DNA from: an uncultured Dorea sp.
GTDB lineage: Bacteria > Bacillota > Clostridia > Lachnospirales > Lachnospiraceae
Length of the DNA: 64,000 bases
Assembly (NCBI GenBank): GCA_934294775.1
Contig: CAKRAH010000009.1
Coordinates: 510-64,509 of the forward strand
Direction: 5' to 3'
The position numbers and the translations under genes were made by a program. Under the pieces are notes generated by a model. It saw nothing but the letters and a program-made list of their open reading frames with translations. It was not told the DNA's origin and did no database searches. How positions within the stretch are numbered: the first letter of the stretch is position 1; each line of letters opens with the position of its first letter. This document shows positions 1 through 64,000 of this stretch, one piece after another.

Positions 1-1
1 T

Positions 2-421
<420 letters not shown>

Positions 422-514
422 TACAAAATTTGCAAAGATTCGTATGAGATTGACTTGCCTTATTGAAGCTTCTGTGCTAGAATAAATTTGGTTTATCCGC
501 AGGAGGTGTGAATA

Positions 515-757
515 GTGGACATTTTGAAGATTGTATTAATGATAATATTTGCAATAGACTGTATCGCATTAACAGCTATCGTGTTGATGCAGGAAGGTAA
601 GTCAGCTGGGCTTGGTGCCATTAGTGGTATCGCTGATACTTACTGGGGACAGAACAAGGGACGTTCTATGGAAGGTGCGCTGGTGAAGTCAACAAAATTC
701 CTTGCGATTCTGTTTATTGTACTGGCAGCAGTGTTGAATTTGAAAGTATTTGCGTAG
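515..757 (+). CDS. secG: Preprotein translocase subunit SecG
   Basis: 80-aa protein with two TM segments and the QEGKSAGLG motif typical of SecG. It has a GTG start 8 nt after AGGAGG and sits in the classic eno-secG-rnr-smpB neighbourhood. Confidence 0.8.
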   Translation: MDILKIVLMIIFAIDCIALTAIVLMQEGKSAGLGAISGIADTYWGQNKGRSMEGALVKSTKFLAILFIVLAAVLNLKVFA

Positions 758-782
758 GATAAAGCATATTTTTAAGACATGA

Positions 783-815
783 GAGGGACACTCCTGTATG
801 GGAGGGTCCCTTTTT
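783..815 (+). terminator. Intrinsic terminator after secG
   Basis: GC-rich hairpin AGGGAC..GTCCCT followed by a T-run. Confidence 0.6.
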
Positions 816-820
816 CAGAT

Positions 821-864
821 ACCATAGTATGCAAGAGAAGTTAGCAGTGGCAAGTTCTATGTAT
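821..864 (+). repeat. Dispersed hairpin repeat, type A copy (degenerate stem)
   Basis: accatagtatgcaagagaagttagcagtggcaagttctatgtat aligns with the 6667-6710 consensus. Confidence 0.7.
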
Positions 865-908
865 CGCCACGCGTTCGGAAGAAGCTGCCGGTGGCAGGTT
901 CTGTAGAT
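865..908 (+). repeat. Dispersed hairpin repeat, type B copy
   Basis: cgccacgcgttcggaagaagctgccggtggcaggttctgtagat shares the core GAAGCTGCC-NGT-GGCAGGTTC with the other copies. Confidence 0.7.
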
Positions 909-931
909 ATATACATGCAAAGGAGCAGAAA

Positions 932-3088
932 ATGAGTAATAAATTCGAAAAAAGAAAAAAAGTGGTCTACAGTCTGATCTGTGATGACTTATATACGCCA
1001 ATGAAGTTCAAGGAGCTTGCGATGCTTTTTCGTGTGTCAAAAGAAGAAAGAGATGAATTAAGACAGATCTTAGAAGCTCTGGAGCAGGAAGGAAAGATCT
1101 ATCTTTCGAAAAGGGGAAAATACTGCAAAGGACATGCGAAACGTCTGACCGGTGTATTCAGGGCAAGTCTTAAGGGATTTGGATTTGTAGTATTGGATGA
1201 AGGAGATACTGACGATGTATTCATAGGTGCAGATGATACCTGTGGGGCATTTGACGGGGATCATGTAGAGGTTGTAATCTCAAAAGAACCGGAAGGAAGA
1301 AGCCGGGAAGGAAAGATTGTAAAGATTCTGGAACGTGGAATCCTGAAGGTTGTGGGTCTCTATCAGAAAAAGCCTGGAAAGAATTATGGATTTGTGATTC
1401 CGGATAATCAGAGGTTTGACCAGGATATCTTTATACCGGTAGAACGGTCAAAGGGGGCTGTAGATGGACATAAGGTTCTTGTGGAATTGACATCTTACGG
1501 AGAAGACGGTAAAAAGCCGGAAGGAAAGATTGTAGAAATCATAGGTCATATCAATGATCCGGGTACGGATATCATGTCCATTGTAAAAGGTTATGATCTT
1601 CCGGTGGAATTCCCGGAAAAAGTATTAAAACAAGCAGAACGCGTGGCAAAACCGGTGAGTGAAGCCGATATGAATGGAAGAAAAGACCTGCGTGACTGGC
1701 AGATGGTGACGATTGACGGAGAAGATGCCAAAGACCTGGATGATGCAGTATCCCTTACAAAAGAAGGAGAGAATTATGTTCTTGGTGTGCATATCGCAGA
1801 TGTAACGAATTATGTGCAGGAGAACAGCGCACTGGATAGAGAAGCGTTAGAGCGGGGAACCAGTGTGTATCTGGTAGACCGCGTGATCCCGATGCTTCCG
1901 CATACATTGTCCAACGGAATGTGTTCGTTGAATGCAGGAGAAGACAGACTTGCACTCAGCTGTATCATGACGGTAGATCCATCCGGAGATGTGATCGCCC
2001 ACGAGATTGCGGAGACAGTGATTCATGTAGACAGAAGAATGTCTTATACCAGTGTGAAGAAGATTCTGGCAGATCATGATGAGGCGGAAATCGAAGAATA
2101 TAGAGAACTGGTTCCGATGTTCGAAAGAATGCAGGAACTTTCCGGAATATTAAGAGCAAGAAGAAAAAAACGCGGTTCGATCGACTTTGATTTTCCAGAG
2201 ACGAAGATGATCCTGGATGAACAGGGAAGACCGGTAGACATTAAGCCGTATGACAGAAATGTGGCGACAAAGATCATCGAGGACTTCATGCTTCTGGCGA
2301 ATGAAACGGTAGCGGAAGATTATTACTGGCAGGAGCTTCCGTTCGTATACCGTACACATGAAGCACCGGATGAAGAAAAAATCCGGACATTAGCTACGTT
2401 TATCAATAATTTCGGATACTCTATGCACATTGGTGCCAATGAGATCCGGCCAAAAGAAATCCAGAAACTGCTCAGCAAAGTAGAAGATACACCGGAAGAA
2501 GCCATGATCAGCCGTCTGGCGCTCCGTTCGATGAAGCAGGCAAAATATACGGCAGAAAATGATGGACATTTCGGTCTGGCAGCAAATTATTATACACATT
2601 TTACCTCACCGATCCGAAGATATCCGGACCTTCAGATTCATCGTATTATCAAGGATAACCTGCGCGGACGGATGAATGAAAGCAAGATTGAACATTATCA
2701 GTCGATCCTGCCGGAAGTGGCAAAACGTTCCAGCGAGATGGAAAGACGTGCAGATGAGGCGGAGCGTGAGACGATCAAGCTTAAGAAGGTAGAATATATG
2801 CAGGCACATATCGGGGAAATCTTCGAAGGCGTGATCTCGGGAATTACAAAATGGGGCATGTATGTAGAACTTCCAAATACAATAGAAGGGCTTGTACATG
2901 TTACGAATATGACAGATGATCATTATGAATATGATGAGGCAAGATACGAGATGATCGGAATGCATACACGGAAAGTGTATAAGCTTGGTGAAAAGATTAT
3001 GATCAAAGTTCTGGATGCAGACCGTCTGATGCGTACGATTGACTTTAAGATTGCAAGCAAGGGGGATATAGAAGATGGCGAAGAGTAA
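932..3088 (+). CDS. rnr: Ribonuclease R (3'-5' exoribonuclease, RNB family with C-terminal S1 domain)
   Basis: 718 aa. It has cold-shock-like N-terminal domains, RNB catalytic motifs ([34 protein letters not shown]) and an S1 domain ([20 protein letters not shown]). AAGGAG RBS. Confidence 0.92.
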
Positions 3089-3539
3089 TGACAAGATGGT
3101 TGCGAATAACAAAAAAGCATATCATGATTATTTTATACTGGAAAAATATGAGACAGGAATTGCACTGCACGGGACGGAAGTAAAGTCCTTAAGAATGGGA
3201 AAGTGCAGCATCAAAGAATCATTTATCCGTATTGAAAATGGAGAAGTCTTTATCTATGGCATGCATATCAGCCCATATGAAAAGGGTAATATTTTTAATA
3301 AAGATCCGCTCAGAGTCCGTAAGCTTTTGCTTCATAAGTCAGAAATCAATAAACTGATCGGAAAGACAAAAGAAAAGGGAATGGCGATCGTTCCTCTGAA
3401 GGTATATTTTAAAGGAAGCCTTGTAAAAGTAGAGATTGGTCTTGCAAAAGGTAAGAAATTGTACGATAAACGTCAAGATATTGCAAAGAAAGACCAGAGA
3501 CGTGAAGCAGAACGTGACTATAAGATGAAGCTTCGCTAG
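3075..3539 (+). CDS. smpB: SsrA-binding protein SmpB
   Basis: 154 aa with [27 protein letters not shown]...LLLHKSEI, a canonical SmpB sequence. It overlaps the rnr stop by 14 nt. Confidence 0.92.
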
Positions 3540-3619
3540 AGTGTGACATATATTTTGCAGGAATAATTTTTCAGACATGCTCTAGAATAGATTAGGATTG
3601 AACAGGGAGAAGACAGGAT

Positions 3620-3853
3620 ATGGTACCTACAAAGAAGGAAGAATTAAGAAAACTGGTTACACAGACAACCATGGAGACATATGAAGAACTGACACCACAT
3701 CTGGTGCAGATGATTAATGACACAGCAGCAAATCCGGAACTTACCGATGCACAGAAGCAGGATGAAATCTCTTTACATATGATGGGGTTTGTAAAATCAT
3801 GCACCAATGAGATCATTATAGAAGTATTAGCAGACATCCTTGGGCTTGAGTAA
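3620..3853 (+). CDS. Hypothetical small acidic protein (77 aa)
   Basis: ORF with a GGGAGA-type RBS. No family recognised. It occupies a gap that is otherwise non-coding. Confidence 0.4.
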   Translation: MVPTKKEELRKLVTQTTMETYEELTPHLVQMINDTAANPELTDAQKQDEISLHMMGFVKSCTNEIIIEVLADILGLE

Positions 3854-3949
3854 GTGAAAAATATAGAGAAAAATAAACGGGAAAATAATTAGTCATTGTT
3901 GGAAATGTACGAAAATGCATTTTGGACAAACAAAAAGTCAGAAATCTTC

Positions 3950-3978
3950 TTGACAAAAAAAGTTTACGGGGGTAAACT
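3950..3978 (+). promoter_or_regulatory. Sigma-A type promoter upstream of the amt-PII leader
   Basis: TTGACA (3950-3955), a 17-nt spacer, then TAAACT (3973-3978). Confidence 0.5.
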
Positions 3979-3996
3979 ACGGGACATAAAAGCAAG

Positions 3997-4039
3997 GGCG
4001 CTTCGAAAGATAACATTTCGAGGCGCTTTTCTTTTTTTG
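3997..4039 (+). terminator. Terminator-like hairpin 1 in the amt leader (could instead terminate the 77-aa ORF)
   Basis: GCGCTTCGAAA-gataaca-TTTCGAGGCGC followed by TTTTCTTTTTTT. Confidence 0.5.
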
Positions 4040-4096
4040 TAAGATAACTGCCGGGAGCTGTCTGTGGCAATTCCCTGCGGATGCATGATAACACAA

Positions 4097-4148
4097 GGGC
4101 GTGTATATTCTGTGAGTCGGCCACAGAAGGTACACGCTCTTTTTGTTT
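4097..4148 (+). terminator. Terminator-like hairpin 2 in the amt leader
   Basis: GGGCGTGTA..CTGTG-agtcggc-CACAG..TACACGCTC followed by TTTTTGTTT, about 90 nt upstream of the amt start codon. Confidence 0.45.
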
Positions 4149-4236
4149 GAAGGTTGTTGTCATGTATCCGAAAGGAACTGGCGGAGGCGGGGAAAGGACG
4201 TTATCGTACATCTGAAGGATGAAGGAGGTAACATTA

Positions 4237-5990
4237 TGACGAAAGAAGTATTAACGGCCATACAGGAAGCTGTAGGCACACAGGTATTTGGAATATGGTT
4301 CCTGATCGGTGCGGCTTTTGTATTTTTTATGCAGGCAGGATTTGCAATGGTAGAGGCAGGATTTACCAGAGCAAAGAATGCAGGTAACATTATCATGAAG
4401 AACCTGATGGACTTTTGTATAGGAACTTGTGTATTTATCCCACTGGGATTTGGAATTTTACTTGGAGAGGATGCACTTGGAGGATTTATCGGAGTACCGA
4501 CACTTGGAATCTTTACCGATTATGCACATTTTGACTGGTCTAACTTCGTATTTAACCTTGTGTTCTGCGCAACAACAGCAACCATCGTATCCGGAGCAAT
4601 GGCAGAAAGAACCAAGTTCTTATCTTATTGTATTTATTCAGCAGTCATTTCAGCAGTTGTATATCCGATCGAGGCTCACTGGATCTGGGGCGGCGGCTGG
4701 CTTGCAAGCTTAGGCTTTCATGATTTTGCAGGTTCTGCGGCAATACATATGGTAGGTGGAACAACCGCATTTATCGGAGCTGCTCTGGAAGGAGCCAGAA
4801 TTGGTAAATTTACAAGAGACAAAGATGGAAAAGTTACAAAAGTACATGCATTTCCAGGACATAACCTTGTAATCGGTGCACTTGGATGCTTTATCCTCTG
4901 GTTTGGATGGTATGGATTCAACGGTGCAGCGGCATCTACAGGATCCCAGCTTGCTTCAATCTTTATGGCAACTACGATCGCACCGGCAATTGCAACCGTT
5001 GTATGTATGGTATTTACATGGTTAAAATATGGAAAACCAGATGTATCTATGTGTCTGAATGCTTCCCTTGCAGGACTGGTAGCAATTACAGCTCCTTGTG
5101 ATGTGGTAGATGCAGCAGGTGCTGTTATCATTGGTGCCGTAGCCGGATTGTTAGTTGTATTTGGCGTATGGTTCTGTGATTATGTGGCACATGTAGATGA
5201 CCCGGTTGGTGCTGTTGCAGTACATTGCTTAAATGGTATCTGGGGTACGATCGCAGTCGGACTTTTTGCAACAAAGAGTGCACCAGAGTGTACCATCAAA
5301 GGCCTGTTCTATGGTGGTGGTTTCCATCAGCTGGGATTACAGCTTCTTGGTGTTGTAACTGTTATGGCATGGACGATCGTTACGATGACAATCGTATTCA
5401 AAGTAATCGATAAGACAATCGGACTCAGAGTTACTGAAGAAGAGGAAATCGTAGGTCTGGATGTGAAAGAACATGGTCTTGCATCTGCATACGCAGGATT
5501 CAGTTTGATGGATATCACAGAAGGAAGCATGAGTATCAATGAAAATACAGAGCTTGGTGAGAATGATTACGATGAAGCAACAGAAGCTCAGAGAGCAGCA
5601 GCTATCAAAGTGGCAGCTCCGGTAGATCCAGAGACAGGAATCCACAAAGTGGTTATTATCGCAAAACTTTCAAGATATGAGAAACTGAAGAGTGCCTTAA
5701 ATGATCTTGGAGTAACTGGAATGACTGTTACACAGGTTATGGGATGTGGAGTCCAGAAAGGTGCCGGCGAGAAATATCGTGGTGTTGAAATGGACGTAAC
5801 CGTACTTCCAAAAGTAAAAGTAGAAGTTATCGTAGGAAGCATTCCGGTAGAAAAAGTCATCGATACTGTTAAGAGAACACTCTACACAGGACATGTTGGA
5901 GATGGTAAGATCTTCGTTTACAATGTACAGAAAGTTGTAAAAGTACGTACAGGTGAGGAAGATTATGACGCATTAAGAGATGTGGAATAA
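4237..5990 (+). CDS. amt: Ammonium transporter (Amt family) fused to a C-terminal P-II (GlnB/GlnK) domain
   Basis: ATG at 4237 lies 8 nt after GAAGGAGG. About 11 TM segments carry Amt motifs (FMQAGFAMVEAG, DFAGSAAIHMVGG, GFNGAA). The last ~115 aa (IHKVVIIAKL...GVQKGAGEKYRGVE...GDGKIFVY) form a P-II fold with the T-loop YRG. Confidence 0.88.
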
Positions 5991-6027
5991 AAGAGAATTA
6001 TAAAGATCAGAAATGACTGATAATGGA

Positions 6028-6076
6028 GACAGCTGTTATGATAGAGAGAAATTTCTATATGGCAGCTGTCTTTTTT
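6028..6076 (+). terminator. Intrinsic terminator after amt-PII
   Basis: GACAGCTGT ... GCAGCTGTC followed by TTTTTT. Confidence 0.6.
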
Positions 6077-6121
6077 ATGCAAAGTATTCGAAAGAAGCTG
6101 CCAGTGGCAGGTTCTGTAGAT
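6077..6121 (+). repeat. Dispersed hairpin repeat, type B copy
   Basis: atgcaaagtattcgaaagaagctgccagtggcaggttctgtagat. Confidence 0.75.
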
Positions 6122-6165
6122 GTCAAAGCAAGCAAGAGAAGCTTTCAGTAACAGGTTCTCTGTGT
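6122..6165 (+). repeat. Dispersed hairpin repeat, type A copy (degenerate stem)
   Basis: gtcaaagcaagcaagagaagctttcagtaacaggttctctgtgt. Confidence 0.65.
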
Positions 6166-6191
6166 TTTAGAAAAGAATTGAAGCAGTATGC

Positions 6192-6220
6192 TTGACATAA
6201 AGAGATTCTGGCACTATAAT
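6192..6220 (+). promoter_or_regulatory. Consensus sigma-A promoter for ssrA
   Basis: TTGACA (6192-6197), a 17-nt spacer, then TATAAT (6215-6220), about 48 nt upstream of the mature tmRNA 5' end. Confidence 0.65.
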
Positions 6221-6267
6221 AAAATTTACCTAAAAGACAGTCTGCAAACCAGAAAAGCAACAATTCA

Positions 6268-6615
6268 GGGCTTGTACTGGTTTCGACGGGGGTCTGGAAG
6301 TTGGAGAAGCCATCCGTAGTGGGACACTACGTTAAAAGTTCCATCTAAATATAAACGCAGACAATGAATTAGCGTACGCAGCCTAATTAGGCAGCAGTCG
6401 GCCCCGGATCATCCGCTGTCCGGGTCACCGGCTTCAAACAGGCGGAGCACTTCGTTTCCAAAGCTTTGAGGAAATGGAAGAATTTATGAAGCTACTAAAG
6501 TGTGTAACCTGTCATTAGGTGACGCATGGAGGGAATGTCAGAATAATGACTGTGATGGGAGATGCTCGAATGGATGGGCTTTCGGACGCGGGTTCAACTC
6601 CCGCCAGGTCCACTA
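6268..6615 (+). ncRNA. ssrA: Transfer-messenger RNA (tmRNA, SsrA)
   Basis: The 5' end GGGCTTGTACTGGTTTCGACGGGGG pairs with the 3' end ...GGACGCGGGTTCAACTCCCGCCAGGTCCA. This gives a 7-bp acceptor stem with G3:U70 and a T-arm GCGGG-TTCAACT-CCCGC. The internal tag ORF GCA GAC AAT GAA TTA GCG TAC GCA GCC TAA (6357-6386) encodes ADNELAYAA. The 3' CCA is not fully encoded (CTA). Confidence 0.92.
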
Positions 6616-6617
6616 AA

Positions 6618-6665
6618 AAAATATCCCGGAATTCTTAGTTGTAAGAGTCCCGGGATATTTTTTTG
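6618..6665 (+). terminator. Intrinsic terminator after ssrA
   Basis: AAATATCCCGG ... CCGGGATATTT followed by TTTTT. Confidence 0.6.
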
Positions 6666-6666
6666 T

Positions 6667-6710
6667 ACCAAAGTATGCAAGAGAAGCTGCCAGTGGCAGG
6701 TTCTCTGTAT
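6667..6710 (+). repeat. Dispersed hairpin repeat, type A (best consensus copy)
   Basis: accaaagtatgcaagagaagctgccagtggcaggttctctgtat. Confidence 0.8.
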
Positions 6711-6925
6711 TAGAACATAATGAATGATAATGAGAATAAATATCAAAATAAAGAAAAGTAATTGCGCTTCTAAAAAAGCTATGCTACATTTATTGAGTTA
6801 GAAGCGTGCAACAAAAGTTCGATAGACTAACTTGATAAATATATGTTGGTTTAACAATATAAAGAAATTATCACAGATAGTCTGAAAAGCTTGAGGATAT
6901 AAAAAGACAAAACAAGGATAAAAGT

Positions 6926-8005
6926 ATGAAAAAGCGGATTGTAATTGCTATTTTATGTGCCACTATGTCGGTGGGAATGGTTGGATGTAATAAAACGGAG
7001 TCTTCTTCAGATAAGACCCAGACATCAACTGAGAATAAAACAACAAAAACAGATACAGCAAACGATGAAAAACAAAGCAAAGATATCTTTGCGATGGATA
7101 CCTATATGACGGTCACAGCGTATGGAGAACATGCACAGGAAGCCGTGGATAAGGCAGAAGAAGAGATCAACAGATTAGACGGGATGTTATCTACCGGAAA
7201 AGAGACCAGCGAAGTATATAAACTCAATCAGGCAGGAGAAGGAACGGTATCAGAGGATACCGCCTATCTGTTTGAAGAATCAGAAAAGCTCTATAAAGAG
7301 ACTGACGGCGTATTTGACATCTCTATCTATCCGGTAATGGATGCCTGGGGATTTACTACAGAAAATTACAGAGTTCCGGGACAGGATGAAATGAATACAT
7401 TGCTTGAAAATGTAGATGCATCGAAGATTACTTATGACAAGGCATCAAAAAAGATTACTCTTCCGGAAAGAGTAAAGATTGATTTTGGAGGAATCGCCAA
7501 AGGATATACATCTTCCAGGATCATGGACATTTACAAAGAATGTGGAGTGACAAGTGGTCTTGTAAGCCTTGGCGGTAACGTACAGCTGTTAGGTAAGAAA
7601 ACGGACGGAAGTGACTGGAAAGTTGCCGTGGAAAGCCCGGAAGAAGACGGCAATTATCTAGGAATCCTGCAGGCTGCAGATAAAGCGGTTATTACATCCG
7701 GCGGCTATGAGAGATATTTTGAACAGGATGGTAAGAAATATCATCACATTATTGATCCTGCTACCGGATATCCGGCGGAAAACGGTCTGACATCCGTTAC
7801 AATCGTAAGCGATGATGGAACATTGGCAGATGGACTTTCCACATCACTGTTTATCATGGGAAAAGATAAGGCAGAAGCGTTCTGGAAAAAGAACAGTGAT
7901 AAATTCGATACGATCTTACTTACAGATGATAATGAATTATATGTATCTGAGGGAATTGCAGATAAGTTTGAATCTGATTATGACGTTCATGTAATGAAAA
8001 AATAA
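6926..8005 (+). CDS. apbE: FAD:protein FMN transferase (ApbE family), lipoprotein
   Basis: 359 aa. The signal peptide has the lipobox MVG-C. ApbE motifs are present: DTYMTVTAYG, DISIYPVMDAWGF, KIDFGGIAKGY, GGYERYF...HHIIDPATG. Confidence 0.85.
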   Translation: MKKRIVIAILCATMSVGMVGCNKTESSSDKTQTSTENKTTKTDTANDEKQSKDIFAMDTYMTVTAYGEHAQEAVDKAEEEINRLDGMLSTGKETSEVYKLNQAGEGTVSEDTAYLFEESEKLYKETDGVFDISIYPVMDAWGFTTENYRVPGQDEMNTLLENVDASKITYDKASKKITLPERVKIDFGGIAKGYTSSRIMDIYKECGVTSGLVSLGGNVQLLGKKTDGSDWKVAVESPEEDGNYLGILQAADKAVITSGGYERYFEQDGKKYHHIIDPATGYPAENGLTSVTIVSDDGTLADGLSTSLFIMGKDKAEAFWKKNSDKFDTILLTDDNELYVSEGIADKFESDYDVHVMKK

Positions 8006-8095
8006 GGAATGTTAGCAGAAGGAAATATTTGGAACGAAAGATTCCATATAGTACAGTGACATGAAAAGACATAAACATGAAATAGAGGCGAAGTT

Positions 8096-9877
8096 ATGGA
8101 AAAGGAAAAGATTATCAGAAAAATCAAACAGGGAGCACCATTTACATCAGCGGTCGTAGTTGCAGCATGTATCGGGGTGTCGTTAAGCGGGTATCAGGCA
8201 CCGGTGTATGAAGCACAGGCACAGACAAAAGAAACAAAACCAGTCAAGACTGAGGAGACGAAAGCTGAAGAAGCACAGGCAAAAGGTTCTTTTGATCTGG
8301 AAGATGGAATCTATAAAGGAACCGGAACCGGTTATGCAGGCGAGATCAGCGTGGCAGTTACGATCAAAGATAAGCAGATTACAGCGATTGATATCTTGAG
8401 TTCATCGGATGATGCAGCATTTTTTAACCGTGCGAAAGGTGTGATCGACCGCATCATTGCAGGACAGACACTGGAAGTCGACGTGGTATCGGGAGCGACT
8501 TACAGTTCTAACGGAATTATCAGTGCAGTAAAGAATGCACTGACAGGTGAAAAAGACAGCGGAACAACCGGGCAGTCACAGTCGGGCAATGCAGCAGCAG
8601 AAGGAAGTACGCTGACACTTGCAGATGAAGAGGAAGCGGCAGCATATAAAGACGGAACCTACTGCGGAACGGGAACAGGATTTGGTGGTACTTTAAAAGT
8701 ACAGGTTGTGATCAGCGGTGGAAAGATTACATCGATAGATGTGATCGAGAATCACGATGACAGCAGTTACTTAAGCCGTGCAATGGCTCTTATCAATAAC
8801 ATTATTGCAACACAGAGCACGAATGTTGATGTGGTATCAGGAGCAACCTACAGTTCTAACGGAATCAAGAGTGCGGTAAGAGATGCATTAAGACAGGCAG
8901 CGGTAAGCGGAAGCGCAGCAGCTGAAAATGCAGCGGATGACAGCCAGTCATCACAGGATACATCAGATACCACACAGGTAACCGGTAATTTCCCTTATAA
9001 AGAAGGAATCTATTACGGAACAGCAGAAGGTTATAACGGTGACATCGAAGTTGCGGTAGTCCTTCAGGATCAGTCCATCAAAGCCGTACTTGTGACAAAG
9101 AATCATGACGATGCCAGATTCTTCGACCGTGCGATGGAAGTTGTAAAGAATATTATGAAAAAGCAAAGCACCGACGTAGACGTGGTATCGGGAGCAACTT
9201 ATAGTTCCAACGGTCTGATCAATGCAGTGAAAAATGCATTAAAAGAAGCCGAAAAAGCAACGAACGGACAGCAGACGATAGAAGAAGAGAAAAAAGCAGA
9301 CACCACAGAACTTGAAAAGCTTCTGGAAGAAGCAGACGGACTGGTACAGGACGAATACACAGAAGCAAGCTGGGCGGTGCTTGAAGTAAGACTAGAAGAT
9401 GCGAAGAAGCTTGTAGACGCAGATAAGACAAAGATCACGCAGGATGAGGTAGACGAAGCAGTTTCCAATCTGAATCAGGCGATGGCGTTACTTGAGAAAA
9501 AGGACGACGGCGGAGACGATAATGATAATAACATTTTCAAAAATGGAATTTATGAAGGAATCGCGCTTTGTAAACCGGATGAGGATGAAGATTTTGAGGC
9601 ATATAACCTGTCCTTAAAAGTTACGATCAGGGACGATAAGATTGTTGCGGTTACGGATGTGACAGGCGATGGAGATTCATCTAATGATAAATACATCAAT
9701 AAAGCAGCAAACGGAACATCAAGCAAGAAAGGCGTCGCAAGTCAGCTGATCGGCAAATCCGATACAGAAGGAATTGATGTGATCAGCGGGGCAACCTGCT
9801 CATCAAAAGCAATCCTGGAAGCGTGTGATAACGCACTGGTTGCTGCAAAGAACAGTAAGGCAGAAAGCGGAGAATAA
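8096..9877 (+). CDS. Extracytosolic protein with four FMN_bind domains and one FIVAR-like helical repeat, N-terminal membrane anchor
   Basis: 593 aa. There are four ~90-aa repeats, each ending in a flavinylation motif: VDVVSGATYSSNG three times and IDVISGATCSS once. The N-terminal hydrophobic segment is APFTSAVVVAACIGVSL. The helical repeat is ..DEYTEASWAVLE...QDEVDEAVSNLNQAMALL. Confidence 0.8.
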   Translation: MEKEKIIRKIKQGAPFTSAVVVAACIGVSLSGYQAPVYEAQAQTKETKPVKTEETKAEEAQAKGSFDLEDGIYKGTGTGYAGEISVAVTIKDKQITAIDILSSSDDAAFFNRAKGVIDRIIAGQTLEVDVVSGATYSSNGIISAVKNALTGEKDSGTTGQSQSGNAAAEGSTLTLADEEEAAAYKDGTYCGTGTGFGGTLKVQVVISGGKITSIDVIENHDDSSYLSRAMALINNIIATQSTNVDVVSGATYSSNGIKSAVRDALRQAAVSGSAAAENAADDSQSSQDTSDTTQVTGNFPYKEGIYYGTAEGYNGDIEVAVVLQDQSIKAVLVTKNHDDARFFDRAMEVVKNIMKKQSTDVDVVSGATYSSNGLINAVKNALKEAEKATNGQQTIEEEKKADTTELEKLLEEADGLVQDEYTEASWAVLEVRLEDAKKLVDADKTKITQDEVDEAVSNLNQAMALLEKKDDGGDDNDNNIFKNGIYEGIALCKPDEDEDFEAYNLSLKVTIRDDKIVAVTDVTGDGDSSNDKYINKAANGTSSKKGVASQLIGKSDTEGIDVISGATCSSKAILEACDNALVAAKNSKAESGE

Positions 9878-9888
9878 GGAGAAAAAGA

Positions 9889-10323
9889 ATGAGAGAATTC
9901 TGGGTGAGGCTGGTCAGTGCGATTGCTGTAGTGGGACTGATCTTTGGATATAATTCAGTCCTGGATACAAGAGCAAAAGACGATCAGATTGCAAAATTAA
10001 ATGCCAAGATTACCGATGAAAAATCCGGTGATTCCGAAGAATCCTCCGACGGAGCTTATAAAAACGGAACTTATACCGGAGAAGCAGATGGATTCGGAGG
10101 AACGATTGAAGTAGAAGTAAAGATAGAAAAACATAAAGTTGCAGAGGTAAATATCGTATCAGCGGACGGCGAGGATGGATCGTATCTGTCAATGGCAGAA
10201 GATATTATTCCGAAAATTGTAGAGGCACAGAGTGCAGATGTGGATACAATAAGCGGAGCAACCTTTAGTTCTACAGGAATCAAAAATGCAGCAAAAGAAG
10301 CACTGGAAAAGGCGGTAGAGTAA
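9889..10323 (+). CDS. Membrane-anchored single FMN_bind domain protein
   Basis: 144 aa. N-terminal TM (VRLVSAIAVVGLIFGY) followed by an FMN_bind domain ending VDTISGATFSSTG. Confidence 0.8.
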   Translation: MREFWVRLVSAIAVVGLIFGYNSVLDTRAKDDQIAKLNAKITDEKSGDSEESSDGAYKNGTYTGEADGFGGTIEVEVKIEKHKVAEVNIVSADGEDGSYLSMAEDIIPKIVEAQSADVDTISGATFSSTGIKNAAKEALEKAVE

Positions 10324-10324
10324 A

Positions 10325-11197
10325 GTGGCAGAAAAGACAGAGAAAAAGTTAAATGTAAAACAGATGAAAAAAATACATACCTGGTTAAGAGCAGCCATTC
10401 AGTTATTGTATTTTATCTTTATACCATCTGTGTATACCGCAGCATTTGCCGGAGTAAAATACATATTTACACAGATTGGAGCAGGTGAAAAAGTGGCACT
10501 TACTTCATTCGTAAGTGTACTGATCGTCGTATGTGTATATACGATGATCTTCGGAAGGTTTTTCTGTGGATTTGCCTGTGCGTTTGGAAGTTTTGGAGAT
10601 GCAGTAAATGCAATATATAGAGCAGTCTGCAAGAAATTAAAGAAAAAGCCGGTTCAGATACCGGAGCATGTGGCATCTAAACTTGCATATTTAAAATATG
10701 TATTACTGATCATCATCGTACTGATGTGCTATAACGATGTATACAGCAAGGCGCAGGGAACAAGTCCGTGGGATGTATTCTCTATGCTTCATGCAGGAAA
10801 CTTCCGCCTGGGAGGTTACGGGATTGGTCTTGTTATATTGATTTTGTTGATTGTGGGAATGTGTCTGGAAGAACGTTTCTTCTGCAGAAACTTATGTCCG
10901 ATGGGAGCAGTATTTTCACTGGTTCCGGTATTACCGTTATTCTCACTTCACAGAGACCGGGGAAACTGCATTCCAAAGTGCAGTGGCTGTACAAGAAAAT
11001 GTCCATCCGGCATCGGACTTCCTGAGGACGGATCATGGAAGGTAGAGGGAGACTGCTTTCAGTGCCAGAAATGTATCGACACATGTCCGAAGAAAAATAT
11101 CCACTGCGGAGTAAAGGCACTTCGTGGAAATGAAATATGGTTCACAGTACTTAGAGCTGTGATTTTACTTGGATTGTTTATCTGGCTTGGTGTATAG
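10325..11197 (+). CDS. NapH/NosR-like polytopic 4Fe-4S binding membrane protein
   Basis: 290 aa. There are several TM helices, two membrane-proximal motifs (FFCGFACAFG and FFCRNLCPMG) and two C-terminal ferredoxin-type clusters (CIPKCSGCTRKCP and CFQCQKCIDTCP). The GTG start is 1 nt after the preceding stop, and the exact start is uncertain. Confidence 0.7.
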   Translation: MAEKTEKKLNVKQMKKIHTWLRAAIQLLYFIFIPSVYTAAFAGVKYIFTQIGAGEKVALTSFVSVLIVVCVYTMIFGRFFCGFACAFGSFGDAVNAIYRAVCKKLKKKPVQIPEHVASKLAYLKYVLLIIIVLMCYNDVYSKAQGTSPWDVFSMLHAGNFRLGGYGIGLVILILLIVGMCLEERFFCRNLCPMGAVFSLVPVLPLFSLHRDRGNCIPKCSGCTRKCPSGIGLPEDGSWKVEGDCFQCQKCIDTCPKKNIHCGVKALRGNEIWFTVLRAVILLGLFIWLGV

Positions 11198-11273
11198 CCG
11201 GATCATAACAGAAGAGATCCGACGGCGACGGATCCTGAGAAGTAGTCAAACGCATCCATATGGAATTATAAGT

Positions 11274-11317
11274 CACCTTACGTTCGAAAGAATCTGCCAG
11301 TGGCAGATTCCGTAGAT
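11274..11317 (+). repeat. Dispersed hairpin repeat, type B copy with fully paired stem
   Basis: caccttacgttcgaaagaatctgccagtggcagattccgtagat. The stem GAATCTGCC/GGCAGATTC is perfectly complementary, a double change relative to the other copies. Confidence 0.75.
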
Positions 11318-11361
11318 ACCATAGCATACAAGAGAAGTTGTCGGTGGCAGGTTCTCTGCAT
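11318..11361 (+). repeat. Dispersed hairpin repeat, type A copy
   Basis: accatagcatacaagagaagttgtcggtggcaggttctctgcat. The 5'-arm C-to-T changes keep G-U wobble pairs. Confidence 0.7.
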
Positions 11362-11460
11362 TACGGGGATTTGTAAATAGTCTTTAGGGATGCGCAATTT
11401 TTGGGTTATAGGTTAGCGATGGCTAACTTAATAATAAAATTTATCAATAAGGAGGCTTTT

Positions 11461-14400
11461 ATGAAAAAGAAAGAGATGAAGACAAAAGCAATGGCTGTGG
11501 CCATGTCAGCAACAATGGCAGCCAGCATTTGCCCGGCTGTACCGGCAATGGCGGTAACAAAAGACCAGGTGGCAAAAGATGGCGTATATACAAAGACAGC
11601 TCATGTTACAAGAACAGAAGCAGATGTAGACGATGAATGGGATGAATATGACGTTGAAGTCTCTCTGACTGTAAAAGATGGGAAATTCTCAGATATCACA
11701 GTAACTCCGGGTGAAGGGTATACAGATGAGAATAAAACATATCTGGCAAAAGCATACAGTAAGTCAAAAGGTATCCAGACATTATTAAAAGATAAAGATG
11801 CAACAGAAGATACAATTAACGGATGGGATACTGTATCAGGAGCAACAAGATCCTCAACAGCTATTAAAAAAGCAGCCCTGGAAGCAATCCAGTCAGCACC
11901 AGTAGCAGAAGCACCGGTAACAGTGGATACATCTGCTCTGGAAAAATCAATCGAACAGGCAAAAGCGCTGAATGAGTCGGACTATACAGCAGAGACATGG
12001 AGCGTATTAAAAGAGAAACTTGCAGCAGCAGAGACAGCTGTTTCTGAAAAGAAATCCCAGGATGCTGTAGATACAGCAAAGAATGAACTGGATGCAGCAA
12101 TTGCAGGACTTAAGAAAGCAGAAGTGGCAAAAGAAGTTTATGTATTGATGAATATTCCATATAATGCATTTTATCAGGCTGATACAAACAGTAAAACAGA
12201 CGCTGTTTCTTCTGCAACACTTCAAAAAACAAGAGTCAGTGGTCTTGCGGGTGGATCTTATCATGTAGACCCGGAGGGTTCAGATATTAGCGGAGTGACA
12301 TTCCCTGTTAAAATCAGTTCAGATGCGTTAAAGAATTATAAGCAGGTTACGGATGACAGTAAAGTTTCTATTACGACAAGTGTAAAAGGAAATACAAGTA
12401 CAACAGAATATACAGGAAAAGATGCCCTTTTTGAAAGCGAAAACTATTCTTATTATATTTTGAGTGAAGAACCATCATATTATAAAGAAGCATCGGTTGA
12501 ATCTGATGGAACTCTTTCGTTTGGTAAGGTTATAGGAACAGCACAGACATTAAGTGATGCTACAGGAGAATTTTCAACAAAGACACGTTACGGAGATTAT
12601 GAATTAGATATGACTGGTTTGCCAGATTCTATTTCTAAAGTATACGGTGTTGTGATTGGAACGAAAGAAGGAGATAAATACGGACTTCGCCATGTGGAAA
12701 ACATTTGGAAAAAGAAAGAACTTGCATGGAGTACAGGATTTGTTACAGAATCGCATGGAAACCAACTGAGTTATGAAAATTACAAGGCTATGATGGGACA
12801 GACCATTAACCAGGTAACTTATTATACAGATGCAGGAATTTATGAAATTCCGGTGAATATCTATGTGCCGGTTAAATTCTCGGGGGAAGTAAAAGTTGAA
12901 GATACTGAGCTGGAGTCTGGAGAAACAACGTATACAGTCAGTGGTATTCCGGATGATTACGAGGCACAGTACAGCGTAAAAGGGCTTAAAGATGTAAAAG
13001 CAAAAGATGGAAAACTTACATTTGACAGCAAAGATGCAACTCCGGGACAATACACTTTGACAATCAGCGACAAAAGTGGTAAATACGCAGATATTACTAC
13101 AAAGTTCCTTCTTACAACAGATAAGGTGCCGGTTAGCTATGACGAAGAAAGTAATGGTTTAGTACCGGCAGAAAAATATAGCCAGAATGATGCAGATGCG
13201 TACGTGAAAAATATTTCTTCAGTAACAGTAAATGGAGAAAAATATGCAGCAACAGGAAAGGGTTCTGTAAAGATTATTAAAGAAGATGGAACATTAGACA
13301 CAACAGCAAAGCCGTTTGCAGATGCAAAAGATGGGGATAAATATGAAATCACAGTTGCATCAACTGGATATACAACTGATTATGATTTCACATATACAGT
13401 GAACGATCAGAATGAATACAAATATGTATACGCAGGACTTACATGGGCTGAGTACTGGGCAGCAGAAGGTGTACAGGCAGCAGGAGATGCTTCATCATCT
13501 GAGGCAGTAGATACAAAGGGAGAATCCGATAAGGGAGCATTCGATGTTGTAACACGTGCAACAACAAACCACGGATTACACAGAGGAAGCTATCAGTGCT
13601 CATCAGTCATCTATATGAAAGATGGATCTACTTACAGTGTAGCATACTATCCGGAAGCAGACAGCCGTACAACGGCAGTACTGACAAATGGCCAGAAAGT
13701 CACATACAATACAGAGGATATTGACCACTACATCGTAACAGGACTGAAATATGTACCAGTGAAAGTTGCAGCAGCTGATTACGAGGCATTTGCGCAGAAA
13801 TATGCAGTAGTAGAGAATGGCTCAGAGTTAACAGGAGGATTCTCAGAAGGAAATCTTTCAAGCTACTCAGGAATCACAGCAAATGTAACAGAGAACACCA
13901 ATGGTCTTAAGACAGCAACTAAGAATGAGGATGGATCATTCAGCTTCTCAGCAAGAGAAACAGGAACAGAATCCGGAATCACAGGACAGGAATTAAAGAC
14001 AGCACCAACAGCAGAGGATGCAGGACTGACAGTCAAAGAAGCAAAGGGATCATACGGAGAGTTCTTAAGAGTAGATCTGACTCAGAACTATGGAGATCTT
14101 GGAGCAAATATGCAGGCTGTAAAATGGACATATTATGGCGATGACAGCACATACAGCAATGCAAAAGCAACATACGGAACAAAATTCGCATCAGATAACT
14201 GGATGCATAAATCAATGGGAATCCAGCTCGGACTTACTGATTCCTTAAGATGTACCCTTCCAGAGGGAACAGATGGAACCGGATACTGGACAATTACAAT
14301 CTCAGCACTTGGATATAATGATGTAACATATCAGTTCCAGGCAACCGATGAGAACATCGTAAAACCAGATGCCGGAGAAATCAATACAGCAAATCTGGAA

Positions 14401-15243
14401 GCAGCAATTGCCAAAGCAGAAGCACTGAATAAAGATGAATACACAGAAGCAAGCTGGGAAGCAATGCAGGTAGAGTTAAAAGAAGCCAAAGAAGAATTAG
14501 AGGCAAAACACTCACAGGCAACAGTAGATGAAGCAACAGAGCACTTAAATGCAGCAATCGATGCACTGGAAAAATCAGAGACACCTGCAGAAGTAGACAC
14601 AGCAAAACTGGAAGCATCTATCGCCGTAGCAGAAGGTTTAAAAGAAGCAGATTACACAGCAGACAGCTGGAAAGCAATGCAGAATGCACTTGCAACAGCT
14701 AAGGCAGCACTGGAAGCAAAAGAAAGCCAGACAGCAGTAGACAGCGCAGCAGAAGCTCTTGACAGTGCAGTAGCAGCACTTGTAAAGGCTGATTCAGAAG
14801 ATCAGGTCAAAGAAGTATCTACAGACGCACTGGAAAAAGCAATCAGCACAGCAGAAGGCTTAAAAGAGTCAGACTACACAGCAGACAGCTGGAAAGCACT
14901 TCAGAGTGCCCTTACATCAGCTAAGACAGCATTGGCTGAGAAGAAAGATCAGACAAGCGTTGACGCAGCAACAGAGAACCTGAACAAAGCAATCAGCGCC
15001 CTTGTAAAAGCATCTTTAACATCAGGAAGTACAACAACTACAACAGGTACATCCGGAACAAAGACAGGCACAACAGGATCAAAGACATCCGGAACAGCTA
15101 CAGGATCAAACAGCAGCACAAAAGCAGCTAAGACAGGAGATCCGGCAGGTGTACTTGGATGGCTTGGACTTGCAGTTTCTTCACTCGGAGCAGGAATCGG
15201 TGGATTCAAACTGAAAAGAAGAAGAGACGAAGAAGAAAAATAG
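11461..15243 (+). CDS. Giant cell-wall-sorted surface protein: signal peptide, FMN_bind domain, FIVAR repeat, two uncharacterised ~400-aa central modules, three FIVAR repeats, Thr/Gly/Ser linker, sorting-signal-like C-terminus
   Basis: ATG at 11461 lies 6 nt after AAGGAGG. The signal peptide is MKKKEMKTKAMAVAMSATMAASICPAVPAMA. The FMN_bind motif is WDTVSGATRSS. The C-terminus is AAKTGD + hydrophobic segment + KLKRRRDEEEK. The longer ORF from 11401 lacks an RBS. Confidence 0.75.
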   Translation: MKKKEMKTKAMAVAMSATMAASICPAVPAMAVTKDQVAKDGVYTKTAHVTRTEADVDDEWDEYDVEVSLTVKDGKFSDITVTPGEGYTDENKTYLAKAYSKSKGIQTLLKDKDATEDTINGWDTVSGATRSSTAIKKAALEAIQSAPVAEAPVTVDTSALEKSIEQAKALNESDYTAETWSVLKEKLAAAETAVSEKKSQDAVDTAKNELDAAIAGLKKAEVAKEVYVLMNIPYNAFYQADTNSKTDAVSSATLQKTRVSGLAGGSYHVDPEGSDISGVTFPVKISSDALKNYKQVTDDSKVSITTSVKGNTSTTEYTGKDALFESENYSYYILSEEPSYYKEASVESDGTLSFGKVIGTAQTLSDATGEFSTKTRYGDYELDMTGLPDSISKVYGVVIGTKEGDKYGLRHVENIWKKKELAWSTGFVTESHGNQLSYENYKAMMGQTINQVTYYTDAGIYEIPVNIYVPVKFSGEVKVEDTELESGETTYTVSGIPDDYEAQYSVKGLKDVKAKDGKLTFDSKDATPGQYTLTISDKSGKYADITTKFLLTTDKVPVSYDEESNGLVPAEKYSQNDADAYVKNISSVTVNGEKYAATGKGSVKIIKEDGTLDTTAKPFADAKDGDKYEITVASTGYTTDYDFTYTVNDQNEYKYVYAGLTWAEYWAAEGVQAAGDASSSEAVDTKGESDKGAFDVVTRATTNHGLHRGSYQCSSVIYMKDGSTYSVAYYPEADSRTTAVLTNGQKVTYNTEDIDHYIVTGLKYVPVKVAAADYEAFAQKYAVVENGSELTGGFSEGNLSSYSGITANVTENTNGLKTATKNEDGSFSFSARETGTESGITGQELKTAPTAEDAGLTVKEAKGSYGEFLRVDLTQNYGDLGANMQAVKWTYYGDDSTYSNAKATYGTKFASDNWMHKSMGIQLGLTDSLRCTLPEGTDGTGYWTITISALGYNDVTYQFQATDENIVKPDAGEINTANLEAAIAKAEALNKDEYTEASWEAMQVELKEAKEELEAKHSQATVDEATEHLNAAIDALEKSETPAEVDTAKLEASIAVAEGLKEADYTADSWKAMQNALATAKAALEAKESQTAVDSAAEALDSAVAALVKADSEDQVKEVSTDALEKAISTAEGLKESDYTADSWKALQSALTSAKTALAEKKDQTSVDAATENLNKAISALVKASLTSGSTTTTTGTSGTKTGTTGSKTSGTATGSNSSTKAAKTGDPAGVLGWLGLAVSSLGAGIGGFKLKRRRDEEEK
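14371..15012 (+). repeat. Three tandem FIVAR-like coding repeats (~200 nt each) within the giant surface protein gene
   Basis: The peptide pattern [DE]YT[AE][DA]SW[KE]A[LM]Q..L..AK..L..K.SQ..VD.A...L..A[IV].AL recurs three times. The DNA of repeats 2 and 3 is visibly similar (gaYtacacagcagacagctggaaagca...). Confidence 0.6.
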
Positions 15244-15644
15244 GCAGTGTTCATAGAAAAAGAGTATATCATACGATGATTCACTGAGAAGGAGTTTCAG
15301 AAGTGAAAGTGCTCTGTGAACATATCTGATAAAAGGCAGGATATTTATCATATCATGTATGGACTTCTGAAAAGTTAGAATTAAAAATCTAATGATTCGG
15401 AGAACAAACAGTACATGATAAGGTGGAAGTCCTGCCTTTTTTTGCCATGAGTTCGGAAGAGATGTATAAGAAAATATAAATATTTTCACAAAGCTAACAT
15501 AGTTCTTTGTTATAATATAATTAAAATGTCGGAAGGCATGAGGATTTTCAAAAATAATGAAAAATCAGGACATTTATACCATTATGAGAAAAACATTTTT
15601 AATCCATAAGAATTGTAAGAAAGATATACGAGGAGGGCACACAC

Positions 15645-16325
15645 ATGGATAAAATTAAAATTTTAGTAGTAGACGATGAAAGCAGAATGAGGAAGCTTGT
15701 AAAGGATTTCTTAGGTAGAGAAGGATATCAGGTAATTGAGGCCGGGGACGGTATGGAAGCAATGGAAAAATTCTATGATGAGAAGAACATTGCACTGATC
15801 ATTCTGGACGTTATGATGCCGAAGATGGACGGATGGCAGGTATGCCGTGAAGTGCGTCAGGAATCCAAAGTACCGATCATCATGCTGACAGCAAGATCAG
15901 AAGAAAGAGATGAACTTCAGGGATTCGATCTGGGCGTGGACGAATACATTTCCAAACCATTCAGTCCGAAGATTCTGGTTGCCAGGGTCAATGCAATCTT
16001 AAGAAGAGCCAATGTATTGGGCGGTGGTGATGAGATTGACGCCGGAGGTATTCTGATTGACAAAGCAGCACATCAGGTGAAGATCGATGGAAAAGAGATT
16101 GAATTAAGCTTCAAGGAATTTGAGCTGCTTGCGTATTTTGTGGAAAATCAGGGCATCGCATTGTCAAGAGAGAAGATATTGAACAATGTATGGGATTATG
16201 ATTATTTCGGAGATGCAAGAACGATCGATACCCATGTGAAGAAATTACGAAGCAAACTTGGAGAAAAAGGCAATTATATCAAGACCATCTGGGGAATGGG
16301 ATACAAATTCGAGGTTGATGCATAA
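15645..16325 (+). CDS. OmpR-family two-component response regulator
   Basis: 226 aa. Receiver domain (ILVVDDE...LDVMMPKMDG) plus winged-helix Trans_reg_C domain (...TIDTHVKKLRSKL...IKTIWGMGYKF). Confidence 0.88.
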   Translation: MDKIKILVVDDESRMRKLVKDFLGREGYQVIEAGDGMEAMEKFYDEKNIALIILDVMMPKMDGWQVCREVRQESKVPIIMLTARSEERDELQGFDLGVDEYISKPFSPKILVARVNAILRRANVLGGGDEIDAGGILIDKAAHQVKIDGKEIELSFKEFELLAYFVENQGIALSREKILNNVWDYDYFGDARTIDTHVKKLRSKLGEKGNYIKTIWGMGYKFEVDA

Positions 16326-17830
16326 TGAAGATAGAAAATTTAAAAAAAAGGATGAAACCACAGAATATACACCGGTCTTTAAAGACGCAGATGAGTATGG
16401 TATTTGTGGGACTTCTGATCTGTCTGGTAGCAGCATTCATGATCATCAATGGAAGATTTCTGGAGCCATATTATATCAGTAATAAGGAATCACGTTTTAT
16501 CGAACTCTATGAGAATCTGAACAATGTATCCAATGATGATGACTGGGATGCGAAAAAGAAGAATGATTCATTGCTTCATTTTGCAGAAAAGAATAATATA
16601 TCTTATCTGGTTATTGAAAAAGATAACGATGTCCATACCAATGTCCATGATAAGAATATGCTGAAAAATCAGTTGATGGGATATTTCCTGAATCAGGCGC
16701 AGAAAGAAAGCAGTGTGCTCAAATCAACGGATAATTACCAGATCACAAGATCCTGGGATCCGTGGAATCAGAACTACTATATCGAAATGTGGGGCAATCT
16801 TGATGACGGAAGCCAGTTTCTTTTAAGAAGTCCGGTAGAAAGTATAAAAGAAAGTGCGGCAATATCCAATCGTTTCTTATTATATATAGGAAGTATTCTG
16901 ATCGTTATTACGGTTCTTCTGATCTGGTATTTTTCAAAGCGGATCACAGAACCGTTAAGAGAACTTGCAAGATTATCTGACCGTATGGCGGATCTGGACT
17001 TCGAAGCCAAATATACCAGTGGAGGGAGTAATGAGATCGGAGAACTGGGAGCGAACTTTAACCGTATGTCTGAAAAACTGGAAAGCACGATCTCAGAATT
17101 GAAAAAAGCGAACAACAGCCTGCAAAAAGATATTGAACAAAAAGACAAACTTGAAAAGATGAGAAATGAGTTCCTTGGAAATGTATCGCATGAGTTAAAG
17201 ACCCCGATTGCACTGATCCAGGGATATGCAGAAGGGCTAAAAGAAGGGGTTAACGAAGATGCAGAGAGCAGGGATTTCTACTGTGATGTTATTATGGATG
17301 AAGCAGCCAAGATGAACCGAATGGTGAAAAATCTTCTTACATTAAACCAGCTGGAATTTGGTGATGAGGATATTGTATTTGACAGATTTAATCTGACAGC
17401 CCTGATCAGAGGGGTGTTACAGAGTATGGAGATTCTTGCTGATCAGGCGGATGCAACTGTGAATTTCCGTCAGACAGAAGATATCTACGTATGGGCAGAT
17501 GAATTTAAGGTAGAACAGGTAGTGAGAAATTACGTAAGTAATGCATTCCACCATGTAAGCGGAGACAAGGTAATAGAAGTTAAGATGATCGTAGAAGGTG
17601 ATAAGGTAAGAGTCACAGTATTCAATACTGGTACACCGATCCCGGAAGAAGATATTGGTCATATCTGGGATAAATTCTACAAAGTCGATAAGGCGCATAC
17701 AAGGGAATATGGAGGCAACGGAATCGGATTATCTATCGTAAAGGCAATCATGAAGTCCTTCCATCAGCAATACGGAGTAAAGAATTACGACAACGGTGTT
17801 GAATTCTGGTTCGAACTTGATGTAAAATAA
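16325..17830 (+). CDS. Sensor histidine kinase (two TM segments, extracytosolic loop, HAMP, HisKA, HATPase_c)
   Basis: 501 aa. H-box FLGNVSHELKTPIAL, N/G boxes (NAFHH..., GGNGIGLSIVKAI). TAATG start/stop overlap with the response regulator gene. Confidence 0.85.
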   Translation: MKIENLKKRMKPQNIHRSLKTQMSMVFVGLLICLVAAFMIINGRFLEPYYISNKESRFIELYENLNNVSNDDDWDAKKKNDSLLHFAEKNNISYLVIEKDNDVHTNVHDKNMLKNQLMGYFLNQAQKESSVLKSTDNYQITRSWDPWNQNYYIEMWGNLDDGSQFLLRSPVESIKESAAISNRFLLYIGSILIVITVLLIWYFSKRITEPLRELARLSDRMADLDFEAKYTSGGSNEIGELGANFNRMSEKLESTISELKKANNSLQKDIEQKDKLEKMRNEFLGNVSHELKTPIALIQGYAEGLKEGVNEDAESRDFYCDVIMDEAAKMNRMVKNLLTLNQLEFGDEDIVFDRFNLTALIRGVLQSMEILADQADATVNFRQTEDIYVWADEFKVEQVVRNYVSNAFHHVSGDKVIEVKMIVEGDKVRVTVFNTGTPIPEEDIGHIWDKFYKVDKAHTREYGGNGIGLSIVKAIMKSFHQQYGVKNYDNGVEFWFELDVK

Positions 17831-17879
17831 AAACTAACAGTTCACCCGTGAAAACACATAATGAAAGGCAGGACAAAAA

Positions 17880-18485
17880 ATGATCGCAATTATTGATTAC
17901 GACGCAGGAAACATAAAGAGTGTGGAAAAAGCCATGCAGCTTCTGGGACAGGAAGTAACGATTACAAGAGACAGAGACACCATTATGAATGCAGACAAAG
18001 TCATTCTCCCGGGAGTAGGCGCATTCGGAGATGCCATGGGCAAGTTAAGACAATATGGTCTGGATGAAGTGATCCGTGATGTGACAGCAAAAGGGACGCC
18101 GTTCCTTGGAATCTGCCTGGGATTACAGTTATTATTTGAAAGAAGTGATGAGACACCGGGCGTAGAAGGTCTTGGTATCTTAAAAGGTGAAATCTTACGA
18201 ATTCCGGATAAAGAAGGCCTTAAGATTCCGCATATGGGATGGAACTCTTTAAAATTCCAGAATAACGGACGTCTGTTCAAAGGCATTCCGGAAGATTCTT
18301 ACGTATATTTTGTGCATTCTTATTATCTCAAAGCAGAAGATGAAGGAATCGTAACAGCTACAACAGAATACAGTACCCATATCCATGCATCCGTAGAACA
18401 GGGCAATGTATTTGCCTGCCAGTTCCATCCGGAAAAGAGCAGTGATATCGGAATTCAGATTCTGAAAAACTTTGTGGAATTATAG
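17880..18485 (+). CDS. hisH: Imidazole glycerol phosphate synthase, glutamine amidotransferase subunit
   Basis: 201 aa with [36 protein letters not shown] and [10 protein letters not shown] (class I GATase triad). Confidence 0.88.
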
Positions 18486-18498
18486 GGAGGATGAACAG

Positions 18499-19260
18499 AT
18501 GCATACAAAGAGAATTATCCCATGTCTGGATGTTAACAACGGAAGAGTCGTAAAAGGTGTGAATTTTGTGTCACTGCGTGATGCAGGTGATCCGGTAGAG
18601 ATTGCAAAAGCTTACGATAAAGCAGGTGCCGATGAGTTGGTATTTCTGGATATTACAGCATCTTCAGATGCCAGAGGCACAGTTGTAGACATGGTACGTA
18701 AGGTATCAGAAAATGTATTTATTCCATTTACCGTCGGTGGAGGAATCCGTACGGTGGATGATTTTAAAGCATTGTTAAGAGAAGGGGCAGATAAAATATC
18801 CATCAATTCATCTGCGATTAATACACCGAATCTGATCTCAGAAGCTGCAGAGAAGTTCGGAAGCCAGTGCGTGGTTGTTGCGATTGATGCGAAGAAGCGT
18901 GCAGACGGAAGCGGATGGAACATTTATAAAAACGGCGGACGTATTGATGTAGGGATTGATGCGGTAGAATGGGCAGCAAAGGTTGAAAAACTGGGAGCAG
19001 GCGAGATCCTTCTTACCAGCATGGACTGTGACGGAACAAAGGCCGGATATGATCTGGAGCTTACAAAAGCAATCGCAGAAGAAGTGAATATTCCGGTGAT
19101 TGCATCCGGAGGAGCCGGTAATCTGGAGCATTTTTACGATGCACTGACAGAAGGAAAGGCAGATGCGGCGCTGGCAGCATCGTTATTCCATTATAAAGAA
19201 CTGGAAATTAAAGAAGTAAAAGAATATTTGAGGGAAAGAGGCGTATCTGTCCGTCTGTAA
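18499..19260 (+). CDS. hisF: Imidazole glycerol phosphate synthase, cyclase subunit
   Basis: [21 protein letters not shown]...DAGDPVE...[12 protein letters not shown]...GGGIR... is the canonical HisF (beta/alpha)8 sequence. I chose the start at the conserved [11 protein letters not shown], 27 nt inside the longest ORF. Confidence 0.88.
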
Positions 19261-19303
19261 TATAAGAGCAGACAGCAAAAGCAGATACAAAGAAGATAAA
19301 GAA

Positions 19304-19972
19304 ATGGCAGCAATTAATAATGACTGGCTGGAAGCTCTAAAAGGAGAGTTTAAAAAGCCTTATTATAAAAAATTATTTGAAACGGTGAATGAAGAATACA
19401 GAACCAGACAGATATTTCCGCCGGCAGATGATATCTTTAATGCATTTCACCTGACACCTTTACATAATGTAAAAGCGGTTATTCTGGGACAGGATCCTTA
19501 TCATAATGTAGGACAGGCGCATGGTCTTTGCTTTTCTGTAAAGAAGGGGGTAGATATTCCACCGTCTCTTGTGAATATTTATAAAGAACTCCATGATGAT
19601 CTTGGATGTACGATCCCGAATCACGGATGCCTGACCAAATGGGCTGAGCAGGGTGTACTGATGCTGAATACAGTACTGACCGTAAGGGCGCATCAGGCGA
19701 ATTCCCACCGGGATATCGGATGGGAAGAATTTACCGATGCAGCGATCATGGCATTAAACAGCCAGGACAGACCGATCGTATTCATCTTATGGGGAGCACC
19801 GGCGCAGAAGAAAGCGAGAATGCTGAACAATCCGAAGCATCTGATCTTAAAGGCTCCGCATCCAAGTCCGCTTTCGGCATACAGAGGATTCTTTGGAAGT
19901 AAGCCATTTAGCCAGACGAATGATTATCTAAGGGCGCACGGGGTAGAACCGATCGACTGGCAGATAGATTAA
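19304..19972 (+). CDS. ung: Uracil-DNA glycosylase
   Basis: 222 aa with VKAVILGQDPYH, GVLMLNTVLTV and HPSPLSA motifs. Confidence 0.9.
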   Translation: MAAINNDWLEALKGEFKKPYYKKLFETVNEEYRTRQIFPPADDIFNAFHLTPLHNVKAVILGQDPYHNVGQAHGLCFSVKKGVDIPPSLVNIYKELHDDLGCTIPNHGCLTKWAEQGVLMLNTVLTVRAHQANSHRDIGWEEFTDAAIMALNSQDRPIVFILWGAPAQKKARMLNNPKHLILKAPHPSPLSAYRGFFGSKPFSQTNDYLRAHGVEPIDWQID

Positions 19973-20006
19973 AGAAAAGTAAAAATTGAGGGAGTATAGA
20001 AGATTT

Positions 20007-20528
20007 ATGAAACGAATAAAAGCACTGATTGCAGTAGTCGGAGCAGGAGTACTTCTGACTGCGTGTGGGAATCCATCTAAAAAAGGAGTGGAATACCTGC
20101 AGGAAGGGGAATATGATCAGGCAATCGAACAGTTTGAACAGGCAGTAGAAAAGAACAAAAATACAGGCGATGCCTACCGGGGAATCGGAATTGCCAAATG
20201 GGAACAAAAAGATTATAAGGGTGCAAGAAAAGCATTTTTAAAGGCACTGGATAATGATGCTGAGCAGACAGGAACGATCTACAATCTGATCGGAAGCTGC
20301 GATCTGAAACTTGAAAAAGGAAGCGAAGCACTGAATTACTTCAATCTGGGACTGGAGCAGGATGACATCAGTAAGAAGCTGAAAAAAGAGATGCAGTTCA
20401 ATGTGATCGTTGCTTATGAACAGATGGAAGACTGGGAAAGTGCAGAGGTAAAATTAGAAGATTACCTGGCAAGCTATCCGAATGATAAAGCCGCGAAGAA
20501 AGAAGCGGAATTTTTGAAAACCAGATAG
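20007..20528 (+). CDS. Tetratricopeptide-repeat lipoprotein
   Basis: Signal peptide MKRIKALIAVVGAGVLLTAC (lipobox) followed by TPR-like repeats (YDQAIEQFEQAV..., AYRGIGIAKWEQKDYKGARKAF...). Confidence 0.6.
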   Translation: MKRIKALIAVVGAGVLLTACGNPSKKGVEYLQEGEYDQAIEQFEQAVEKNKNTGDAYRGIGIAKWEQKDYKGARKAFLKALDNDAEQTGTIYNLIGSCDLKLEKGSEALNYFNLGLEQDDISKKLKKEMQFNVIVAYEQMEDWESAEVKLEDYLASYPNDKAAKKEAEFLKTR

Positions 20529-20548
20529 GGAGAATACAGAAAAAAAGT

Positions 20549-21817
20549 ATGATTGAAATTAAGAAAGAGACAGAACGGGTTATTCTCGTTGGCGTAAGTC
20601 TTTCCGAGACAGATGATACAAAAGAGTCACTGGAAGAATTAAAAGATCTGGTATCCACAGCAGGAGCCGAAACCGTGGGAATGGTGATACAGAACAGGGA
20701 ACAGCAGCATCCGGGAACGTACGTTGGAAAAGGAAAGTTAGATGAGATCAGAAGCCTGATCTGGGAACTGCGGGCGACCGGAATTGTCTGTGATGATGAA
20801 TTATCCCCGGCACAGATGAAGAACCTTCAGGATGAACTGGATATCAAGGTAATGGACCGTACACTGGTGATCCTGGATATCTTTGCTGCAAGGGCATCTA
20901 CAAGTGAAGGTAAGATCCAGGTAGAGCTTGCACAGTTAAAATACCAGCAGACACGCCTTACCGGATGGGGAAGAGCCATGTCAAGACTGGGAGGAGGAAT
21001 TGGTACCAGAGGACCAGGAGAGAAAAAGCTTGAGATGGACAGGCGCCTCATTAAGAGCAGGATTGCGCAGCTTAACCGGGAATTAAAAGACGTTAAGAAG
21101 CACAGAGAAGTCACCAGAGAACAAAGAAGCAGAAGCCACATGCCGGTGGCTGCAATTGTAGGGTATACGAATGCAGGAAAGTCTACACTTCTGAATACAT
21201 TGACAGGAGCAGGCATCCTGGCAGAGGATAAGCTCTTTGCAACGCTGGATCCGACGACGAGAGACTTAAAGCTCCCAAGCGGTCAGGAGATACTGATGAC
21301 AGACACGGTAGGATTCATCCGGAAGCTGCCGCATCACCTGATCGAGGCATTCCGAAGTACCTTAGAGGAAGCAAAATATGCAGATCTGATCATTCATGTG
21401 GTCGATGTATCCAATCTACAGATGGATGAGCAGATGTATACGGTATATGAGACACTTCAGAATCTGGGAGTCAAAGATAAGCCGGTAATCACGGTATTTA
21501 ACAAGATGGACCGTGCAGAGGAATCTTGGGTTCCAAGAGATATCCATGCAGATTATCATGCGAAGATCTCGGCAAGAACCGGAGAAGGAATCGAAGAATT
21601 CCTTCAGACGATCGAAGCAGTACTGCGGGAACAAAAAGTAGAGATTGAAGCCGTCTATCCATACAAAGAAGCCGGGAAGATCCAGCTTATCAGAAAGTAC
21701 GGGGAACTTCAGACGGAAGAATACAGAGAAGATGGAATCTTCGTACAGGCCTACGTGCCGGCAGAGCTTTACGGACAGGTACGTCCGGAAGGTGTAGATC
21801 CGAATAACTGCTTATAA
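20549..21817 (+). CDS. hflX: GTPase HflX
   Basis: 422 aa. HflX N-terminal domain (RVILVGV..., LSPAQMKNLQDEL) and G domain (GYTNAGKSTLLN, DTVGFI, NKMD). Confidence 0.9.
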   Translation: MIEIKKETERVILVGVSLSETDDTKESLEELKDLVSTAGAETVGMVIQNREQQHPGTYVGKGKLDEIRSLIWELRATGIVCDDELSPAQMKNLQDELDIKVMDRTLVILDIFAARASTSEGKIQVELAQLKYQQTRLTGWGRAMSRLGGGIGTRGPGEKKLEMDRRLIKSRIAQLNRELKDVKKHREVTREQRSRSHMPVAAIVGYTNAGKSTLLNTLTGAGILAEDKLFATLDPTTRDLKLPSGQEILMTDTVGFIRKLPHHLIEAFRSTLEEAKYADLIIHVVDVSNLQMDEQMYTVYETLQNLGVKDKPVITVFNKMDRAEESWVPRDIHADYHAKISARTGEGIEEFLQTIEAVLREQKVEIEAVYPYKEAGKIQLIRKYGELQTEEYREDGIFVQAYVPAELYGQVRPEGVDPNNCL

Positions 21818-22608
21818 GCTCTGGAAAATGTAGAATAATCTTTAAAACCACAATCGTAACAGGCCTGTGTGCGGGGCACACCGGCAGATAATAATTCTTT
21901 TGCAAGCAGGAGCCGCTTCTGGGAAATGTATTGTCCCAGTGTATAGCCGGTTTCCTGCTTGAATAGTCTCATCATATAATATTTACTGATATAGAACTGA
22001 CCGGCAATCTTATCGATGGCCAGGTCTTCACAGAGGTGTTCGCCGACATAGTCAAGGATGGCGAGCACCTTTTCGTTGCAATTATCGGTATCGATGAATT
22101 CGAGCCGGTTCTTTCTGGTCGCACGGTTTAAGTGGATCATGAATTCAAGAAATACAACCTGACGGTAAAGTTCAGAAGCATATCCACCGTCTGTAAAGGA
22201 GTGTTCTAACTGTGAGATGGACCGGAACAAAGAACTTTTTTCCGGGGACGGGATACGCAAAACATTCGAATGTTCCTTCTGGGCTTTCTGAAAGCAGTAG
22301 CTTAAGTCGTAAGTGTCTGTCTGATAAGCATTCATAAAATTTGGTGATATATATACGATGATACGTTCATAAGGATAGGTGTTATCAACCGTAAGCTTAT
22401 GGATATCCCCCTGCTTTACCAGTACGATATCATAAGGCTTCAGATCATAAGAACGTCCTTCGATCATGTAATTGACCTTTCCGCGTATGAAGATAGTGAT
22501 CTTGTCAAAATCATGATAATGGTATTCGACCTCGTTGGTTTCCTGGTCTGTCAGATGAAACAGCCGGAATTCGCTGTTTAAATATCCTTTTTTTGTATAT
22601 TGTTCCAT
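21769..22608 (-). CDS. AraC-family transcriptional regulator with N-terminal cupin-type sensor domain
   Basis: The C-terminal HTH_18 region is ...LAIDKIAGQFYISKYYMMRLFKQETGYTLGQYISQKRL...VPRTQACYDCGFKDYSTFSRAYKQLFG. The start is at MEQYTKK (22608) with AGGAGG 8 nt upstream. The 3' end overlaps hflX convergently. Confidence 0.8.
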   Translation of the reverse strand: MEQYTKKGYLNSEFRLFHLTDQETNEVEYHYHDFDKITIFIRGKVNYMIEGRSYDLKPYDIVLVKQGDIHKLTVDNTYPYERIIVYISPNFMNAYQTDTYDLSYCFQKAQKEHSNVLRIPSPEKSSLFRSISQLEHSFTDGGYASELYRQVVFLEFMIHLNRATRKNRLEFIDTDNCNEKVLAILDYVGEHLCEDLAIDKIAGQFYISKYYMMRLFKQETGYTLGQYISQKRLLLAKELLSAGVPRTQACYDCGFKDYSTFSRAYKQLFGSTPSGRTCP

Positions 22609-22725
22609 TGAAAAACCTCCTGTTGATCCATAAGCGTTATATGAAAACATCAGCTGCTTAAAGTAGATAAGAAATATTGGTGATGTCTGTTTGTATCAGA
22701 ATATGTTCTGGTTATTTTAAGAAAT

Positions 22726-22769
22726 CACCATGCGTTCGGAAAACATTGTCAGTGGCAGGTTATCTGTAT
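22726..22769 (+). repeat. Dispersed hairpin repeat, divergent copy
   Basis: caccatgcgttcggaaaacattgtcagtggcaggttatctgtat. Confidence 0.6.
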
Positions 22770-23023
22770 TAATTTTAAATGAAAAGAGCATTATTTGCAA
22801 TAAAACAAAGCATTATTTGTATAGAATATGGAAATAATGCCTGTTATGATAAGGATAGGTGAGAACACTTTTTGGTTGAAAAAGTATGGAAAATTCCGCA
22901 GGGATCTTTTGGATAAGGCAAAAATGAAGAACCAAAGATAAGAGGTACACGGAATGCCAAAAATCAGGACAAAGAAGTAAAAAGAAGAAATAAAAAGAGT
23001 ATATAAAATCAGGAGGAATAAAA

Positions 23024-23881
23024 ATGAAGGTAGTATTAGAGCGTTATCATGGATTGGGGAATGATTATCTGGTATTTGATCCAAATCATAATGAGTTAGC
23101 ATTAGACGCTGCCAATGTCAAGATGATTTGTGACCGTAATGAAGGACTCGGAGCTGACGGCGTTTTGGAAGGTCCGATTCTGAAAGAAGATGGAATGTAC
23201 GTAAAAGTATGGAATCCTGATGGAAGTGAATCAGAGACAAGTGGAAATGGTGTGCGTATCTTTGCGAAATATTTAAAAGATGCAGGATATGTACAGAAGA
23301 AAAACTTTAAATTATATACAGGAAACGGACCGGTAGAAGTGACATTTCTTAATGAGGATGGAAGCCGTCTTCGTGTATCTATGGGGAAACTTTCATTCTG
23401 GAGTGATGAGATTCCGGTTATCGGCGAAAGAAGAGAAGTGATCAATGAGGATATGGTATTTGGAAGAACGCTGTATCCGGTAACCTGTGTATCCATCGGT
23501 AATCCACACTGCGTCATTCCGATGCGCGAGATATCCAGACCACTGGTATGCAAGATTGGTGATTATTCTGAGATTGCAAGATATTTCCCGAACAGAATCA
23601 ATACACAGATTATGAAAGTAATCGATAAGGAAAATATTGCAATTGAGATTTTCGAGCGTGGTGCAGGATATACCAGAGCTTCCGGAACAGGAGCATGTGC
23701 AGCGGCAGGTGTTGCGTATAAGCTTGGACTTACGAACAGTAAGGTGATCGTGCATATGCCGGGAGGAGAGCTGCAGGTAGAAGTAGAAGATGATTGGAAC
23801 GTCTATATGACAGGAGATGTTTTCTATGTTGCAAAGATGACGTTAAGCAATGAATTTGCAGAAAGACTTCGAGCGTTATAA
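23024..23881 (+). CDS. dapF: Diaminopimelate epimerase
   Basis: 285 aa with YHGLGNDYLVFD, SGNGVRIFAKYL, SIGNPHCV and the second active-site region RASGTGACAAA. Confidence 0.88.
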   Translation: MKVVLERYHGLGNDYLVFDPNHNELALDAANVKMICDRNEGLGADGVLEGPILKEDGMYVKVWNPDGSESETSGNGVRIFAKYLKDAGYVQKKNFKLYTGNGPVEVTFLNEDGSRLRVSMGKLSFWSDEIPVIGERREVINEDMVFGRTLYPVTCVSIGNPHCVIPMREISRPLVCKIGDYSEIARYFPNRINTQIMKVIDKENIAIEIFERGAGYTRASGTGACAAAGVAYKLGLTNSKVIVHMPGGELQVEVEDDWNVYMTGDVFYVAKMTLSNEFAERLRAL

Positions 23882-23938
23882 GTCGTACTAGGCACAAACA
23901 TATATTCGTGTTATACTAGGGCATAAGGAGGAAACCTT

Positions 23939-26900
23939 ATGCCTTTAAAATTTGTATTCGGGCCGTCCGGCTCAGGAAAATCAACATATTTATATCAACA
24001 TATTATCGAAGAATCGCAAAAATATCCAGAGAGAAATTATATCGTATTAGTACCGGAACAATTTACCATGCAGACGCAGAAAGATCTGGTCATGATGCAT
24101 CCAAGACATGGGATTATGAATATCGATGTATTAAGCTTTGCAAGACTTGCATACCGTATATTCGAAGAGACGGGGGCGAAGAAGCTTCCGGTTCTGGATG
24201 ATGAGGGGAAAAACCTGATCCTTAGAAAGATCGCAGGGGATTACGAAGATAAACTGACGGTTCTGCGGGGAAATATCAGAAAACTTGGCTATATCAGCGA
24301 AGTAAAGTCGGTAATCTCGGAATTCACACAATACGATATCGGAGAACCTGAGATAGATAAGATGCTGGAAACAGTAGAAGCCGATTCCAGACTTTATTAT
24401 AAATTAAAAGATATTGAGATCCTGTATGAAGGATTTCAGAATTATCTGAAAGAACGTTATATTACAAAAGAAGAGCTTCTGGATGTTTTAAGCAGACAGG
24501 TGAAGGATTCGGACATTCTTAAAAACAGTACGGTTGTGTTAGATGGATTTACCGGATTTACGCCGGTGCAGAACAGGCTGATGGTGGAACTGATGCGAAG
24601 ATGCAGGAGTGTATGGGTGACGGTGACCATCGATGAACGGGAAAATCCATATGCATACAGACATCCGTATCAGTTATTTGGACTGAGTAAGCAGATGGTA
24701 ACAACGCTGATAAAGCTTGCGCAGGATAATAAGATCAAAGTGGAAGAACCGGTAACACTTTATGGATATCCGGTACACCGCTTTCAGGATAATAAAGAAC
24801 TGGCTTTTCTGGAAAGAAATATATTCCGGTACGGTGCAGGCGTGTATGGACAGAAAGTGGAAAATCTGGAAATACACGTAACGAGAAATCCAAGGCAGGA
24901 AGCAGAAGCTGTGGCAGAAGGAATCCGTGAACTGGTCAGAAAGGAAGGATACCGCTACCGGGAGGTAGGAGTCATTGTCAGTGATATGGAAGTATACGGG
25001 GATTATCTGGAACAGGCATTTCAGACATATGACATCCCTGTTTTTATGGATCATAAAAGAAGTATCCTTTTAAACTCCTTTGTGGAATATGTAAGAAGCC
25101 TTCTGAACATGGCGGAGAAAAACTTTTCCTATGAAAGTGTATTCCGCTTTTTGCGAACCAATCTTGCCGGGTTTACACCGCAGGAGACGGATGAGCTGGA
25201 AAATTACGTGATAGGACTGGGAATCAAAGGATATAAAGGATGGCAGAACCGGTGGATCAGACGTCTGAAAGGAATGGAAGAAGAGGAGCTTGACAGATTG
25301 AATCATTACCGGGTACAGCTTGTGGAAAAAGTAGATGGTCTGATGTTTGTTCTGAAACAGAAGCGCAAGACTGTCAGAGATATTACAATGGCTGTGTATG
25401 AATTCATGGTGCAGGAGAACATTCAGGCCAGGCTTCAGAAAACAGAAGAAGAATTCCAACAGGCACAGGAACTTGCGCTTGCCAAAGAATATTCTCAGAT
25501 TTACCGGATCATCATAGAGTTGTTTGATAAATTTGTTGAACTTCTTGGAGAAGAACAGGTGAGCCTGAATGAATATTGCAAATTACTGGATGCTGGGCTT
25601 GAAGAAGCCAGGGTTGGAGTCATACCGCCAAGTGTCGACCAGGTTGTGGTCGGAGATGTGCAAAGAACAAGATTAAAAGATATTAAAGCATTATTCTTTG
25701 TCGGGGCAAATGACAGCTTTCTTCCTGGAGCATTGATGAGAACAGGTCTGTTATCAGAAAGAGACCGGGAGAAGTTCAAAAAGGCGGATTATGCATTGTC
25801 TCCGGGTGGAAAGGAAAAGGCTTATGTCCAGAAGTTTTATCTGTATATGAACCTGACGAAGCCATCACAACAATTAAAAGTATATTATAGTAAGGTGTCA
25901 TCGGCTGGAAAATCACTTCGGCCATCGTATCTGATTCAGGAGCTTTTGCGCCTGTATCCAAAGCTTAAGGTGCAGGATGAAGAAGAAAAAGCACTGGTCC
26001 AGAAAGAATTTACGGAGAGGACAGGAATTGCGTATCTGATCCAGGGACTGCAGGATAAAAATCTGGATCTGGTGTGGCAGGAATTGTATACATGGTATCA
26101 GAAAGATCCGGTGTGGAAAAGAAAAGTAGACAAACTTTTGGAAGCGTGGTATTACAAGCGTCCGGAAGATCCGCTTGCAGATCTGGTGGCAAGAAAGTTA
26201 TACGGAGAGAACTTTGAGGGCAGTATTACCAGGATGGAGAGATATGCTTCTTGTGCATGTGCCCATTTCCTGGCATATGGATTGCAGTTAAGAGAAAGAC
26301 CGGTGTACGAATTCCAGGCTGTAGATCTTGGAAATGTATGCCATCTGGCTTTGGAAATATTTTCGAAAAAAGCGGCAGAAGCGGGCGGCTGGACGACGCT
26401 TAGCGAAGATCTTCAAAAGGAGCTGATCGATGAGTGTGTGGAAGAGGCGGTTACAGATTATGGTAATTCCGTATTATACAGCTCTGCAAGAAATGAACGG
26501 TTGATCGTGCGTATGAAGCAGATGCTGGAGCGGACGGTATGGGCACTTACCAGCCAGCTGCGCGCCGGTGATTTTGTTCCGGAAGCGTATGAGTTACGCT
26601 TCTTTGGAGGAAAAATCGACCGTGTGGATGTGTGTGAAACGGAAGACAAGGTATATGTCAAAGTACTGGATTATAAAACCGGAAGTAAGGCATTTGATGT
26701 CGTGGCATTGTATCATGGCCTGCAGCTGCAGTTGATGATTTATATGGATGCGGCTGTTTCGGTAGAAGAAAAAAGACATCCGGGAAAAGAAGTTATCCCG
26801 GCGGGAGTATTCTATTACCGTATTCAGGATCCGCTGGTAGATAAAACAGAGGATAAAGAAGAGGCAGACCGCGCGATCCTAAAACAGCTCAAACCAGATG

Positions 26901-27292
26901 GCATCATTCCGCTGGATACAGAGATACTGAAGCATCTGGACAGGGATGCGTCGGGAGAATCACTTGCAGTTCCGGTAAAATATAATAAAAACGGGACGGT
27001 CTCAGGCTATTCCAAGGTTGTGTCAGGAGAAGATTTTGCGGCCATGATATCTCATGCAAGGAAAAAGGTAGATGATGCCAGAACCCGTATATTAAGTGGT
27101 GATGTAAGTGCACTTCCATATAGAAGAGGACAGGAGAGTGGCTGCGATTACTGTCCGTATCGGCACATCTGCGGATTCGATATAAAAGTACCGGGATACG
27201 AATACCGGGATATCGGAAGTGTTGGAAAAGAAGAAGCACTTGCGGTTATGAGACGGGAAACAGAGTCGGAAGAAATGAAAGGAGGCGCATAG
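23939..27292 (+). CDS. addB: Helicase-exonuclease AddAB, subunit AddB
   Basis: 1117 aa. N-terminal degenerate Walker A (GPSGSGKST) and a C-terminal RecB-type nuclease with Fe-S cysteines (...CACAHFL... CDYCPYRHIC). It lies directly upstream of addA. Confidence 0.88.
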   Translation: MPLKFVFGPSGSGKSTYLYQHIIEESQKYPERNYIVLVPEQFTMQTQKDLVMMHPRHGIMNIDVLSFARLAYRIFEETGAKKLPVLDDEGKNLILRKIAGDYEDKLTVLRGNIRKLGYISEVKSVISEFTQYDIGEPEIDKMLETVEADSRLYYKLKDIEILYEGFQNYLKERYITKEELLDVLSRQVKDSDILKNSTVVLDGFTGFTPVQNRLMVELMRRCRSVWVTVTIDERENPYAYRHPYQLFGLSKQMVTTLIKLAQDNKIKVEEPVTLYGYPVHRFQDNKELAFLERNIFRYGAGVYGQKVENLEIHVTRNPRQEAEAVAEGIRELVRKEGYRYREVGVIVSDMEVYGDYLEQAFQTYDIPVFMDHKRSILLNSFVEYVRSLLNMAEKNFSYESVFRFLRTNLAGFTPQETDELENYVIGLGIKGYKGWQNRWIRRLKGMEEEELDRLNHYRVQLVEKVDGLMFVLKQKRKTVRDITMAVYEFMVQENIQARLQKTEEEFQQAQELALAKEYSQIYRIIIELFDKFVELLGEEQVSLNEYCKLLDAGLEEARVGVIPPSVDQVVVGDVQRTRLKDIKALFFVGANDSFLPGALMRTGLLSERDREKFKKADYALSPGGKEKAYVQKFYLYMNLTKPSQQLKVYYSKVSSAGKSLRPSYLIQELLRLYPKLKVQDEEEKALVQKEFTERTGIAYLIQGLQDKNLDLVWQELYTWYQKDPVWKRKVDKLLEAWYYKRPEDPLADLVARKLYGENFEGSITRMERYASCACAHFLAYGLQLRERPVYEFQAVDLGNVCHLALEIFSKKAAEAGGWTTLSEDLQKELIDECVEEAVTDYGNSVLYSSARNERLIVRMKQMLERTVWALTSQLRAGDFVPEAYELRFFGGKIDRVDVCETEDKVYVKVLDYKTGSKAFDVVALYHGLQLQLMIYMDAAVSVEEKRHPGKEVIPAGVFYYRIQDPLVDKTEDKEEADRAILKQLKPDGIIPLDTEILKHLDRDASGESLAVPVKYNKNGTVSGYSKVVSGEDFAAMISHARKKVDDARTRILSGDVSALPYRRGQESGCDYCPYRHICGFDIKVPGYEYRDIGSVGKEEALAVMRRETESEEMKGGA

Positions 27293-27295
27293 AAG

Positions 27296-30200
27296 ATGGG
27301 AGTAACGTGGACGCAGGAACAGCAAAAAGTCATAGACTTAAGAAACCGGAATATCCTGGTATCGGCAGCGGCAGGTTCCGGAAAAACTGCGGTACTGGTA
27401 GAACGTATTATTACGATGCTTACCAAAGATGAGCCTCCGGTGGATGTGGACCGACTTCTGATCGTTACATTTACAGAAGCGGCAGCGGCAGAGATGAAAG
27501 AAAGAATCCGGCTTGCGATCGAGAAAAAATTAATGGAATATCCCGACAATGAACATTTGAAGCAGCAGGCAACCCTGATCCATAATGCGCAGATTACAAC
27601 GATACACAGTTTTTGTCTGTCGGTAATCCGTGACCATTTTCATGCGATTGATATTGACCCCGGATTCCGGATAGGAGAAGAGGGAGAGCTGAAGCTTTTA
27701 AGACACGATGTCTTAGAAGAAGTCCTGGAAGAAAAATATCAGGAAGGAAGCAAAAGATTTCTGGATTTTGCATCGGGATACAGTACAGGGCGTAATGATA
27801 AAAAGATTGAAGATCTGATCTTGAAGATATATGAATTCTCGAGAAGTTATCCAGATAGTGAAGCGTGGCTTGATTCTTGCGTGAAAGCGTATGAAATCGA
27901 AGATCTGGAGGCATTCGAAGAAAGTAATGTCATCAAAAAGATCCTGCAGGATGTACAGAAGAATCTGGAAGACGCAAAAGCACTGGTAGAATTCGCAATG
28001 CAGACAGCGTTAAGTATAGATGGACCGGCGGCATATGAGGCTGCACTGGAAAAAGATCTGATCGTTATAGAGGATCTGCAAAGCGCACGCACATACAGAC
28101 AGCAGTCAGAAGCATTTGCAAATGTAAAATGGGCCAGACTTCCGGTGAATAAGGATAAGACGGTATCCGAAGAGAAGATAACACAGGTTAAAAAGTTAAG
28201 AGAAATGGTGAAAGGCGTGGTAAAGAATATTGCGGCGCAGTATTTTTACGAGACGCCGGAAGCAATGATAGAAGATATGAATCTGTGTGCGCCGGCCATG
28301 GAGGAACTGGCAGATCTGGTTCGTTTATTTGGAAGCCGGTTCGAAGAAAAGAAGCGTTCGCAGAATATGATTGATTTTTCCGATATGGAGCAATATGCAC
28401 TCCGGATACTGACACAGAAGACGGAGAAAGGATTTGTTCCGTCTCCAGTAGCTTTGGAATATCAAAAGCAATATCAGGAGATCATGATTGATGAATATCA
28501 GGACAGTAACCTGATACAGGAAGCAATCCTGACCAGTGTGTCAACGTGTAGAAGCGGAAGATATAATATCTTCATGGTAGGAGATGTAAAACAGAGCATC
28601 TATCGTTTCCGTTTGTCTAAGCCGGAACTGTTCCTGGAAAAGTTTTACACATATAATATAGAAGAAAGTCAGACCCAGAGGATCGATCTTCATAAGAACT
28701 TCCGAAGCAGAAAAGAAGTATTGGAAAGTGTGAATGCGATATTCGGACGGATTATGACAGAGAAGCTTGGCGGAATTGTCTATGATGATCAGGCCGCGCT
28801 ATATCCGGGAGCAGAATACCCGGAGAATGAGAACCTGAATACAGAAATTTATCTGATCGACAGCGATCTGGACCGTGTAAAAGAACGGTATCAGTTGGAA
28901 GAAAATGAAAACAACGCAGAAGAACTGTCGAAAATCGCGTCAGAAAAAGAACTGGAAGCAAGAGCAATTGCAATGCGTATCAGGGAGCTTTTAAGAACAC
29001 AGAAGGTTACAGATAAGGCTACCGGCGAGCTGAGAAATGCGAAGTATTCCGATATCGTAATACTGACAAGAAGTGTAAAGGGATTTGCTGATGTATTTAC
29101 AGAAGTGCTCAACCGGGAAGGAATCCCTACGTATGCCGGAACGAGTGAAGGATATTTTCAGACGCAGGAGATAGGAGTGCTGCTGGATTATCTGCGTACA
29201 CTGGATAACCGGAGACAGGATATTCCGCTTACGGCAGTGCTTACGTCGCCGTTTTGTGGATTGGATGCAGAAGAGTTAGCAAAGATAAAATGTTTCTATC
29301 CGGAACTGCCGTTTTATGAAGCAGTTGTCAGATACCGGGAAGATGACGAAGAAAGAAAAAATGAAAAAGATGAAGTGATCCGTACGAAGATCAGTGCGTG
29401 TCTGGAGCAGATGGATACATTCCGGAGAATCGTTCCATTTACACCGATGCATGAGCTGCTGTGGAAGATTTTGGAAGATACAGGGTATGGGGATTATGTA
29501 GCGGCCATGCCGGGAGGACAGCAGAGAAAAGCCAACCTGGAGATGTTGATCGAAAAGGCAAGAGTATATGAATCGACGAGCTATAAAGGACTGTTTCATT
29601 TTGTAAGATATATTGAACAGCTGCAAAAATATGATGTGGATTACGGAGAAGCCAGTATCGAAGACGAACATGCAGATACGGTAAGAGTTATGACGATCCA
29701 TAAAAGTAAAGGACTGGAATTCCCGATCGTAATTGTTGCCGGTATGGGAAAACGCTTTAATATGCAGGATGCAAGAAGTGCAGTAGCACTGCATGCCGGT
29801 ATGGGAGTAGGACTGGATGCGATTGACCTGGGACTTCGGACAAAGAGTCCAAGCATCGTTAAAAAAGTGATTCAAAAAGAAGAAGTGTTAGAAAGCCTTG
29901 GGGAAGAACTACGCGTACTCTACGTAGCACTGACGCGTGCGAAGGAAAAACTGATCATTACCGGTATGCTTCCAAGACCGGAAGAAAAGTTAGAAGAAAG
30001 CCGGATGCTTCAGAGAAGTAATCAGAAGGAATTGTCATTTGGCGAGTTAAGCCACGCCGGAACCTATTGGGACTGGATCCTGCCGGCGGTACTTGGCTGT
30101 GGGGAGGATGTACCGTTAGAGGTAAATATCCTGCATTTTGAAGATATTGTAAAAGAAGGACTGAAAGAAGAGACAAAGGGAGTGATATCGAGATCACTTC

Positions 30201-30973
30201 TGGAACAATGGGACACAGACAGAGTCTATGAGCCTGAAATGCATACGGTTATGGAAGAACAGTTCGGATTCCATTATCCATATGAAAAGAGCAGTGCAAG
30301 AAAGCTCAAATTTACAGTTACAGAATTGAAAAAGCGTGCGTATGAGATCGCAATGGATCATAGCCTGGAGGAAGAAGCACAGGAAGAATTACTTTATGAA
30401 GAGCCGGAAGTGACACCGTTGATACCAACTTTTATGCAAAAAGAAGAAGGACTGACCGGAGCACCAAGAGGAACCGCATACCATAGAATCATGGAGCTTC
30501 TTGCATTTGAAGGACCGGAACCCGACAGCATAGAAGCGGTTGCAGAGTGGATTGGCGGGATGGCTTCCAGTGGAAAGATAGAAAAAGAAGCGGCCGAATG
30601 TGTGAAGCCATACGATATCTTCCGGTTCCTAGAGACACCATCCGGAAAGCGGATGAAAAAGGCCGCCAAGAGCCAGAGACTCTGGAAAGAGCAGCCGTTT
30701 GTATTAGGGATAGATGCGAAAGAGCTTTATCCGGAAGAAGAGGATGGAGAACTTATACTGGTACAGGGAATTATCGATGCATATTTTGAAGAAGAGGACG
30801 AACTGGTTGTGTTGGATTATAAGACGGACCGGGTGAGAAAGGCAGAAGAATTGGTGGAAAAATATCAGGAACAGCTGCGGTATTATGCAAAAGCACTGGA
30901 GCAGATGACTGGGAAAAAAGTGAAAGAAAAGATTATCTATGCATTTTCACTTGGAAAAGAAATACGTATATAG
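27296..30973 (+). CDS. addA: Helicase-exonuclease AddAB, subunit AddA (UvrD-like helicase plus RecB nuclease)
   Basis: 1225 aa with AAAGSGKT, IDEYQDSN, VGDVKQSIYRFR, VMTIHKSKGLEFP and LYVALTRAKEKL. The C-terminal nuclease motif is GIIDAYF...VLDYKTD. Confidence 0.9.
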   Translation: MGVTWTQEQQKVIDLRNRNILVSAAAGSGKTAVLVERIITMLTKDEPPVDVDRLLIVTFTEAAAAEMKERIRLAIEKKLMEYPDNEHLKQQATLIHNAQITTIHSFCLSVIRDHFHAIDIDPGFRIGEEGELKLLRHDVLEEVLEEKYQEGSKRFLDFASGYSTGRNDKKIEDLILKIYEFSRSYPDSEAWLDSCVKAYEIEDLEAFEESNVIKKILQDVQKNLEDAKALVEFAMQTALSIDGPAAYEAALEKDLIVIEDLQSARTYRQQSEAFANVKWARLPVNKDKTVSEEKITQVKKLREMVKGVVKNIAAQYFYETPEAMIEDMNLCAPAMEELADLVRLFGSRFEEKKRSQNMIDFSDMEQYALRILTQKTEKGFVPSPVALEYQKQYQEIMIDEYQDSNLIQEAILTSVSTCRSGRYNIFMVGDVKQSIYRFRLSKPELFLEKFYTYNIEESQTQRIDLHKNFRSRKEVLESVNAIFGRIMTEKLGGIVYDDQAALYPGAEYPENENLNTEIYLIDSDLDRVKERYQLEENENNAEELSKIASEKELEARAIAMRIRELLRTQKVTDKATGELRNAKYSDIVILTRSVKGFADVFTEVLNREGIPTYAGTSEGYFQTQEIGVLLDYLRTLDNRRQDIPLTAVLTSPFCGLDAEELAKIKCFYPELPFYEAVVRYREDDEERKNEKDEVIRTKISACLEQMDTFRRIVPFTPMHELLWKILEDTGYGDYVAAMPGGQQRKANLEMLIEKARVYESTSYKGLFHFVRYIEQLQKYDVDYGEASIEDEHADTVRVMTIHKSKGLEFPIVIVAGMGKRFNMQDARSAVALHAGMGVGLDAIDLGLRTKSPSIVKKVIQKEEVLESLGEELRVLYVALTRAKEKLIITGMLPRPEEKLEESRMLQRSNQKELSFGELSHAGTYWDWILPAVLGCGEDVPLEVNILHFEDIVKEGLKEETKGVISRSLLEQWDTDRVYEPEMHTVMEEQFGFHYPYEKSSARKLKFTVTELKKRAYEIAMDHSLEEEAQEELLYEEPEVTPLIPTFMQKEEGLTGAPRGTAYHRIMELLAFEGPEPDSIEAVAEWIGGMASSGKIEKEAAECVKPYDIFRFLETPSGKRMKKAAKSQRLWKEQPFVLGIDAKELYPEEEDGELILVQGIIDAYFEEEDELVVLDYKTDRVRKAEELVEKYQEQLRYYAKALEQMTGKKVKEKIIYAFSLGKEIRI

Positions 30974-30995
30974 AAAGAAAAGAATGTGAGAAAAA

Positions 30996-31032
30996 GAATG
31001 ACGCAAAAAGGAAATGTGTCATTCTTTTTTTT
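30996..31032 (+). terminator. Intrinsic terminator after addA
   Basis: GAATGAC ... GTCATTC followed by TTTTTTTT. Confidence 0.6.
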
Positions 31033-31035
31033 GAT

Positions 31036-31079
31036 GCCAAAGCATGCAAGAGAAGCTGCCAGTGGCAAGTTCTCTGTAT
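31036..31079 (+). repeat. Dispersed hairpin repeat, type A copy
   Basis: gccaaagcatgcaagagaagctgccagtggcaagttctctgtat. Confidence 0.8.
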
Positions 31080-31097
31080 AGCAAAATATAATATATG

Positions 31098-31128
31098 TTG
31101 ACATACTATATTATACGACGTATAATAT
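31098..31128 (+). promoter_or_regulatory. Consensus promoter with embedded perfect palindrome (likely PadR operator)
   Basis: TTGACA (31098-31103), a 17-nt spacer, then TATAAT (31121-31126). The palindrome ATATTATACG-a-CGTATAATAT (31108-31128) overlaps the spacer and the -10 element. Confidence 0.6.
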
Positions 31129-31182
31129 GTGTAAAGAAATAATATTGTGATGCAAATTATAAAATAACAAGGAAGTGAGCAT

Positions 31183-31506
31183 ATGGTTTTTAATACAGGA
31201 GCAGCGCTTCTGGATGCAATCGTCCTGGCTGTTGTGTCGCGGAAAGAGGAAGGAACATACGGATATAAGATCACACAGGATGTCAGAAAAGCAATCGATG
31301 TGTCAGAATCTACGTTATATCCGGTCCTTAGAAGATTGCAAAAAGGGGAATATCTGGAAGTATATGACCGGCAGTTCGATGGAAGAAACCGCAGATACTA
31401 TAAAGTGACAGAAAGCGGCAAAGAACAGCTTGCGATGTACCAGACTGAATGGAAGAATTATTCGAAAAAAATCAGCGCATTATTTGAGGGAGGGAGTTTG
31501 GAATGA
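31183..31506 (+). CDS. PadR-family transcriptional regulator
   Basis: 107 aa winged-helix protein: ...GYKITQDV....SESTLYPVLRRLQKGEYLEVY......RRYYKVTESGKE. Confidence 0.85.
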   Translation: MVFNTGAALLDAIVLAVVSRKEEGTYGYKITQDVRKAIDVSESTLYPVLRRLQKGEYLEVYDRQFDGRNRRYYKVTESGKEQLAMYQTEWKNYSKKISALFEGGSLE

Positions 31507-32255
31507 ACAGAATAGAATTTATGGCTGAGTTGTCGAGACTCCTGGAAGGAATTCCGGAAGAAGACAGACTGGATGCACTGAACTATTATAATGATTATTT
31601 TGACGATGCGGGCAGTGAAAATGAGCAGAACGTAATAGAAGAACTGGAAAGCCCGGAAAAGGTCGCTATGAAGATCAAAGCCGAAAGAGGGGATATAGAG
31701 GTTGTAAATATTAAGAGCACAGAGGCCGGGGAAGAGGAAGAGGCCGGATCTGGATATCAATATTATCAGGAATCAAAAGAAGAAACCGGATACAGAGAAA
31801 AGAATGTATATTATGATAACGGAACCTATACATATGATAATGATAATCCGGAAGAATCAGAAGCAGATAAGCCGTGGACCAGTAAACCATTAAAATATCT
31901 TCTGATCGCAGCAATTATTCTGGTAGGATGTCCGGTTATCGTTCCGCTGGCAGCAGCTTTGGTGGTAACAGTACTGGTACTTGTGATAGCAGCATTTGCA
32001 GTATTTGCAAGTATTGTGATCGCATTTGCGGCAGTGGTTCTGGTAGGAGTTGTGCTTTTGTGTTCCGGAATCGGAAGTCTTATAAGTTCCGGTGTAGTAG
32101 GCCTTGGGATTATAGGAATTGGACTGATCGTAATACCGATAGGACTGATTGGAACGATTGCAGGTGTAAGATTATGTACGATTGTATTCCCGGGGATGAT
32201 AAGAGGAATCGTATGTGTATGCAGAAAACCATTTCACAGAAGAACGGAGGTATAG
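31503..32255 (+). CDS. DUF1700-like membrane protein (PadR-associated sensor/anchor)
   Basis: The N-terminus MNRIEFMAELSRLLEGIPEEDRLDALNYYNDYFDDAG is typical of DUF1700. The C-terminal half is multi-TM. The start overlaps the padR stop by 4 nt. Confidence 0.7.
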   Translation: MNRIEFMAELSRLLEGIPEEDRLDALNYYNDYFDDAGSENEQNVIEELESPEKVAMKIKAERGDIEVVNIKSTEAGEEEEAGSGYQYYQESKEETGYREKNVYYDNGTYTYDNDNPEESEADKPWTSKPLKYLLIAAIILVGCPVIVPLAAALVVTVLVLVIAAFAVFASIVIAFAAVVLVGVVLLCSGIGSLISSGVVGLGIIGIGLIVIPIGLIGTIAGVRLCTIVFPGMIRGIVCVCRKPFHRRTEV

Positions 32256-32258
32256 CTT

Positions 32259-33278
32259 ATGAAGAAAAGATGGAAAATATTCTGGATTGTATGTGGAGTA
32301 ATGTTCCTGACCGGTGTGATATGTTGTGTGGCAGCTAACAGAGTGTTTGGGGTAACATTGACAGATATTGCAGCAGAATTTCCGCATGGAATTGTGATTG
32401 GATCAGACACAGATGAGGATGACTGGGATGATGATGGTGATTGGGATGACGATGATGATTGGGATGACGACGATGATGATTGGGATGACGAGGATGACGA
32501 GGATGACTGGGATGACGGTGATGACGATTGGGATGACGACGATGATAAGGATCATGCGGCAAAGATAGAGAATAATAAGAATAAAGCTGCTACGAATACA
32601 AAAGAAAGTGGGAAAGAACGCATGCTCAATGGAAATGGCAAAGCAGTTTATCAGCAGATTACATCAATCAAAGGAAAAATCTATGCAGGAAGGGTGTACT
32701 TTAAAACTGCAGCAACAGATGAGATTACAGTTGAGAGTAAGGATACACATGAAAAACTTGGATTTCAGGCTTATGAAGAGGACGGAGTCCTGTATCTGAA
32801 GACGAATAAAAAGGTGAAAAATAAAAATGATATAGGAAAAGGTTCAATCACAGTGACATTACCGGAGAAACAGACATTTGACAAGATTGATCTGACACTG
32901 AAAGCTGGAGAGTTAAATGCGGATGAATTCAGCGCAGATGATCTTGAAATAAAAAATGGAGCCGGAAAGGTATTTGTTAAGGATTTTACCGCGAAAAAAG
33001 CAGAATTTGAAAGTGGAGCCGGATCATTGTCTGGAACGGGTGATGTATCAGAAAAGATGGATATAGATTGCGGTGTCGGTGAGATAGATCTGAAACTTAA
33101 AGGCAGCCAGAATGATTATAATTACGATCTGGAATGTGGAATCGGAGAGATACAGTGCGGCGACAATAGATACAGCGGTTTTGGAAGAGAAGTACATGTA
33201 GATAATCAGGCTTCGAAAGAGATGAAGATTGACTGCGGCATAGGACAGATTACGATCAGTTATGCGACAGAAATGTAA
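32259..33278 (+). CDS. DUF4097-like beta-repeat protein with N-terminal TM anchor and Asp/Trp-rich tract
   Basis: 339 aa. TM segment IFWIVCGVMFLTGVICCV, acidic tract at aa ~50-100, and C-terminal repeats (DIDCGVGEIDLKL, DLECGIGEIQCG, KIDCGIGQITISY) like DUF4097/LiaF-C-type domains. Confidence 0.65.
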   Translation: MKKRWKIFWIVCGVMFLTGVICCVAANRVFGVTLTDIAAEFPHGIVIGSDTDEDDWDDDGDWDDDDDWDDDDDDWDDEDDEDDWDDGDDDWDDDDDKDHAAKIENNKNKAATNTKESGKERMLNGNGKAVYQQITSIKGKIYAGRVYFKTAATDEITVESKDTHEKLGFQAYEEDGVLYLKTNKKVKNKNDIGKGSITVTLPEKQTFDKIDLTLKAGELNADEFSADDLEIKNGAGKVFVKDFTAKKAEFESGAGSLSGTGDVSEKMDIDCGVGEIDLKLKGSQNDYNYDLECGIGEIQCGDNRYSGFGREVHVDNQASKEMKIDCGIGQITISYATEM

Positions 33279-33347
33279 GGGACTTTTGAAAAAAGTCGGA
33301 TTTGAAATATAAAAAAAGAGTCTAAGAAAGAGCAGGAGGATATGAAG

Positions 33348-33545
33348 ATGGAGAATAAGAGATTATACCGTTCAAGAAAAGACAGAATGATCTGTGGAGT
33401 ATGTGGAGGGATTGCAAAATATTTTAATATTGACCCAACATTAGTCAGACTGGCATTTGTACTGATTGCGTTGTGGGCAGGATCAGGAATCTTTGCATAT
33501 ATTATTGCTGCAATTATTATTCCAGATGATCCAAATGAAGTGTAA
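33348..33545 (+). CDS. PspC-domain membrane protein
   Basis: RLYRSRKDRMICGVCGGIAKYFNIDPTLVRLAFVLIAL is the PspC domain signature. I chose the second in-frame ATG (33348), which is 8 nt after AGGAGG. The longest ORF starts at 33342. Confidence 0.8.
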   Translation: MENKRLYRSRKDRMICGVCGGIAKYFNIDPTLVRLAFVLIALWAGSGIFAYIIAAIIIPDDPNEV

Positions 33546-33683
33546 GAGATTACAGTATCCGGGAATTGCGCAGCAATATAGCAATCTGTGGACAGCAGTA
33601 GGAACATAAAATAAAATCAAAATAACAGTATAGTTTGCAAAAAGCGGGCCATAATAAGAAAAAAACGAAAGGAAGTTCTTATT

Positions 33684-33902
33684 ATGGCCCGAAAAGCAAA
33701 AGCACCTGTCCGGTTTGACGATCTTGCACCGGAGGATAAGCTGAAATATGAAATAGCTGACGAACTGGGACTCCTGGACCGTGTTATGCAGGATGGATGG
33801 AAATCCCTGACTTCAAAAGAAACAGGAAGGATCGGAGGTCTGATCACCAAAAAGAAACGGCAGGATCAAAAAAATGACAAAAATATTACGAATGTTAATT
33901 AG
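33684..33902 (+). CDS. Small acid-soluble spore protein, alpha/beta type
   Basis: 72 aa. ...KLKYEIADELGL......GWKSLTSKETGRIGGLITKK matches the two conserved SASP alpha/beta blocks. Confidence 0.75.
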   Translation: MARKAKAPVRFDDLAPEDKLKYEIADELGLLDRVMQDGWKSLTSKETGRIGGLITKKKRQDQKNDKNITNVN

Positions 33903-34063
33903 TATGAAGATTATGTAATAAATGTTGAAAAGGGAATATCCATTTGCTATAATCGAAAAACTGGAAAAGATTTGTGTGCCTGTTTGAAATGCGTAATATG
34001 GTCAGAGCCGTGTTGCCATTTGCGCCATGTACAAACCGCAGACAAGAATTAGCAGGTGAGGAT

Positions 34064-34750
34064 ATGAACGAGAAGATTAATGTTTTAGATGTGAATATAG
34101 ACAGCTGTACAGCTAAAGAGGCCATGAAAGAAACCATTGCTTTTCTGGAGTCGGATCCTGTAAGTGTTGTAGAGATTGTAACCGTGGATGGTCTGATGCA
34201 GATGAATGATCTGCCGGAACTAAAAGAGCAGATGAATGAATTCAATCTGGTGCTGGCTGGCGAAAAGCAGATATTAGAAGCTGCGGATACCAGGAGTGTA
34301 TCCAGAGTAAAAGAGATAGATCTTAAGCTCTTTTTTAAGATGTTTATGCGATATCTGCATAAGAATCATAAAAGGATCTATCTGTTGGTGGAATCCGAAG
34401 AAGAAGGGCAGGAAGCATTCCGCTACATGCAGAAGTATTACAGCGGGATCCAGCTGATCGGACTGGCGAAGGTGTCGGCAGAGGCAAGGGCTGATGATAT
34501 GCTTGTCAATGCGATCAACGGAAGTGAGGTAGACTGTGTATTATCGGCATTATCCGTTCCTCTTCAGGAAGATTTTATTGCAAAGAACCGGAATCTTCTG
34601 GATGCCAGGGTATGGATCGGCGGAGGAAAAAGGATGTTTTTGGATCAGAAAAACGGTCTGGGAAGAGGACGTATTGCGAACTATCTTCTGAATCATTTTT
34701 TTAAAAAAGAACTGGAAAAGCGAAAAAAAGAAGAAAAGTTCGAATCGTAA
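34064..34750 (+). CDS. WecB/TagA/CpsF-family glycosyltransferase-like protein (divergent)
   Basis: The N-terminus INVLDVNIDSCTAKEAMKETIAFLE..VVEIVTVDGLM and the overall length resemble TagA-family proteins. The usual DG.G motif region reads AGEKQ. The start is at ATG 34064 after GGTGAGG. Confidence 0.5.
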   Translation: MNEKINVLDVNIDSCTAKEAMKETIAFLESDPVSVVEIVTVDGLMQMNDLPELKEQMNEFNLVLAGEKQILEAADTRSVSRVKEIDLKLFFKMFMRYLHKNHKRIYLLVESEEEGQEAFRYMQKYYSGIQLIGLAKVSAEARADDMLVNAINGSEVDCVLSALSVPLQEDFIAKNRNLLDARVWIGGGKRMFLDQKNGLGRGRIANYLLNHFFKKELEKRKKEEKFES

Positions 34751-34818
34751 GAAAAATATAAGAAAATTGTTTCGTTATTATGTCCATGGTATAAATGTGA
34801 ATAAATTGTGAAAAAACC

Positions 34819-34860
34819 GAGGAAATCACCAAAAATGTGTGATTTCCTCTTTATTTTTTT
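34819..34860 (+). terminator. Intrinsic terminator
   Basis: GAGGAAATCAC-caaaaatgt-GTGATTTCCTC followed by TTTATTTTTTT. Confidence 0.65.
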
Positions 34861-34963
34861 GGTCATATATATTAAGATAAGATTTAGCAGTATACATTTT
34901 AGAGTTTTAATGGAAAGATTTGTTGTGAAAAATGTATATTGAAAAGAGTGGAGGAGATGGAAT

Positions 34964-36052
34964 ATGATATCTAATCAAATACTTCAAAACACAATTGAAG
35001 GATTGAAAGGGATTACACGAATTGACTTTTGCGTGATGGACACAGATGGTAAATCTCTTGCAAGCACATTTTCAGAACAGGAGAACTATGTAGAGGAGGT
35101 TATCTCCTTTGTTGAATCCCCGGCAGACAGTCAGGTTGTGCAGGGATATCAGTTTTTTAAGATTTTTGATGAGCATCAGCTGGAATATATCCTTCTTGCA
35201 AACGGAGGAAGCGATGATGTATACATGGTAGGCAAGATTGCAGCCTTCCAGATTCAGAATCTTCTGGTCGCATATAAAGAAAGATTTGACAAGGATAACT
35301 TTATTAAAAACCTGTTGTTGGATAACCTGTTGCTGGTAGATATTTACAATCGTGCCAAGAAATTACATATTGACACAGAAGTAAGACGTGTTATCTTTAT
35401 TATCGAGACAAAGCATGAAAAAGATACGAATGCGTTAGACAACGTGCGCAATCTTCTGGGCAACCGTACCAGAGACTTTGTGACAGCCGTTGATGAAAAG
35501 AATATTATCGTAGTAAAAGAGCTTGAGCCGAATGACGGACATGCAGAGCTTGAAAAAATTGCAGGGAACATGTACAACCTGTTGAAAGATGACGGGGAAG
35601 AAGATGTTCTGATCGCATATGGAACTGTAGTAAATGATATCAAAGAAGTATCAAAGTCATACAAAGAGGCAAAGCTTGCGCTTGATGTGGGTAAGATCTT
35701 CTTCAGTGAGCGCAGCGTGATCGCATACAGTGCTTTGGGAATTGGCCGTCTGATCTATCAGCTCCCGATTCCGCTTTGTAAGATGTTCATACGTGAGATT
35801 TTTGAGGGGAAATCGCCGGATGATTTTGATGAGGAGACATTGACAACGATCAATAAATTCTTTGAGAATAATCTGAACGTATCAGAGACATCCAGACAAT
35901 TGTATATACACCGTAATACACTGGTGTACAGACTGGACAAGCTTCAAAAGAGCACCGGTCTGGATCTTCGTGTGTTCGAAGATGCCATTACTTTTAAAAT
36001 CGCACTCATGGTTGTGAAATATATGAAGTATATGGAGTCATTGGAGTATTAA
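34964..36052 (+). CDS. PucR/CdaR-family transcriptional regulator
   Basis: 362 aa. The C-terminal HTH is LNVSETSRQLYIHRNTLVYRLDKLQKSTGLDLR (PucR C-terminal helix-turn-helix). Confidence 0.65.
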   Translation: MISNQILQNTIEGLKGITRIDFCVMDTDGKSLASTFSEQENYVEEVISFVESPADSQVVQGYQFFKIFDEHQLEYILLANGGSDDVYMVGKIAAFQIQNLLVAYKERFDKDNFIKNLLLDNLLLVDIYNRAKKLHIDTEVRRVIFIIETKHEKDTNALDNVRNLLGNRTRDFVTAVDEKNIIVVKELEPNDGHAELEKIAGNMYNLLKDDGEEDVLIAYGTVVNDIKEVSKSYKEAKLALDVGKIFFSERSVIAYSALGIGRLIYQLPIPLCKMFIREIFEGKSPDDFDEETLTTINKFFENNLNVSETSRQLYIHRNTLVYRLDKLQKSTGLDLRVFEDAITFKIALMVVKYMKYMESLEY

Positions 36053-36069
36053 TAATTCAGGAGGAAACT

Positions 36070-36756
36070 ATGATCGAACTAAGAGAAGTAACGAAAGAGT
36101 ACTCAAAAGGGGTTGCAGCCCTGAATGGTGTCAATCTTAAGATTGAACAGGGCGAGTTTGTGTTTATCGTAGGAGACAGCGGTTCTGGTAAGTCTACTTT
36201 GATCAAACTTATTATGAAAGAGCTGGAGCCTACATCTGGAACGATTATTGTAAATGGCAATAACTTAAGCCGTCTGAGACATCGTAAAATACCGATGTAC
36301 AGAAGAAATATCGGCGTAGTGTTCCAGGATTTCCGTCTTTTAAAAGATCGTAATATTTATGAAAATATTGCGTTCGCTCAGAGAGTTACAGAGACACCTG
36401 CAAGAATCATTAAGAAAAAAGTACCGGCTGCATTATCACTGGTTGGTCTTGCTCAGAAGTATAAGGCGTTCCCAAAGGAACTGTCAGGTGGAGAGCAGCA
36501 GAGAGTTGCGATCGCAAGAGCGATTGTCAATGAGCCTGCAATTCTGCTGGCAGATGAGCCGACTGGTAACCTGGATCCGACAAACTCATGGGAAATCATG
36601 AAGCTGTTGGAAGAGGCGAACGAAAGAGGAACGACGGTTCTTGTCGTTACACATAACCAGGAAATCGTAAATGAGATGCAGAAGCGGGTTGTTACAATGA
36701 AAAAGGGTGTCATTGTAAGCGACGAGAAAAAAGGTGGGTATAAGAATGAGAATTAG
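36070..36756 (+). CDS. ftsE: Cell division ATP-binding protein FtsE
   Basis: 228 aa ABC ATPase with GDSGSGKST, LSGGEQQRVAIARA and LLADEPTGNLD, followed by ftsX. Confidence 0.88.
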   Translation: MIELREVTKEYSKGVAALNGVNLKIEQGEFVFIVGDSGSGKSTLIKLIMKELEPTSGTIIVNGNNLSRLRHRKIPMYRRNIGVVFQDFRLLKDRNIYENIAFAQRVTETPARIIKKKVPAALSLVGLAQKYKAFPKELSGGEQQRVAIARAIVNEPAILLADEPTGNLDPTNSWEIMKLLEEANERGTTVLVVTHNQEIVNEMQKRVVTMKKGVIVSDEKKGGYKNEN

Positions 36757-37654
36757 TACATTAGGATATTCGATGAAGCAGGGCGTTAAGAACATCCGCA
36801 GAAACAAGATGTTCTCGATTGCGTCTATTGCAACAATGGCAGCGTGTATCTTCTTGTTCGGATTGTTCTATTCCATTGTAGTCAACTTTAACTACATAGT
36901 TGAGAAAGCAGAGGAAGGTGTGGCAATCACCGTATTCTTCAACGAAGATGCGACTCAGGAGCAAAAAGATGCAATTGGCAAGGTACTTAAGAAAAAAGAT
37001 GGCGTTTTAAAAGTCAACTATGTAAGTGCGGATGAAGCATGGAACAAATTCAAAGATCAGTATTTTGGAGAATCTGCTGATCTTGCAGAAGGATTCAAAA
37101 GCGATAACCCGCTTGCAAATTCGGATAACTATGAGGTATATCTGTCAGATGTATCAAAACAGAAATCTATCGTATCTTATGCAAAATCATTAGAAGGTGT
37201 GCGTAAGGTTAATAAATCAGATGTAGTAGCAAAGACACTTACCAGTGTGAACAAGTTGGTTGGATATGTATCAGTTGCAATTATTGCAATTCTGTTAGCA
37301 GTATCCGTGTTCCTGATCAGCAATACCGTTACTATGGGTATCACCGTACGACGGGAAGAAATTGCGATTATGAAATATATCGGAGCGAAGGACGGATTCG
37401 TCCGTGCGCCATTCGTAATCGAAGGTCTGATCATCGGAGCAGTGGGAGCGGTTATTCCGTTGGTATTATTGTACTTTATGTATGATAAGGCAATTACATA
37501 TATTATGGCAAAATTCAGTCTTCTGAATAATATCGTAGACTTCCTGCCGGTTGCAACCGTATACAGAACATTACTTCCAATCGGAATTATTCTCGGTGTT
37601 GGAATTGGTTTCTTAGGAAGTACTGTCACGATCCGCAAACATCTTAAGGTGTAA
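36746..37654 (+). CDS. ftsX: Cell division permease-like protein FtsX
   Basis: The N-terminus ...GYSMKQGVKNIRRNKMFS, a large extracytoplasmic loop and the C-terminal FtsX/ABC3 permease TMs are present. The start at ATG 36746 is 7 nt after AAAGGTGG. The longest ORF starts at 36734 (GTG). Confidence 0.85.
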   Translation: MRISTLGYSMKQGVKNIRRNKMFSIASIATMAACIFLFGLFYSIVVNFNYIVEKAEEGVAITVFFNEDATQEQKDAIGKVLKKKDGVLKVNYVSADEAWNKFKDQYFGESADLAEGFKSDNPLANSDNYEVYLSDVSKQKSIVSYAKSLEGVRKVNKSDVVAKTLTSVNKLVGYVSVAIIAILLAVSVFLISNTVTMGITVRREEIAIMKYIGAKDGFVRAPFVIEGLIIGAVGAVIPLVLLYFMYDKAITYIMAKFSLLNNIVDFLPVATVYRTLLPIGIILGVGIGFLGSTVTIRKHLKV

Positions 37655-37681
37655 TGGTTCTATCCGGGAAAGGGGCAGTAT

Positions 37682-38881
37682 ATGATTAACAGAAAGAAGA
37701 TGGTAAGTCTTCTGCTTGTCCTGACACTTTGTTCGGGGATGGTTGTGAATGGCTATGCATCCGAGATTGATGACACCAAGAAAAAAGCAGAAGAACTGGA
37801 AAATAAGAAAAAGACTGCAGAAAATGAAAAAGCATCTCTGGCAGAACAGTTAAAACAGCTGACGCAGGAGATGGAAAATACAAAGAAGAAGATTACAGAA
37901 AAAGAAGACGAAATTACAACCAAGGAAGAAGAGCTGGTTCAGGCAAAGATTGATGAAGACGATCAGTATAATAGTATGAAAAAAAGAATCCGCTACATGT
38001 ATGAAAATGGTAATACCGGATTCGTAGAGATTCTCTGTTCGTCAAAGTCCATCGGCGAGTTTCTGAATAATGCAGAGTATATCAGCACGATATCGGGATA
38101 CGACAGAGACATGCTGGTAGAATTCCAGAAAGTAGTAAAGAATGTAGAGGCACAGGAAGCATCTCTGAAAAAGGAATATGACAAACTGCAGACGATGCAG
38201 GATGATTTAATTACAAAGCAGGATAATGTAAGCCAGCTTGTACAGAATAAGCAAAGCGAGATTCAGTCTCTGGACAGTGAGCTTGGTGATACAAAGAACA
38301 AACTGGCACAGCTTCAGGCTGCAGCAGCAGAAGCAGAAAGAAGGCAAAAAGAAGCTGCGGCAGCAGCGGAAGCGGCAAAACAGGCGGCAGCACGGCAGGC
38401 AGCAGCTCAGGCTGCAGCTGCAAAGAAAAGCAGCTGTAGTTCTTCAAGTTCAGGAAGTTCTTCGGGTTCTGCAGGATCTTCGGTAGTGTCTGGTAATGGA
38501 ACATTTGCACATCCTTGTCCTAGTGGGTATATATCCAGTGGTTTCGGATATAGAACACAGCCAATCGCAGGTGCAAGCACGAACCATAAGGGAATTGATT
38601 TTGCAGCAGCTACCGGAACACCGATTTATGCAGCAGCATCCGGAACGGTAGTTTCAGCAGGGTATGCAGGTAATGCAGGAAACCTTCTGGTAATCAATCA
38701 TGGCGGTGGTCTGGCAACGTATTATATGCATTGCAGTAAGATCTATGTCAGTGCCGGACAGAGTGTTACAAAAGGACAGAATGTGGCAGCAGTAGGAACA
38801 ACAGGTAATTCAACAGGACCACATTTACATTTCCAGGTAATGTTAAATGGAACACCGGTGAATCCGGCGAATTATCTGTAA
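37682..38881 (+). CDS. M23-family peptidoglycan endopeptidase with N-terminal coiled-coil (EnvC/PcsB-like FtsEX partner)
   Basis: Signal/anchor, long coiled-coil, Ala/Ser-rich linker, and a C-terminal M23 domain (HKGIDFAA..GTPIYAAASG...GNSTGPHLHFQV). Confidence 0.85.
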   Translation: MINRKKMVSLLLVLTLCSGMVVNGYASEIDDTKKKAEELENKKKTAENEKASLAEQLKQLTQEMENTKKKITEKEDEITTKEEELVQAKIDEDDQYNSMKKRIRYMYENGNTGFVEILCSSKSIGEFLNNAEYISTISGYDRDMLVEFQKVVKNVEAQEASLKKEYDKLQTMQDDLITKQDNVSQLVQNKQSEIQSLDSELGDTKNKLAQLQAAAAEAERRQKEAAAAAEAAKQAAARQAAAQAAAAKKSSCSSSSSGSSSGSAGSSVVSGNGTFAHPCPSGYISSGFGYRTQPIAGASTNHKGIDFAAATGTPIYAAASGTVVSAGYAGNAGNLLVINHGGGLATYYMHCSKIYVSAGQSVTKGQNVAAVGTTGNSTGPHLHFQVMLNGTPVNPANYL

Positions 38882-38904
38882 CAGGTAAGAGGCAGAAAAA
38901 TAGA

Positions 38905-40074
38905 ATGAAAAACAGAAAAAGTTTTTTGAAAGGGGCGCTTTGCGGCGCCCTTGCTATGTTATTAGTGGCAGGACTTGTGTCCTGTGAATTGCGTATAGGG
39001 AGCGGAGATATTACCGCAAAGACAAGTGAGAAGCTGTCAGAACTTCAGAATCTGATTGACAAACATTACATGGGTGATGTGAAAGAAAAGGATCTGGAAG
39101 ATGGCATATACAAAGGATATATCAGCGGATTAAATGATCCGTATTCGGTATATTATAATAAAAAAGAGACAAAAGCACTGTATGAATCAACCGGCGGGGA
39201 ATACGACGGAGTCGGGGCAGTTATGTCCCAGAGCTATGATACCGGAGTGATCACAATCACACAGGTATACAAAGATTCTCCGGCAGAAAAAGCTGGATTA
39301 AAGGACAATGATATCCTTTATAAGGTAAATGGAAAAGAAGTTACCGGAAAGGATCTCAGCAAGGTTGTAAGTAAGATAAAAGGAAAAAAAGGTACAACAG
39401 TCAAGCTTACAGTATTGCGAGGGGAAAATGCAGATGAAGTAACTGTCACGGCAACGAGAGATACCGTACAGGCACAGACGATAGAGTATAAGATGCTGGA
39501 CGATCAGATTGGTTATATTGATGTGTCGGAGTTCGATACCGTTACCTATGACCAGTATAAGAGTGCACTGGAAGACCTGGAAAATCAGGGGATGACAGGA
39601 CTGGTGGTAGATCTTCGTAATAATCCGGGAGGTTCGCTTAAGACAGTATGTGATATGCTGGATCTGATGCTTCCAGAAGGATTGATCGTTTATACTGAAG
39701 ATAAAGACGGCAAGAAGACAGAGATGAAATCAGATGATGAGCATCAGTTTACCAAGCCGATGGCAGTGCTTGTTAATGGCAACAGTGCCAGTGCATCTGA
39801 AATTTACGCAGGCGCGATCCAGGATTACGGTATCGGAAAGATTGTCGGAACACAGACCTATGGAAAAGGTGTGGTGCAGCAGATATTTGATCTGGATGAC
39901 GGAACTGCTGTAAAACTTACAATCGCAAAATATTTTACCCCAAAGGGAAGAAGTATCAACGGAAAAGGCATTACACCGGATACAAAGATTGAGTATGAGC
40001 AGGATGAAAATAATCCGGACACCGATAACCAGCTTGATAAATCGGTAGAAGAAGTAAAGGCACAGATGAAATAG
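38905..40074 (+). CDS. S41-family carboxy-terminal processing peptidase
   Basis: 389 aa. PDZ region (GVITITQVYKDSPAEKAGLKDNDIL) and S41 catalytic region (VLVNGNSASASEIYAGAIQD...GTQTYGKG). Confidence 0.85.
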   Translation: MKNRKSFLKGALCGALAMLLVAGLVSCELRIGSGDITAKTSEKLSELQNLIDKHYMGDVKEKDLEDGIYKGYISGLNDPYSVYYNKKETKALYESTGGEYDGVGAVMSQSYDTGVITITQVYKDSPAEKAGLKDNDILYKVNGKEVTGKDLSKVVSKIKGKKGTTVKLTVLRGENADEVTVTATRDTVQAQTIEYKMLDDQIGYIDVSEFDTVTYDQYKSALEDLENQGMTGLVVDLRNNPGGSLKTVCDMLDLMLPEGLIVYTEDKDGKKTEMKSDDEHQFTKPMAVLVNGNSASASEIYAGAIQDYGIGKIVGTQTYGKGVVQQIFDLDDGTAVKLTIAKYFTPKGRSINGKGITPDTKIEYEQDENNPDTDNQLDKSVEEVKAQMK

Positions 40075-40134
40075 AGACAGAAGAATAAAAGATGACCGTA
40101 AGGCAATGACAATCATACGGATAAAATGAATTGT

Positions 40135-40163
40135 AAAGGGAATGCAGTTTTGCATTCCCTTTT
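40135..40163 (+). terminator. Intrinsic terminator
   Basis: AAAGGGAATGCA-gttt-TGCATTCCCTTT, a perfect 12-bp stem, plus T. Confidence 0.7.
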
Positions 40164-40233
40164 ACTATGCCTTATGGTAAAATAAAAACAATGTAAAAAA
40201 TTAGTTTAACCAGTAAGGTAGGAGGAAGAAACA

Positions 40234-41160
40234 TTGATTAATCAGTTAGTAGCCAACATAAAAAAGACAGGAGCACCAATCGTAGTAGGATTAGATCCGA
40301 TGTTGAATTATATTCCGGAGCACATTCAGAAAAAAGCATTTGCAGAATATGGTGAGACATTAGAGGGTGCTGCAGAAGCAATCTGGCAGTTTAACAAAGA
40401 GATCGTAGACAAGACATATGATCTGATCCCGGCTGTAAAACCACAGATCGCAATGTATGAGCAGTTTGGCCTTCCGGGACTTGCAGCATTTAAAAAGACA
40501 GTAGATTACTGCAAGGAAAAAGGACTGGTAGTAATTGGAGATATCAAACGTGGAGACATAGGCTCAACTTCCGCAGCATATGCCGTAGGACATATCGGAA
40601 AAGTAAAAGTCGGAAGCAAGACATACGCACCATTTGATGAAGATTTTGTAACGGTTAACCCATATCTTGGTTCTGACGGAGTGAATCCGTTTCTGGATGT
40701 ATGTAAGGAAGAAAAGAAAGGTATCTTCGTACTGGTAAAGACATCTAACCCATCCAGCGGTGAATTCCAGGATCAGAAGATTGACGGACGTCCACTGTAT
40801 GAGCTCGTAGGAGAAAAAGTAGCTGCATGGGGCGAAGAAGTCATGGGTGATGAGTACAGTTATGTAGGTGCTGTTGTCGGAGCTACATATCCAGAGATGG
40901 GTAAAGTATTAAGAAAAGTAATGCCAAAGGCATATATCCTGGTTCCAGGTTACGGTGCACAGGGTGGAAAAGGAAAAGATCTAGTACATTTCTTCAATGA
41001 AGACGGACTTGGAGCAATCGTTAACTCTTCCAGAGGAATCATCGCAGCATATAAGCAGGAGCAGTATGCAAAATTTGGAGCAGAGAACTTTGGAGATGCA
41101 TCAAGAGCAGCCGTTGAGACAATGATCGCAGATATTAAAGGAGCTCTCGAGAACAGATAG
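40234..41160 (+). CDS. pyrF: Orotidine 5'-phosphate decarboxylase (type 2, long form)
   Basis: 308 aa with IVVGLDP, GDIKRGDIGSTS, VTVNPYLGSD and VPGYGAQGG. TTG start 8 nt after AGGAGG. Confidence 0.85.
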   Translation: MINQLVANIKKTGAPIVVGLDPMLNYIPEHIQKKAFAEYGETLEGAAEAIWQFNKEIVDKTYDLIPAVKPQIAMYEQFGLPGLAAFKKTVDYCKEKGLVVIGDIKRGDIGSTSAAYAVGHIGKVKVGSKTYAPFDEDFVTVNPYLGSDGVNPFLDVCKEEKKGIFVLVKTSNPSSGEFQDQKIDGRPLYELVGEKVAAWGEEVMGDEYSYVGAVVGATYPEMGKVLRKVMPKAYILVPGYGAQGGKGKDLVHFFNEDGLGAIVNSSRGIIAAYKQEQYAKFGAENFGDASRAAVETMIADIKGALENR

Positions 41161-41292
41161 AGAAAACAAAGGAAGATATCATGCTATGAGCATGTATCTG
41201 TTCTGGACCAGAGAGAAAAGAGATGAAAAGGTTACTGTTTACACAGTGTGTGAACAGTAACAGCAAGAATAAAGTCAGGAGAAAAAAGGAAC

Positions 41293-42075
41293 ATGGAGAG
41301 AAAGAAAGAGCAGGCAAAAGTCCTGTCACAGGAGATGCTTGCAGATGGAATCTACAGTCTGTGGATCGAAACAGAAGCAGCACTTGAGGCAAAGCCGGGA
41401 CAGTTCGTATCTGTATATACAAAAGACGCAAGCAAATTACTTCCGCGTCCGATCAGTATCTGTGAAATCGATAAAGATGCAAAGAAATTAAGACTTGTAT
41501 ACAGAGTAACAGGAGAAAAGACCGGAACAAAACAGTTTTCAGAGCTGAAAGCCGGTGATACCGTTCTGGTGATCGGACCACTGGGAAATGGATTCCCGTA
41601 TGAGAAGGCAGAAGGAAAGAAAGTATTTCTGATGGGCGGAGGAATCGGAGTACCTCCGATCCTGGAGCTTGCAAAACAGATGAAATGTGAAGAAAAGCAG
41701 ATCGTAGTAGGCTACAGAGATGCACATACATTCCTGAAGGAAGAGTTTGAACAGAACGGAAAACTCTATATCTCTACAGAAGACGGAAGCGTCGGAACGA
41801 AGGGAAATGTCATGAATGCAATCCAGGAAAATGCACTGGATGCAGACATGATCTATGCCTGTGGACCGACACCGATGCTTCGTGCAATCAAAGCATATGC
41901 AGAGGAGAAGAAAATCGAGTGCTATATCTCACTGGAAGAGAGAATGGCATGTGGAATCGGAGCCTGTCTGGCGTGTGTGTGCAAGACAAAAGAAAAAGAT
42001 GCACACAGCAATGTGCATAACAAGCGCATCTGCAAGGATGGCCCGGTATTCTTATCTACGGAGGTGGAATTATAA
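41293..42075 (+). CDS. pyrK: Dihydroorotate dehydrogenase B electron-transfer subunit
   Basis: 260 aa with RPISIC, GPLGNGF, GGGIGVPP and the C-terminal 2Fe-2S motif CGIGACLACVC. Confidence 0.88.
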   Translation: MERKKEQAKVLSQEMLADGIYSLWIETEAALEAKPGQFVSVYTKDASKLLPRPISICEIDKDAKKLRLVYRVTGEKTGTKQFSELKAGDTVLVIGPLGNGFPYEKAEGKKVFLMGGGIGVPPILELAKQMKCEEKQIVVGYRDAHTFLKEEFEQNGKLYISTEDGSVGTKGNVMNAIQENALDADMIYACGPTPMLRAIKAYAEEKKIECYISLEERMACGIGACLACVCKTKEKDAHSNVHNKRICKDGPVFLSTEVEL

Positions 42076-42977
42076 TGGATATGAAAGTAAATATCGCCGG
42101 TGTAGAATGGAAGAATCCGGTAACGGTTGCATCCGGAACATTTGGTTCAGGGGAAGAGTTCAGTGATTTTGTAGATCTGAACCGTCTTGGAGCAGTGACT
42201 ACAAAAGGAGTTGCTAATGTACCATGGGCAGGTAATCCGACACCTCGTGTGGCAGAAGTATATGGCGGAATGATGAATGCCATCGGACTTCAGAACCCGG
42301 GAATTGATCTCTTTTGCAAAAGAGATATCCCATTTCTAAAAAAATATGACACAAAGATTATCGTAAATGTCTGCGGTCATGCACCGGAAGAATATCTTGC
42401 GGTAGTAGAAAGACTGGCAGATGAACCGATCGATATGATGGAGATCAACATCTCGTGCCCGAATGTCAATGCGGGATTCCTTGCATTTGGACAGGATGCG
42501 AAGCATGTAGAAGAGCTGACCGCGCAGATTAAGAAAATCGCAAAACAGCCGATTATCATGAAATTGACACCGAACGTAACAGATATTACGGAGATTGCAA
42601 AAGCAGCAGAAGCAGGTGGGGCAGATGCGTTGTCACTGATCAACACGCTGACCGGTATGAAAATTGACATTAACCGTAAGACATTTGCCGTAGCAAATAA
42701 AACCGGTGGTGTATCGGGACCGGCCGTTCATCCAATTGCTGTCCGCATGGTATACCAGACTGCACAGGCGGTTAACATTCCGATCATCGGAATGGGCGGT
42801 ATCGCGACACCGGAAGATGCAATCGAGATGATCCTTGCAGGAGCATCCGCAGTATCTGTCGGAACAGCAAACTTTTATAATCCGAATGCAACTATCGAGA
42901 TCATCGACGGAATCGAAGCCTATATGAAGAAGAACGGATTCGACTCTGTGAAGGATATGGTTGGTATCGTGAAATAA
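42075..42977 (+). CDS. pyrD: Dihydroorotate dehydrogenase B catalytic subunit
   Basis: 300 aa with NPVTVASGTFG, EINISCPNV, LINTL, GGVSGPAV and GMGGI motifs. Confidence 0.9.
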   Translation: MDMKVNIAGVEWKNPVTVASGTFGSGEEFSDFVDLNRLGAVTTKGVANVPWAGNPTPRVAEVYGGMMNAIGLQNPGIDLFCKRDIPFLKKYDTKIIVNVCGHAPEEYLAVVERLADEPIDMMEINISCPNVNAGFLAFGQDAKHVEELTAQIKKIAKQPIIMKLTPNVTDITEIAKAAEAGGADALSLINTLTGMKIDINRKTFAVANKTGGVSGPAVHPIAVRMVYQTAQAVNIPIIGMGGIATPEDAIEMILAGASAVSVGTANFYNPNATIEIIDGIEAYMKKNGFDSVKDMVGIVK

Positions 42978-43023
42978 AAATAATCAAAGTATAAAAAATA
43001 AACAAACGAATATATTAATAATA

Positions 43024-43071
43024 AAAATGCATCAACATGGAAGAAAATTCGCCCATATTGATGCATTTTTC
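43024..43071 (+). terminator. Intrinsic terminator after pyrD
   Basis: AAAATGCATCAA ... TTGATGCATTTT, a 12-bp stem, then TT. Confidence 0.6.
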
Positions 43072-43406
43072 TATTCAAAGCAATAGAATATGACTATTGG
43101 TAAACAATTAACATTGTTTATAAGGATTCATAACAGACAAAACTCTTTTTTATGCATTTGCCAGATACACTCTGGTTCAAGTGTACAAAATAAAATACAT
43201 ATTTTAATGACCATTCGTCAGTTTTGTGTGTAGATTTTGTGAAACCTTTTTGTTATACTGTTAAGCAGTATGACACGGGAGTGGTTAATGTTCGCCGGCA
43301 GCGTGTCTGAAAGATGCCATCTGTAAGGTGCGCAGGAGATAACCACGCATATAACAATATGTGATAGAAATACTAACAGCAGAAATGATAAACGGAGGTT
43401 AATTGA

Positions 43407-45959
43407 ATGAAGAAATCGTTTCAGATTTTCAAAAGAGATCTTGGCAGACTTTTCCGCAACCGGGCAGCAGTGCTGATTCTGGTAGGAATCAGTGTGTTAC
43501 CGTCTCTGTATGCCTGGTTTAACATTGCGGCCAATATGGATCCATATGGGAATACCAGAGGAATTAAAGTGGCGGTTGCGAATCAGGATAAAGGGGCAGA
43601 CAGTGAACAGATATCCCTGGATGCAGGAAAGACTATTATAGATAGTCTGAAGGAAAATAAGCAGCTGGGATGGACATTTGTAGACGAAAGTCAGGCAAAA
43701 AAAGAAGTCCGTTCCGGAAAATATTACGCTGCCATTGTGATACCGGAAGATTTTAGCGAGTCGCTTTTAAGTATCTTATCCGGAGATATCAAACAGCCAA
43801 AATTAGACTACTATATTAATGAAAAGAAAAATGCCATTGCTCCAAAGATCACAGATACCGGAGCAAGTACGATCCAGCAGCAGATCAATGATACGTTTAC
43901 ATCTGTTGCAGCAGAATCCATCGCTGATCTGGTAGGAGAAAAAGCCGGAGATGTGGCAGGAAAAGTAGATGAAAATAATTCCGGAATTGTAAAGGATATC
44001 GCACAGATCAGAGAGAATCTGAAGGAATACAATCAGGTCCTTGATAATTTCCAGAAGACGGCAGATAAGTCAGATTCGGTGATCCAGACAGCGGTATCTG
44101 CCCTTGATCAGGTTAAGACAACTGCCGATACCGGAGCAGCAGCCTTAAAAGACAGTACCGCTGTCATGGATGATACAAGATCAGCAGTCGGTACATTTTC
44201 AAGTGAATTCGCTAAAGGATTATCAAACGGCGAGACACTTATGAATGATACGTATGTATCTGCCGCTGCAAAGCTTGGCGTATTTGAAACAAAAGCCTCA
44301 CAGGCACTGACGACTGTAGATGATACACTGACAACTGTAAACTCACTGGTGCAGAAGAACCGGGAACTCTTAGATCAGCTCCAGGCGCTGAATGACAAAA
44401 TCCAGGGACATACAGAACTTGCACAGCAGTTTTCGGCACTGATCGGTGAAAAGATCACGGAACTTCAAAATCAGAATACATCACTTCAGAATCTGATTAC
44501 ATCGCTGCAGAGTGGAAATGCAGGAATCAAAAATGCAGTTGAAACGGCGCAGACAACAAGAACTTCTCTTGAAAAGCTTGCCGCAAGCAGCAAAGAAAGC
44601 CTGCAGAATTACAGGAATAGTTTCGATACTAATCTGATGCCGCAGCTGAATCAGTCATTAGACAGTCTTGCATCATTAAGCGGAAGTCTGTCATCAACAC
44701 TGACTGGAATAGAACCTACAGTGAATCAGATGAAAGTGATCCTGAATCAGTTAAACCAGAGCTTAAAGGACAGCGCAAGTGCGCTTGGACAGACCGGAAC
44801 GATACTTGCAAGGGTAGATGAGCTGCTGGCATCGGTACAGAATGACCTGGGAGCATTACAGAGCTCTGAACTTTATCAGAAGCTTGTATCACTGGAAGGA
44901 ATTGACGCGGATTCTATCGCAGATTTTATGTCATCACCGGTCAGCATCAATTCAAAAGTATTCTATGATGTAAAAAATTATGGATCAGGAATGACACCAT
45001 TTTATACCAATCTTGCCCTCTGGGTAGGCGGGCTGATTCTTGTTTCTATCCTGAAACAGGAAGTAGACAAAGATGAAAAAATCAAAAGATTTACCGCAGC
45101 GAATGCATATTTTGGAAGATGGCTTTTGTTTGTGGCAGTAGGACTGGTACAGGGATTTATCGTATGTGTGGGAGATATCGTGCTGTTAAAGGCACAGTGT
45201 CTGCACCCGGTTGCATTTGTATGTGTCGGAATGTTCTGCTCATTTATCTATGTAAATATTATCTATGCACTGGCACTGACATTCAAACATATCGGAAAAG
45301 CATTAGGAGTGTTGCTTGTAATCCTGCAGATCCCTGGCTCGTCCGGAACCTATCCGATCGAGATGACACCGGCATTTTTCCAGCATCTGCATCCACTTCT
45401 TCCATTTACTTATGGAATCAATGCCATGCGTGAGTGTGTTGCCGGGATGTATGGAACGAATATCTGGAAGGATGTGGGAATCCTGGCGATTTATTTCCCA
45501 CTGTCGCTGCTGATCGGACTGGGACTGCGGCCGCTTCTGATGAATCTTAATCATCTGTTTGATAAGCGTCTTGCAGAGACGGAGCTCATGCTTGGAGAGA
45601 CGGAAGCAGAAGAAAGAAAACGTCCTGAGATTGCAATGATGATGAAGACACTGATGCAGGATGAAGAATGGAAGCAGGAATTTATGGAAAGATCTGCAGC
45701 CTTTGAACGCAGATATCCGAAGATGATAAGATGGGGATTTGCAGGAATGATCGTGATACCGCTTATCTTTCTGGTGTTAATGTTCAGTCTGGAATCTAAA
45801 CTGGTATTCCTGGTTCTGTGGATCGTATCGATCATCGTGCTGGCACTTTATCTAATCTGTGTAGAGTATTTCCACGATAAGATGGAACGCGAGCTGGAAG
45901 CAATTCATATAACGACCGAAGAACTGATACACGAATTAAAGGAGGAAAGAGGCGAATGA
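43407..45959 (+). CDS. YhgE/Pip-domain membrane protein (phage infection protein family), copy 1
   Basis: 850 aa. The N-terminus FKRDLGRLFRNRAAVLILVGISVLPSLYAWFNIAANMDPYGNT is the YhgE/Pip signature. There is a long Q/S/T/L-rich helical ectodomain and a C-terminal ABC-2-like TM bundle. Confidence 0.8.
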   Translation: MKKSFQIFKRDLGRLFRNRAAVLILVGISVLPSLYAWFNIAANMDPYGNTRGIKVAVANQDKGADSEQISLDAGKTIIDSLKENKQLGWTFVDESQAKKEVRSGKYYAAIVIPEDFSESLLSILSGDIKQPKLDYYINEKKNAIAPKITDTGASTIQQQINDTFTSVAAESIADLVGEKAGDVAGKVDENNSGIVKDIAQIRENLKEYNQVLDNFQKTADKSDSVIQTAVSALDQVKTTADTGAAALKDSTAVMDDTRSAVGTFSSEFAKGLSNGETLMNDTYVSAAAKLGVFETKASQALTTVDDTLTTVNSLVQKNRELLDQLQALNDKIQGHTELAQQFSALIGEKITELQNQNTSLQNLITSLQSGNAGIKNAVETAQTTRTSLEKLAASSKESLQNYRNSFDTNLMPQLNQSLDSLASLSGSLSSTLTGIEPTVNQMKVILNQLNQSLKDSASALGQTGTILARVDELLASVQNDLGALQSSELYQKLVSLEGIDADSIADFMSSPVSINSKVFYDVKNYGSGMTPFYTNLALWVGGLILVSILKQEVDKDEKIKRFTAANAYFGRWLLFVAVGLVQGFIVCVGDIVLLKAQCLHPVAFVCVGMFCSFIYVNIIYALALTFKHIGKALGVLLVILQIPGSSGTYPIEMTPAFFQHLHPLLPFTYGINAMRECVAGMYGTNIWKDVGILAIYFPLSLLIGLGLRPLLMNLNHLFDKRLAETELMLGETEAEERKRPEIAMMMKTLMQDEEWKQEFMERSAAFERRYPKMIRWGFAGMIVIPLIFLVLMFSLESKLVFLVLWIVSIIVLALYLICVEYFHDKMERELEAIHITTEELIHELKEERGE

Positions 45960-48139
45960 GAAATATATGGGAAATCTTCCGAAGAGACGTAAAACGGATC
46001 CGAAAGAATGTAATAGCCATGATCGTAATCGTTGGTATTACGGTCGTACCGTGCCTCTATGCCTGGTTTAATATTGCTGCCAGCTGGGATCCGTATGGAA
46101 ATACAGGCAATCTGAAAGTAGCAGTAGCAAGTGTGGATGAAGGATACGAAGGCAGTATCATTCCAATCCAGATCAATGTCGGGGATCAGGTGCTGACCTC
46201 ACTTCGGAGTAATTCACAGCTGGACTGGGTATTTACGAATAAGAAAAAGGCAGTAGAAGGAGTAAAATCCGGAAAATATTATGCGGCAATCGTGATACCA
46301 AAAGATTTCAGTAACGATATGATGAGTATCTTCTCTGAAGATATAAGCAAGCCAAGCATTACGTACTATTCGAATGCAAAAGAAAATGCAATCGCACCGA
46401 AAGTAACAGATAAAGGTGCAAGTGCAATCAAGACACAGGTCAACGAAGTATTCGTAGAGACGGTGACAAATACAGCACTGACGTCATTTAAGACAATTGC
46501 AAATGCAGCGGACCAGGGCGGTGTAGAATCCATTGCGCTGAATCTTGCCAATAATCTGGATAAGATTGCATCGGATCTGAATACAGCATCTGCAACACTT
46601 CAGTCATTTTCAGGAATGACGTCATCAGCACAGCAGTTACTGGACACCACCGGAACATTTTTAAAAGAGACACAGAGCCGGTCATCGGATACTGCATCGT
46701 CACTTAAGAAGACGAAAAAGTCATTCAGCGGAATTCAGGGAACGATAAGCGGTGCAACCGACGGGGTAAATGAAGCGCTGAATTCCGGAAAAGATTTTTA
46801 TGCACAGATGTCTGACATCGTGGATCAGGCATTTTCATCGAATTCATCCAGTGCAGATGATATCGCCGGAACGCTCAATACGCTGGCTTCAAGAGTACAG
46901 AAAGTAATCGATGCGTATACATCACTGCAAAATGCGATCAATGGTATTAATGTAGATGATTTTGCAGAACTGAACCAGATCAAAGGAAATATCATAGGAA
47001 AGCTTGGAGAGACCATTGCAACACAGACAGAACTAAGAGATAAGCTTACGAATACAGCAGCATCTCTGCAGGGGGCGGCTTCCGATGCGGTGAATAACAA
47101 AGCAGAGCTCGACGCCCTGATCAAATCAAGTGCGGACAGTCTCGCAAGTGTGAAATCTGATTATGAAAAGAATGTAAAAGGAAGCCTTAATAAGCTTTCC
47201 TCTTCACTTGGAGATACAAGCGGCAGCCTCAGTACACTTATGAACCAGCTAGATCAGAGTGTGGATGGCGTCTATGATCTTTCAAGTACGGCATCATCTG
47301 ACCTTACAGAGATTGAAAAGGCACTGAATAATTCCTGTGATCTTTTGAACCAGGCAGCTGCAAAGATTACAGATACGACAGCAAAGATTGGAGAAATGCA
47401 GGAAAGCGGTGATTTCTCACAGCTTCAGGAGCTGATATCAGGAGATTCGAATGTGATTGCAGAGTTCCTTGCGGCTCCGGTAAGTCTGAAGACGAATAAG
47501 ATCTATAAGATTGAAAATTATGGATCGTCCATGGCACCGTTTTATTCTACGTTGTCTATCTGGATTGGCGGAATCGTTCTGGTTGCCATGTTAAAGACGG
47601 GTGTATCAGAAAAATGTGCAAAAGGATTACGAAGAGTAAAACCACATCAGGAATATCTGGGAAGATATCTGATCTTCCTCGTGGTTGGTCTGATGCAGAG
47701 TACACTGATCTGTCTCGGAGATCTGCTATACCTTGGAATACAGTGTAAGCATCCGTTCCTGTTCATGCTGGCAGGATGGTTCTCAAGCATTGTATATGTC
47801 AATATTATCTATACACTTACGGTGTCATTCGGAGATATCGGTAAAGCGGTAAGCGTTGTGCTTCTGGTTGTACAGGTGGCAGGTTCGGGAGGAACGTTCC
47901 CGATCGAGGTTGCGCCGGCATTTTTCAAAGCCGTATATCCGCTGCTTCCGTTCGTACACAGCATGGCGGCCCTCAGGGAGACTATTGGAGGTATGTATGG
48001 AATGACATACTGGATCGAACTTGGAAAACTTGGAATCTTCCTGATATTGTCACTGATCCTTGGTCTGGTGCTTAGAAAGCCGATCATCCGGATGAATGAG
48101 GCATTTGCTGAAAAACTGGAAGAAACTAAGATTATGTAA
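45956..48139 (+). CDS. YhgE/Pip-domain membrane protein, copy 2
   Basis: 727 aa with the same architecture (FRRDVKRIRKNVIAMIVIVGITVVPCLYAWFNIAASWDPYGNT...). ATGA start/stop overlap with copy 1. Confidence 0.8.
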   Translation: MRNIWEIFRRDVKRIRKNVIAMIVIVGITVVPCLYAWFNIAASWDPYGNTGNLKVAVASVDEGYEGSIIPIQINVGDQVLTSLRSNSQLDWVFTNKKKAVEGVKSGKYYAAIVIPKDFSNDMMSIFSEDISKPSITYYSNAKENAIAPKVTDKGASAIKTQVNEVFVETVTNTALTSFKTIANAADQGGVESIALNLANNLDKIASDLNTASATLQSFSGMTSSAQQLLDTTGTFLKETQSRSSDTASSLKKTKKSFSGIQGTISGATDGVNEALNSGKDFYAQMSDIVDQAFSSNSSSADDIAGTLNTLASRVQKVIDAYTSLQNAINGINVDDFAELNQIKGNIIGKLGETIATQTELRDKLTNTAASLQGAASDAVNNKAELDALIKSSADSLASVKSDYEKNVKGSLNKLSSSLGDTSGSLSTLMNQLDQSVDGVYDLSSTASSDLTEIEKALNNSCDLLNQAAAKITDTTAKIGEMQESGDFSQLQELISGDSNVIAEFLAAPVSLKTNKIYKIENYGSSMAPFYSTLSIWIGGIVLVAMLKTGVSEKCAKGLRRVKPHQEYLGRYLIFLVVGLMQSTLICLGDLLYLGIQCKHPFLFMLAGWFSSIVYVNIIYTLTVSFGDIGKAVSVVLLVVQVAGSGGTFPIEVAPAFFKAVYPLLPFVHSMAALRETIGGMYGMTYWIELGKLGIFLILSLILGLVLRKPIIRMNEAFAEKLEETKIM

Positions 48140-48223
48140 TCATATGATGAAAAAAGAATACAGGATGTATGAAGTCTTTGGGCACCGGAATGGGGAATAA
48201 GATACCGGGCATACATCAGGATA

Positions 48224-48268
48224 AAAGAGAGACAGAAAGTAAGTTGACAATGAATGTCTCTCTTTTTT
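48224..48268 (+). terminator. Intrinsic terminator
   Basis: AAAGAGAGACA ... TGTCTCTCTTT followed by TTT. Confidence 0.6.
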
Positions 48269-48370
48269 CGTATAACCTGAATTGAAAAAGTGATTTTTAT
48301 ATGATAGAATTATAAAGAATTATGAGAACTAATAAGACCGGAAGGTCAGAATATATGGAGGTATCAGAAT

Positions 48371-49051
48371 ATGGAAAGCTATAAGCAGGAATTTATTGAA
48401 TTTATGGTAGAAAGTGATGTGCTCAAATTTGGAGAGTTTACATTAAAAAGTGGAAGAAAGTCTCCATTCTTTATGAATGCAGGAGCATATGTGACAGGAT
48501 CACAGCTTAAAAAATTAGGACAGTATTATGCAAAAGCCATTCATGACACATATGGTGATGATTTTGATGTATTATTTGGACCAGCTTACAAGGGAATTCC
48601 ACTTGGTGTTGTGACAGCAATTGCTTATAGTGATCTGTATGGAAAAGAAGTACGTTACTGTTCCGACAGAAAAGAAGAAAAAGACCATGGCGCAGATAAG
48701 GGAAGCTTCCTTGGAAGCAAGTTAAAAGACGGAGACCGTGTCATCATGATCGAAGATGTGACAACATCCGGAAAATCCATGGAAGAGACCGTACCAAAGG
48801 TAAAAGGTGCAGCAGATGTAACCATCGTAGGACTGATGGTATCACTGAACCGTATGGAAGTCGGAAAAGGCGGAGAAAAATGTGCGCTTGATGAAGTAAA
48901 AGAGTTATATGGATTTGATACAGCGGCAATCGTTACAATGGAAGAAGTTGTAGAATGCCTGTATAACAAAGAATGCAACGGAAAAATTGTGATCGATGAT
49001 ACATTAAAAGCAGCCATCGACGCATATTATGAACAGTATGGTGCGAAATAA
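48371..49051 (+). CDS. pyrE: Orotate phosphoribosyltransferase
   Basis: 226 aa with FGEFTLKSGRKSPFF, and the PRPP-binding loop VIMIEDVTTSGKS. Confidence 0.88.
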   Translation: MESYKQEFIEFMVESDVLKFGEFTLKSGRKSPFFMNAGAYVTGSQLKKLGQYYAKAIHDTYGDDFDVLFGPAYKGIPLGVVTAIAYSDLYGKEVRYCSDRKEEKDHGADKGSFLGSKLKDGDRVIMIEDVTTSGKSMEETVPKVKGAADVTIVGLMVSLNRMEVGKGGEKCALDEVKELYGFDTAAIVTMEEVVECLYNKECNGKIVIDDTLKAAIDAYYEQYGAK

Positions 49052-49086
49052 TAAAAGCACAGATCAAAAAAGCGGAGGAACGGACA

Positions 49087-49239
49087 ATGAACGAAAAAGC
49101 TTATAAGACTATGGGACTTGCAGGCGGAGCCGGAATTGCAGTAGGTATCGTTGTGGCAGTCGTAGGAGTAGCAGCCGGGATCATCTCGATCATCAGCGGG
49201 GCACGCCTGTTAAAAGAGCGGAAAGGGTTATTATTTTAA
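49087..49239 (+). CDS. Small hydrophobic protein (50 aa), absent from the supplied ORF track
   Basis: ATG lies 7 nt after GGAGGAA. The translation is MNEKAYKTMGLAGGAGIAVGIVVAVVGVAAGIISIISGARLLKERKGLLF, with one Gly/Ala/Val-rich TM helix. Confidence 0.4.
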   Translation: MNEKAYKTMGLAGGAGIAVGIVVAVVGVAAGIISIISGARLLKERKGLLF

Positions 49240-49336
49240 CCAGATCAGGTAAGTTCCCCTGCTTCAATTGCGAAAAGCAATCGCAGTGGGAACATGTCTT
49301 GTATTATATACAGGGGAATGAAAGGTTATCACTCGG

Positions 49337-49855
49337 ATGGTAACTATGTTAGAAGGGAGTATAAAATTGGATTCAGGGAGAACAAGAAGAATCCGGATAC
49401 TGGGGAAGATACTGTTTGTATTATATGTTATATTTATTATATATTTCCTGTTGTTCTCTGACTGGTACGGGCGTACCGGTGAAATGCAGGAATACCACTA
49501 TAATCTGGTGCTGTTTCAGGAAATAAAAAGATTCTGGCAGTATCGGGAGCAGCTGGGATTCTTTGCTATGTTCACGAATTTATTTGGAAATGTGATCATA
49601 TTCATTCCATTTGGCTTTTTTCTTCCGATGGGAAGCAGATACAGAAGTTTCTTTACAACCACATTTTACAGCTTTGGGTTAAGCCTTGGTGTAGAGATGT
49701 TTCAGTTTATTACAAAAGTAGGAAGTTTTGATGTAGATGACCTGCTTTTGAATACCATCGGGGGAACATGTGGCTATATATTATTTGCAATATGCGCAGC
49801 AATAAGGAGAAGCAGAAGACATGCTGGGAAAAAGACTAAGAACAGAAGACGATAG
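49337..49855 (+). CDS. VanZ-family membrane protein
   Basis: Contains FGNVIIFIPFGFFLP and FDVDDLLLNTIGGTCGYILF, both VanZ-like. The start is uncertain: ATG 49337 or 49346, or TTG 49367 after AAGGGAG. Confidence 0.7.
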   Translation: MVTMLEGSIKLDSGRTRRIRILGKILFVLYVIFIIYFLLFSDWYGRTGEMQEYHYNLVLFQEIKRFWQYREQLGFFAMFTNLFGNVIIFIPFGFFLPMGSRYRSFFTTTFYSFGLSLGVEMFQFITKVGSFDVDDLLLNTIGGTCGYILFAICAAIRRSRRHAGKKTKNRRR

Positions 49856-50213
49856 AATCAAAGCGGCAGCAAAAGCCCGCAAAAAAAAGCGCAAAAAGAT
49901 GCTCAGAACAAAATATGGACAGAAAGCAGTCAGACACTCCAAGAGGGGTGTCTATTCCTGTACTTATGCAGCTGTCATAGCATTTCTGGTAATTGTAATG
50001 ATATTATTTTCATTCAAGAACAGAGGGGATGTAGGTATTCTGATAGGATTTTGCGGACTGGGAACGGCAGTCATGTCCGTGATCGGAATATGGCTGGGAA
50101 TCAAAGGATTAAAAGAGCGCGAGAAGAATTATGTAACCTGCAAAGTAGGAATTACAACGAATGCTATATTTTTAGTGATGATGGCAGCAATGTTTGCAAG
50201 GGGGCTTGTATAG
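49821..50213 (+). CDS. Hypothetical membrane protein with highly basic N-terminus
   Basis: 130 aa with three predicted TM helices. AAGGAG lies ~11 nt upstream. It overlaps the vanZ-like 3' end by 35 nt. Family not recognised. Confidence 0.45.
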   Translation: MLGKRLRTEDDRIKAAAKARKKKRKKMLRTKYGQKAVRHSKRGVYSCTYAAVIAFLVIVMILFSFKNRGDVGILIGFCGLGTAVMSVIGIWLGIKGLKEREKNYVTCKVGITTNAIFLVMMAAMFARGLV

Positions 50214-52256
50214 ATGATAGAAGAAAGATATGAACTGGCACTGGAACGTATCCGTACGATGCAGACGGAGGAGACGGTAAAGGAGCCTTATAGAAGATAT
50301 TTCCGGCAGATGGCAGAATTTGTCCTGATGCTGGATGAACTGCGGGGGGAGCTTCTGGATGGAAGATACCAGAAGCTTGAGCTGCATGCATTAAAAGAAT
50401 GGAACGAACGTCTGTATCAGGACGTTCTGCCGGGGCAGTATGAAACAAGTTATGCCAATCCGGATTATGCATGTGCACTTCTCGGGGAAGAATACGGGCA
50501 GATATTGAGTGCTTTGTATACGGAACTGAGGGGTGCAATTGTCTATGTATTCGAAGGAAAGACGGAATATCTGGATGTGTTGTATGAACTTCTGATCGAA
50601 GTATATAACCAGTTCGAAGAAGAACCGGATATCAAGGCAGTCCGCAATATTTTTTACTGGTATGCAAGTGATTATTGTGATGTCTTTGTTGCAGACCGGG
50701 TAAGAGAGCAGATACTTCCTGAAGAATCATTTGCCACAGATATTATTGAGAACAGTGATCTGTCTGACCTGCGTTATCTGTATCAGTTTGGAGAATATAT
50801 CAGTGATAATGAATGGAAAACCGCAGAGCATCTGATGAAGCTTCCGGAGGAGACCATTCAGAAGATGGCAGATGTATATACAGAAGGATACCGGATTGGA
50901 TTCATTAACACTGGAAAAGACCTGTCTAAAAAATCGGTTGTAAATATCCGGTATATTCTGGGATTTGAAAGAGTTGTAAAAAAGGCAATTGAGAACTTTG
51001 AAAAAATGGGGCTGAAGCCTGTAATCTACCGTGCGGCAGTCAGTGTCCTGACGAAGAGACAGCATATCAAGATTGGATATTACGGTGCTGTAGCGAACAA
51101 GCAGTATGAATACGACCACAAAGATGACCAGGCGTTGTTCCTGGATAAGAAATTCATGGAGCGTAGGCTGGAAGTTATGCAGACCACTTATGAACATCAT
51201 AAAAAAGAGGCAGCAGGATTTGCAGGTCCGGCAGTGATAGAGATGTTCGGGGAAGAGCCGTTTGAACCACAGGCAAAAGAGTCGGTGATCAAGCTGTCGA
51301 AGAATCAGGAAGAACTGGTACTAAGCGGGGACAGCAGACAGAGCCAGATGGTGAACCGTTATATCAAAGGTGAGGAACGAAGTTTTACGATCATCGCATA
51401 TCCGGTTCCGGAGATCGGGAAACAATACGAAGAGATCTTTGATGAGATCATCAAGATCAATACACTGGATGCAAAAGTATACGAGAAAGTGCAGCAGACA
51501 CTGATCGATGCACTGGATCAGGGAGAATATGTGCACATCCTGGGACAGAACGGGAACCGTACAGACTTAAAAGTACAGCTGCATCTATTGCAGGATCCGG
51601 ACAAAGAAACCATATTTGAAAACTGTGTGGCAGATGTGAATATTCCGGTTGGAGAAGTATTTACCTCACCGGTTCTGGAAGGTACGAATGGGGTATTGCA
51701 TGTCGGCAAAGTCTATCTGAATGAACTGCAGTACCGTGATCTGGAGATTGCATTTTCCAATGGTATGGTTTCAGAATATAATTGTGCCAATTTTGAGCGT
51801 GAACTGGAGAATAAGGCCTATATTCACGATAATGTGTTGTATAAGCATCCAACACTTCCGCTTGGGGAATTTGCGATCGGAACGAATACAACCGCATATG
51901 TAACTGCGAAGAAGTATGGCATCGAAGATAAGATGCCGATTCTGATCGCAGAAAAGATGGGGCCGCATTTTGCGGTAGGAGATACCTGTTACAGCTGGTG
52001 TGAGGATATTAAAGTCTATAACCCGAACGGAAAAGAAATCATTGCCAGAGACAACTCGGTATCGATCCGCAGAAAAGAAGATGTATCAAAAGCATATTTC
52101 CACTGCCATACAGATATCACGATTCCATATGAAGAACTGGGCAGTATTGTGGTCGTTACCAAAGATGGAAATGAGATAAAATTGCTTGAAAATGGAAAAT
52201 TTGTACTTTCTGGTACAGAGATTTTAAATGAACCATTGAAAAATTCTAATAAATAG
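50214..52256 (+). CDS. Aminopeptidase, M29 (AmpS/PepS)-like C-terminal domain with a long N-terminal extension
   Basis: 680 aa. The C-terminal part has M29-like motifs (NIPVGEVFTSP, LGEFAIGTN, GPHFAVGDT). The N-terminal ~300 aa are not recognised. Confidence 0.6.
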   Translation: MIEERYELALERIRTMQTEETVKEPYRRYFRQMAEFVLMLDELRGELLDGRYQKLELHALKEWNERLYQDVLPGQYETSYANPDYACALLGEEYGQILSALYTELRGAIVYVFEGKTEYLDVLYELLIEVYNQFEEEPDIKAVRNIFYWYASDYCDVFVADRVREQILPEESFATDIIENSDLSDLRYLYQFGEYISDNEWKTAEHLMKLPEETIQKMADVYTEGYRIGFINTGKDLSKKSVVNIRYILGFERVVKKAIENFEKMGLKPVIYRAAVSVLTKRQHIKIGYYGAVANKQYEYDHKDDQALFLDKKFMERRLEVMQTTYEHHKKEAAGFAGPAVIEMFGEEPFEPQAKESVIKLSKNQEELVLSGDSRQSQMVNRYIKGEERSFTIIAYPVPEIGKQYEEIFDEIIKINTLDAKVYEKVQQTLIDALDQGEYVHILGQNGNRTDLKVQLHLLQDPDKETIFENCVADVNIPVGEVFTSPVLEGTNGVLHVGKVYLNELQYRDLEIAFSNGMVSEYNCANFERELENKAYIHDNVLYKHPTLPLGEFAIGTNTTAYVTAKKYGIEDKMPILIAEKMGPHFAVGDTCYSWCEDIKVYNPNGKEIIARDNSVSIRRKEDVSKAYFHCHTDITIPYEELGSIVVVTKDGNEIKLLENGKFVLSGTEILNEPLKNSNK

Positions 52257-52298
52257 GGTATGATTTATTTGTCAAACTTATAAGAAAGGATGAAAATT

Positions 52299-52811
52299 AT
52301 GCCAAAAGTAGGAATTATTATGGGCAGCGACTCAGATCTTAAGGTTATGAGCAAAGCTGCAGTAATGCTGGAAGAGTTAGGAATCGATTATGAGATGACC
52401 ATCATCTCAGCACATCGTGAACCAGATGAACTGATTGAATGGACCAGAGGAGCAGAAGACCGTGGAATAAAGGTTATGATCGCCGGTGCAGGAATGGCAG
52501 CAGCCCTTCCGGGAATGTGCGCAGCATTATTTGCCCTTCCGGTTATTGGTGTACCTCTCTCAGGAAAGAATCTGGACGGAATGGATGCAGTGTTCTCAAT
52601 CATGCAGATGCCGCCGGGAGTTCCGGTTGCAACCGTAGCAATTGACGGAGCGAAGAATGCAGCAATCCTTGCAGCAAAGATTCTTGCAGCATCAGATGAA
52701 GCACTTCTGAAAAAGCTGAAAGAATATACAAACGAACAGAAAGAAGCAGTAAAAGCCAAGTCTGCAAAGCTTGATTCGATCGGATATGAGGCATATCTGG
52801 CATCGAAATAA
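52299..52811 (+). CDS. purE: 5-(carboxyamino)imidazole ribonucleotide mutase
   Basis: VGIIMGSDSDLKVM, SAHREPD and AGAGMAAALPGM motifs. The start at ATG 52299 is 8 nt after AAAGGA. Confidence 0.88.
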   Translation: MPKVGIIMGSDSDLKVMSKAAVMLEELGIDYEMTIISAHREPDELIEWTRGAEDRGIKVMIAGAGMAAALPGMCAALFALPVIGVPLSGKNLDGMDAVFSIMQMPPGVPVATVAIDGAKNAAILAAKILAASDEALLKKLKEYTNEQKEAVKAKSAKLDSIGYEAYLASK

Positions 52812-52884
52812 AAGAAAACTTATAAAAGATAAATAAAAATCAGGTATCAGAAAAAACAAAACAAAGTACATAAGGAGACGGGTT

Positions 52885-53910
52885 ATGGATTACAAAAAAG
52901 CAGGTGTGGATATTGAAGCAGGTTACAAATCAGTAGAGCTTATGAAAGAGCATGTGAAAAAGACCATGCGCCCAGAAGTTCTTGGTGGACTTGGAGGATT
53001 TTCAGGAGCATTTTCTCTTGCAAAGATCAAAGAGATGGAAGAGCCGGTACTGTTATCCGGAACTGACGGATGCGGAACCAAGGTAAAACTTGCTATGATC
53101 ATGGATAAGCACGATACGATCGGAATCGATGCAGTAGCCATGTGTGTAAATGATATTGCATGTGCAGGTGGAGAGCCATTATTCTTCCTGGATTATATTG
53201 CATGTGGTAAAAACTATCCGGAAAAGATCGCATCAATCGTAAAAGGTGTGGCAGAAGGATGCCTTCAGTCAGAAGCAGCACTGATCGGTGGAGAGACTGC
53301 AGAACATCCTGGACTTATGCCGGAAGATGAATATGACCTTGCAGGATTTGCAGTAGGTGTATGTGATAAGAAAGACATGATCACAGGTGAAGACTTAAAA
53401 GCCGGGGACGTACTGATCGGTATGGCATCTACAGGAGTTCACAGCAATGGATTCTCCTTGGTACGTAAAGTATTTGAGATGACAAAGGAATCTCTGGATA
53501 CTTATTATGATGATCTTGGAACAACACTTGGAGAAGCATTACTTGCTCCGACAAGAATCTATGTAAAAGCATTAAAGAGCGTAAAGAACGCAGGCGTGAA
53601 AGTAAAAGCATGCAGCCATATCACAGGTGGTGGATTCTACGAGAACATTCCAAGAATGTTAAAAGACGGAGTAAGAGCAGTGGTAGAAAAAGACAGCTAC
53701 CCGGTTCCACCAATCTTTACAAAGCTTGCAAAAGAGGGAAATGTAGACGAGCATGCAATGTATAACACATATAACATGGGTATCGGTATGATCGTTGCAG
53801 TAGATCCTGCTGATGTAGATAAGACAATGGAAGCAATCAAAGCTACAGGAGATACACCGTATGTGATCGGTCACATCGAAGACGGAGAAAAGGGAGTAAC
53901 ATTATGCTAA
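52885..53910 (+). CDS. purM: Phosphoribosylformylglycinamidine cyclo-ligase (AIR synthetase)
   Basis: 341 aa with [28 protein letters not shown] and GVHSNGFSL motifs. Confidence 0.9.
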
Positions 53911-54530
53911 ATGTTGTAGTTCTGGTATCCGGAGGAGGAACTAATCTTCAGGCAATCATAGATGCAGTAGATTCCGGTGTGATTACTAATACAAAGATTG
54001 CAGGAGTCATCAGCAATAATAAAAATGCATATGCGCTGGAGCGTGCAAAAAAGCATGGGATTGCGAACCAGTGTATTTCTCCTAAGGATTATGAGACGCG
54101 TGAGATATTCAATCAGGAATTCATGAAGGCTGTAGATAAGCTGCAGCCGGATCTCATTGTACTTGCCGGCTTCCTGGTAGTGATTCCGGCAGAGATGATC
54201 GCAAAATACAGAAACCGCATGATCAACATTCATCCGTCATTGATCCCGGCTTTTTGCGGAACAGGATTTTATGGACTGAAGGTGCATGAAAAGGCACTGG
54301 AACGCGGCGTCAAAGTTGTGGGTGCGACGGTTCATTTTGTAGATGAAGGGACGGATACCGGACCGATCATTCTGCAAAAAGCGGTGGAAGTAGAACAGGG
54401 AGATACACCGGAAGTGTTACAAAGACGTGTGATGGAGCAGGCAGAATGGAAGATTCTTCCAAAGGCCATTGACCTGATCGCTAATGACAAGGTAAAAGTA
54501 GAAGGACATCATGTGACGATCGAGTCATAG
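53904..54530 (+). CDS. purN: Phosphoribosylglycinamide formyltransferase
   Basis: 208 aa with [22 protein letters not shown] and [17 protein letters not shown] motifs. Confidence 0.9.
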
Positions 54531-54551
54531 AAGATAAAGGAGTAGTGTAAG

Positions 54552-55826
54552 ATGAAGGTATTAATCGTTGGAAGTGGCGGAAGAGAACATGCAATCGCAT
54601 ACAGCGTTGCAAAAAGCGATAAGGTAGATAAGATTTACTGTACTCCTGGAAATGCAGGAATTGCAGAATTCGCAGAATGCGCACCGGTCGGAGCGATGGA
54701 GTTCGATAAGATCGTAGCATTTGCAAAAGAAAAAGAGATCGATCTTGTGATCGTAGGTATGGATGATCCGTTAGTTGGCGGTCTGGTAGATGAACTGGAA
54801 GCAGCAGGAATCCGTACATTCGGACCTAGAAAAAATGCAGCAATCCTGGAGGGATCCAAGGCGTTTTCCAAGGATCTTATGAAAAAATATCATATTCCTA
54901 CCGCAGCATATGAGAATTTTACAGATCCGGACAAAGCAATTGAATATCTGAAGACAGAAGCAAAGTTCCCAATCGTATTAAAAGCAGACGGACTGGCACT
55001 TGGAAAAGGTGTACTCATTTGTCAGGATCTGAAAGAAGCAGAAGAAGGCGTGAAGACGATCATGCTGGATAAAAAGTTCGGTACAGCCGGCAATGAGATG
55101 GTCATCGAAGAATTCATGACAGGAAGAGAAGTATCGGTATTATCTTTTGTAGATGGTAATACGATCAAGACGATGACTTCCGCACAGGATCATAAGCGTG
55201 CAGGAGATGGAGATACAGGACTTAATACAGGCGGTATGGGTACATTTTCACCAAGTCCGTTCTATACAGAAGAAGTAGATGAATTCTGTAAGAAATATGT
55301 ATACCAGGCAACTGTTGATGCCATGAAGGCAGAAGGAAGACCATTTAAAGGTGTGATCTTCTTCGGACTGATGCTGACAGCGGACGGACCAAAAGTTCTG
55401 GAATACAATGCAAGATTCGGAGATCCGGAAGCCCAGGTTGTACTTCCTAGAATGAAGAATGATATCATTGACGTGGTAGAAGCATGTATTGACGGCACAC
55501 TGGATCAGATTGATCTGCAGTTTGAAGACAATGCGGCTGTATGTGTTGTTCTGGCAAGTGACGGATATCCGGTAAAATATGACAAAGGACTTCCGATCAG
55601 CGGACTGGATGAATTTAAAAAGCATGATGGTTATTACTGCTTCCATGCCGGTACAAAATTTGACGGAGATCAGATTGTAACAAATGGTGGACGTGTACTT
55701 GGTGTAACAGCAAAAGGAAAAGACTTAAAAGAAGCAAGAGCCAATGCCTATGCAGCAACAGAATGGGTAAAATTCGATAATAAATATATGCGTCATGATA
55801 TCGGTAAAGCGATCGATGAGGCATAA
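54552..55826 (+). CDS. purD: Phosphoribosylamine--glycine ligase
   Basis: 424 aa with KVLIVGSGGREHA, ATP-grasp motifs and YNARFGDPE. Confidence 0.9.
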   Translation: MKVLIVGSGGREHAIAYSVAKSDKVDKIYCTPGNAGIAEFAECAPVGAMEFDKIVAFAKEKEIDLVIVGMDDPLVGGLVDELEAAGIRTFGPRKNAAILEGSKAFSKDLMKKYHIPTAAYENFTDPDKAIEYLKTEAKFPIVLKADGLALGKGVLICQDLKEAEEGVKTIMLDKKFGTAGNEMVIEEFMTGREVSVLSFVDGNTIKTMTSAQDHKRAGDGDTGLNTGGMGTFSPSPFYTEEVDEFCKKYVYQATVDAMKAEGRPFKGVIFFGLMLTADGPKVLEYNARFGDPEAQVVLPRMKNDIIDVVEACIDGTLDQIDLQFEDNAAVCVVLASDGYPVKYDKGLPISGLDEFKKHDGYYCFHAGTKFDGDQIVTNGGRVLGVTAKGKDLKEARANAYAATEWVKFDNKYMRHDIGKAIDEA

Positions 55827-55909
55827 AAAGAAATATCATAAAGCAGATGCTTAGCAGCTGTATATAGAATGTTTCATGACAAATCATATTTGACAAAGAA
55901 TAGTACGAA

Positions 55910-55945
55910 AAAAAGAGCTTACGATTTTGGTTGTAAGCTCTTTTT
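55910..55945 (+). terminator. Intrinsic terminator after purD
   Basis: AAAGAGCTTAC-gattttggtt-GTAAGCTCTTT followed by TT. Confidence 0.65.
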
Positions 55946-55957
55946 AGTTGTGTTATA

Positions 55958-55985
55958 TTATCTCTATAACAAATGATAGAGATAA
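55958..55985 (+). promoter_or_regulatory. Perfect 10-bp inverted repeat just upstream of the GntR-clpC operon (candidate operator)
   Basis: TTATCTCTAT-aacaaatg-ATAGAGATAA. It is preceded by TGTTATATT (an extended -10-like element) and followed by the RBS and ATG at 55995. Confidence 0.45.
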
Positions 55986-55994
55986 GGTGATAGG

Positions 55995-56369
55995 ATGCTA
56001 ATAGAAATTGATTTTAACAGCAATGAAGCAATCTATGTGCAGTTACAGAATCAGATCATCATGGGAATTGCAACGGATATGATCCGGGAGGGAGATACAC
56101 TTCCTTCGGTCAGACAGCTGGCAGATACCGTGGGGATTAATATGCATACGGTGAATAAGGCTTATTCTATCCTTAAGCAGGAGGGATTCATACAGCTGGA
56201 TAGAAGAAGAGGGGCTGTGGTAGCCATAGACGCAGACAAGGCACAGGCAATGCTGAAACTCAGGGAAAAGCTTGCAATCTTACTTGCAAAAGGATGTTGT
56301 AAGAATATCGGTAGAGAAGATGTGCATGCATTGGTAGATGAGATATTTGACGAATATAGAAAGGAATAG
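55995..56369 (+). CDS. GntR-family (YtrA-like, short) transcriptional regulator
   Basis: 124 aa with the winged HTH GDTLPSVRQLADTVGINMHTVNKAYSILKQEGFI. Confidence 0.8.
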   Translation: MLIEIDFNSNEAIYVQLQNQIIMGIATDMIREGDTLPSVRQLADTVGINMHTVNKAYSILKQEGFIQLDRRRGAVVAIDADKAQAMLKLREKLAILLAKGCCKNIGREDVHALVDEIFDEYRKE

Positions 56370-56375
56370 ACAGGC

Positions 56376-58814
56376 ATGGATTACACAAGGCAGGCAAAGG
56401 AAGTGCTGGCGATTGCAGAAAAAAGTGCAAAAGAGATGGCACATCCTTATGTGGGGACAGAACACCTGCTTCTGGGACTTAGAAAGGTATATACCGGCGT
56501 GGCAGCACAGGTCCTTGGGGCAAATGGTGTAGATGAAGATAACATACAGAAGGTAATGGCAGAACTGATTTCTCCATCTGAGGAAACCGAAAGAAAAGGA
56601 AAGCCACAGTTCAGCCCGAGACTTTCTTATATATTAGAAGACAGTAAGATAGAAGCAGAACAGTTTCATTCAGATGAGATTGGAACAGAGCATATGTTAG
56701 TTGCGCTGATCCGGGATGTAGACTGTGTGGCTGCGAAGATCTTAAGCACACTGGGATCCAATCTTCAAAAGATTTATCTGGATATATTCGAAACCGTTGG
56801 GATCGATCCGAAAATGTATCAGGAAGAATACGGACCGGACGGGGGCAGAAGACGCGATGGAGTTCTGGATCAGTTCGGGACAGATCTGACGGCAGAGGCA
56901 GAAGAGGGAAAACTGGATCCGGTAATCGGAAGAGAAGAAGAAATCGGACGTCTGATGCAGGTGTTAAGCAGAAGAACAAAGAATAATCCGTGTCTGGTCG
57001 GGGAACCGGGTGTTGGAAAGACTGCAGTCATCGAAGGTCTGGCAACACAGATTGCAGAAGGCATTGTACCGGAAGGGATCAGAGATAAGAGAATCTATAC
57101 GATGGATCTTGCAAGCATGATTGCAGGATCAAAATACCGTGGTGAATTCGAAGAGCGTATGAAACGCCTGATCCAGGAAGTAAAGGCAGCAGGGAATATT
57201 ATATTATTCCTCGATGAAGTGCATACCATTATCGGTGCCGGCGGTGCAGAAGGGGCAATGGATGCGTCTAATATCCTGAAACCGTCTCTGGCAAGAGGAG
57301 AGCTTCAGTTGATCGGAGCAACGACGATTACAGAATATCGTAAATATATCGAAAAAGATGCAGCACTGGAAAGAAGATTCCAGCCGATCACAGTAGAAGA
57401 ACCGGATCAGGAAAAATGTCTGGAGATATTAAAGGGCTTACGTCCAAGATATGAAAAGCACCATAAAGTAAAGATACAGGATGAAGCACTTGAGGCGGCA
57501 GTAAGATATTCCAGCCGTTACATTAACGACCGTTTCCTTCCAGATAAGGCAATCGATGTGGTAGATGAGGCATGCTCAAAGGTAGGACTTCGTGGATTCA
57601 AAGTCCCGGACAATATCTATAAGCTTGAAAAGACCGGACAAGAGCTGGAAAAAGATCTGGAGGATGCAATCCGTCATGGAGATATGACAGAGGCATCACT
57701 GCTTCACAAAGAACTGCATGCGACGGAAGAAAAGCTGGAACAGATTAAGAAACGCTTCCACAAGAAGAACGACGGCAAACATCTGGAAGTTACAGAGGAT
57801 GATATTACAGAAGTTGTGGCACAGTGGACGAAGATTCCGGTCAGCCGTCTGGCAGAATCGGAAAGCACCAGATTAAACAAACTGGAGCAGACACTTCATA
57901 AACGTGTCATCGGACAGGACGAAGCAGTAACAGCCGTAGCAAAATCAATCAAACGCGGAAGAGTCGGATTAAAAGATCCAAAACGCCCGATCGGATCATT
58001 CATGTTCCTTGGACCAACTGGTGTTGGAAAGACAGAATTATCCAAAGCACTGGCAGAAGCACTTTTCGGAGATGAAAATTCGATGATCCGTGTAGATATG
58101 TCAGAGTATATGGAAAAGCACAGTGTGGCAAAGATGATCGGTTCGCCTCCGGGATACGTGGGACATGATGATGGAGGCCAGTTAAGTGAACAGGTAAGAA
58201 GACATCCATATTCTGTAGTACTTTTTGATGAGATTGAAAAAGCGCATCCGGATGTATTCAATATATTATTACAGGTGCTGGATGACGGACATATTACAGA
58301 TTCACAGGGAAGAAAAGTAGATTTTTCCAACACAGTGATTATCATGACATCTAATGCTGGAGCACAGTCCATTATCGATCCGAAGAAGCTTGGATTCAAT
58401 ACAAAAGAAGATGCGTCGGGAGATTACAAGCGGATGAAGAGCAATGTGATGAACGAGATCAAGTTCATCTTCCGTCCGGAGTTCTTAAACCGTATCGATG
58501 AGATACTGGTATTCCATCCACTGACACAGGAACAGATGCAGAAAATTGTCGGCCTGATGTGTAAAGAACTCATAAAACGCGCAAAAGAACAGCTTGGAAT
58601 CAAGCTTACAATCCGTGATTCCGTGAAGAAACACATTGTAGAGACCGGCATGGATAAAAAATACGGTGCAAGACCACTAAGAAGAGCTGTGCAGAATCAG
58701 CTGGAGGATAAACTTGCAGAAGCCATACTGAACGGTGAGATTGGAAGAGACATGGAAGTCGTTGCCGGAATCTCTAAAAAAGAAATTAAATTTACAGCAA
58801 AGACTACAAATTAA
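56376..58814 (+). CDS. clpC: ATP-dependent Clp protease ATP-binding subunit ClpC
   Basis: 812 aa. Clp_N repeats, two AAA+ modules (GEPGVGKTA; GPTGVGKTE), a UVR-like middle segment and the ClpB D2-small C-terminus. Confidence 0.9.
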   Translation: MDYTRQAKEVLAIAEKSAKEMAHPYVGTEHLLLGLRKVYTGVAAQVLGANGVDEDNIQKVMAELISPSEETERKGKPQFSPRLSYILEDSKIEAEQFHSDEIGTEHMLVALIRDVDCVAAKILSTLGSNLQKIYLDIFETVGIDPKMYQEEYGPDGGRRRDGVLDQFGTDLTAEAEEGKLDPVIGREEEIGRLMQVLSRRTKNNPCLVGEPGVGKTAVIEGLATQIAEGIVPEGIRDKRIYTMDLASMIAGSKYRGEFEERMKRLIQEVKAAGNIILFLDEVHTIIGAGGAEGAMDASNILKPSLARGELQLIGATTITEYRKYIEKDAALERRFQPITVEEPDQEKCLEILKGLRPRYEKHHKVKIQDEALEAAVRYSSRYINDRFLPDKAIDVVDEACSKVGLRGFKVPDNIYKLEKTGQELEKDLEDAIRHGDMTEASLLHKELHATEEKLEQIKKRFHKKNDGKHLEVTEDDITEVVAQWTKIPVSRLAESESTRLNKLEQTLHKRVIGQDEAVTAVAKSIKRGRVGLKDPKRPIGSFMFLGPTGVGKTELSKALAEALFGDENSMIRVDMSEYMEKHSVAKMIGSPPGYVGHDDGGQLSEQVRRHPYSVVLFDEIEKAHPDVFNILLQVLDDGHITDSQGRKVDFSNTVIIMTSNAGAQSIIDPKKLGFNTKEDASGDYKRMKSNVMNEIKFIFRPEFLNRIDEILVFHPLTQEQMQKIVGLMCKELIKRAKEQLGIKLTIRDSVKKHIVETGMDKKYGARPLRRAVQNQLEDKLAEAILNGEIGRDMEVVAGISKKEIKFTAKTTN

Positions 58815-58898
58815 AAATATTTTATTATATAATAGAATGAACGAAAGAAGATGTTACGGTTTGAACAGTAACAAGAAGAACCTTAGGAGGACAAAAAA

Positions 58899-59312
58899 AT
58901 GGCAGCAGTGAAAGAGCTTTTAAGAGCTGAAACAGACGGTACACTTAGTTTTGGAGATTACACATTAGAGAGTAAAACTAAGCTGGATGGATTTGATTTT
59001 CAGGGGGATATCTACAAAGTTAAGACGTTCAAAGAGATTACAAAGTTAGAAAAGAACGGAATGTTTGTATATGAATCCGTACCGGGAACTGCAGTAGAAA
59101 ACTTTAAAGCAACAGAAAATGTAGTTTCATTCAAGGTTTGTGGAGAGACAGACTTCCAGTTCACACTTGGAATGGAAGCAGATGCAGAATATGTAGTATA
59201 TATGGATGATGTCAATATCGGAGATATGACAACAAACTTAAGTGGAAAGCTCAGCGTAAGTGCAGAAGCTGATCCGGGCAAAGAGATTGAGATCAAAGTT
59301 GTAAGAAAATAA
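58899..59312 (+). CDS. Hypothetical protein (137 aa), predicted beta-rich
   Basis: Strong RBS (AGGAGG 8 nt upstream). It is tightly packed between clpC and radA, with a TAATG junction to radA. Family not recognised. Confidence 0.55.
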   Translation: MAAVKELLRAETDGTLSFGDYTLESKTKLDGFDFQGDIYKVKTFKEITKLEKNGMFVYESVPGTAVENFKATENVVSFKVCGETDFQFTLGMEADAEYVVYMDDVNIGDMTTNLSGKLSVSAEADPGKEIEIKVVRK

Positions 59313-60679
59313 TGGCAAAAGCAAAAAAGAGCGTTTATTTCTGTCAGAACTGTGGACATGAAGAGAGCAAATGGCTGGGACAGTGCCCGATGTGCAAAGA
59401 ATGGAATACATTTGTGGAAGAAAAAGTAGTGACGACCGCAGGTGGAATCTTAAGAGGCAGCAGCGTGGCAAAGCCGAAAAGCCAGATCGTAACCCTGTCC
59501 AGTGTATTAACGACAGATGAAGAACGGACAAAAACTGGAATTAAAGAATTAGACAGAGTATTAGGCGGGGGAATCGTACAAGGTTCCCTCGTATTAGTAG
59601 GAGGAGATCCGGGAATCGGTAAGTCGACCCTGTTATTGCAGGTCTGCCAGAAGCTGGCAGCTATGAAGAAAAAAGTCCTGTATATATCCGGAGAAGAATC
59701 CTTAAAACAGATTAAACTGCGTGCGAACCGTATGGGAGAATTCTCAGACAGCCTGTATCTTCTGTGTGAGACAAATCTTGCGACAATACAGAGTGTGATT
59801 GAAAAAGAGACGCCGGATGTCGTAGTGATCGATTCGATCCAGACGATGTATAACGAAGAGGTATCATCGGCTCCGGGAAGTGTCTCGCAGGTGCGGGAGT
59901 CGACGAATGTCCTGATGCAGCTTGCAAAAGGCCTGAACATATCTACCTTTATTGTAGGACATGTAACAAAAGAAGGAACCGTTGCAGGACCAAGAGTACT
60001 GGAGCATATGGTAGATACAGTGCTTTATTTTGAAGGTGACAGACATGCATCATACAGAATCCTGCGCGGGGTTAAGAACCGGTTTGGGTCTACGAATGAG
60101 ATCGGTGTCTTCGAGATGCGAAGAGAAGGCTTATGTGAAGTGGAAAATCCATCGGAATTCATGCTAAGTGGTAAGCCGGAGAATGCCTCGGGATCTGTTG
60201 TGGCATGTGCGATGGAAGGAACCAGACCGATGCTTATGGAGATTCAGGCGCTGATCTGCAGAAGTAATTTTGGAATGCCAAGGAGAACAGCGGCAGGGCT
60301 TGACTATAACCGCGTCAATCTTCTGATGGCAGTTCTTGAAAAAAGAATGGGACTGCCACTGTCTAATTATGATGCATATGTTAATATTGCCGGAGGAATC
60401 CGTATGAATGAACCGGCAGCGGATCTCGGAATCGTGATGGCGATTGCATCCAGCTATAAGAATAAGCCAATATCCGAAGATACGATCGTATTTGGAGAGG
60501 TTGGATTAAGCGGCGAAGTAAGAGCTGTAACCATGCCGGAACAACGTGTTGCCGAAGCGAAGAAACTTGGCTTTAAGACCTGTATCGTACCGGAAGTGTC
60601 GATTAAGACCATCGGTAAGGTGAGTGGTATTGAAGTAATCGGGGTTAGTAGTGTGAACCAGGCGATGAATTATATTTAA
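59312..60679 (+). CDS. radA: DNA repair protein RadA/Sms
   Basis: 455 aa. N-terminal zinc finger CQNCGHEESKWLGQCPMCKEW, Walker A GDPGIGKST, KNRFG motif and a Lon-like C-terminal domain. Confidence 0.92.
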   Translation: MAKAKKSVYFCQNCGHEESKWLGQCPMCKEWNTFVEEKVVTTAGGILRGSSVAKPKSQIVTLSSVLTTDEERTKTGIKELDRVLGGGIVQGSLVLVGGDPGIGKSTLLLQVCQKLAAMKKKVLYISGEESLKQIKLRANRMGEFSDSLYLLCETNLATIQSVIEKETPDVVVIDSIQTMYNEEVSSAPGSVSQVRESTNVLMQLAKGLNISTFIVGHVTKEGTVAGPRVLEHMVDTVLYFEGDRHASYRILRGVKNRFGSTNEIGVFEMRREGLCEVENPSEFMLSGKPENASGSVVACAMEGTRPMLMEIQALICRSNFGMPRRTAAGLDYNRVNLLMAVLEKRMGLPLSNYDAYVNIAGGIRMNEPAADLGIVMAIASSYKNKPISEDTIVFGEVGLSGEVRAVTMPEQRVAEAKKLGFKTCIVPEVSIKTIGKVSGIEVIGVSSVNQAMNYI

Positions 60680-60696
60680 AAGAAATGATATGCAAG

Positions 60697-60724
60697 AAGA
60701 CCTGCCAGTCGGCAGGTCTTTTTT
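60697..60724 (+). terminator. Intrinsic terminator after radA (sequence-related to the dispersed hairpin repeat core)
   Basis: AAGACCTGCC-agtc-GGCAGGTCTT, a perfect 10-bp stem, followed by TTTT. Confidence 0.75.
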
Positions 60725-60731
60725 GACAACT

Positions 60732-60935
60732 TTATAAACTTGCTTCAACGAGTACAGCCACAGCCATGGCATCGTCCTCCGTGAATCCCTGTGCGCAGGT
60801 AAGGATTGTCTGTACGTAGTCTTTTGGAAGATCGAGTTTGTGACAGATAGTGTCCATGTCACGGCCTTCCAGATTCAATTCAGTTACATTTTTAACGTCC
60901 TCTTTGATTTGTTCCATTGATAAATTTGCATCCAT
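60732..60935 (-). CDS. Hypothetical small acidic protein (67 aa)
   Basis: AGAGGAGG lies 8 nt upstream of the ATG on the minus strand. The gene starts 28 nt downstream of the coaBC stop. Family not recognised. Confidence 0.55.
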   Translation of the reverse strand: MDANLSMEQIKEDVKNVTELNLEGRDMDTICHKLDLPKDYVQTILTCAQGFTEDDAMAVAVLVEASL

Positions 60936-60963
60936 GATAAGTTCCTCCTCTTAAATCTCAAGG

Positions 60964-62160
60964 TTATTTCTTAAGCTCTAATATTTTATCTAACAGTCGG
61001 AATGCGACGTCTTCTTTACTCATGAGTTCCAGTTCGAATACCTGATCTTCGGTGATCATAGTAACGATATTGGTATCTGTTTCAAATCCGGCGCCCTGCA
61101 TCTTCAGGTTGTTGGCTACGATCATATCCAGATTCTTTTTCTGGAGCTTTTTCTTGGAATTTTCGAGCATGTTCTGGGTTTCCATAGAAAAACCACACAG
61201 GAACTGTCCGGCTTTTTTGTGCTCGCCAAGGTATTTTAAGATGTCGTCTGTGCGTTCCAGTGGGATGGACATGGCATCGTCGTCTTTTTTCTTGATCTTT
61301 TCATCGGCGACGTTACAAGGTCTGTAGTCAGCAACGGCAGCAGCTTTGATGATAATATCCATCTCAGCACTTCGGGAAGTCACTTCTTCGTACATATCTT
61401 TTGCGGAGATAACCGGGACAGTATTGACGAACAAAGGCGCTTCAAGAGAAGTGCGTCCGCTTACCAGTGTGACGTCGGCACCACGAAGTGCGCAGGCTTT
61501 TGCAATACTGTAACCCATCTTTCCGGAAGAGTGGTTGGTGATATAACGTACCGGGTCGATCGCTTCCTGTGTAGGTCCGGCGGTAACCAGTACTTTCATG
61601 CCGGCCATATCTTTTTCATGAGCAACTGCTTTACACAGATATTGGAATAAAGTTTCCGGTTCCGGCATCTTTCCGGCGCCGCTGTCTCCACAGGCCAGAT
61701 GTCCGCAGGCAGGGGTGATAACCTCCATACCATAATGCTGTAGTAACCGGATATTGTCCTGTGTAACCGGGTTTTCATACATACCGGTGTTCATAGCCGG
61801 GGCAATGATCTTAGGTGCGCGGCTGGCAAGAATTGTGGTTGTCAGCATATCATCGGCAAGTCCGTGGGAAAGTTTTGCTATAACATTAGCCGTTGCCGGG
61901 GCAACCATGATCACATCAGCAAGCTGGGCAAGAGCCACATGCTCTACTTTGAATTCAAAATTGCGGTCAAATGTATCTACGACACATTTATGTCCGGTTA
62001 AAGTCTCGAATGTAATTGGATTAATAAAATTTGTGGCATTCTCTGTCATGATAACATGGACATCAGCCCCTGACTTTACAAGAAGACTTGCCAGATTTGC
62101 AATTTTATAAGAAGCAATGCCTCCGGTAACGCCAAGCAGGATATGTTTTCCTTTTAACAT
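60964..62160 (-). CDS. coaBC: Bifunctional phosphopantothenoylcysteine decarboxylase / phosphopantothenate--cysteine ligase
   Basis: 398 aa. N-terminal flavoprotein domain (ILLGVTGGIASYK, APATANVIAK) and C-terminal CoaB domain (VTAGPTQEAIDPVRYITNHSSGKMG, AAAVADY). Confidence 0.9.
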   Translation of the reverse strand: MLKGKHILLGVTGGIASYKIANLASLLVKSGADVHVIMTENATNFINPITFETLTGHKCVVDTFDRNFEFKVEHVALAQLADVIMVAPATANVIAKLSHGLADDMLTTTILASRAPKIIAPAMNTGMYENPVTQDNIRLLQHYGMEVITPACGHLACGDSGAGKMPEPETLFQYLCKAVAHEKDMAGMKVLVTAGPTQEAIDPVRYITNHSSGKMGYSIAKACALRGADVTLVSGRTSLEAPLFVNTVPVISAKDMYEEVTSRSAEMDIIIKAAAVADYRPCNVADEKIKKKDDDAMSIPLERTDDILKYLGEHKKAGQFLCGFSMETQNMLENSKKKLQKKNLDMIVANNLKMQGAGFETDTNIVTMITEDQVFELELMSKEDVAFRLLDKILELKK

Positions 62161-62473
62161 AAATATGCATCCTCATTTCATTACGTTCTTGTTGGTTATC
62201 ATGTGAATAAGCATTTATGCAAAATATAGTCATAACTGCCAGGTTTCATATTCACATGGTAAAATAAAACAATTATAATCACTATAGCTCTTTTTTGCGA
62301 TTCTTGCAAGATGTAGGATGCGAATGAAAGTAATAATGAAGAAAAAAGTGGGAAAACTGGGCATATTGTACGTTTTTTTGTACTTGTTTGGGAAAGGGGT
62401 GAATGATATAATGAGACACGATAATTGTATTGTATCCTGCAGGGCAGGAATGATAACAAGGAGGAAATTGAAT

Positions 62474-63118
62474 ATGAAAACGAAGAAACATGACACAAGC
62501 TGGATGGTCAGTGTTGCACTTATGGCAGCGATTGTAATCGTTCTGGCGAATACGCCGCTTGGAATGATACAGCTTCCGATTATTAAGGCGACAACGGTAC
62601 ATATTCCGGTAATTCTTGGAGCAATTTTATTAGGACCGGCAGCCGGGGCAATCTTAGGCGGTGTATTTGGACTGTGTTCACTGATCAGTAATACGATGGC
62701 ACCGACATTATTGTCATTTGCATTTTCACCATTTATGAGCACGACGGGGATACCGGGAGCTATGAAAGCAATCTGGATTTCTGTAGGATGCAGGATTTTA
62801 ATCGGTGTGGCAGCAGGATGGCTGTGGATTCTTTTATCAAAAATAAAGTTAAATAGCGTGATCGCACTTCCAATCGTAGGATTTGCAGGAGCAATGGTAA
62901 ATACGATTACAGTTATGGGAAGCATCTACCTTCTGTTTGCAAAACAGTACGCAGAAGCAAAGGATGTAGCCGTTGGCGCAGTATGGGGCCTGGTAATGGG
63001 AACCGTAACAGCATCCGGAATCCCGGAAGCAATCGCAGCGGCAATTCTTGTTCTGGCAATCGGAAAAGTATTACTTGGGGTATTCAAGAAGATGAATATC
63101 GGAACAGCGAAAGCGTAA
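62474..63118 (+). CDS. ECF-transporter substrate-specific (S) component, possibly pantothenate-specific by context
   Basis: ATG at 62474 lies ~8 nt after AGGAGGAA. The ~215-aa protein has 6 TM helices and an ECF S-component-like N-terminus (VALMAAIVIVLANTPLGMIQLPIIKATTVHIPVILGAILLGP). It is divergent from coaBC. The specificity is inference only. Confidence 0.6.
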   Translation: MKTKKHDTSWMVSVALMAAIVIVLANTPLGMIQLPIIKATTVHIPVILGAILLGPAAGAILGGVFGLCSLISNTMAPTLLSFAFSPFMSTTGIPGAMKAIWISVGCRILIGVAAGWLWILLSKIKLNSVIALPIVGFAGAMVNTITVMGSIYLLFAKQYAEAKDVAVGAVWGLVMGTVTASGIPEAIAAAILVLAIGKVLLGVFKKMNIGTAKA

Positions 63119-63204
63119 GAGAGTAATATAGATAATAATAAATGAATCGAAAAAGTAAAAGAGCTGTTATTAGGAAGCTTTTTATGAGTGATACATTATA
63201 ATAT

Positions 63205-63285
63205 AAAAAAATCAGAGATGATTCGGGTTCGATGAAGATATAATGGCAGATATATTTTCATTGAAAAGATCATCTCTGATTTTTT
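63205..63285. terminator. Long-loop 17-bp perfect inverted repeat flanked by A-run and T-run (candidate bidirectional terminator)
   Basis: AAAAAATCAGAGATGAT ...46 nt... ATCATCTCTGATTTTTT, between convergent genes. Confidence 0.45.
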
Positions 63286-63287
63286 GG

Positions 63288-63839
63288 TTAGTTTTCAACC
63301 GGACATTTCCATTCTTCCCACTTTTTAGGAGTCCATCCATCAGGAACATCATAGTCGTCAAGGCTTCCGTTCATCTTGCGATAACCAATCCGCATCTTAC
63401 TGATCCGCCAGATTCCGTCCTCACATTTCCGGAAATCATTACAGTAGATGGAGAATCCTTCGACCGTATGATCAGAGTAAGAATTATTATCTTCATAGAG
63501 GAAGATTCCACGGGCATGTGTACCATCCATCAGCCAGATGAGAGGATTGTGGCTCATATGCATGGTCATCATATTGCGGTTGACATACTTAGAACGGAGC
63601 GCCTGATCTTTGGGAACTACAGGATTTTCCGTAAAACACCGGTAAGTAAAATCCTCTGTAAAAAGATCACAGACATATTCCTCCTTTTTCATATCCATAG
63701 ACCAGTAGTAAAAATACTGCGCATCAAGAATACGCTGGCGTTCACATAATTGTTCCGGAGTATAAGTCTGCTGACGGACCTGCTTCATCGTTTCGATGAC
63801 AAGCTTTTGAATAGTAGAATCCTGTTTTAAAATTTTCAT
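63288..63839 (-). CDS. NTF2-like / SnoaL-family protein (BaiE-like by remembered motifs)
   Basis: 183 aa with AAGGAGG RBS. The segments MHMSHNP, GIFLYED and ...CEDGIWRISKMRIGYRKM resemble the SnoaL_4/BaiE-type dehydratase fold. This assignment is from memory, not from a search. Confidence 0.5.
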   Translation of the reverse strand: MKILKQDSTIQKLVIETMKQVRQQTYTPEQLCERQRILDAQYFYYWSMDMKKEEYVCDLFTEDFTYRCFTENPVVPKDQALRSKYVNRNMMTMHMSHNPLIWLMDGTHARGIFLYEDNNSYSDHTVEGFSIYCNDFRKCEDGIWRISKMRIGYRKMNGSLDDYDVPDGWTPKKWEEWKCPVEN

Positions 63840-64000
63840 TAAGAAAGCCCTCCTTTTGCATTATTCGGCTTGTCAATAAGTATCGATTGTTTATTTGTAC
63901 AGGCATAAACGAATTGATATTTTTGACGTTTACATCAAGTTATAATTATTGTAACAGATGTGGGAAAAAGAAAAGATACAAAAAATGGGAAAAAGCTATC

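Follow-up and report, generated by a model that had tools for sequence, protein, structure and literature searches.

Gene content and layout of the locus

Within the window (the whole stretch of DNA analysed, 64,000 nt of an uncultured gut Dorea), five co-directional genes lie at positions 6926–15243 on the + strand, and all five open reading frames (ORFs) stand where an earlier note on this DNA had placed them. The genes and the features between and behind them are as follows.

6926–8005, + strand: ApbE-family FAD:protein FMN transferase, predicted lipoprotein (PF02424 match and lipobox MVGC)
8096–9877, + strand: multi-flavinylated protein with four FMN_bind domains (Pfam FMN_bind, four stretches)
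9889–10323, + strand: 144-aa protein with one FMN_bind domain (E = 5e-14) and an N-terminal transmembrane anchor
10325–11197, + strand: NapH-like polytopic iron–sulfur membrane protein (Fer4_5 and Fer4_9)
11290–11310, unstranded: REP-like palindrome (TCTGCCAGTGGCAGATTC) inside the 263-nt gap upstream of the giant gene
11461–15243, + strand: 1260-aa surface protein, here called the giant protein (Pfam matches and NCBI identity)
15420–15446, + strand: terminator-like hairpin with a T-run behind it, where the transcription unit probably ends

The gaps between the five genes are, in order, 90, 11, 1 and 263 nt. This spacing is operon-like, and the only terminator-like site in the cluster lies 3′ of the giant gene; co-transcription of the giant gene itself, downstream of the 263-nt gap, is putative. 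The NapH-like gene starts 1 nt past the preceding stop, as previously described; its start codon is GTG, and the NCBI annotation gives the same 290-aa product. All remaining sizeable ORFs of the window are housekeeping genes and, in line with the earlier note, none of the 64,000 nt encodes Ndh2, EetA/B, Dmk or a flavoprotein reductase, nor is a NusG_II homologue present.

The ApbE product matches PF02424 with E = 5e-89 over 264 of the 266 profile positions, and its N-terminus consists of a hydrophobic segment followed by Cys, the signal peptide ending in the lipobox. The four-domain protein matches FMN_bind with E = 6e-58 and FIVAR weakly (Pfam); its linkers are of low complexity, and a helical FIVAR-like spacer separates domains 3 and 4. 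Its motifs are DVVSGAT (three times) and DVISGAT, and its domains match the covalent-FMN crystal structures 8p2b (CbFMN4-D1, E = 1.5e-11) and 8p2a. Its N-terminal anchoring was recognized earlier; given a possible lipobox (VAAC, Cys25), this protein may be a lipoprotein instead of having a simple signal anchor. The 144-aa protein has a hydrophobic segment at aa 3–26 and the motif DTISGAT (Thr125), and its gene is conserved in relatives as the immediate upstream neighbor of the NapH-like gene. A motif scan of the operon products returned exactly six D-x-[VI]-S-G-A-T motifs on three exported proteins, the same count as reported before, with target residues T135, T251, T368 and T567 in the four-domain protein, T125 in the single-domain protein and T129 in the giant protein. 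By our own estimate, chance alone would be expected to yield <0.001 7-mers of this kind over some 2000 residues.

The NapH-like protein scores 37.9 bits against PF12801 (Fer4_5; cut-off 22) and also matches Fer4_9, together with matches to TIGR02163 NapH/MauN (E = 1e-21) and NosR (E = 3e-14) that both fall under the model cut-off. It has 5–6 hydrophobic segments, two CX3C motifs (C81/C85 and C187/C191, with Pro after the latter pair) and a pair of four-Cys cluster motifs (C215–C226 and C244–C254), one of them a canonical CX2CX2CX3CP and the other a variant CX3CX2CX3CP.

The giant protein and its Tp47-like modules

The giant protein is identical to WP_296031099.1, named in NCBI 'penicillin-binding Tp47 domain C-containing protein [uncultured Dorea sp.]', and has >7900 relatives in the protein collection. 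The ApbE, FMN_bind, NapH and surface-protein identities assigned in the earlier note hold, but the giant protein is more than the long stalk with an FMN_bind domain pictured there, as its aa 215–975 comprise two Tp47-like modules. The order is signal peptide, FMN_bind, FIVAR, Tp47-like module II, Ig-like/Shr-like HID domains, Tp47 module I, FIVAR repeats, a Thr/Ser/Gly-rich stalk and a sorting-like signal.

11566–11910, + strand: N-terminal FMN_bind domain (DTVSGAT with Thr129; motif at 11827–11847)
12103–13185, + strand: Tp47-like module II (hhalign to the Tp47 module)
13378–14385, + strand: Tp47 module I (PBP-Tp47_a and PBP-Tp47_c; PF14889 E = 4e-61, PF14888 E = 8e-77)
14383–15015, + strand: FIVAR three-helix repeats, stalk or wall-associated region (Pfam FIVAR E = 2e-15)
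15118–15240, + strand: C-terminal sorting-like signal (AAKTGD, hydrophobic stretch, KLKRRRDEEEK)

The FMN_bind domain (aa 64–144) matches Pfam with E = 1e-6 in the whole protein and 6e-8 as a fragment, and the FIVAR region resembles the FIVAR of ZmpB, LnbX and 7jrm. Wall sorting had been proposed for this protein, and a sorting-like signal with a hydrophobic stretch and basic tail is indeed found, although not a canonical LPXTG; variants across the family are AAKTGD (108), SVKTGD, SPKTGD, APxTGD and LPGTGD.

Module I carries the invariant motif DVVTRAT-x-N-H-G-L-H-R (Thr701; 13543–13563) and a further invariant segment, YGTKFAxDNWMH. It matches Treponema pallidum Tp47 (PDB 1o75) with a sequence E-value of 9e-20 and a profile E-value of 2e-31, and the same structure is the top and only specific Foldseek match (E = 1e-13). 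All 80 of 80 module I representatives have D-[ATV]-V-[TS]-R-A-T, the T. pallidum version being DAVSRAT. Module II has a divergent Tp47-like core (aa 215–445) followed by Ig-like beta-sandwich domains (aa 446–575). A Pfam search of it gave no match and a structure search only generic Ig-like ones, but hhalign aligns it to the Tp47 module with 97.6% probability (E = 3.6e-12, 200 columns) and with the motifs in register; judged by this alignment, it is a divergent paralogue homologous to module I. Its motif is DAVSSAT (Thr253; 12199–12219). Of 44 family members, 41 have the form D-x-[VF]-[TS]-S-A-T and all keep its D, A and last T; one module II paralogue has a fully canonical SGAT. The AF2 models are of mediocre quality, mean pLDDT being 67 for module II (C-terminal part >90) and 71 for the other module, with the motif loops as the least confident regions.

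Both modules present the invariant D-x-V-[ST]-[RS]-A-T at the same position, differing from the ApbE consensus at one residue, the Gly. The published flavinylation consensus is D-x-x-[ST]-G-A-[ST], of which a G-to-A variant retains about 50% flavinylation (PMC12052999), and ApbE substrates of unrelated folds are already known (PMC10979944). Of 68 FMN_bind domains fused to Tp47-family proteins, 26 have T/S/N/K/Q/R/M/E in place of Gly and all 68 keep the final Thr, so the Gly position appears to be relaxed in this system. We consider the two modules the likely business end of the giant protein; that they carry covalent flavin at T253 and T701 is a tentative proposal, to which we give somewhat less than even odds. 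As far as our literature search showed, the flavinylation-like motif inside Tp47 modules had not been described before, and no paper linking Tp47 to flavinylation clusters was found.

A substantial minority chance attaches to the alternative that the modules are redox-inactive and form a wall- or peptidoglycan-binding or adhesin-like scaffold that displays the single N-terminal FMN_bind domain on the cell's exterior. D-x-V-[ST]-R-A-T would then be a structural or ligand-binding element, and the system would have six flavins, with T129 reducing the acceptor or a free shuttle directly. The Pfam names of the Tp47 domains (penicillin-binding protein) suggest an affinity for peptidoglycan peptides, and the flanking Ig-like, Shr-like HID and FIVAR modules are typical of surface adhesins. 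Tp47 reportedly has penicillin-binding activity (Weigel 1994, Deka 2002), and this would point to a function of a different kind than flavin redox. However, the proposed PBP motif of Tp47, SVTK, sits in an insertion missing from the family. The modules show no fold-level homology to FMN_bind, and Arg at the Gly position is not known to be accepted by any ApbE; set against this are the conservation of every other specified consensus position in the module I and II counts above, the canonical SGAT of one paralogue and the relaxed Gly position that these proteins also show in their genuine FMN_bind domains. Secreted Tp47 proteins that stand alone and lack an FMN_bind domain also sit in ApbE/FMN/NapH clusters, and their presence there would be puzzling if the module did nothing but bear FMN_bind.

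Cluster conservation and the proposed electron-transfer chain

Among 81 genome-contig loci with a Tp47-family gene, ApbE was found within 10 kb in 67, FMN_bind in 75 and the NapH-like gene in 71, most misses being contigs that end near the Tp47-family gene. For independent gut-metagenome loci of at least 14 kb (n = 24) the figures are 23/24, 24/24 and 24/24. The adjacency is seen in nearly all sufficiently long loci, in Lachnospiraceae, Coriobacteriia and Erysipelotrichaceae. The order ApbE, multi-FMN, FMN, NapH, (NusG_II, EetB-like), Tp47 protein is shared by Dorea, Fusicatenibacter, Mediterraneibacter, Roseburia and Thomasclavelia; Blautia and Collinsella/Senegalimassilia have the genes rearranged. 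The computational checks proposed in the earlier note gave positive results: the ApbE (PF02424), FMN_bind and NapH-type iron–sulfur matches are significant and the five-gene order is kept over many genera and three bacterial classes. The cluster is therefore a genuine functional unit for extracytosolic flavinylation. In about half to most relatives, the position of the 263-nt gap is occupied by NusG_II and eetB-like (NusG_II + PF07456) genes; the Dorea cluster lacks this FAD-exporter gene of many relatives.

Our best reading of the locus, with a probability of roughly 0.7, is an operon, conserved among gut anaerobes, for a flavin-based extracytosolic electron-transfer chain running outward to a Tp47-like, possibly flavinylated terminal module. 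Taken singly, it is very probable that the cluster is a flavinylation-dependent extracytosolic electron-transfer system and probable that the giant protein is its distal element, and a net outward flow is moderately favored. A path from the NapH-like protein through the anchored flavoproteins to the wall protein is a reasonable interpretation that fits the anatomy. FAD would be exported, in about half of the relatives by the cluster-encoded eetB-like ECF subunit; because the Dorea cluster is without this gene, its FAD supply would have to come from an exporter encoded elsewhere in the genome. ApbE would then move FMN onto the Thr of every D-x-x-S-G-A-T site. Electrons from a cytoplasmic donor (candidates are ferredoxin, an NAD(P)H-linked partner or, provided that quinones are present, quinol) would be accepted by the NapH-like protein at its cytoplasmic 4Fe-4S clusters and carried over the membrane to the tethered single-FMN_bind protein. 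From there they would be relayed by the four-domain lipoprotein, with its domains on flexible linkers, to the FMN_bind domain at the N-terminus of the wall-anchored giant protein. The two Tp47-like modules would be terminal redox modules rather than an inert stalk and, if T253 and T701 are flavinylated, the system would hold up to eight flavins. The modules could pass electrons to an acceptor that is extracellular or associated with the wall, which would give a fermenting organism an electron sink.

It is unlikely that electrons flow inward, with the surface protein oxidizing an extracellular donor and the flavins and NapH-like protein bringing electrons into the cell, as has been suggested where NapH-like proteins neighbor alcohol oxidases. 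Dorea and related bacteria live by fermentation, for which electron sinks are an advantage, and the genes nearby encode no oxidase-type catalytic domain, quinone-pool enzyme or terminal reductase; both points argue against this direction. The sequence itself does not fix the direction, and NapH-like modules serve 'reductases or oxidases' (Meheust et al. 2021). Iron or haem acquisition, in which flavins reduce ferric iron or process haem that the Shr-like HID domain has bound on the cell surface, is very improbable despite a Shr-like_HID score of 29 bits (cut-off 22.3) and the frequent ties of flavinylation clusters to iron uptake (Meheust et al. 2021), given that this weak match behaves as a generic Ig-like spacer, that HID is missing from many family members, and that iron/haem/siderophore transporters, P19/FTR1 and NEAT are absent from the window and not conserved in 161 loci.

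Comparison with known systems

NapH-like flavinylation clusters with multi-flavinylated proteins and wall proteins of the FIVAR/SLH type were already reported by Meheust et al. (2021, eLife 10:e66878), who also put forward complexes that span the wall, so the 'flavin wire' idea is not new; the earlier note itself mentioned that comparative genomics had flagged such clusters. Their clusters share with ours ApbE, a PF12801 polytopic iron–sulfur protein, a separate FMN_bind gene, a multi-FMN_bind protein and a large FIVAR surface protein, and their model likewise has iron–sulfur clusters carrying electrons over the membrane, followed by flavin hopping, possibly across the wall. In contrast, their large proteins are labeled 'unannotated' and Tp47 domains go unmentioned; 'Tp47', PF14888 and PF14889 are absent from the text and supplements searched. 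The earlier note knew of no biochemical characterization of such a cluster; on a homologous Clostridiaceae four-domain protein, covalent FMN has since been demonstrated (Tong et al. 2023, PMC10339131). CbFMN4 and SaFMN3 from that study have the same tandem FMN_bind arrangement with covalent FMN on each Thr, but were studied in isolation for flavin content, with a redox potential for SaFMN3 only.

The Listeria monocytogenes extracellular electron transfer system (Ndh2, DMK, EetA/EetB, PplA, FmnB/FmnA) is likewise Gram-positive, with an ApbE-type FmnB that flavinylates an FMN_bind surface lipoprotein, and its eetB-type FAD exporter gene is the one found in many relatives of the Dorea cluster. 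It differs in that Dorea has no Ndh2, demethylmenaquinone genes or EetA, the membrane step falling to the NapH-like protein, and in having two flavins on PplA, as opposed to 6–8 sites on three proteins and a wall-anchored terminal protein in Dorea. NosR/PceC also pair a membrane iron–sulfur module, with CX3C(P) and four-Cys ferredoxin-type motifs, with extracytosolic covalent FMN; there, however, FMN_bind is part of the membrane protein and works for a known reductase, NosZ/PceA, whereas Dorea has the separate 144-aa protein and no known reductase. Multi-haem conduits (Thermincola wall cytochromes, Shewanella Mtr) are a functional analogy, with several redox cofactors on envelope-spanning proteins delivering electrons to the surface, although they use haem instead of flavin, their sequences are unrelated and conduction by the Dorea chain is putative.

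T. pallidum Tp47 (TP0574), a 47-kDa lipoprotein, is the only structural or sequence relative of module I. The two have in common a FDAVSRAT-x-x-HG...Q motif and the segments TENTNGLK, YYGDD and YGTK; Tp47 is likewise exported and lipid-anchored, and T. pallidum has an ApbE in its periplasm (Ftp). Unlike module I, it stands alone as one module, has additional insertions (SVTK lies in one of them), lacks part of YGTKFAxDNWMH and has no reported redox role or flavin. The Tp47 fold combined with a conserved flavin-attachment-like motif in the giant protein suggests a testable function for this syphilis antigen. A T. pallidum membrane protein with a flavinylation motif, TP0572 (Deka 2015), is encoded two genes from TP0574 by locus-tag numbering.

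The flavin operon and related systems

The new element of this operon is a Tp47-like terminal module that carries an invariant near-canonical flavinylation motif and is obligatorily linked to apbE, Tp47 being the 47-kDa lipoprotein TP0574 of T. pallidum (PDB 1o75). Five plus-strand ORFs make up the operon (6926-15243), each exactly where the earlier note, a "flavin wire" reading made from the sequence alone, had placed it.

6926-8005, + strand, ApbE (Pfam PF02424, E = 5e-89, 264/266 profile positions)
8096-9877, + strand, four-domain FMN protein (Pfam FMN_bind in four stretches, summed E = 6e-58)
9889-10323, + strand, single-domain FMN protein (one FMN_bind domain after a transmembrane anchor)
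10325-11197, + strand, NapH-like protein (PF12801 Fer4_5, 37.9 bits, cut-off 22; Fer4_9)
11461-15243, + strand, giant protein, a 1260-aa surface protein (Pfam FMN_bind at aa 64-144)

The family assignments made in that note were confirmed by significant matches to the ApbE, FMN_bind and NapH-type Fe-S models (PF02424, PF04205 and PF12801), with FMN_bind scores of 193.8 bits (four stretches), 53.1 bits and 29.7 bits at a cut-off of 22. Its count of D-x-[VI]-S-G-A-T motifs in the operon proteins, exactly six, also holds, and all six sites are exact matches to D-x-x-[ST]-G-A-[ST]. The ApbE scores 138 bits against the E. coli-type equivalog NF007774 (cut-off 498), which places it inside the ApbE family and outside that equivalog; a basic and hydrophobic leader runs up to the lipobox MVGC, and the enzyme is predicted to be an extracytosolic lipoprotein. 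In the four-domain FMN protein the domains follow an N-terminal signal and the linkers are flexible and Ser/Thr/Glu-rich, an arrangement that fits the "multi-flavinylated protein" of Meheust 2021 (exported, >1 FMN_bind domain).

In the NapH-like protein, 5-6 hydrophobic segments are accompanied by two CX3C motifs and a pair of four-Cys cluster motifs of the ferredoxin type. Its matches to the NapH/MauN and NosR models are significant and far below the cut-offs (77.7 bits against 213 for TIGR02163; 76 bits against 234 for NF007013), and no nap genes or NapG/NapA partners were found in the 64-kb window, so the membrane protein is a NapH relative and not an orthologue. Successive genes are separated by 90, 11, 1 and 263 nt, and we infer translational coupling between the single-domain FMN gene and its NapH-like neighbour. 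The sole convincing terminator-like site on the plus strand lies 3′ of the giant gene (15420-15446). Identical products of uncultured Dorea carry the NCBI names "FMN-binding protein", "4Fe-4S binding protein" and "penicillin-binding Tp47 domain C-containing protein", and DNA identity between the window and two Dorea MAG loci is ~80% over 6.2-24.4 kb.

As previously stated, Ndh2, EetA/B, DMK/menaquinone genes and a reductase are lacking across the 64-kb window. A Listeria-type EET locus has a membrane-anchored Ndh2 (K03885) within its flavinylation cluster, DMK synthesis and EetA/B; the absence of Ndh2, DMK and EetA here indicates that the operon is not a locus of that type. With a PF12801 protein of this topology encoded next to ApbE and FMN_bind genes, it is a NapH-like flavinylation system as defined in the eLife survey of flavinylation gene clusters (Meheust 2021), where PF12801 or K19339 marks the membrane protein, and its composition is also that of the "multi-flavinylated protein" clusters with a FIVAR wall protein operationally defined there. 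Wall-spanning multi-step electron transfer has already been proposed for such clusters (Meheust et al. 2021), and the central idea of the earlier note is thus already published as a hypothesis. That interpretation is sound in outline, although anticipated in the literature and incomplete in that the Tp47 modules were missed.

Tp47-like modules and their linkage to apbE

The giant protein had been taken for an FMN_bind domain on a long stalk, which is contradicted by the presence of two Tp47-like modules. Module I (residues 651-969) is a complete PBP-Tp47_a and PBP-Tp47_c pair (Pfam E = 4e-61 and 8e-77) that matches 1o75 at E = 9e-20 in a single-sequence search and at E = 2e-31 with a family profile. 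A Foldseek search with the AF2 model of this module returned 1o75 at E = 1e-13 and probability 1.00, with no other specific match; the TM-score against 1o75 is only 0.41-0.44 because of low-confidence loops in the model. Sequence and fold both place the giant protein in the Tp47 family.

Residues 215-575 gave zero matches in a Pfam search. Alignment by hhalign of a profile of this region (44 homologues) with the Tp47-module profile reached a probability of 97.6% and E = 3.6e-12 over 200 columns, pointing to a second, divergent Tp47-like module, module II, followed by Ig-like domains. By this profile comparison, the sole basis for the assignment, module II belongs to the same superfamily as module I; direct BLASTP between the two found nothing significant, the homology being visible with profiles only. 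Foldseek with the module II AF2 model (mean pLDDT 67) returned generic Ig-like/cadherin-like tandem domains at TM <0.2 and is uninformative on the core. The idea that the Tp47 modules are disguised FMN_bind domains was rejected, since hhalign gave a probability of <3% and aligned just a 9-residue motif.

From N- to C-terminus, the giant protein consists of a signal peptide, the FMN_bind domain, a FIVAR domain, module II, an Ig-like/Shr-like HID region, module I, FIVAR repeats, a Thr/Ser/Gly-rich stalk, and AAKTGD with a hydrophobic stretch and a basic KLKRRR tail. This C-terminal signal is not a canonical LPXTG; SPKTGD, APxTGD or LPGTGD occupies the same position in homologues, which makes wall sorting of the giant protein plausible. 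Tp47-family members use SLH domains, FIVAR repeats or sorting signals as anchors. The Shr-like HID domain is a candidate assignment from Pfam (PF07550, 29 bits, cut-off 22.3), and neither a NEAT domain nor a haem transporter was found near the operon.

In a pattern scan covering one genome for each species, relatives of the module turned up in 309 species, and proteins with PF14888/PF14889 comprised 369 representatives at 50% identity. The loci surveyed were the best 80 of the 309 species and came from Lachnospiraceae (Dorea, Fusicatenibacter, Mediterraneibacter, Blautia, Roseburia, Anaerostipes, Coprococcus, and others), Coriobacteriia (Collinsella, Senegalimassilia, Eggerthellaceae) and Erysipelotrichaceae (Thomasclavelia). 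Conserved synteny in relatives, which the earlier note had proposed as a test of its reading, was decisively present. Within 10 kb of the Tp47-family gene, ApbE was found in 67, FMN_bind in 75 and NapH-like genes in 71 of 81 genome loci (the best 80 plus L001, the locus of relative P0002); the corresponding counts were 23, 24 and 24 for the 24 human-gut metagenome loci of at least 14 kb within an independent set of 80. Where a neighbour is missing from a genome locus, the contig mostly ends close to the Tp47-family gene. When all neighbouring ORFs were clustered, no more than six families recurred (the Tp47 protein, FMN_bind, NapH-like, ApbE, NusG_II and PF07456), and the conserved neighbours gave no clue to a donor, an acceptor or the direction of flow. 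In these clusters the Tp47 module ranks with ApbE as a core component.

The order recurring across genera is ApbE, multi-FMN, FMN, NapH, (NusG_II, EetB), Tp47 protein, with the same gene set in another order in Coriobacteriia and some Blautia. Stand-alone secreted Tp47 proteins of 440-750 aa that have no FMN_bind domain also occur in such clusters. An apparent minimal pair of ApbE and Tp47 protein in two MAG loci (L010, 6849-11455; L011, 1-3504) was rejected as such, since a deletion appears to have joined shortened ApbE and giant genes: a 275-aa truncated ApbE is directly followed by a giant gene that starts within the first FIVAR domain, and the FMN_bind and NapH-like genes are absent. Both are probably degenerate loci, deletion derivatives of the operon. 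EtfAB was rejected as the electron donor because etf genes stand beside the cluster in one relative only, L001, where etfB/etfA and an IS605-family OrfB precede it (2411-4232). The relative encoded there is 65% identical, and numerous apparent frameshifts in the contig break up ApbE and the FMN proteins.

A candidate flavinylation site and a proposed electron path

In the alignment with 1o75, the Dorea stretch FDVVTRATTNHG is paired with FDAVSRATHGHG of Tp47. Across 80 representatives drawn from 50%-identity clusters, this stretch of module I reads D-[ATV]-V-[TS]-R-A-T-x-N-H-G-L-H-R-G-S-[FY]-Q, and D, R, A, T, H, G, R and Q are kept in 80/80. Of the 44 members of module II, 41 have D-x-[VF]-[TS]-S-A-T and one has a fully canonical SGAT; D, A and the last T are shared by all 44, and the motifs of the two modules coincide in the profile-profile alignment. 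In the published consensus for ApbE targets, D-x-x-[ST]-G-A-[ST], the last residue carries the FMN (PMC12052999), and comparison with it shows that the Tp47 motifs agree at every specified position except the Gly at position 5, which is Arg in module I and Ser in module II. Changing this Gly to Ala leaves about half-maximal flavinylation (PMC12052999). True FMN_bind domains fused to Tp47-family proteins have T, S, N, K, Q, R, M or E in place of the Gly in 26 of 68 cases and retain the Ala and final Thr in all 68; the Gly position is demonstrably loose within the Tp47-family flavin system.

The Tp47 modules show a conserved fixed-position D-x-x-[ST]-x-A-[ST] and genomic linkage with apbE, two features expected under the hypothesis of a new ApbE substrate. 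In AF2 models of both modules (13378-14385; 12103-13185), pLDDT falls below 50 precisely in the two best-conserved segments: the motif loop and the YGTKFAxDNWMH/YGLRHxENIW loop. Low pLDDT at conserved loops is a weak hint in that it would fit a cofactor-requiring site, and shallow alignments would explain it equally well. We assign a probability of about 0.4, somewhat short of even odds, to the following reading: the Tp47 fold is a hitherto unrecognised class of ApbE substrate with covalent FMN on the Thr of D-x-V-[ST]-R-A-T (D-x-V-[ST]-S-A-T in module II), Tp47-family proteins act as terminal redox modules in a NapH-like flavin electron-transfer system that is widespread among gut Firmicutes and Coriobacteriia, and by extension the immunodominant T. 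pallidum lipoprotein Tp47 is a periplasmic flavoprotein partnering TP0572 and not primarily a penicillin-binding protein. Going by locus-tag numbering alone, TP0572 presumably lies two genes from tp47 (TP0574).

For decades Tp47 has served as a diagnostic antigen in syphilis, with no consensus on its physiological function. Weigel is said to have proposed in 1994 the penicillin-binding motifs SVTK, TEN and KTG (SxxK/[ST]xN/K[ST]G) in this protein. SVTK falls within a Tp47-specific insertion outside the family profile, KTG aligns to MHK-S-M-G in the family and is not conserved, and only TEN(TNGLK) is conserved among the proposed motifs. Judged by these alignments, the features once put forward as penicillin-binding in Tp47 are not family features. 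In the literature searched, Meheust 2021 among it, we found no paper linking the Tp47 domains (PF14888/PF14889) with flavinylation; a 2025 review lists only host-interaction effects for Tp47, and a recognisable flavinylation motif was found in T. pallidum only in TP0171 and the integral membrane protein TP0572 (Deka et al. 2015). For a fragment of Tp47 reconstructed via its PDB alignment, the protein collection searched gave no match, and a metagenome scan seeded with it returned gut Firmicute loci only, at no more than 38% identity.

Beyond domain content and synteny, that is, beyond the observed parts list and its conservation, an electron path may be proposed. ApbE would place FMN, drawn from FAD in an Mg2+-dependent transfer, on the six SGAT threonines outside the membrane, given the precedent of NqrC, RnfG, PplA, TP0171 and CbFMN4. 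The FMN_bind domains of the operon match the CbFMN4 domain structure 8p2b, and the covalent phosphoester-threonyl-FMN was shown for the homologues CbFMN4 and SaFMN3 only (Tong 2023, PMC10339131). The NapH-like protein would carry electrons across the membrane via its Cys-ligated clusters, as has been modelled for transmembrane electron transfer in NosR, PceC and NapH-like systems (Meheust 2021). The membrane-tethered single-domain FMN protein would be the first acceptor and the four-domain FMN protein, on its flexible linkers, the relay, from which the putatively wall-anchored giant protein would take electrons at its N-terminal FMN_bind domain. Each Tp47-like module may hold one more covalent FMN (T253 in module II, T701 in module I) and act as the terminal site reducing an external or wall-associated acceptor. 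To our knowledge Lachnospiraceae are generally without quinones, so that a ferredoxin or NAD(P)H-linked partner would be as likely as quinol to be the donor at the cytoplasmic 4Fe-4S domain.

Relatives of the giant protein number >7900 in the protein collection, with thousands of members in some 90%-identity clusters, and the operon class is common in the human gut. We know of no member of the NapH-like flavin operon class that has a known physiological role, donor or acceptor. The identity of the acceptor would explain surface electron disposal by strictly fermentative Lachnospiraceae and Coriobacteriia, and would test covalent-flavin chains as a replacement for multi-haem cytochromes across the Gram-positive wall. 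If the Tp47 modules are flavinylated, a new fold would join the short list of ApbE substrates, the accepted flavinylation motif would widen, which matters for motif-based genome mining and flavin-tagging technology, and a famous orphan antigen would gain a biochemical function.

FAD export genes and genomic surroundings

PF07456 is the EetB family, and Listeria EetB is the substrate-binding subunit of an ECF-type FAD exporter feeding ApbE (PMC9973259). Of 56 complete clusters, 31 include a PF07456 gene, as do 21 of the 24 long metagenome loci, and in most other genera NusG_II and PF07456 genes stand between the NapH-like and giant genes (L003, L005, L009, L020, L046, L053). The Dorea-type operon, including that of this window, is without both; a 263-nt gap with a palindromic repeat (11198-11460) replaces them, and FAD export has to come from another part of the genome. 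Two loci from Senegalimassilia and Collinsella (L029 and L039) encode the Tp47 protein, FMN, NapH and ApbE followed by NusG_II and ECF-type ATPase or T-component fusions, which amounts to a complete FAD-export module inside the cluster.

The rest of the window is housekeeping, with RNase R, SmpB, tmRNA, an Amt-PII fusion, a two-component system, hisHF, HflX, AddAB, FtsEX, a PcsB-like protein, pyrimidine and purine synthesis genes, ClpC and RadA.

4143-5990, + strand, Amt with C-terminal P-II (GlnK-like) fusion; single ORF, 615 aa from a TTG start, true start uncertain
6268-6615, + strand, tmRNA gene (Rfam RF00023, 162.6 bits), directly 5′ of the operon
15645-17830, + strand, OmpR-type response regulator and HAMP histidine kinase, directly 3′ of the operon
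31503-33278, + strand, HAAS-domain protein, then DUF4097 "toastrack" protein; palindromic repeat copy just 5′
43407-48139, + strand, neighbouring pair of large membrane proteins, 850 and 727 aa (ABC2_membrane_3 and DUF3533, YhgE/Pip-like architecture)

The two-component system was rejected as regulator of the operon, being adjacent in Dorea-type loci only (L004, L071) and not in other genera; it is therefore not a conserved part of the operon and probably not its dedicated regulator. A riboswitch in the 930-nt region 5′ of apbE was likewise rejected, the region having the tmRNA gene and no riboswitch. This tmRNA-then-apbE arrangement also occurs in the Dorea MAG locus L071, and a perfect TTGACA-17-TATAAT promoter-like site (6192-6220) lies ahead of the tmRNA gene. 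RNase R (932-3088) and SmpB (3075-3539) are encoded a few kb upstream, so that the trans-translation genes are grouped. An intergenic repeat of ~40 nt centred on the palindrome GAAGCTGCCAGTGGCAGGTTC is found in five places (881-901, 6094-6114, 6683-6703, 11290-11310 and 31052-31072; 0.05 expected by chance), including the region before rnr, both flanks of the tmRNA gene and the gap 5′ of the giant gene. Some copies have a second, partial copy close by, and the repeat could be a REP-like element or an operator.

Follow-up and report, generated by a model that had tools for sequence, protein, structure and literature searches.

Diverged Tp47-like modules in a giant gut-bacterial surface protein that closes a putative flavin-based electron-export cassette

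We find that a giant surface protein, encoded in a 64,000-nucleotide stretch of DNA from an uncultured Dorea sp. (contig CAKRAH010000009.1; hereafter the window), closes a predicted flavin-based electron-export cassette. In this protein the domain unit of Tp47, the 47-kDa lipoprotein antigen of Treponema pallidum (TP0574; PDB 1O75; PF14889 and PF14888), is present in two diverged copies. The two modules are best read as acceptor-facing redox heads of a flavin relay spanning the cell wall. That they are components of a redox chain we consider likely; that they themselves carry flavin is proposed more tentatively below.

The cassette and its giant surface protein

The cassette occupies positions 6926-15243 of the window in the gene order ApbE, 4xFMN_bind, FMN_bind, NapH-like, giant protein, which agrees with an earlier sequence-only reading that placed the giant protein last. 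Its features are as follows.

6926..8005, + strand: ApbE flavin transferase (Pfam ApbE, E 5e-89); probable lipoprotein, signal peptide ending ...VGMVGC
8096..9877, + strand: predicted multi-flavinylated relay protein, 593 aa, with N-terminal membrane anchor (Pfam FMN_bind x4, E 6e-58, and one FIVAR)
9889..10323, + strand: small membrane-anchored FMN_bind protein, 144 aa, with DTISGAT (Pfam FMN_bind, E 5e-14)
10325..11197, + strand: NapH-like polytopic membrane protein (Pfam Fer4_5, PF12801) with two CxxCxxCxxxCP [4Fe-4S] motifs
11461..15243, + strand: gene for the giant surface protein (1,260 aa, then a stop codon); AAGGAGG precedes the ATG
11461..11553, + strand: Sec signal peptide, aa 1-31 (MKKKEMKTK...AVPAMA|V; sequence reading), with a predicted cleavage site
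11650..11892, + strand: canonical FMN_bind domain, aa 64-144 (Pfam PF04205, 29.7 bits against a cut-off of 22)
11827-11847, + strand: DTVSGAT flavinylation motif in that domain, aa 123-129, Thr129
11926..12126, + strand: FIVAR repeat 1, aa 156-222 (Pfam FIVAR, boundaries by sequence reading)
12130..12876, + strand: module 1, compact and diverged Tp47-like, aa 224-472; no Pfam model
12886..13119, + strand: Ig-like beta-sandwich spacer, aa 476-553 (AlphaFold2: seven strands, model residues 256-332)
13186..13380, + strand: Shr-like HID (DUF1533), aa 576-640 (Pfam PF07550, E 1.6e-6, 29 bits against a cut-off of 22.3)
13411..13869, + strand: first half of module 2, PBP-Tp47_a, aa 651-803 (Pfam PF14889, E 4e-61)
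13891..14367, + strand: second half of module 2, PBP-Tp47_c, aa 811-969 (YYGDDSTY...YGTKFASDNWMHK; Pfam PF14888, E 8e-77)
14377..15012, + strand: three FIVAR repeats, aa 973-1184 (Pfam FIVAR, repeats by sequence reading)
15013..15240, + strand: Ser/Thr/Gly-rich stalk and C-terminal sorting-type signal (sequence reading)

Each FMN_bind domain of the relay protein contains DV[VI]SGAT (aa 129, 245, 362 and 561), and this protein also has a weak PplA-like NCBIfam match. The NapH-like protein, which matches NCBIfam NapH/MauN at E 1e-21, under the curated cut-off, is the presumed transmembrane electron conduit.

Within the giant protein, the Pfam matches to FMN_bind, FIVAR (four stretches in all) and Shr-like_HID reproduce the domain order that had been read from the sequence, including a low-confidence guess at an HID repeat. 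Foldseek matched the Ig-like spacer to generic Ig or fn3 arrays only. The C-terminal signal consists of AAKTGD (nt 15124-15141), a hydrophobic segment and KLKRRRDEEEK; orthologues have LPGTGD, LPTTGD, LATTGD, SPKTGD or APKTGD at the AAKTGD position, and an NCBIfam search for LPXTG returned no match in the giant protein. The C-terminus is thus of the sorting type but has no canonical LPXTG. We infer that the giant protein is the outermost member of the cassette, probably anchored to the wall by a sortase. A protein identical to it occurs in 25 blocks of human-gut metagenome assemblies.

The cassette fits the operational definition used by Meheust et al. (2021, eLife; PMC8238504) for NapH-like and multi-flavinylated clusters, namely a PF12801 protein clustered with ApbE and FMN_bind, together with a protein that has multiple FMN_bind domains. 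FIVAR is mentioned there for such clusters, their large proteins were left unannotated, and neither Tp47 nor PF14889/PF14888 is mentioned in the main text and supplements considered. New relative to that work are the link to T. pallidum and the recurrence of Tp47-like and module-1 heads. As in Listeria-type flavin-based extracellular electron transfer (FmnB/ApbE, PplA), covalent FMN installed by ApbE on Gram-positive surface proteins would carry electrons outward. Unlike that system, the cassette is without Ndh2, DmkA or EetAB, its entry point is NapH-like, its relay comprises 4 + 1 + 1 FMN_bind domains, and its terminal, probably wall-anchored protein bears Tp47-like heads.

Two modules of the Tp47 superfamily

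Judged by its profile matches, module 2 is a bona fide PBP-Tp47_a plus PBP-Tp47_c unit. It aligned with 1O75 over residues 5-329 (profile E 1e-27), the PBP-Tp47_a half with 1O75 residues 5-70, which hold FDAVSRAT, and the PBP-Tp47_c half with residues 180-328. Although identity is only ~27-30%, the two share the blocks Y..L..EYW, FD.V[ST]RAT..HG..R, T.GLK, YYG.D, YGTK...D.W and G.GY..T...GY.D. Both Tp47 and the giant protein are extracytosolic, and both genes adjoin FMN_bind genes. Tp47, however, stands alone as a lipoprotein, has an additional Ig-like domain D and bears in domain B a larger insertion containing a proposed SVTK motif, whereas module 2 is one of several domains in a probably wall-anchored protein and is fused there to FMN_bind. 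T. pallidum has an MsrQ-like membrane partner where the cassette has a NapH-like one.

Module 1 gave no match in Pfam searches of the giant protein and of module-1 proteins, so that the view of an unrecognised module holds for module 1 but not for module 2. Its family numbers 559 homologues when clustered at 90% and 769 clusters at the 50% level. In hhalign it aligned with the Tp47 profile at 94% probability (E 1.4e-7) across 186 columns over both halves, pairing its residues 3-206 with module 2 residues 4-277. On re-running with 81 reversed, shuffled or block-shuffled controls, the real score of 53 lay above every control (at most 36). Modules 1 and 2 are thus very probably paralogues, homologous at the profile level, module 1 being the compact and diverged one. 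Compared with module 2, module 1 is much more diverged from Tp47 and ~70 aa shorter, and it has Ser in place of the Tp47 Arg. The internal duplication proposed from the sequence, to which BLASTP is blind (E = 3), gains support from the profile-profile comparison, while the two ~400-aa segments resolve differently: module 2 spans ~320 aa and the first segment is made up of module 1 (~250 aa), the Ig-like spacer and the HID.

AlphaFold2 models of module 1 are all-beta (pLDDT 86-88), and Foldseek searches with them made no connection to 1O75 or to any flavoprotein. The searches matched the modules to no known cofactor-binding or catalytic family. Proteins with module 1 contain wall-binding and spacer domains only, no catalytic domain being found in them, and may have up to 7-8 tandem copies of the module; in many proteins the modules are fused directly to FMN_bind domains.

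A conserved threonine motif and the case for flavinylation

As had been noted from the sequence, the two modules open in parallel with D-x-V-[ST]-x-A-T followed by GSY[HQ]. In module 1 this is DAVSSAT (aa 247-253, nt 12199-12219, Thr253) with GSYH at aa 265 (nt 12253-12264), and in module 2 DVVTRAT (aa 695-701, nt 13543-13563, Thr701) with GSYQ at aa 709, the Asp codons lying where they had been placed. The invariant loop of module 2 is FDVVTRATTNHGLHRGSYQ, and a second invariant block in module 1 is YGLRHVENIW. The motifs in the giant protein are not due to chance: D..[ST].AT occurred on average 0.25 times per shuffled protein and at least three times in 35 of 20,000 shuffles, and its combination with GSY[HQ] within 5-20 aa arose in 1 of 20,000 shuffles against two observed.

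Alignment of homologues had been set beforehand as a test of the motif Thr, which proved essentially invariant in more than 500 of them. No full-length sequence among the best 120 matches to each module lacks it, and it is present in 36/36 matches of the Tp47 query and in ~254 of 256 diverse module-1 copies (final Thr lost in ~2 only), where the sole replacement that left the rest of the motif intact was Ser, twice. Every full-length sequence among the best 120 module-1 homologues reads D-x-x-[ST]-S-A-T; the 256 diverse copies have TSAT (121), SSAT (81), STAT (11), TTAT (10), SAAT (6), SSAS (2) and SGAT (1). The best 120 Tp47-like matches read FD-x-V-[ST]-R-A-T with one RPT, as do 35 of the 36 matches to T. 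pallidum Tp47 (FDAVSRAT at the aligned site), spirochaetes among them, the exception being TRPT. In the AlphaFold2 models the motif loops have pLDDT 59-72 within otherwise confident structures, consistent with an exposed, cofactor-dependent loop.

The modules may themselves be flavinylated, as a candidate new class of ApbE substrate that we put forward tentatively. The resemblance to the ApbE site was borne out at the motif level and is confined to it: hhalign found no homology of the modules to the FMN_bind fold (E 0.075 and 0.24, the alignment covering the motif only), and both lack the x-[ST]-S found after the Thr of FMN_bind domains. We know of no validated ApbE site with Arg or Ser replacing the Gly. 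Validated substrates outside FMN_bind (DUF2271, DUF3570, Flavodoxin_4, FMN_red) keep it ([S/T]GA[S/T]), whereas module 1 has Ser, Thr or Ala and the Tp47-like modules an invariant Arg. The 1O75 structure was reportedly deposited without flavin, from recombinant protein made without Ftp.

FMN_bind domains in sister cassettes nevertheless show STAT (15), TTAT (10), SSAT (2-3), SRAT (14), SRST (11) and ARAT (10) at the flavinylation position (e.g. DTVSRATCSSKAILEAC against DVISGATCSSKAILEAC at the window's site), canonical SGAT still numbering 257 among these cassettes' FMN_bind domains and the SRAT/STAT variants being only predicted sites. Since Gly-to-Ala mutagenesis at the ApbE site retains ~50% flavinylation (review PMC12052999), the motif Gly is not essential. 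Like the modules, the substrates outside FMN_bind have uncharacterised or unrelated folds, a co-localised apbE and an [S/T]-x-A-[S/T] site; their flavinylation was later proven, and the reasoning from association plus motif is the one applied here to the modules. It was this same logic that led to DUF2271 and DUF3570 as proven substrates (PMC8238504).

Genomic linkage and alternative readings

Across 48 species-level loci with a Tp47-like gene and at least 6 kb on either side, ApbE and FMN_bind were each present in 47 and a NapH-like gene in 46; all three accompanied module 1 in 22/22 complete metagenome loci seeded with it. Both module types are nearly always found at the terminal position of these cassettes, which proteins with module 1 only or Tp47-like modules only fill as well. 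In T. pallidum, an MsrQ-like plus FMN_bind gene (DVVSEAT) lies 110 nt downstream of tp47, and a second treponeme locus has ApbE and an ECF component in addition. The linkage spans Bacillota, Coriobacteriia and spirochaetes and two different membrane conduits, which is hard to explain without functional coupling; a small number of Tp47-like genes are not part of a cassette (e.g. L033 and probably L074). Among the Tp47-like and module-1-seeded loci, no cassette combined ApbE and a module gene without FMN_bind, and the FMN_bind genes, always present, suffice to explain the linkage to ApbE.

The modules could also be non-flavinylated terminal redox or ligand-binding heads fed by the adjacent flavinylated FMN_bind domain, a possibility that we regard as somewhat less likely. 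The Tp47-like modules would then be extracytosolic reductases or acceptor-binding partners, as in MsrP-MsrQ and NosZ-NosR, and D-x-x-[ST]-x-A-T, GSY[HQ] and YG-x-[KR]-x-x-[DE]-N-W would make up an active or binding site, whether for substrate, metal or a non-covalent cofactor. FMN_bind partners occur in every cassette, the giant protein has its own fused upstream, and T. pallidum Tp47 with its MsrQ-like-FMN_bind neighbour has the MsrQ/MsrP layout. The layout resembles that of MsrPQ and NosR/NosZ-type systems in pairing a membrane conduit, MsrQ-like in treponemes and NapH-like in the cassette, with an extracytosolic partner, but the partner here has no molybdopterin, copper or haem domain and no detectable catalytic family, and up to 7-8 tandem copies per protein would be unusual for a catalytic domain. 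Many Tyr, His, Arg, Lys, Glu, Asn and Trp residues beyond the motif are invariant, as in an enzyme site, and hhalign detected no homology to flavin-binding folds. The Arg at the position of the ApbE-site Gly, invariant in Tp47-like modules, suggests a specific role beyond that of a recognition site, yet true FMN_bind domains carry identical variant motifs. Moreover, Thr-to-Ser as the sole motif-keeping swap, with near-invariant Asp and Ala, is the signature of ApbE.

It is improbable that the modules are non-redox surface modules, either adhesin or host-binding repeats or peptidoglycan-acting "penicillin-binding" domains, with a flavin neighbourhood due to co-regulation. The architecture is adhesin-like (FIVAR, HID, Ig-like, fn3, SLH, choline-binding, LPXTG-type) and the modules, like adhesin repeats, are shuffled and occur in multiple copies. 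Against this reading stand the linkage in 47 of 48 loci, over multiple phyla and two conduits, and the many direct fusions to FMN_bind. Tp47 is reportedly a penicillin-binding protein with carboxypeptidase and beta-lactamase activity, a label reflected in the Pfam names PBP-Tp47_a and PBP-Tp47_c. However, its proposed SVTK motif sits in an insertion that the gut modules lack, its KTG is unconserved (WMHKSMG) and its TEN only partly retained; by alignment, the published penicillin-binding motifs are not conserved across the family. The modules do not fall in a well-characterised non-redox adhesin family with a variable Thr: the Tp47 family has a known fold, the penicillin-binding motifs are not among its traits, and the Thr is invariant.

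We retain, as a tentative proposal that falls somewhat short of probable, a surface flavin relay ending in flavinylated Tp47-superfamily modules. Electrons would enter through the NapH-like Fe-S membrane protein, a direction and path that we infer, and would hop from the 144-aa FMN_bind protein to the 4xFMN_bind relay and on to the FMN_bind domain of the giant protein (Thr129), along covalent FMNs installed by the cassette's ApbE. They would end on the two paralogous, surface-displayed modules, each with an invariant exposed loop D-x-x-[ST]-[S or R]-A-T ... GSY[HQ]. In the preferred reading ApbE would also esterify FMN to Thr253 and Thr701, making the modules terminal flavin heads that pass electrons to an external acceptor, and arrays of up to 8 modules in relatives would be flavin wires. 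For the entire Tp47 family, that of the syphilis "penicillin-binding" antigen, these findings suggest extracellular redox chemistry, and its members may carry covalent flavin.

The giant gene and its cassette

The longest reading frame at the giant gene spans 11401-15243; the true start is the ATG at 11461, with AAGGAGG just ahead of it, and the product is 1,260 aa. A signal peptide is present in its sequence. Pfam places FMN_bind, the only canonical domain of this type in the protein, at aa 64-144, where DTVSGAT (aa 123-129) has the canonical form D-x-x-[S/T]-G-A-[S/T], and finds FIVAR in four stretches. Two further modules carry related motifs. In module 1 (aa ~224-472) DAVSSAT begins at aa 247 (D at nt 12199) and GSYH at aa 265; in module 2 DVVTRAT begins at aa 695 (D at nt 13543) and GSYQ at aa 709. 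All strings and coordinates previously quoted for this protein were correct on translation. The pattern D..[ST].AT arises on average 0.25 times per shuffled giant protein, with three or more matches in 35 of 20,000 shuffles, while the motif followed 5-20 residues on by GSY[HQ] appeared in 1 of 20,000 shuffles, against two occurrences observed. A Shr-type HID/DUF1533 repeat, suggested with low confidence in the sequence-only reading, was rightly recognised, since Pfam places Shr-like_HID (PF07550) at aa 576-640 (29 bits; gathering threshold 22.3). HID often lies beside module 1 (21 of 41 proteins examined).

The C-terminal pentapeptide is AAKTG rather than LPXTG, within the tripartite layout of pentapeptide, hydrophobic segment and basic tail; in orthologues this site holds LPGTGD, LPTTGD, SPKTGD or APKTGD. 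The AAKTGD, hydrophobic segment and basic tail together point to probable wall anchoring. The LPXTG anchor model of NCBIfam had no match in the giant protein, nor did NCBIfam return anything informative for it: matches to LnbX, ZmpB and HypBA2 were FIVAR-driven and far under cut-offs.

The gene stands last in the following cassette, with apbE four genes upstream of it.

6926-8005: ApbE lipoprotein
8096-9877: 593-aa protein whose four FMN_bind stretches all have DV[VI]SGAT
9889-10323: 144-aa membrane-anchored FMN_bind protein
10325-11197: NapH-like protein (Fer4_5, PF12801) with two 4Fe-4S motifs
11461-15243, + strand: giant protein

With Fer4_5, ApbE and FMN_bind encoded together, the cassette falls under the NapH-like definition of Meheust et al. 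(2021), which asks for a PF12801 membrane Fe-S protein clustered with ApbE and/or an FMN_bind protein, and its 593-aa protein, having more than one FMN_bind, is of the multi-flavinylated extracytosolic type. We propose that electrons would pass from the NapH-like Fe-S protein to the 144-aa FMN_bind protein, then to the fourfold FMN_bind relay spanning the wall, from there to the FMN_bind domain of the giant protein (Thr129), and finally through the module-1 and Tp47-like heads to an external acceptor. Beside the modules in relatives we found only wall-binding and spacer domains, and no catalytic ones.

Genes for a response regulator of the OmpR type and a histidine kinase with HAMP and HisKA directly follow the giant gene (15645-17830, + strand) and hold the same position in all matching metagenome contigs; they could be regulators of the cassette. 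Rfam found no riboswitch (e.g. FMN) in or around the cassette, its sole match being a tmRNA gene. The following features were also recorded.

4143-5990, + strand: ammonium transporter with C-terminal P-II (GlnB-like) fusion, a single 615-aa ORF (Pfam Ammonium_transp and P-II)
6268-6615, + strand: tmRNA, ssrA (Rfam RF00023, 162.6 bits, E 6e-65)
881-901, 6094-6114, 6683-6703, 11290-11310 (second copy near 11345) and 31052-31072: palindromic intergenic repeat, consensus approximately CAAAGTATGCAAGAGAAGCTGCCAGTGGCAGGTTCTCTGTAT

Between the amtB-glnB fusion and apbE, ssrA and a perfect sigma-70-type promoter (TTGACA-17-TATAAT, 6192-6220) take up the gap; farther upstream in the matching metagenome contig is smpB. 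The palindromic repeat, which resembles a REP-like element, has eight matches against none expected in shuffles. Its copies, often in tandem, directly follow terminator-like hairpins; one pair falls within the 263 nt that separate the NapH-like gene from the giant gene.

Relation of the two modules to Tp47

Neither module had been recognised from the sequence alone. Module 2 can in fact be assigned: Pfam gives PBP-Tp47_a (PF14889) to aa 651-803 (E 4e-61, 205.6 bits) and PBP-Tp47_c (PF14888) to aa 811-969 (E 8e-77, 257.3 bits), in order and both above the gathering threshold (cut-off 25 for each). Module 2 is therefore a member of an established family whose fold has been solved. Its sole solved relative is the T. 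pallidum 47-kDa lipoprotein antigen, Tp47 (PDB 1O75; E 1e-27 for the module 2 profile), which reads FDAVSRATHGHGAFRQQFQ at the exact place of FDVVTRATTNHGLHRGSYQ in the window. Few T. pallidum antigens are as abundant or as much used in diagnosis as Tp47, whose physiological role has been a question since the 1990s. We considered penicillin binding as a trait of the family and rejected it, as the proposed SxxK, SxN-like (TEN) and KTG motifs are not conserved. In the family alignment SVTK sits in a Tp47-specific insertion that is missing from module 2, and KTG aligns to WMHKS-MG; TEN is kept in module 2 (VTENTNGLK), whereas its Glu varies among other treponemes.

No Pfam model matches module 1 of this protein or of 41 diverse relatives, and the module-1 profile had no match among PDB sequences. 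Since BLASTP between the two modules was not significant (E = 3), profile methods were needed. A first hhalign pass of module 1 against the Tp47-like module gave 93.8% probability and E 1.7e-7 across ~140 N-terminal residues, with the motif, GSY[HQ], G-x-x-[FY]-x-PVK and DG[ST][LF]SF in register. A more diverse module-1 profile (94%, E 1.4e-7) extended the match to 186 columns, reaching into the Tp47_c half, where YGLRHVENIW of module 1 pairs with YGTKFASDNWMHK. The C-terminal halves alone gave a weak colinear match (E 0.034), improved only at full length with the more diverse profile. In a control re-run the real score of 53 exceeded all 81 controls: 15.7 for the reversed control, no more than 25 for 40 column shuffles, and no more than 36 for 40 block shuffles in which the motif was left intact. 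The internal duplication that had been claimed is therefore real at the superfamily level, although it escapes BLASTP.

Structural comparison gave no such link. Module 1 was modelled twice by AlphaFold2, once with the Ig domain and once without it; both models are confident and all-beta (pLDDT 88 and 86; pTM 0.85), and in both the invariant motif loop is the part of lowest confidence (pLDDT 59-72). Foldseek matched them in the PDB only to generic Ig or fn3 arrays (TM ~0.2); for the module-1 core no match was significant (lowest E 0.011), and 1O75 was absent from the results. Foldseek, which had been proposed as a check, linked the module-1 models neither to a flavoprotein nor to Tp47. As far as the predicted models go, the comparison of module 1 with Tp47 is negative or uninformative; the insertion of domain B, which splits domain A of Tp47, may defeat a local 3Di alignment.

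Because only profile-profile comparison joins it to Tp47, module 1 is a superfamily-level relative and not a member of the Pfam family. Judged from the profiles, it is a compact paralogue of module 2 without the insertions of Tp47. The sequence-only reading was thus sound in what it observed and partly so in its interpretation: module 2 is of the known Tp47 family and module 1 is a new, diverged subfamily of the Tp47 superfamily.

Occurrence in gut bacteria and treponemes

Relatives of the Tp47-like module were found in 337 species, the best 80 of them in Lachnospiraceae, Coriobacteriia (Collinsella, Senegalimassilia, Eggerthellaceae) and Thomasclavelia. We scanned one genome per species and counted only loci flanked by 6 kb or more on each side (48 loci). 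ApbE was present in 47 of these, FMN_bind in 47 and a NapH-like gene in 46, and all 22 complete metagenome loci seeded with module 1 had the full cassette. The order of the heads varies by species (with F for FMN_bind, M1 for module 1 and T47 for Tp47-like): F-M1-Ig-HID-T47, T47-M1-Ig-HID, T47 alone, T47-T47 and M1-T47-M1. The terminal slot may be taken by module-1-only proteins, as in Roseburia hominis and in the case of a 515-aa M1-fn3 protein, or by stand-alone Tp47-like proteins, as in Lachnospira eligens and two other Firmicutes. At 90% identity the Tp47-like family comprises 1,563 clusters and the module-1 family 559 (769 at 50%).

The sole complete Tp47-like locus without the ApbE/FMN_bind cassette (L033, 8166-11140) has a 430-aa Tp47-like gene directly after genes for a NIR_SIR protein (sulfite/nitrite reductase-like, 525 aa) and a PnuC-type transporter, neighbours that may represent coincidence or a different partner. 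Arrays of module 1 reach 7-8 copies per protein (representative proteins P0277-P0418); many multi-copy proteins lack FMN_bind in the same chain, and their wall anchors vary between SLH, choline-binding, FIVAR and LPXTG-type. Tp47-like modules of Coriobacteriia (Actinomycetota; loci L035-L087) and Lachnospiraceae (Bacillota) share 60-64% identity, and the loci of the former are rearranged, with the giant gene first and ApbE last. This suggests that the cassette spread horizontally among gut anaerobes.

In T. pallidum (locus L088, 10001-12497) a gene for a 360-aa protein combining an MsrQ-like (Ferric_reduct) part with FMN_bind lies 110 nt downstream of tp47; its site reads DVVSEAT, with Glu for Gly. 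In a second treponeme the order is Tp47-like, MsrQ-like-FMN_bind, ApbE, NusG_II and an ECF component. In Deka et al. (2015) TP0572, very probably this T. pallidum gene, stands among the putative flavinylation targets; Tp47 is not mentioned there. We found no literature linking Tp47 to flavin chemistry and none commenting on this adjacency. Across these lineages, T. pallidum included, members of the Tp47 superfamily recur as the conserved terminal partner of flavinylated systems for extracytosolic electron transfer.

Motif conservation and possible flavinylation of the modules

All full-length sequences among the best 120 module-1 matches have D-x-x-[ST]-S-A-T ... K-[TS]-[RK] ... GSYH. In 256 copies from 142 representative proteins the four-residue core is TSAT (121), SSAT (81), STAT (11), TTAT (10), SAAT (6), SSAS (2), SGAT (1) or TCAT (1), the rest being mostly SSST, ASAT or TAPT. 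In the best 120 matches to the Tp47-like module G[AG]FD-x-[VI]-[ST]-R-A-T-x-N-H-G-L-H-R-G-S-[YF]-Q is near-invariant, and D-A-V-[ST]-R-A-T occurs in 35 of 36 matches to T. pallidum Tp47, which span other treponemes (~50% identity) and Firmicute proteins (27-30%). An alignment of homologues had been suggested as a check on the motif Thr, and the residue is essentially kept: it is missing in ~2 of the 256 module-1 copies, and Ser is its sole replacement in copies whose motif is otherwise intact.

Both modules thus keep the D, [S/T], A and T of the ApbE motif, with Ser or Arg in place of Gly. By its signal peptide the giant protein is also extracytosolic, and a cognate apbE belongs to its gene cluster, as an ApbE substrate should have. 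We know of no validated ApbE site without this Gly. Some true FMN_bind domains of sister cassettes also depart from it. At the N-terminal FMN_bind of giant proteins in sister cassettes we counted STAT 15, SGAT 10, TTAT 10 and SSAT 2. In many species the final FMN_bind of the relay has D[TAV]VSRATCSSKAILEAC against DVISGATCSSKAILEAC in the window, and SRST, ARAT, SHAT and TNAT occur too. Arg, His, Asn, Thr or Ser thus stands in for Gly in authentic domains, for example in DTVSRATCSS, DVVSRSTYSS, DVVARATYSS and DAVTTATISS. The loci concerned are as follows.

Last FMN_bind of a multi-FMN_bind protein without Gly: loci L008, L010, L011, L016, L020, L025, L027, L039, L050, L055, L056, L069 and L078
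FMN_bind domains without Gly in Coriobacteriia: loci L035-L087

These substitutions suggest either that such domains carry no flavin or that the specificity of ApbE is relaxed in these cassettes, its recognition tolerating Ser, Thr or Arg in place of Gly. A Gly-to-Ala mutant keeps ~50% of flavinylation (review PMC12052999), and DUF2271 and DUF3570 became validated ApbE substrates by the same reasoning from association and motif (Meheust et al. 2021, PMC8238504). The Arg of the Tp47-like module is, however, invariant, which argues against flavinylation there. Among the loci compared, no cassette combined ApbE and a module-1 or Tp47-like gene without FMN_bind, a combination that would have favoured flavinylation, and because FMN_bind genes are always present, they alone would explain the linkage to ApbE. 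That the modules are cryptic FMN_bind domains was rejected: a 150-sequence FMN_bind profile aligned to module 1 by hhalign only around the motif (E 0.075, 35 columns) and to the Tp47-like module at E 0.24, so that similarity does not go beyond the motif and fold-level kinship is lacking.

On balance, a redox role of some kind is quite probable for the modules, while their flavinylation, argued from motif and association, seems to us a little short of an even chance. Slightly more tentative is the wider reading, in which Tp47-like domains, module 1 and Tp47 among them, could form a seventh structural class of ApbE/Ftp-flavinylated domain. Their invariant motif Thr would bear the FMN, the last flavin of an extracytosolic electron-transfer chain and the one that faces the acceptor; electrons would reach it through NapH-like conduits in gut Bacillota and Coriobacteriia, and through MsrQ-like conduits in treponemes. 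If so, the "penicillin-binding" label of Tp47 would describe a side activity, and a relaxed Gly position would broaden motif-based searches for flavoproteins.

Flavin-based extracellular electron transfer is of a known kind; the family of head modules is new. Clusters with NapH-like and multi-flavinylated proteins and "large unannotated proteins" bearing FIVAR were described by Meheust et al. (2021), where module 1 and Tp47-like modules are not identified and PF14889 and PF14888 do not appear in the supplement text, which may be partial. Our finding puts a name on this recurrent surface protein. Abundant human-gut members of Lachnospiraceae and Coriobacteriia (Fusicatenibacter, Blautia, Dorea, Roseburia, Lachnospira and Collinsella) widely carry the cassette, and its broad occurrence marks an extracellular redox activity in the gut microbiota that is as yet uncharacterised. 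Through the link to flavinylated electron-transfer modules, the long-standing question of the role of Tp47 gains a concrete and cheaply testable hypothesis.
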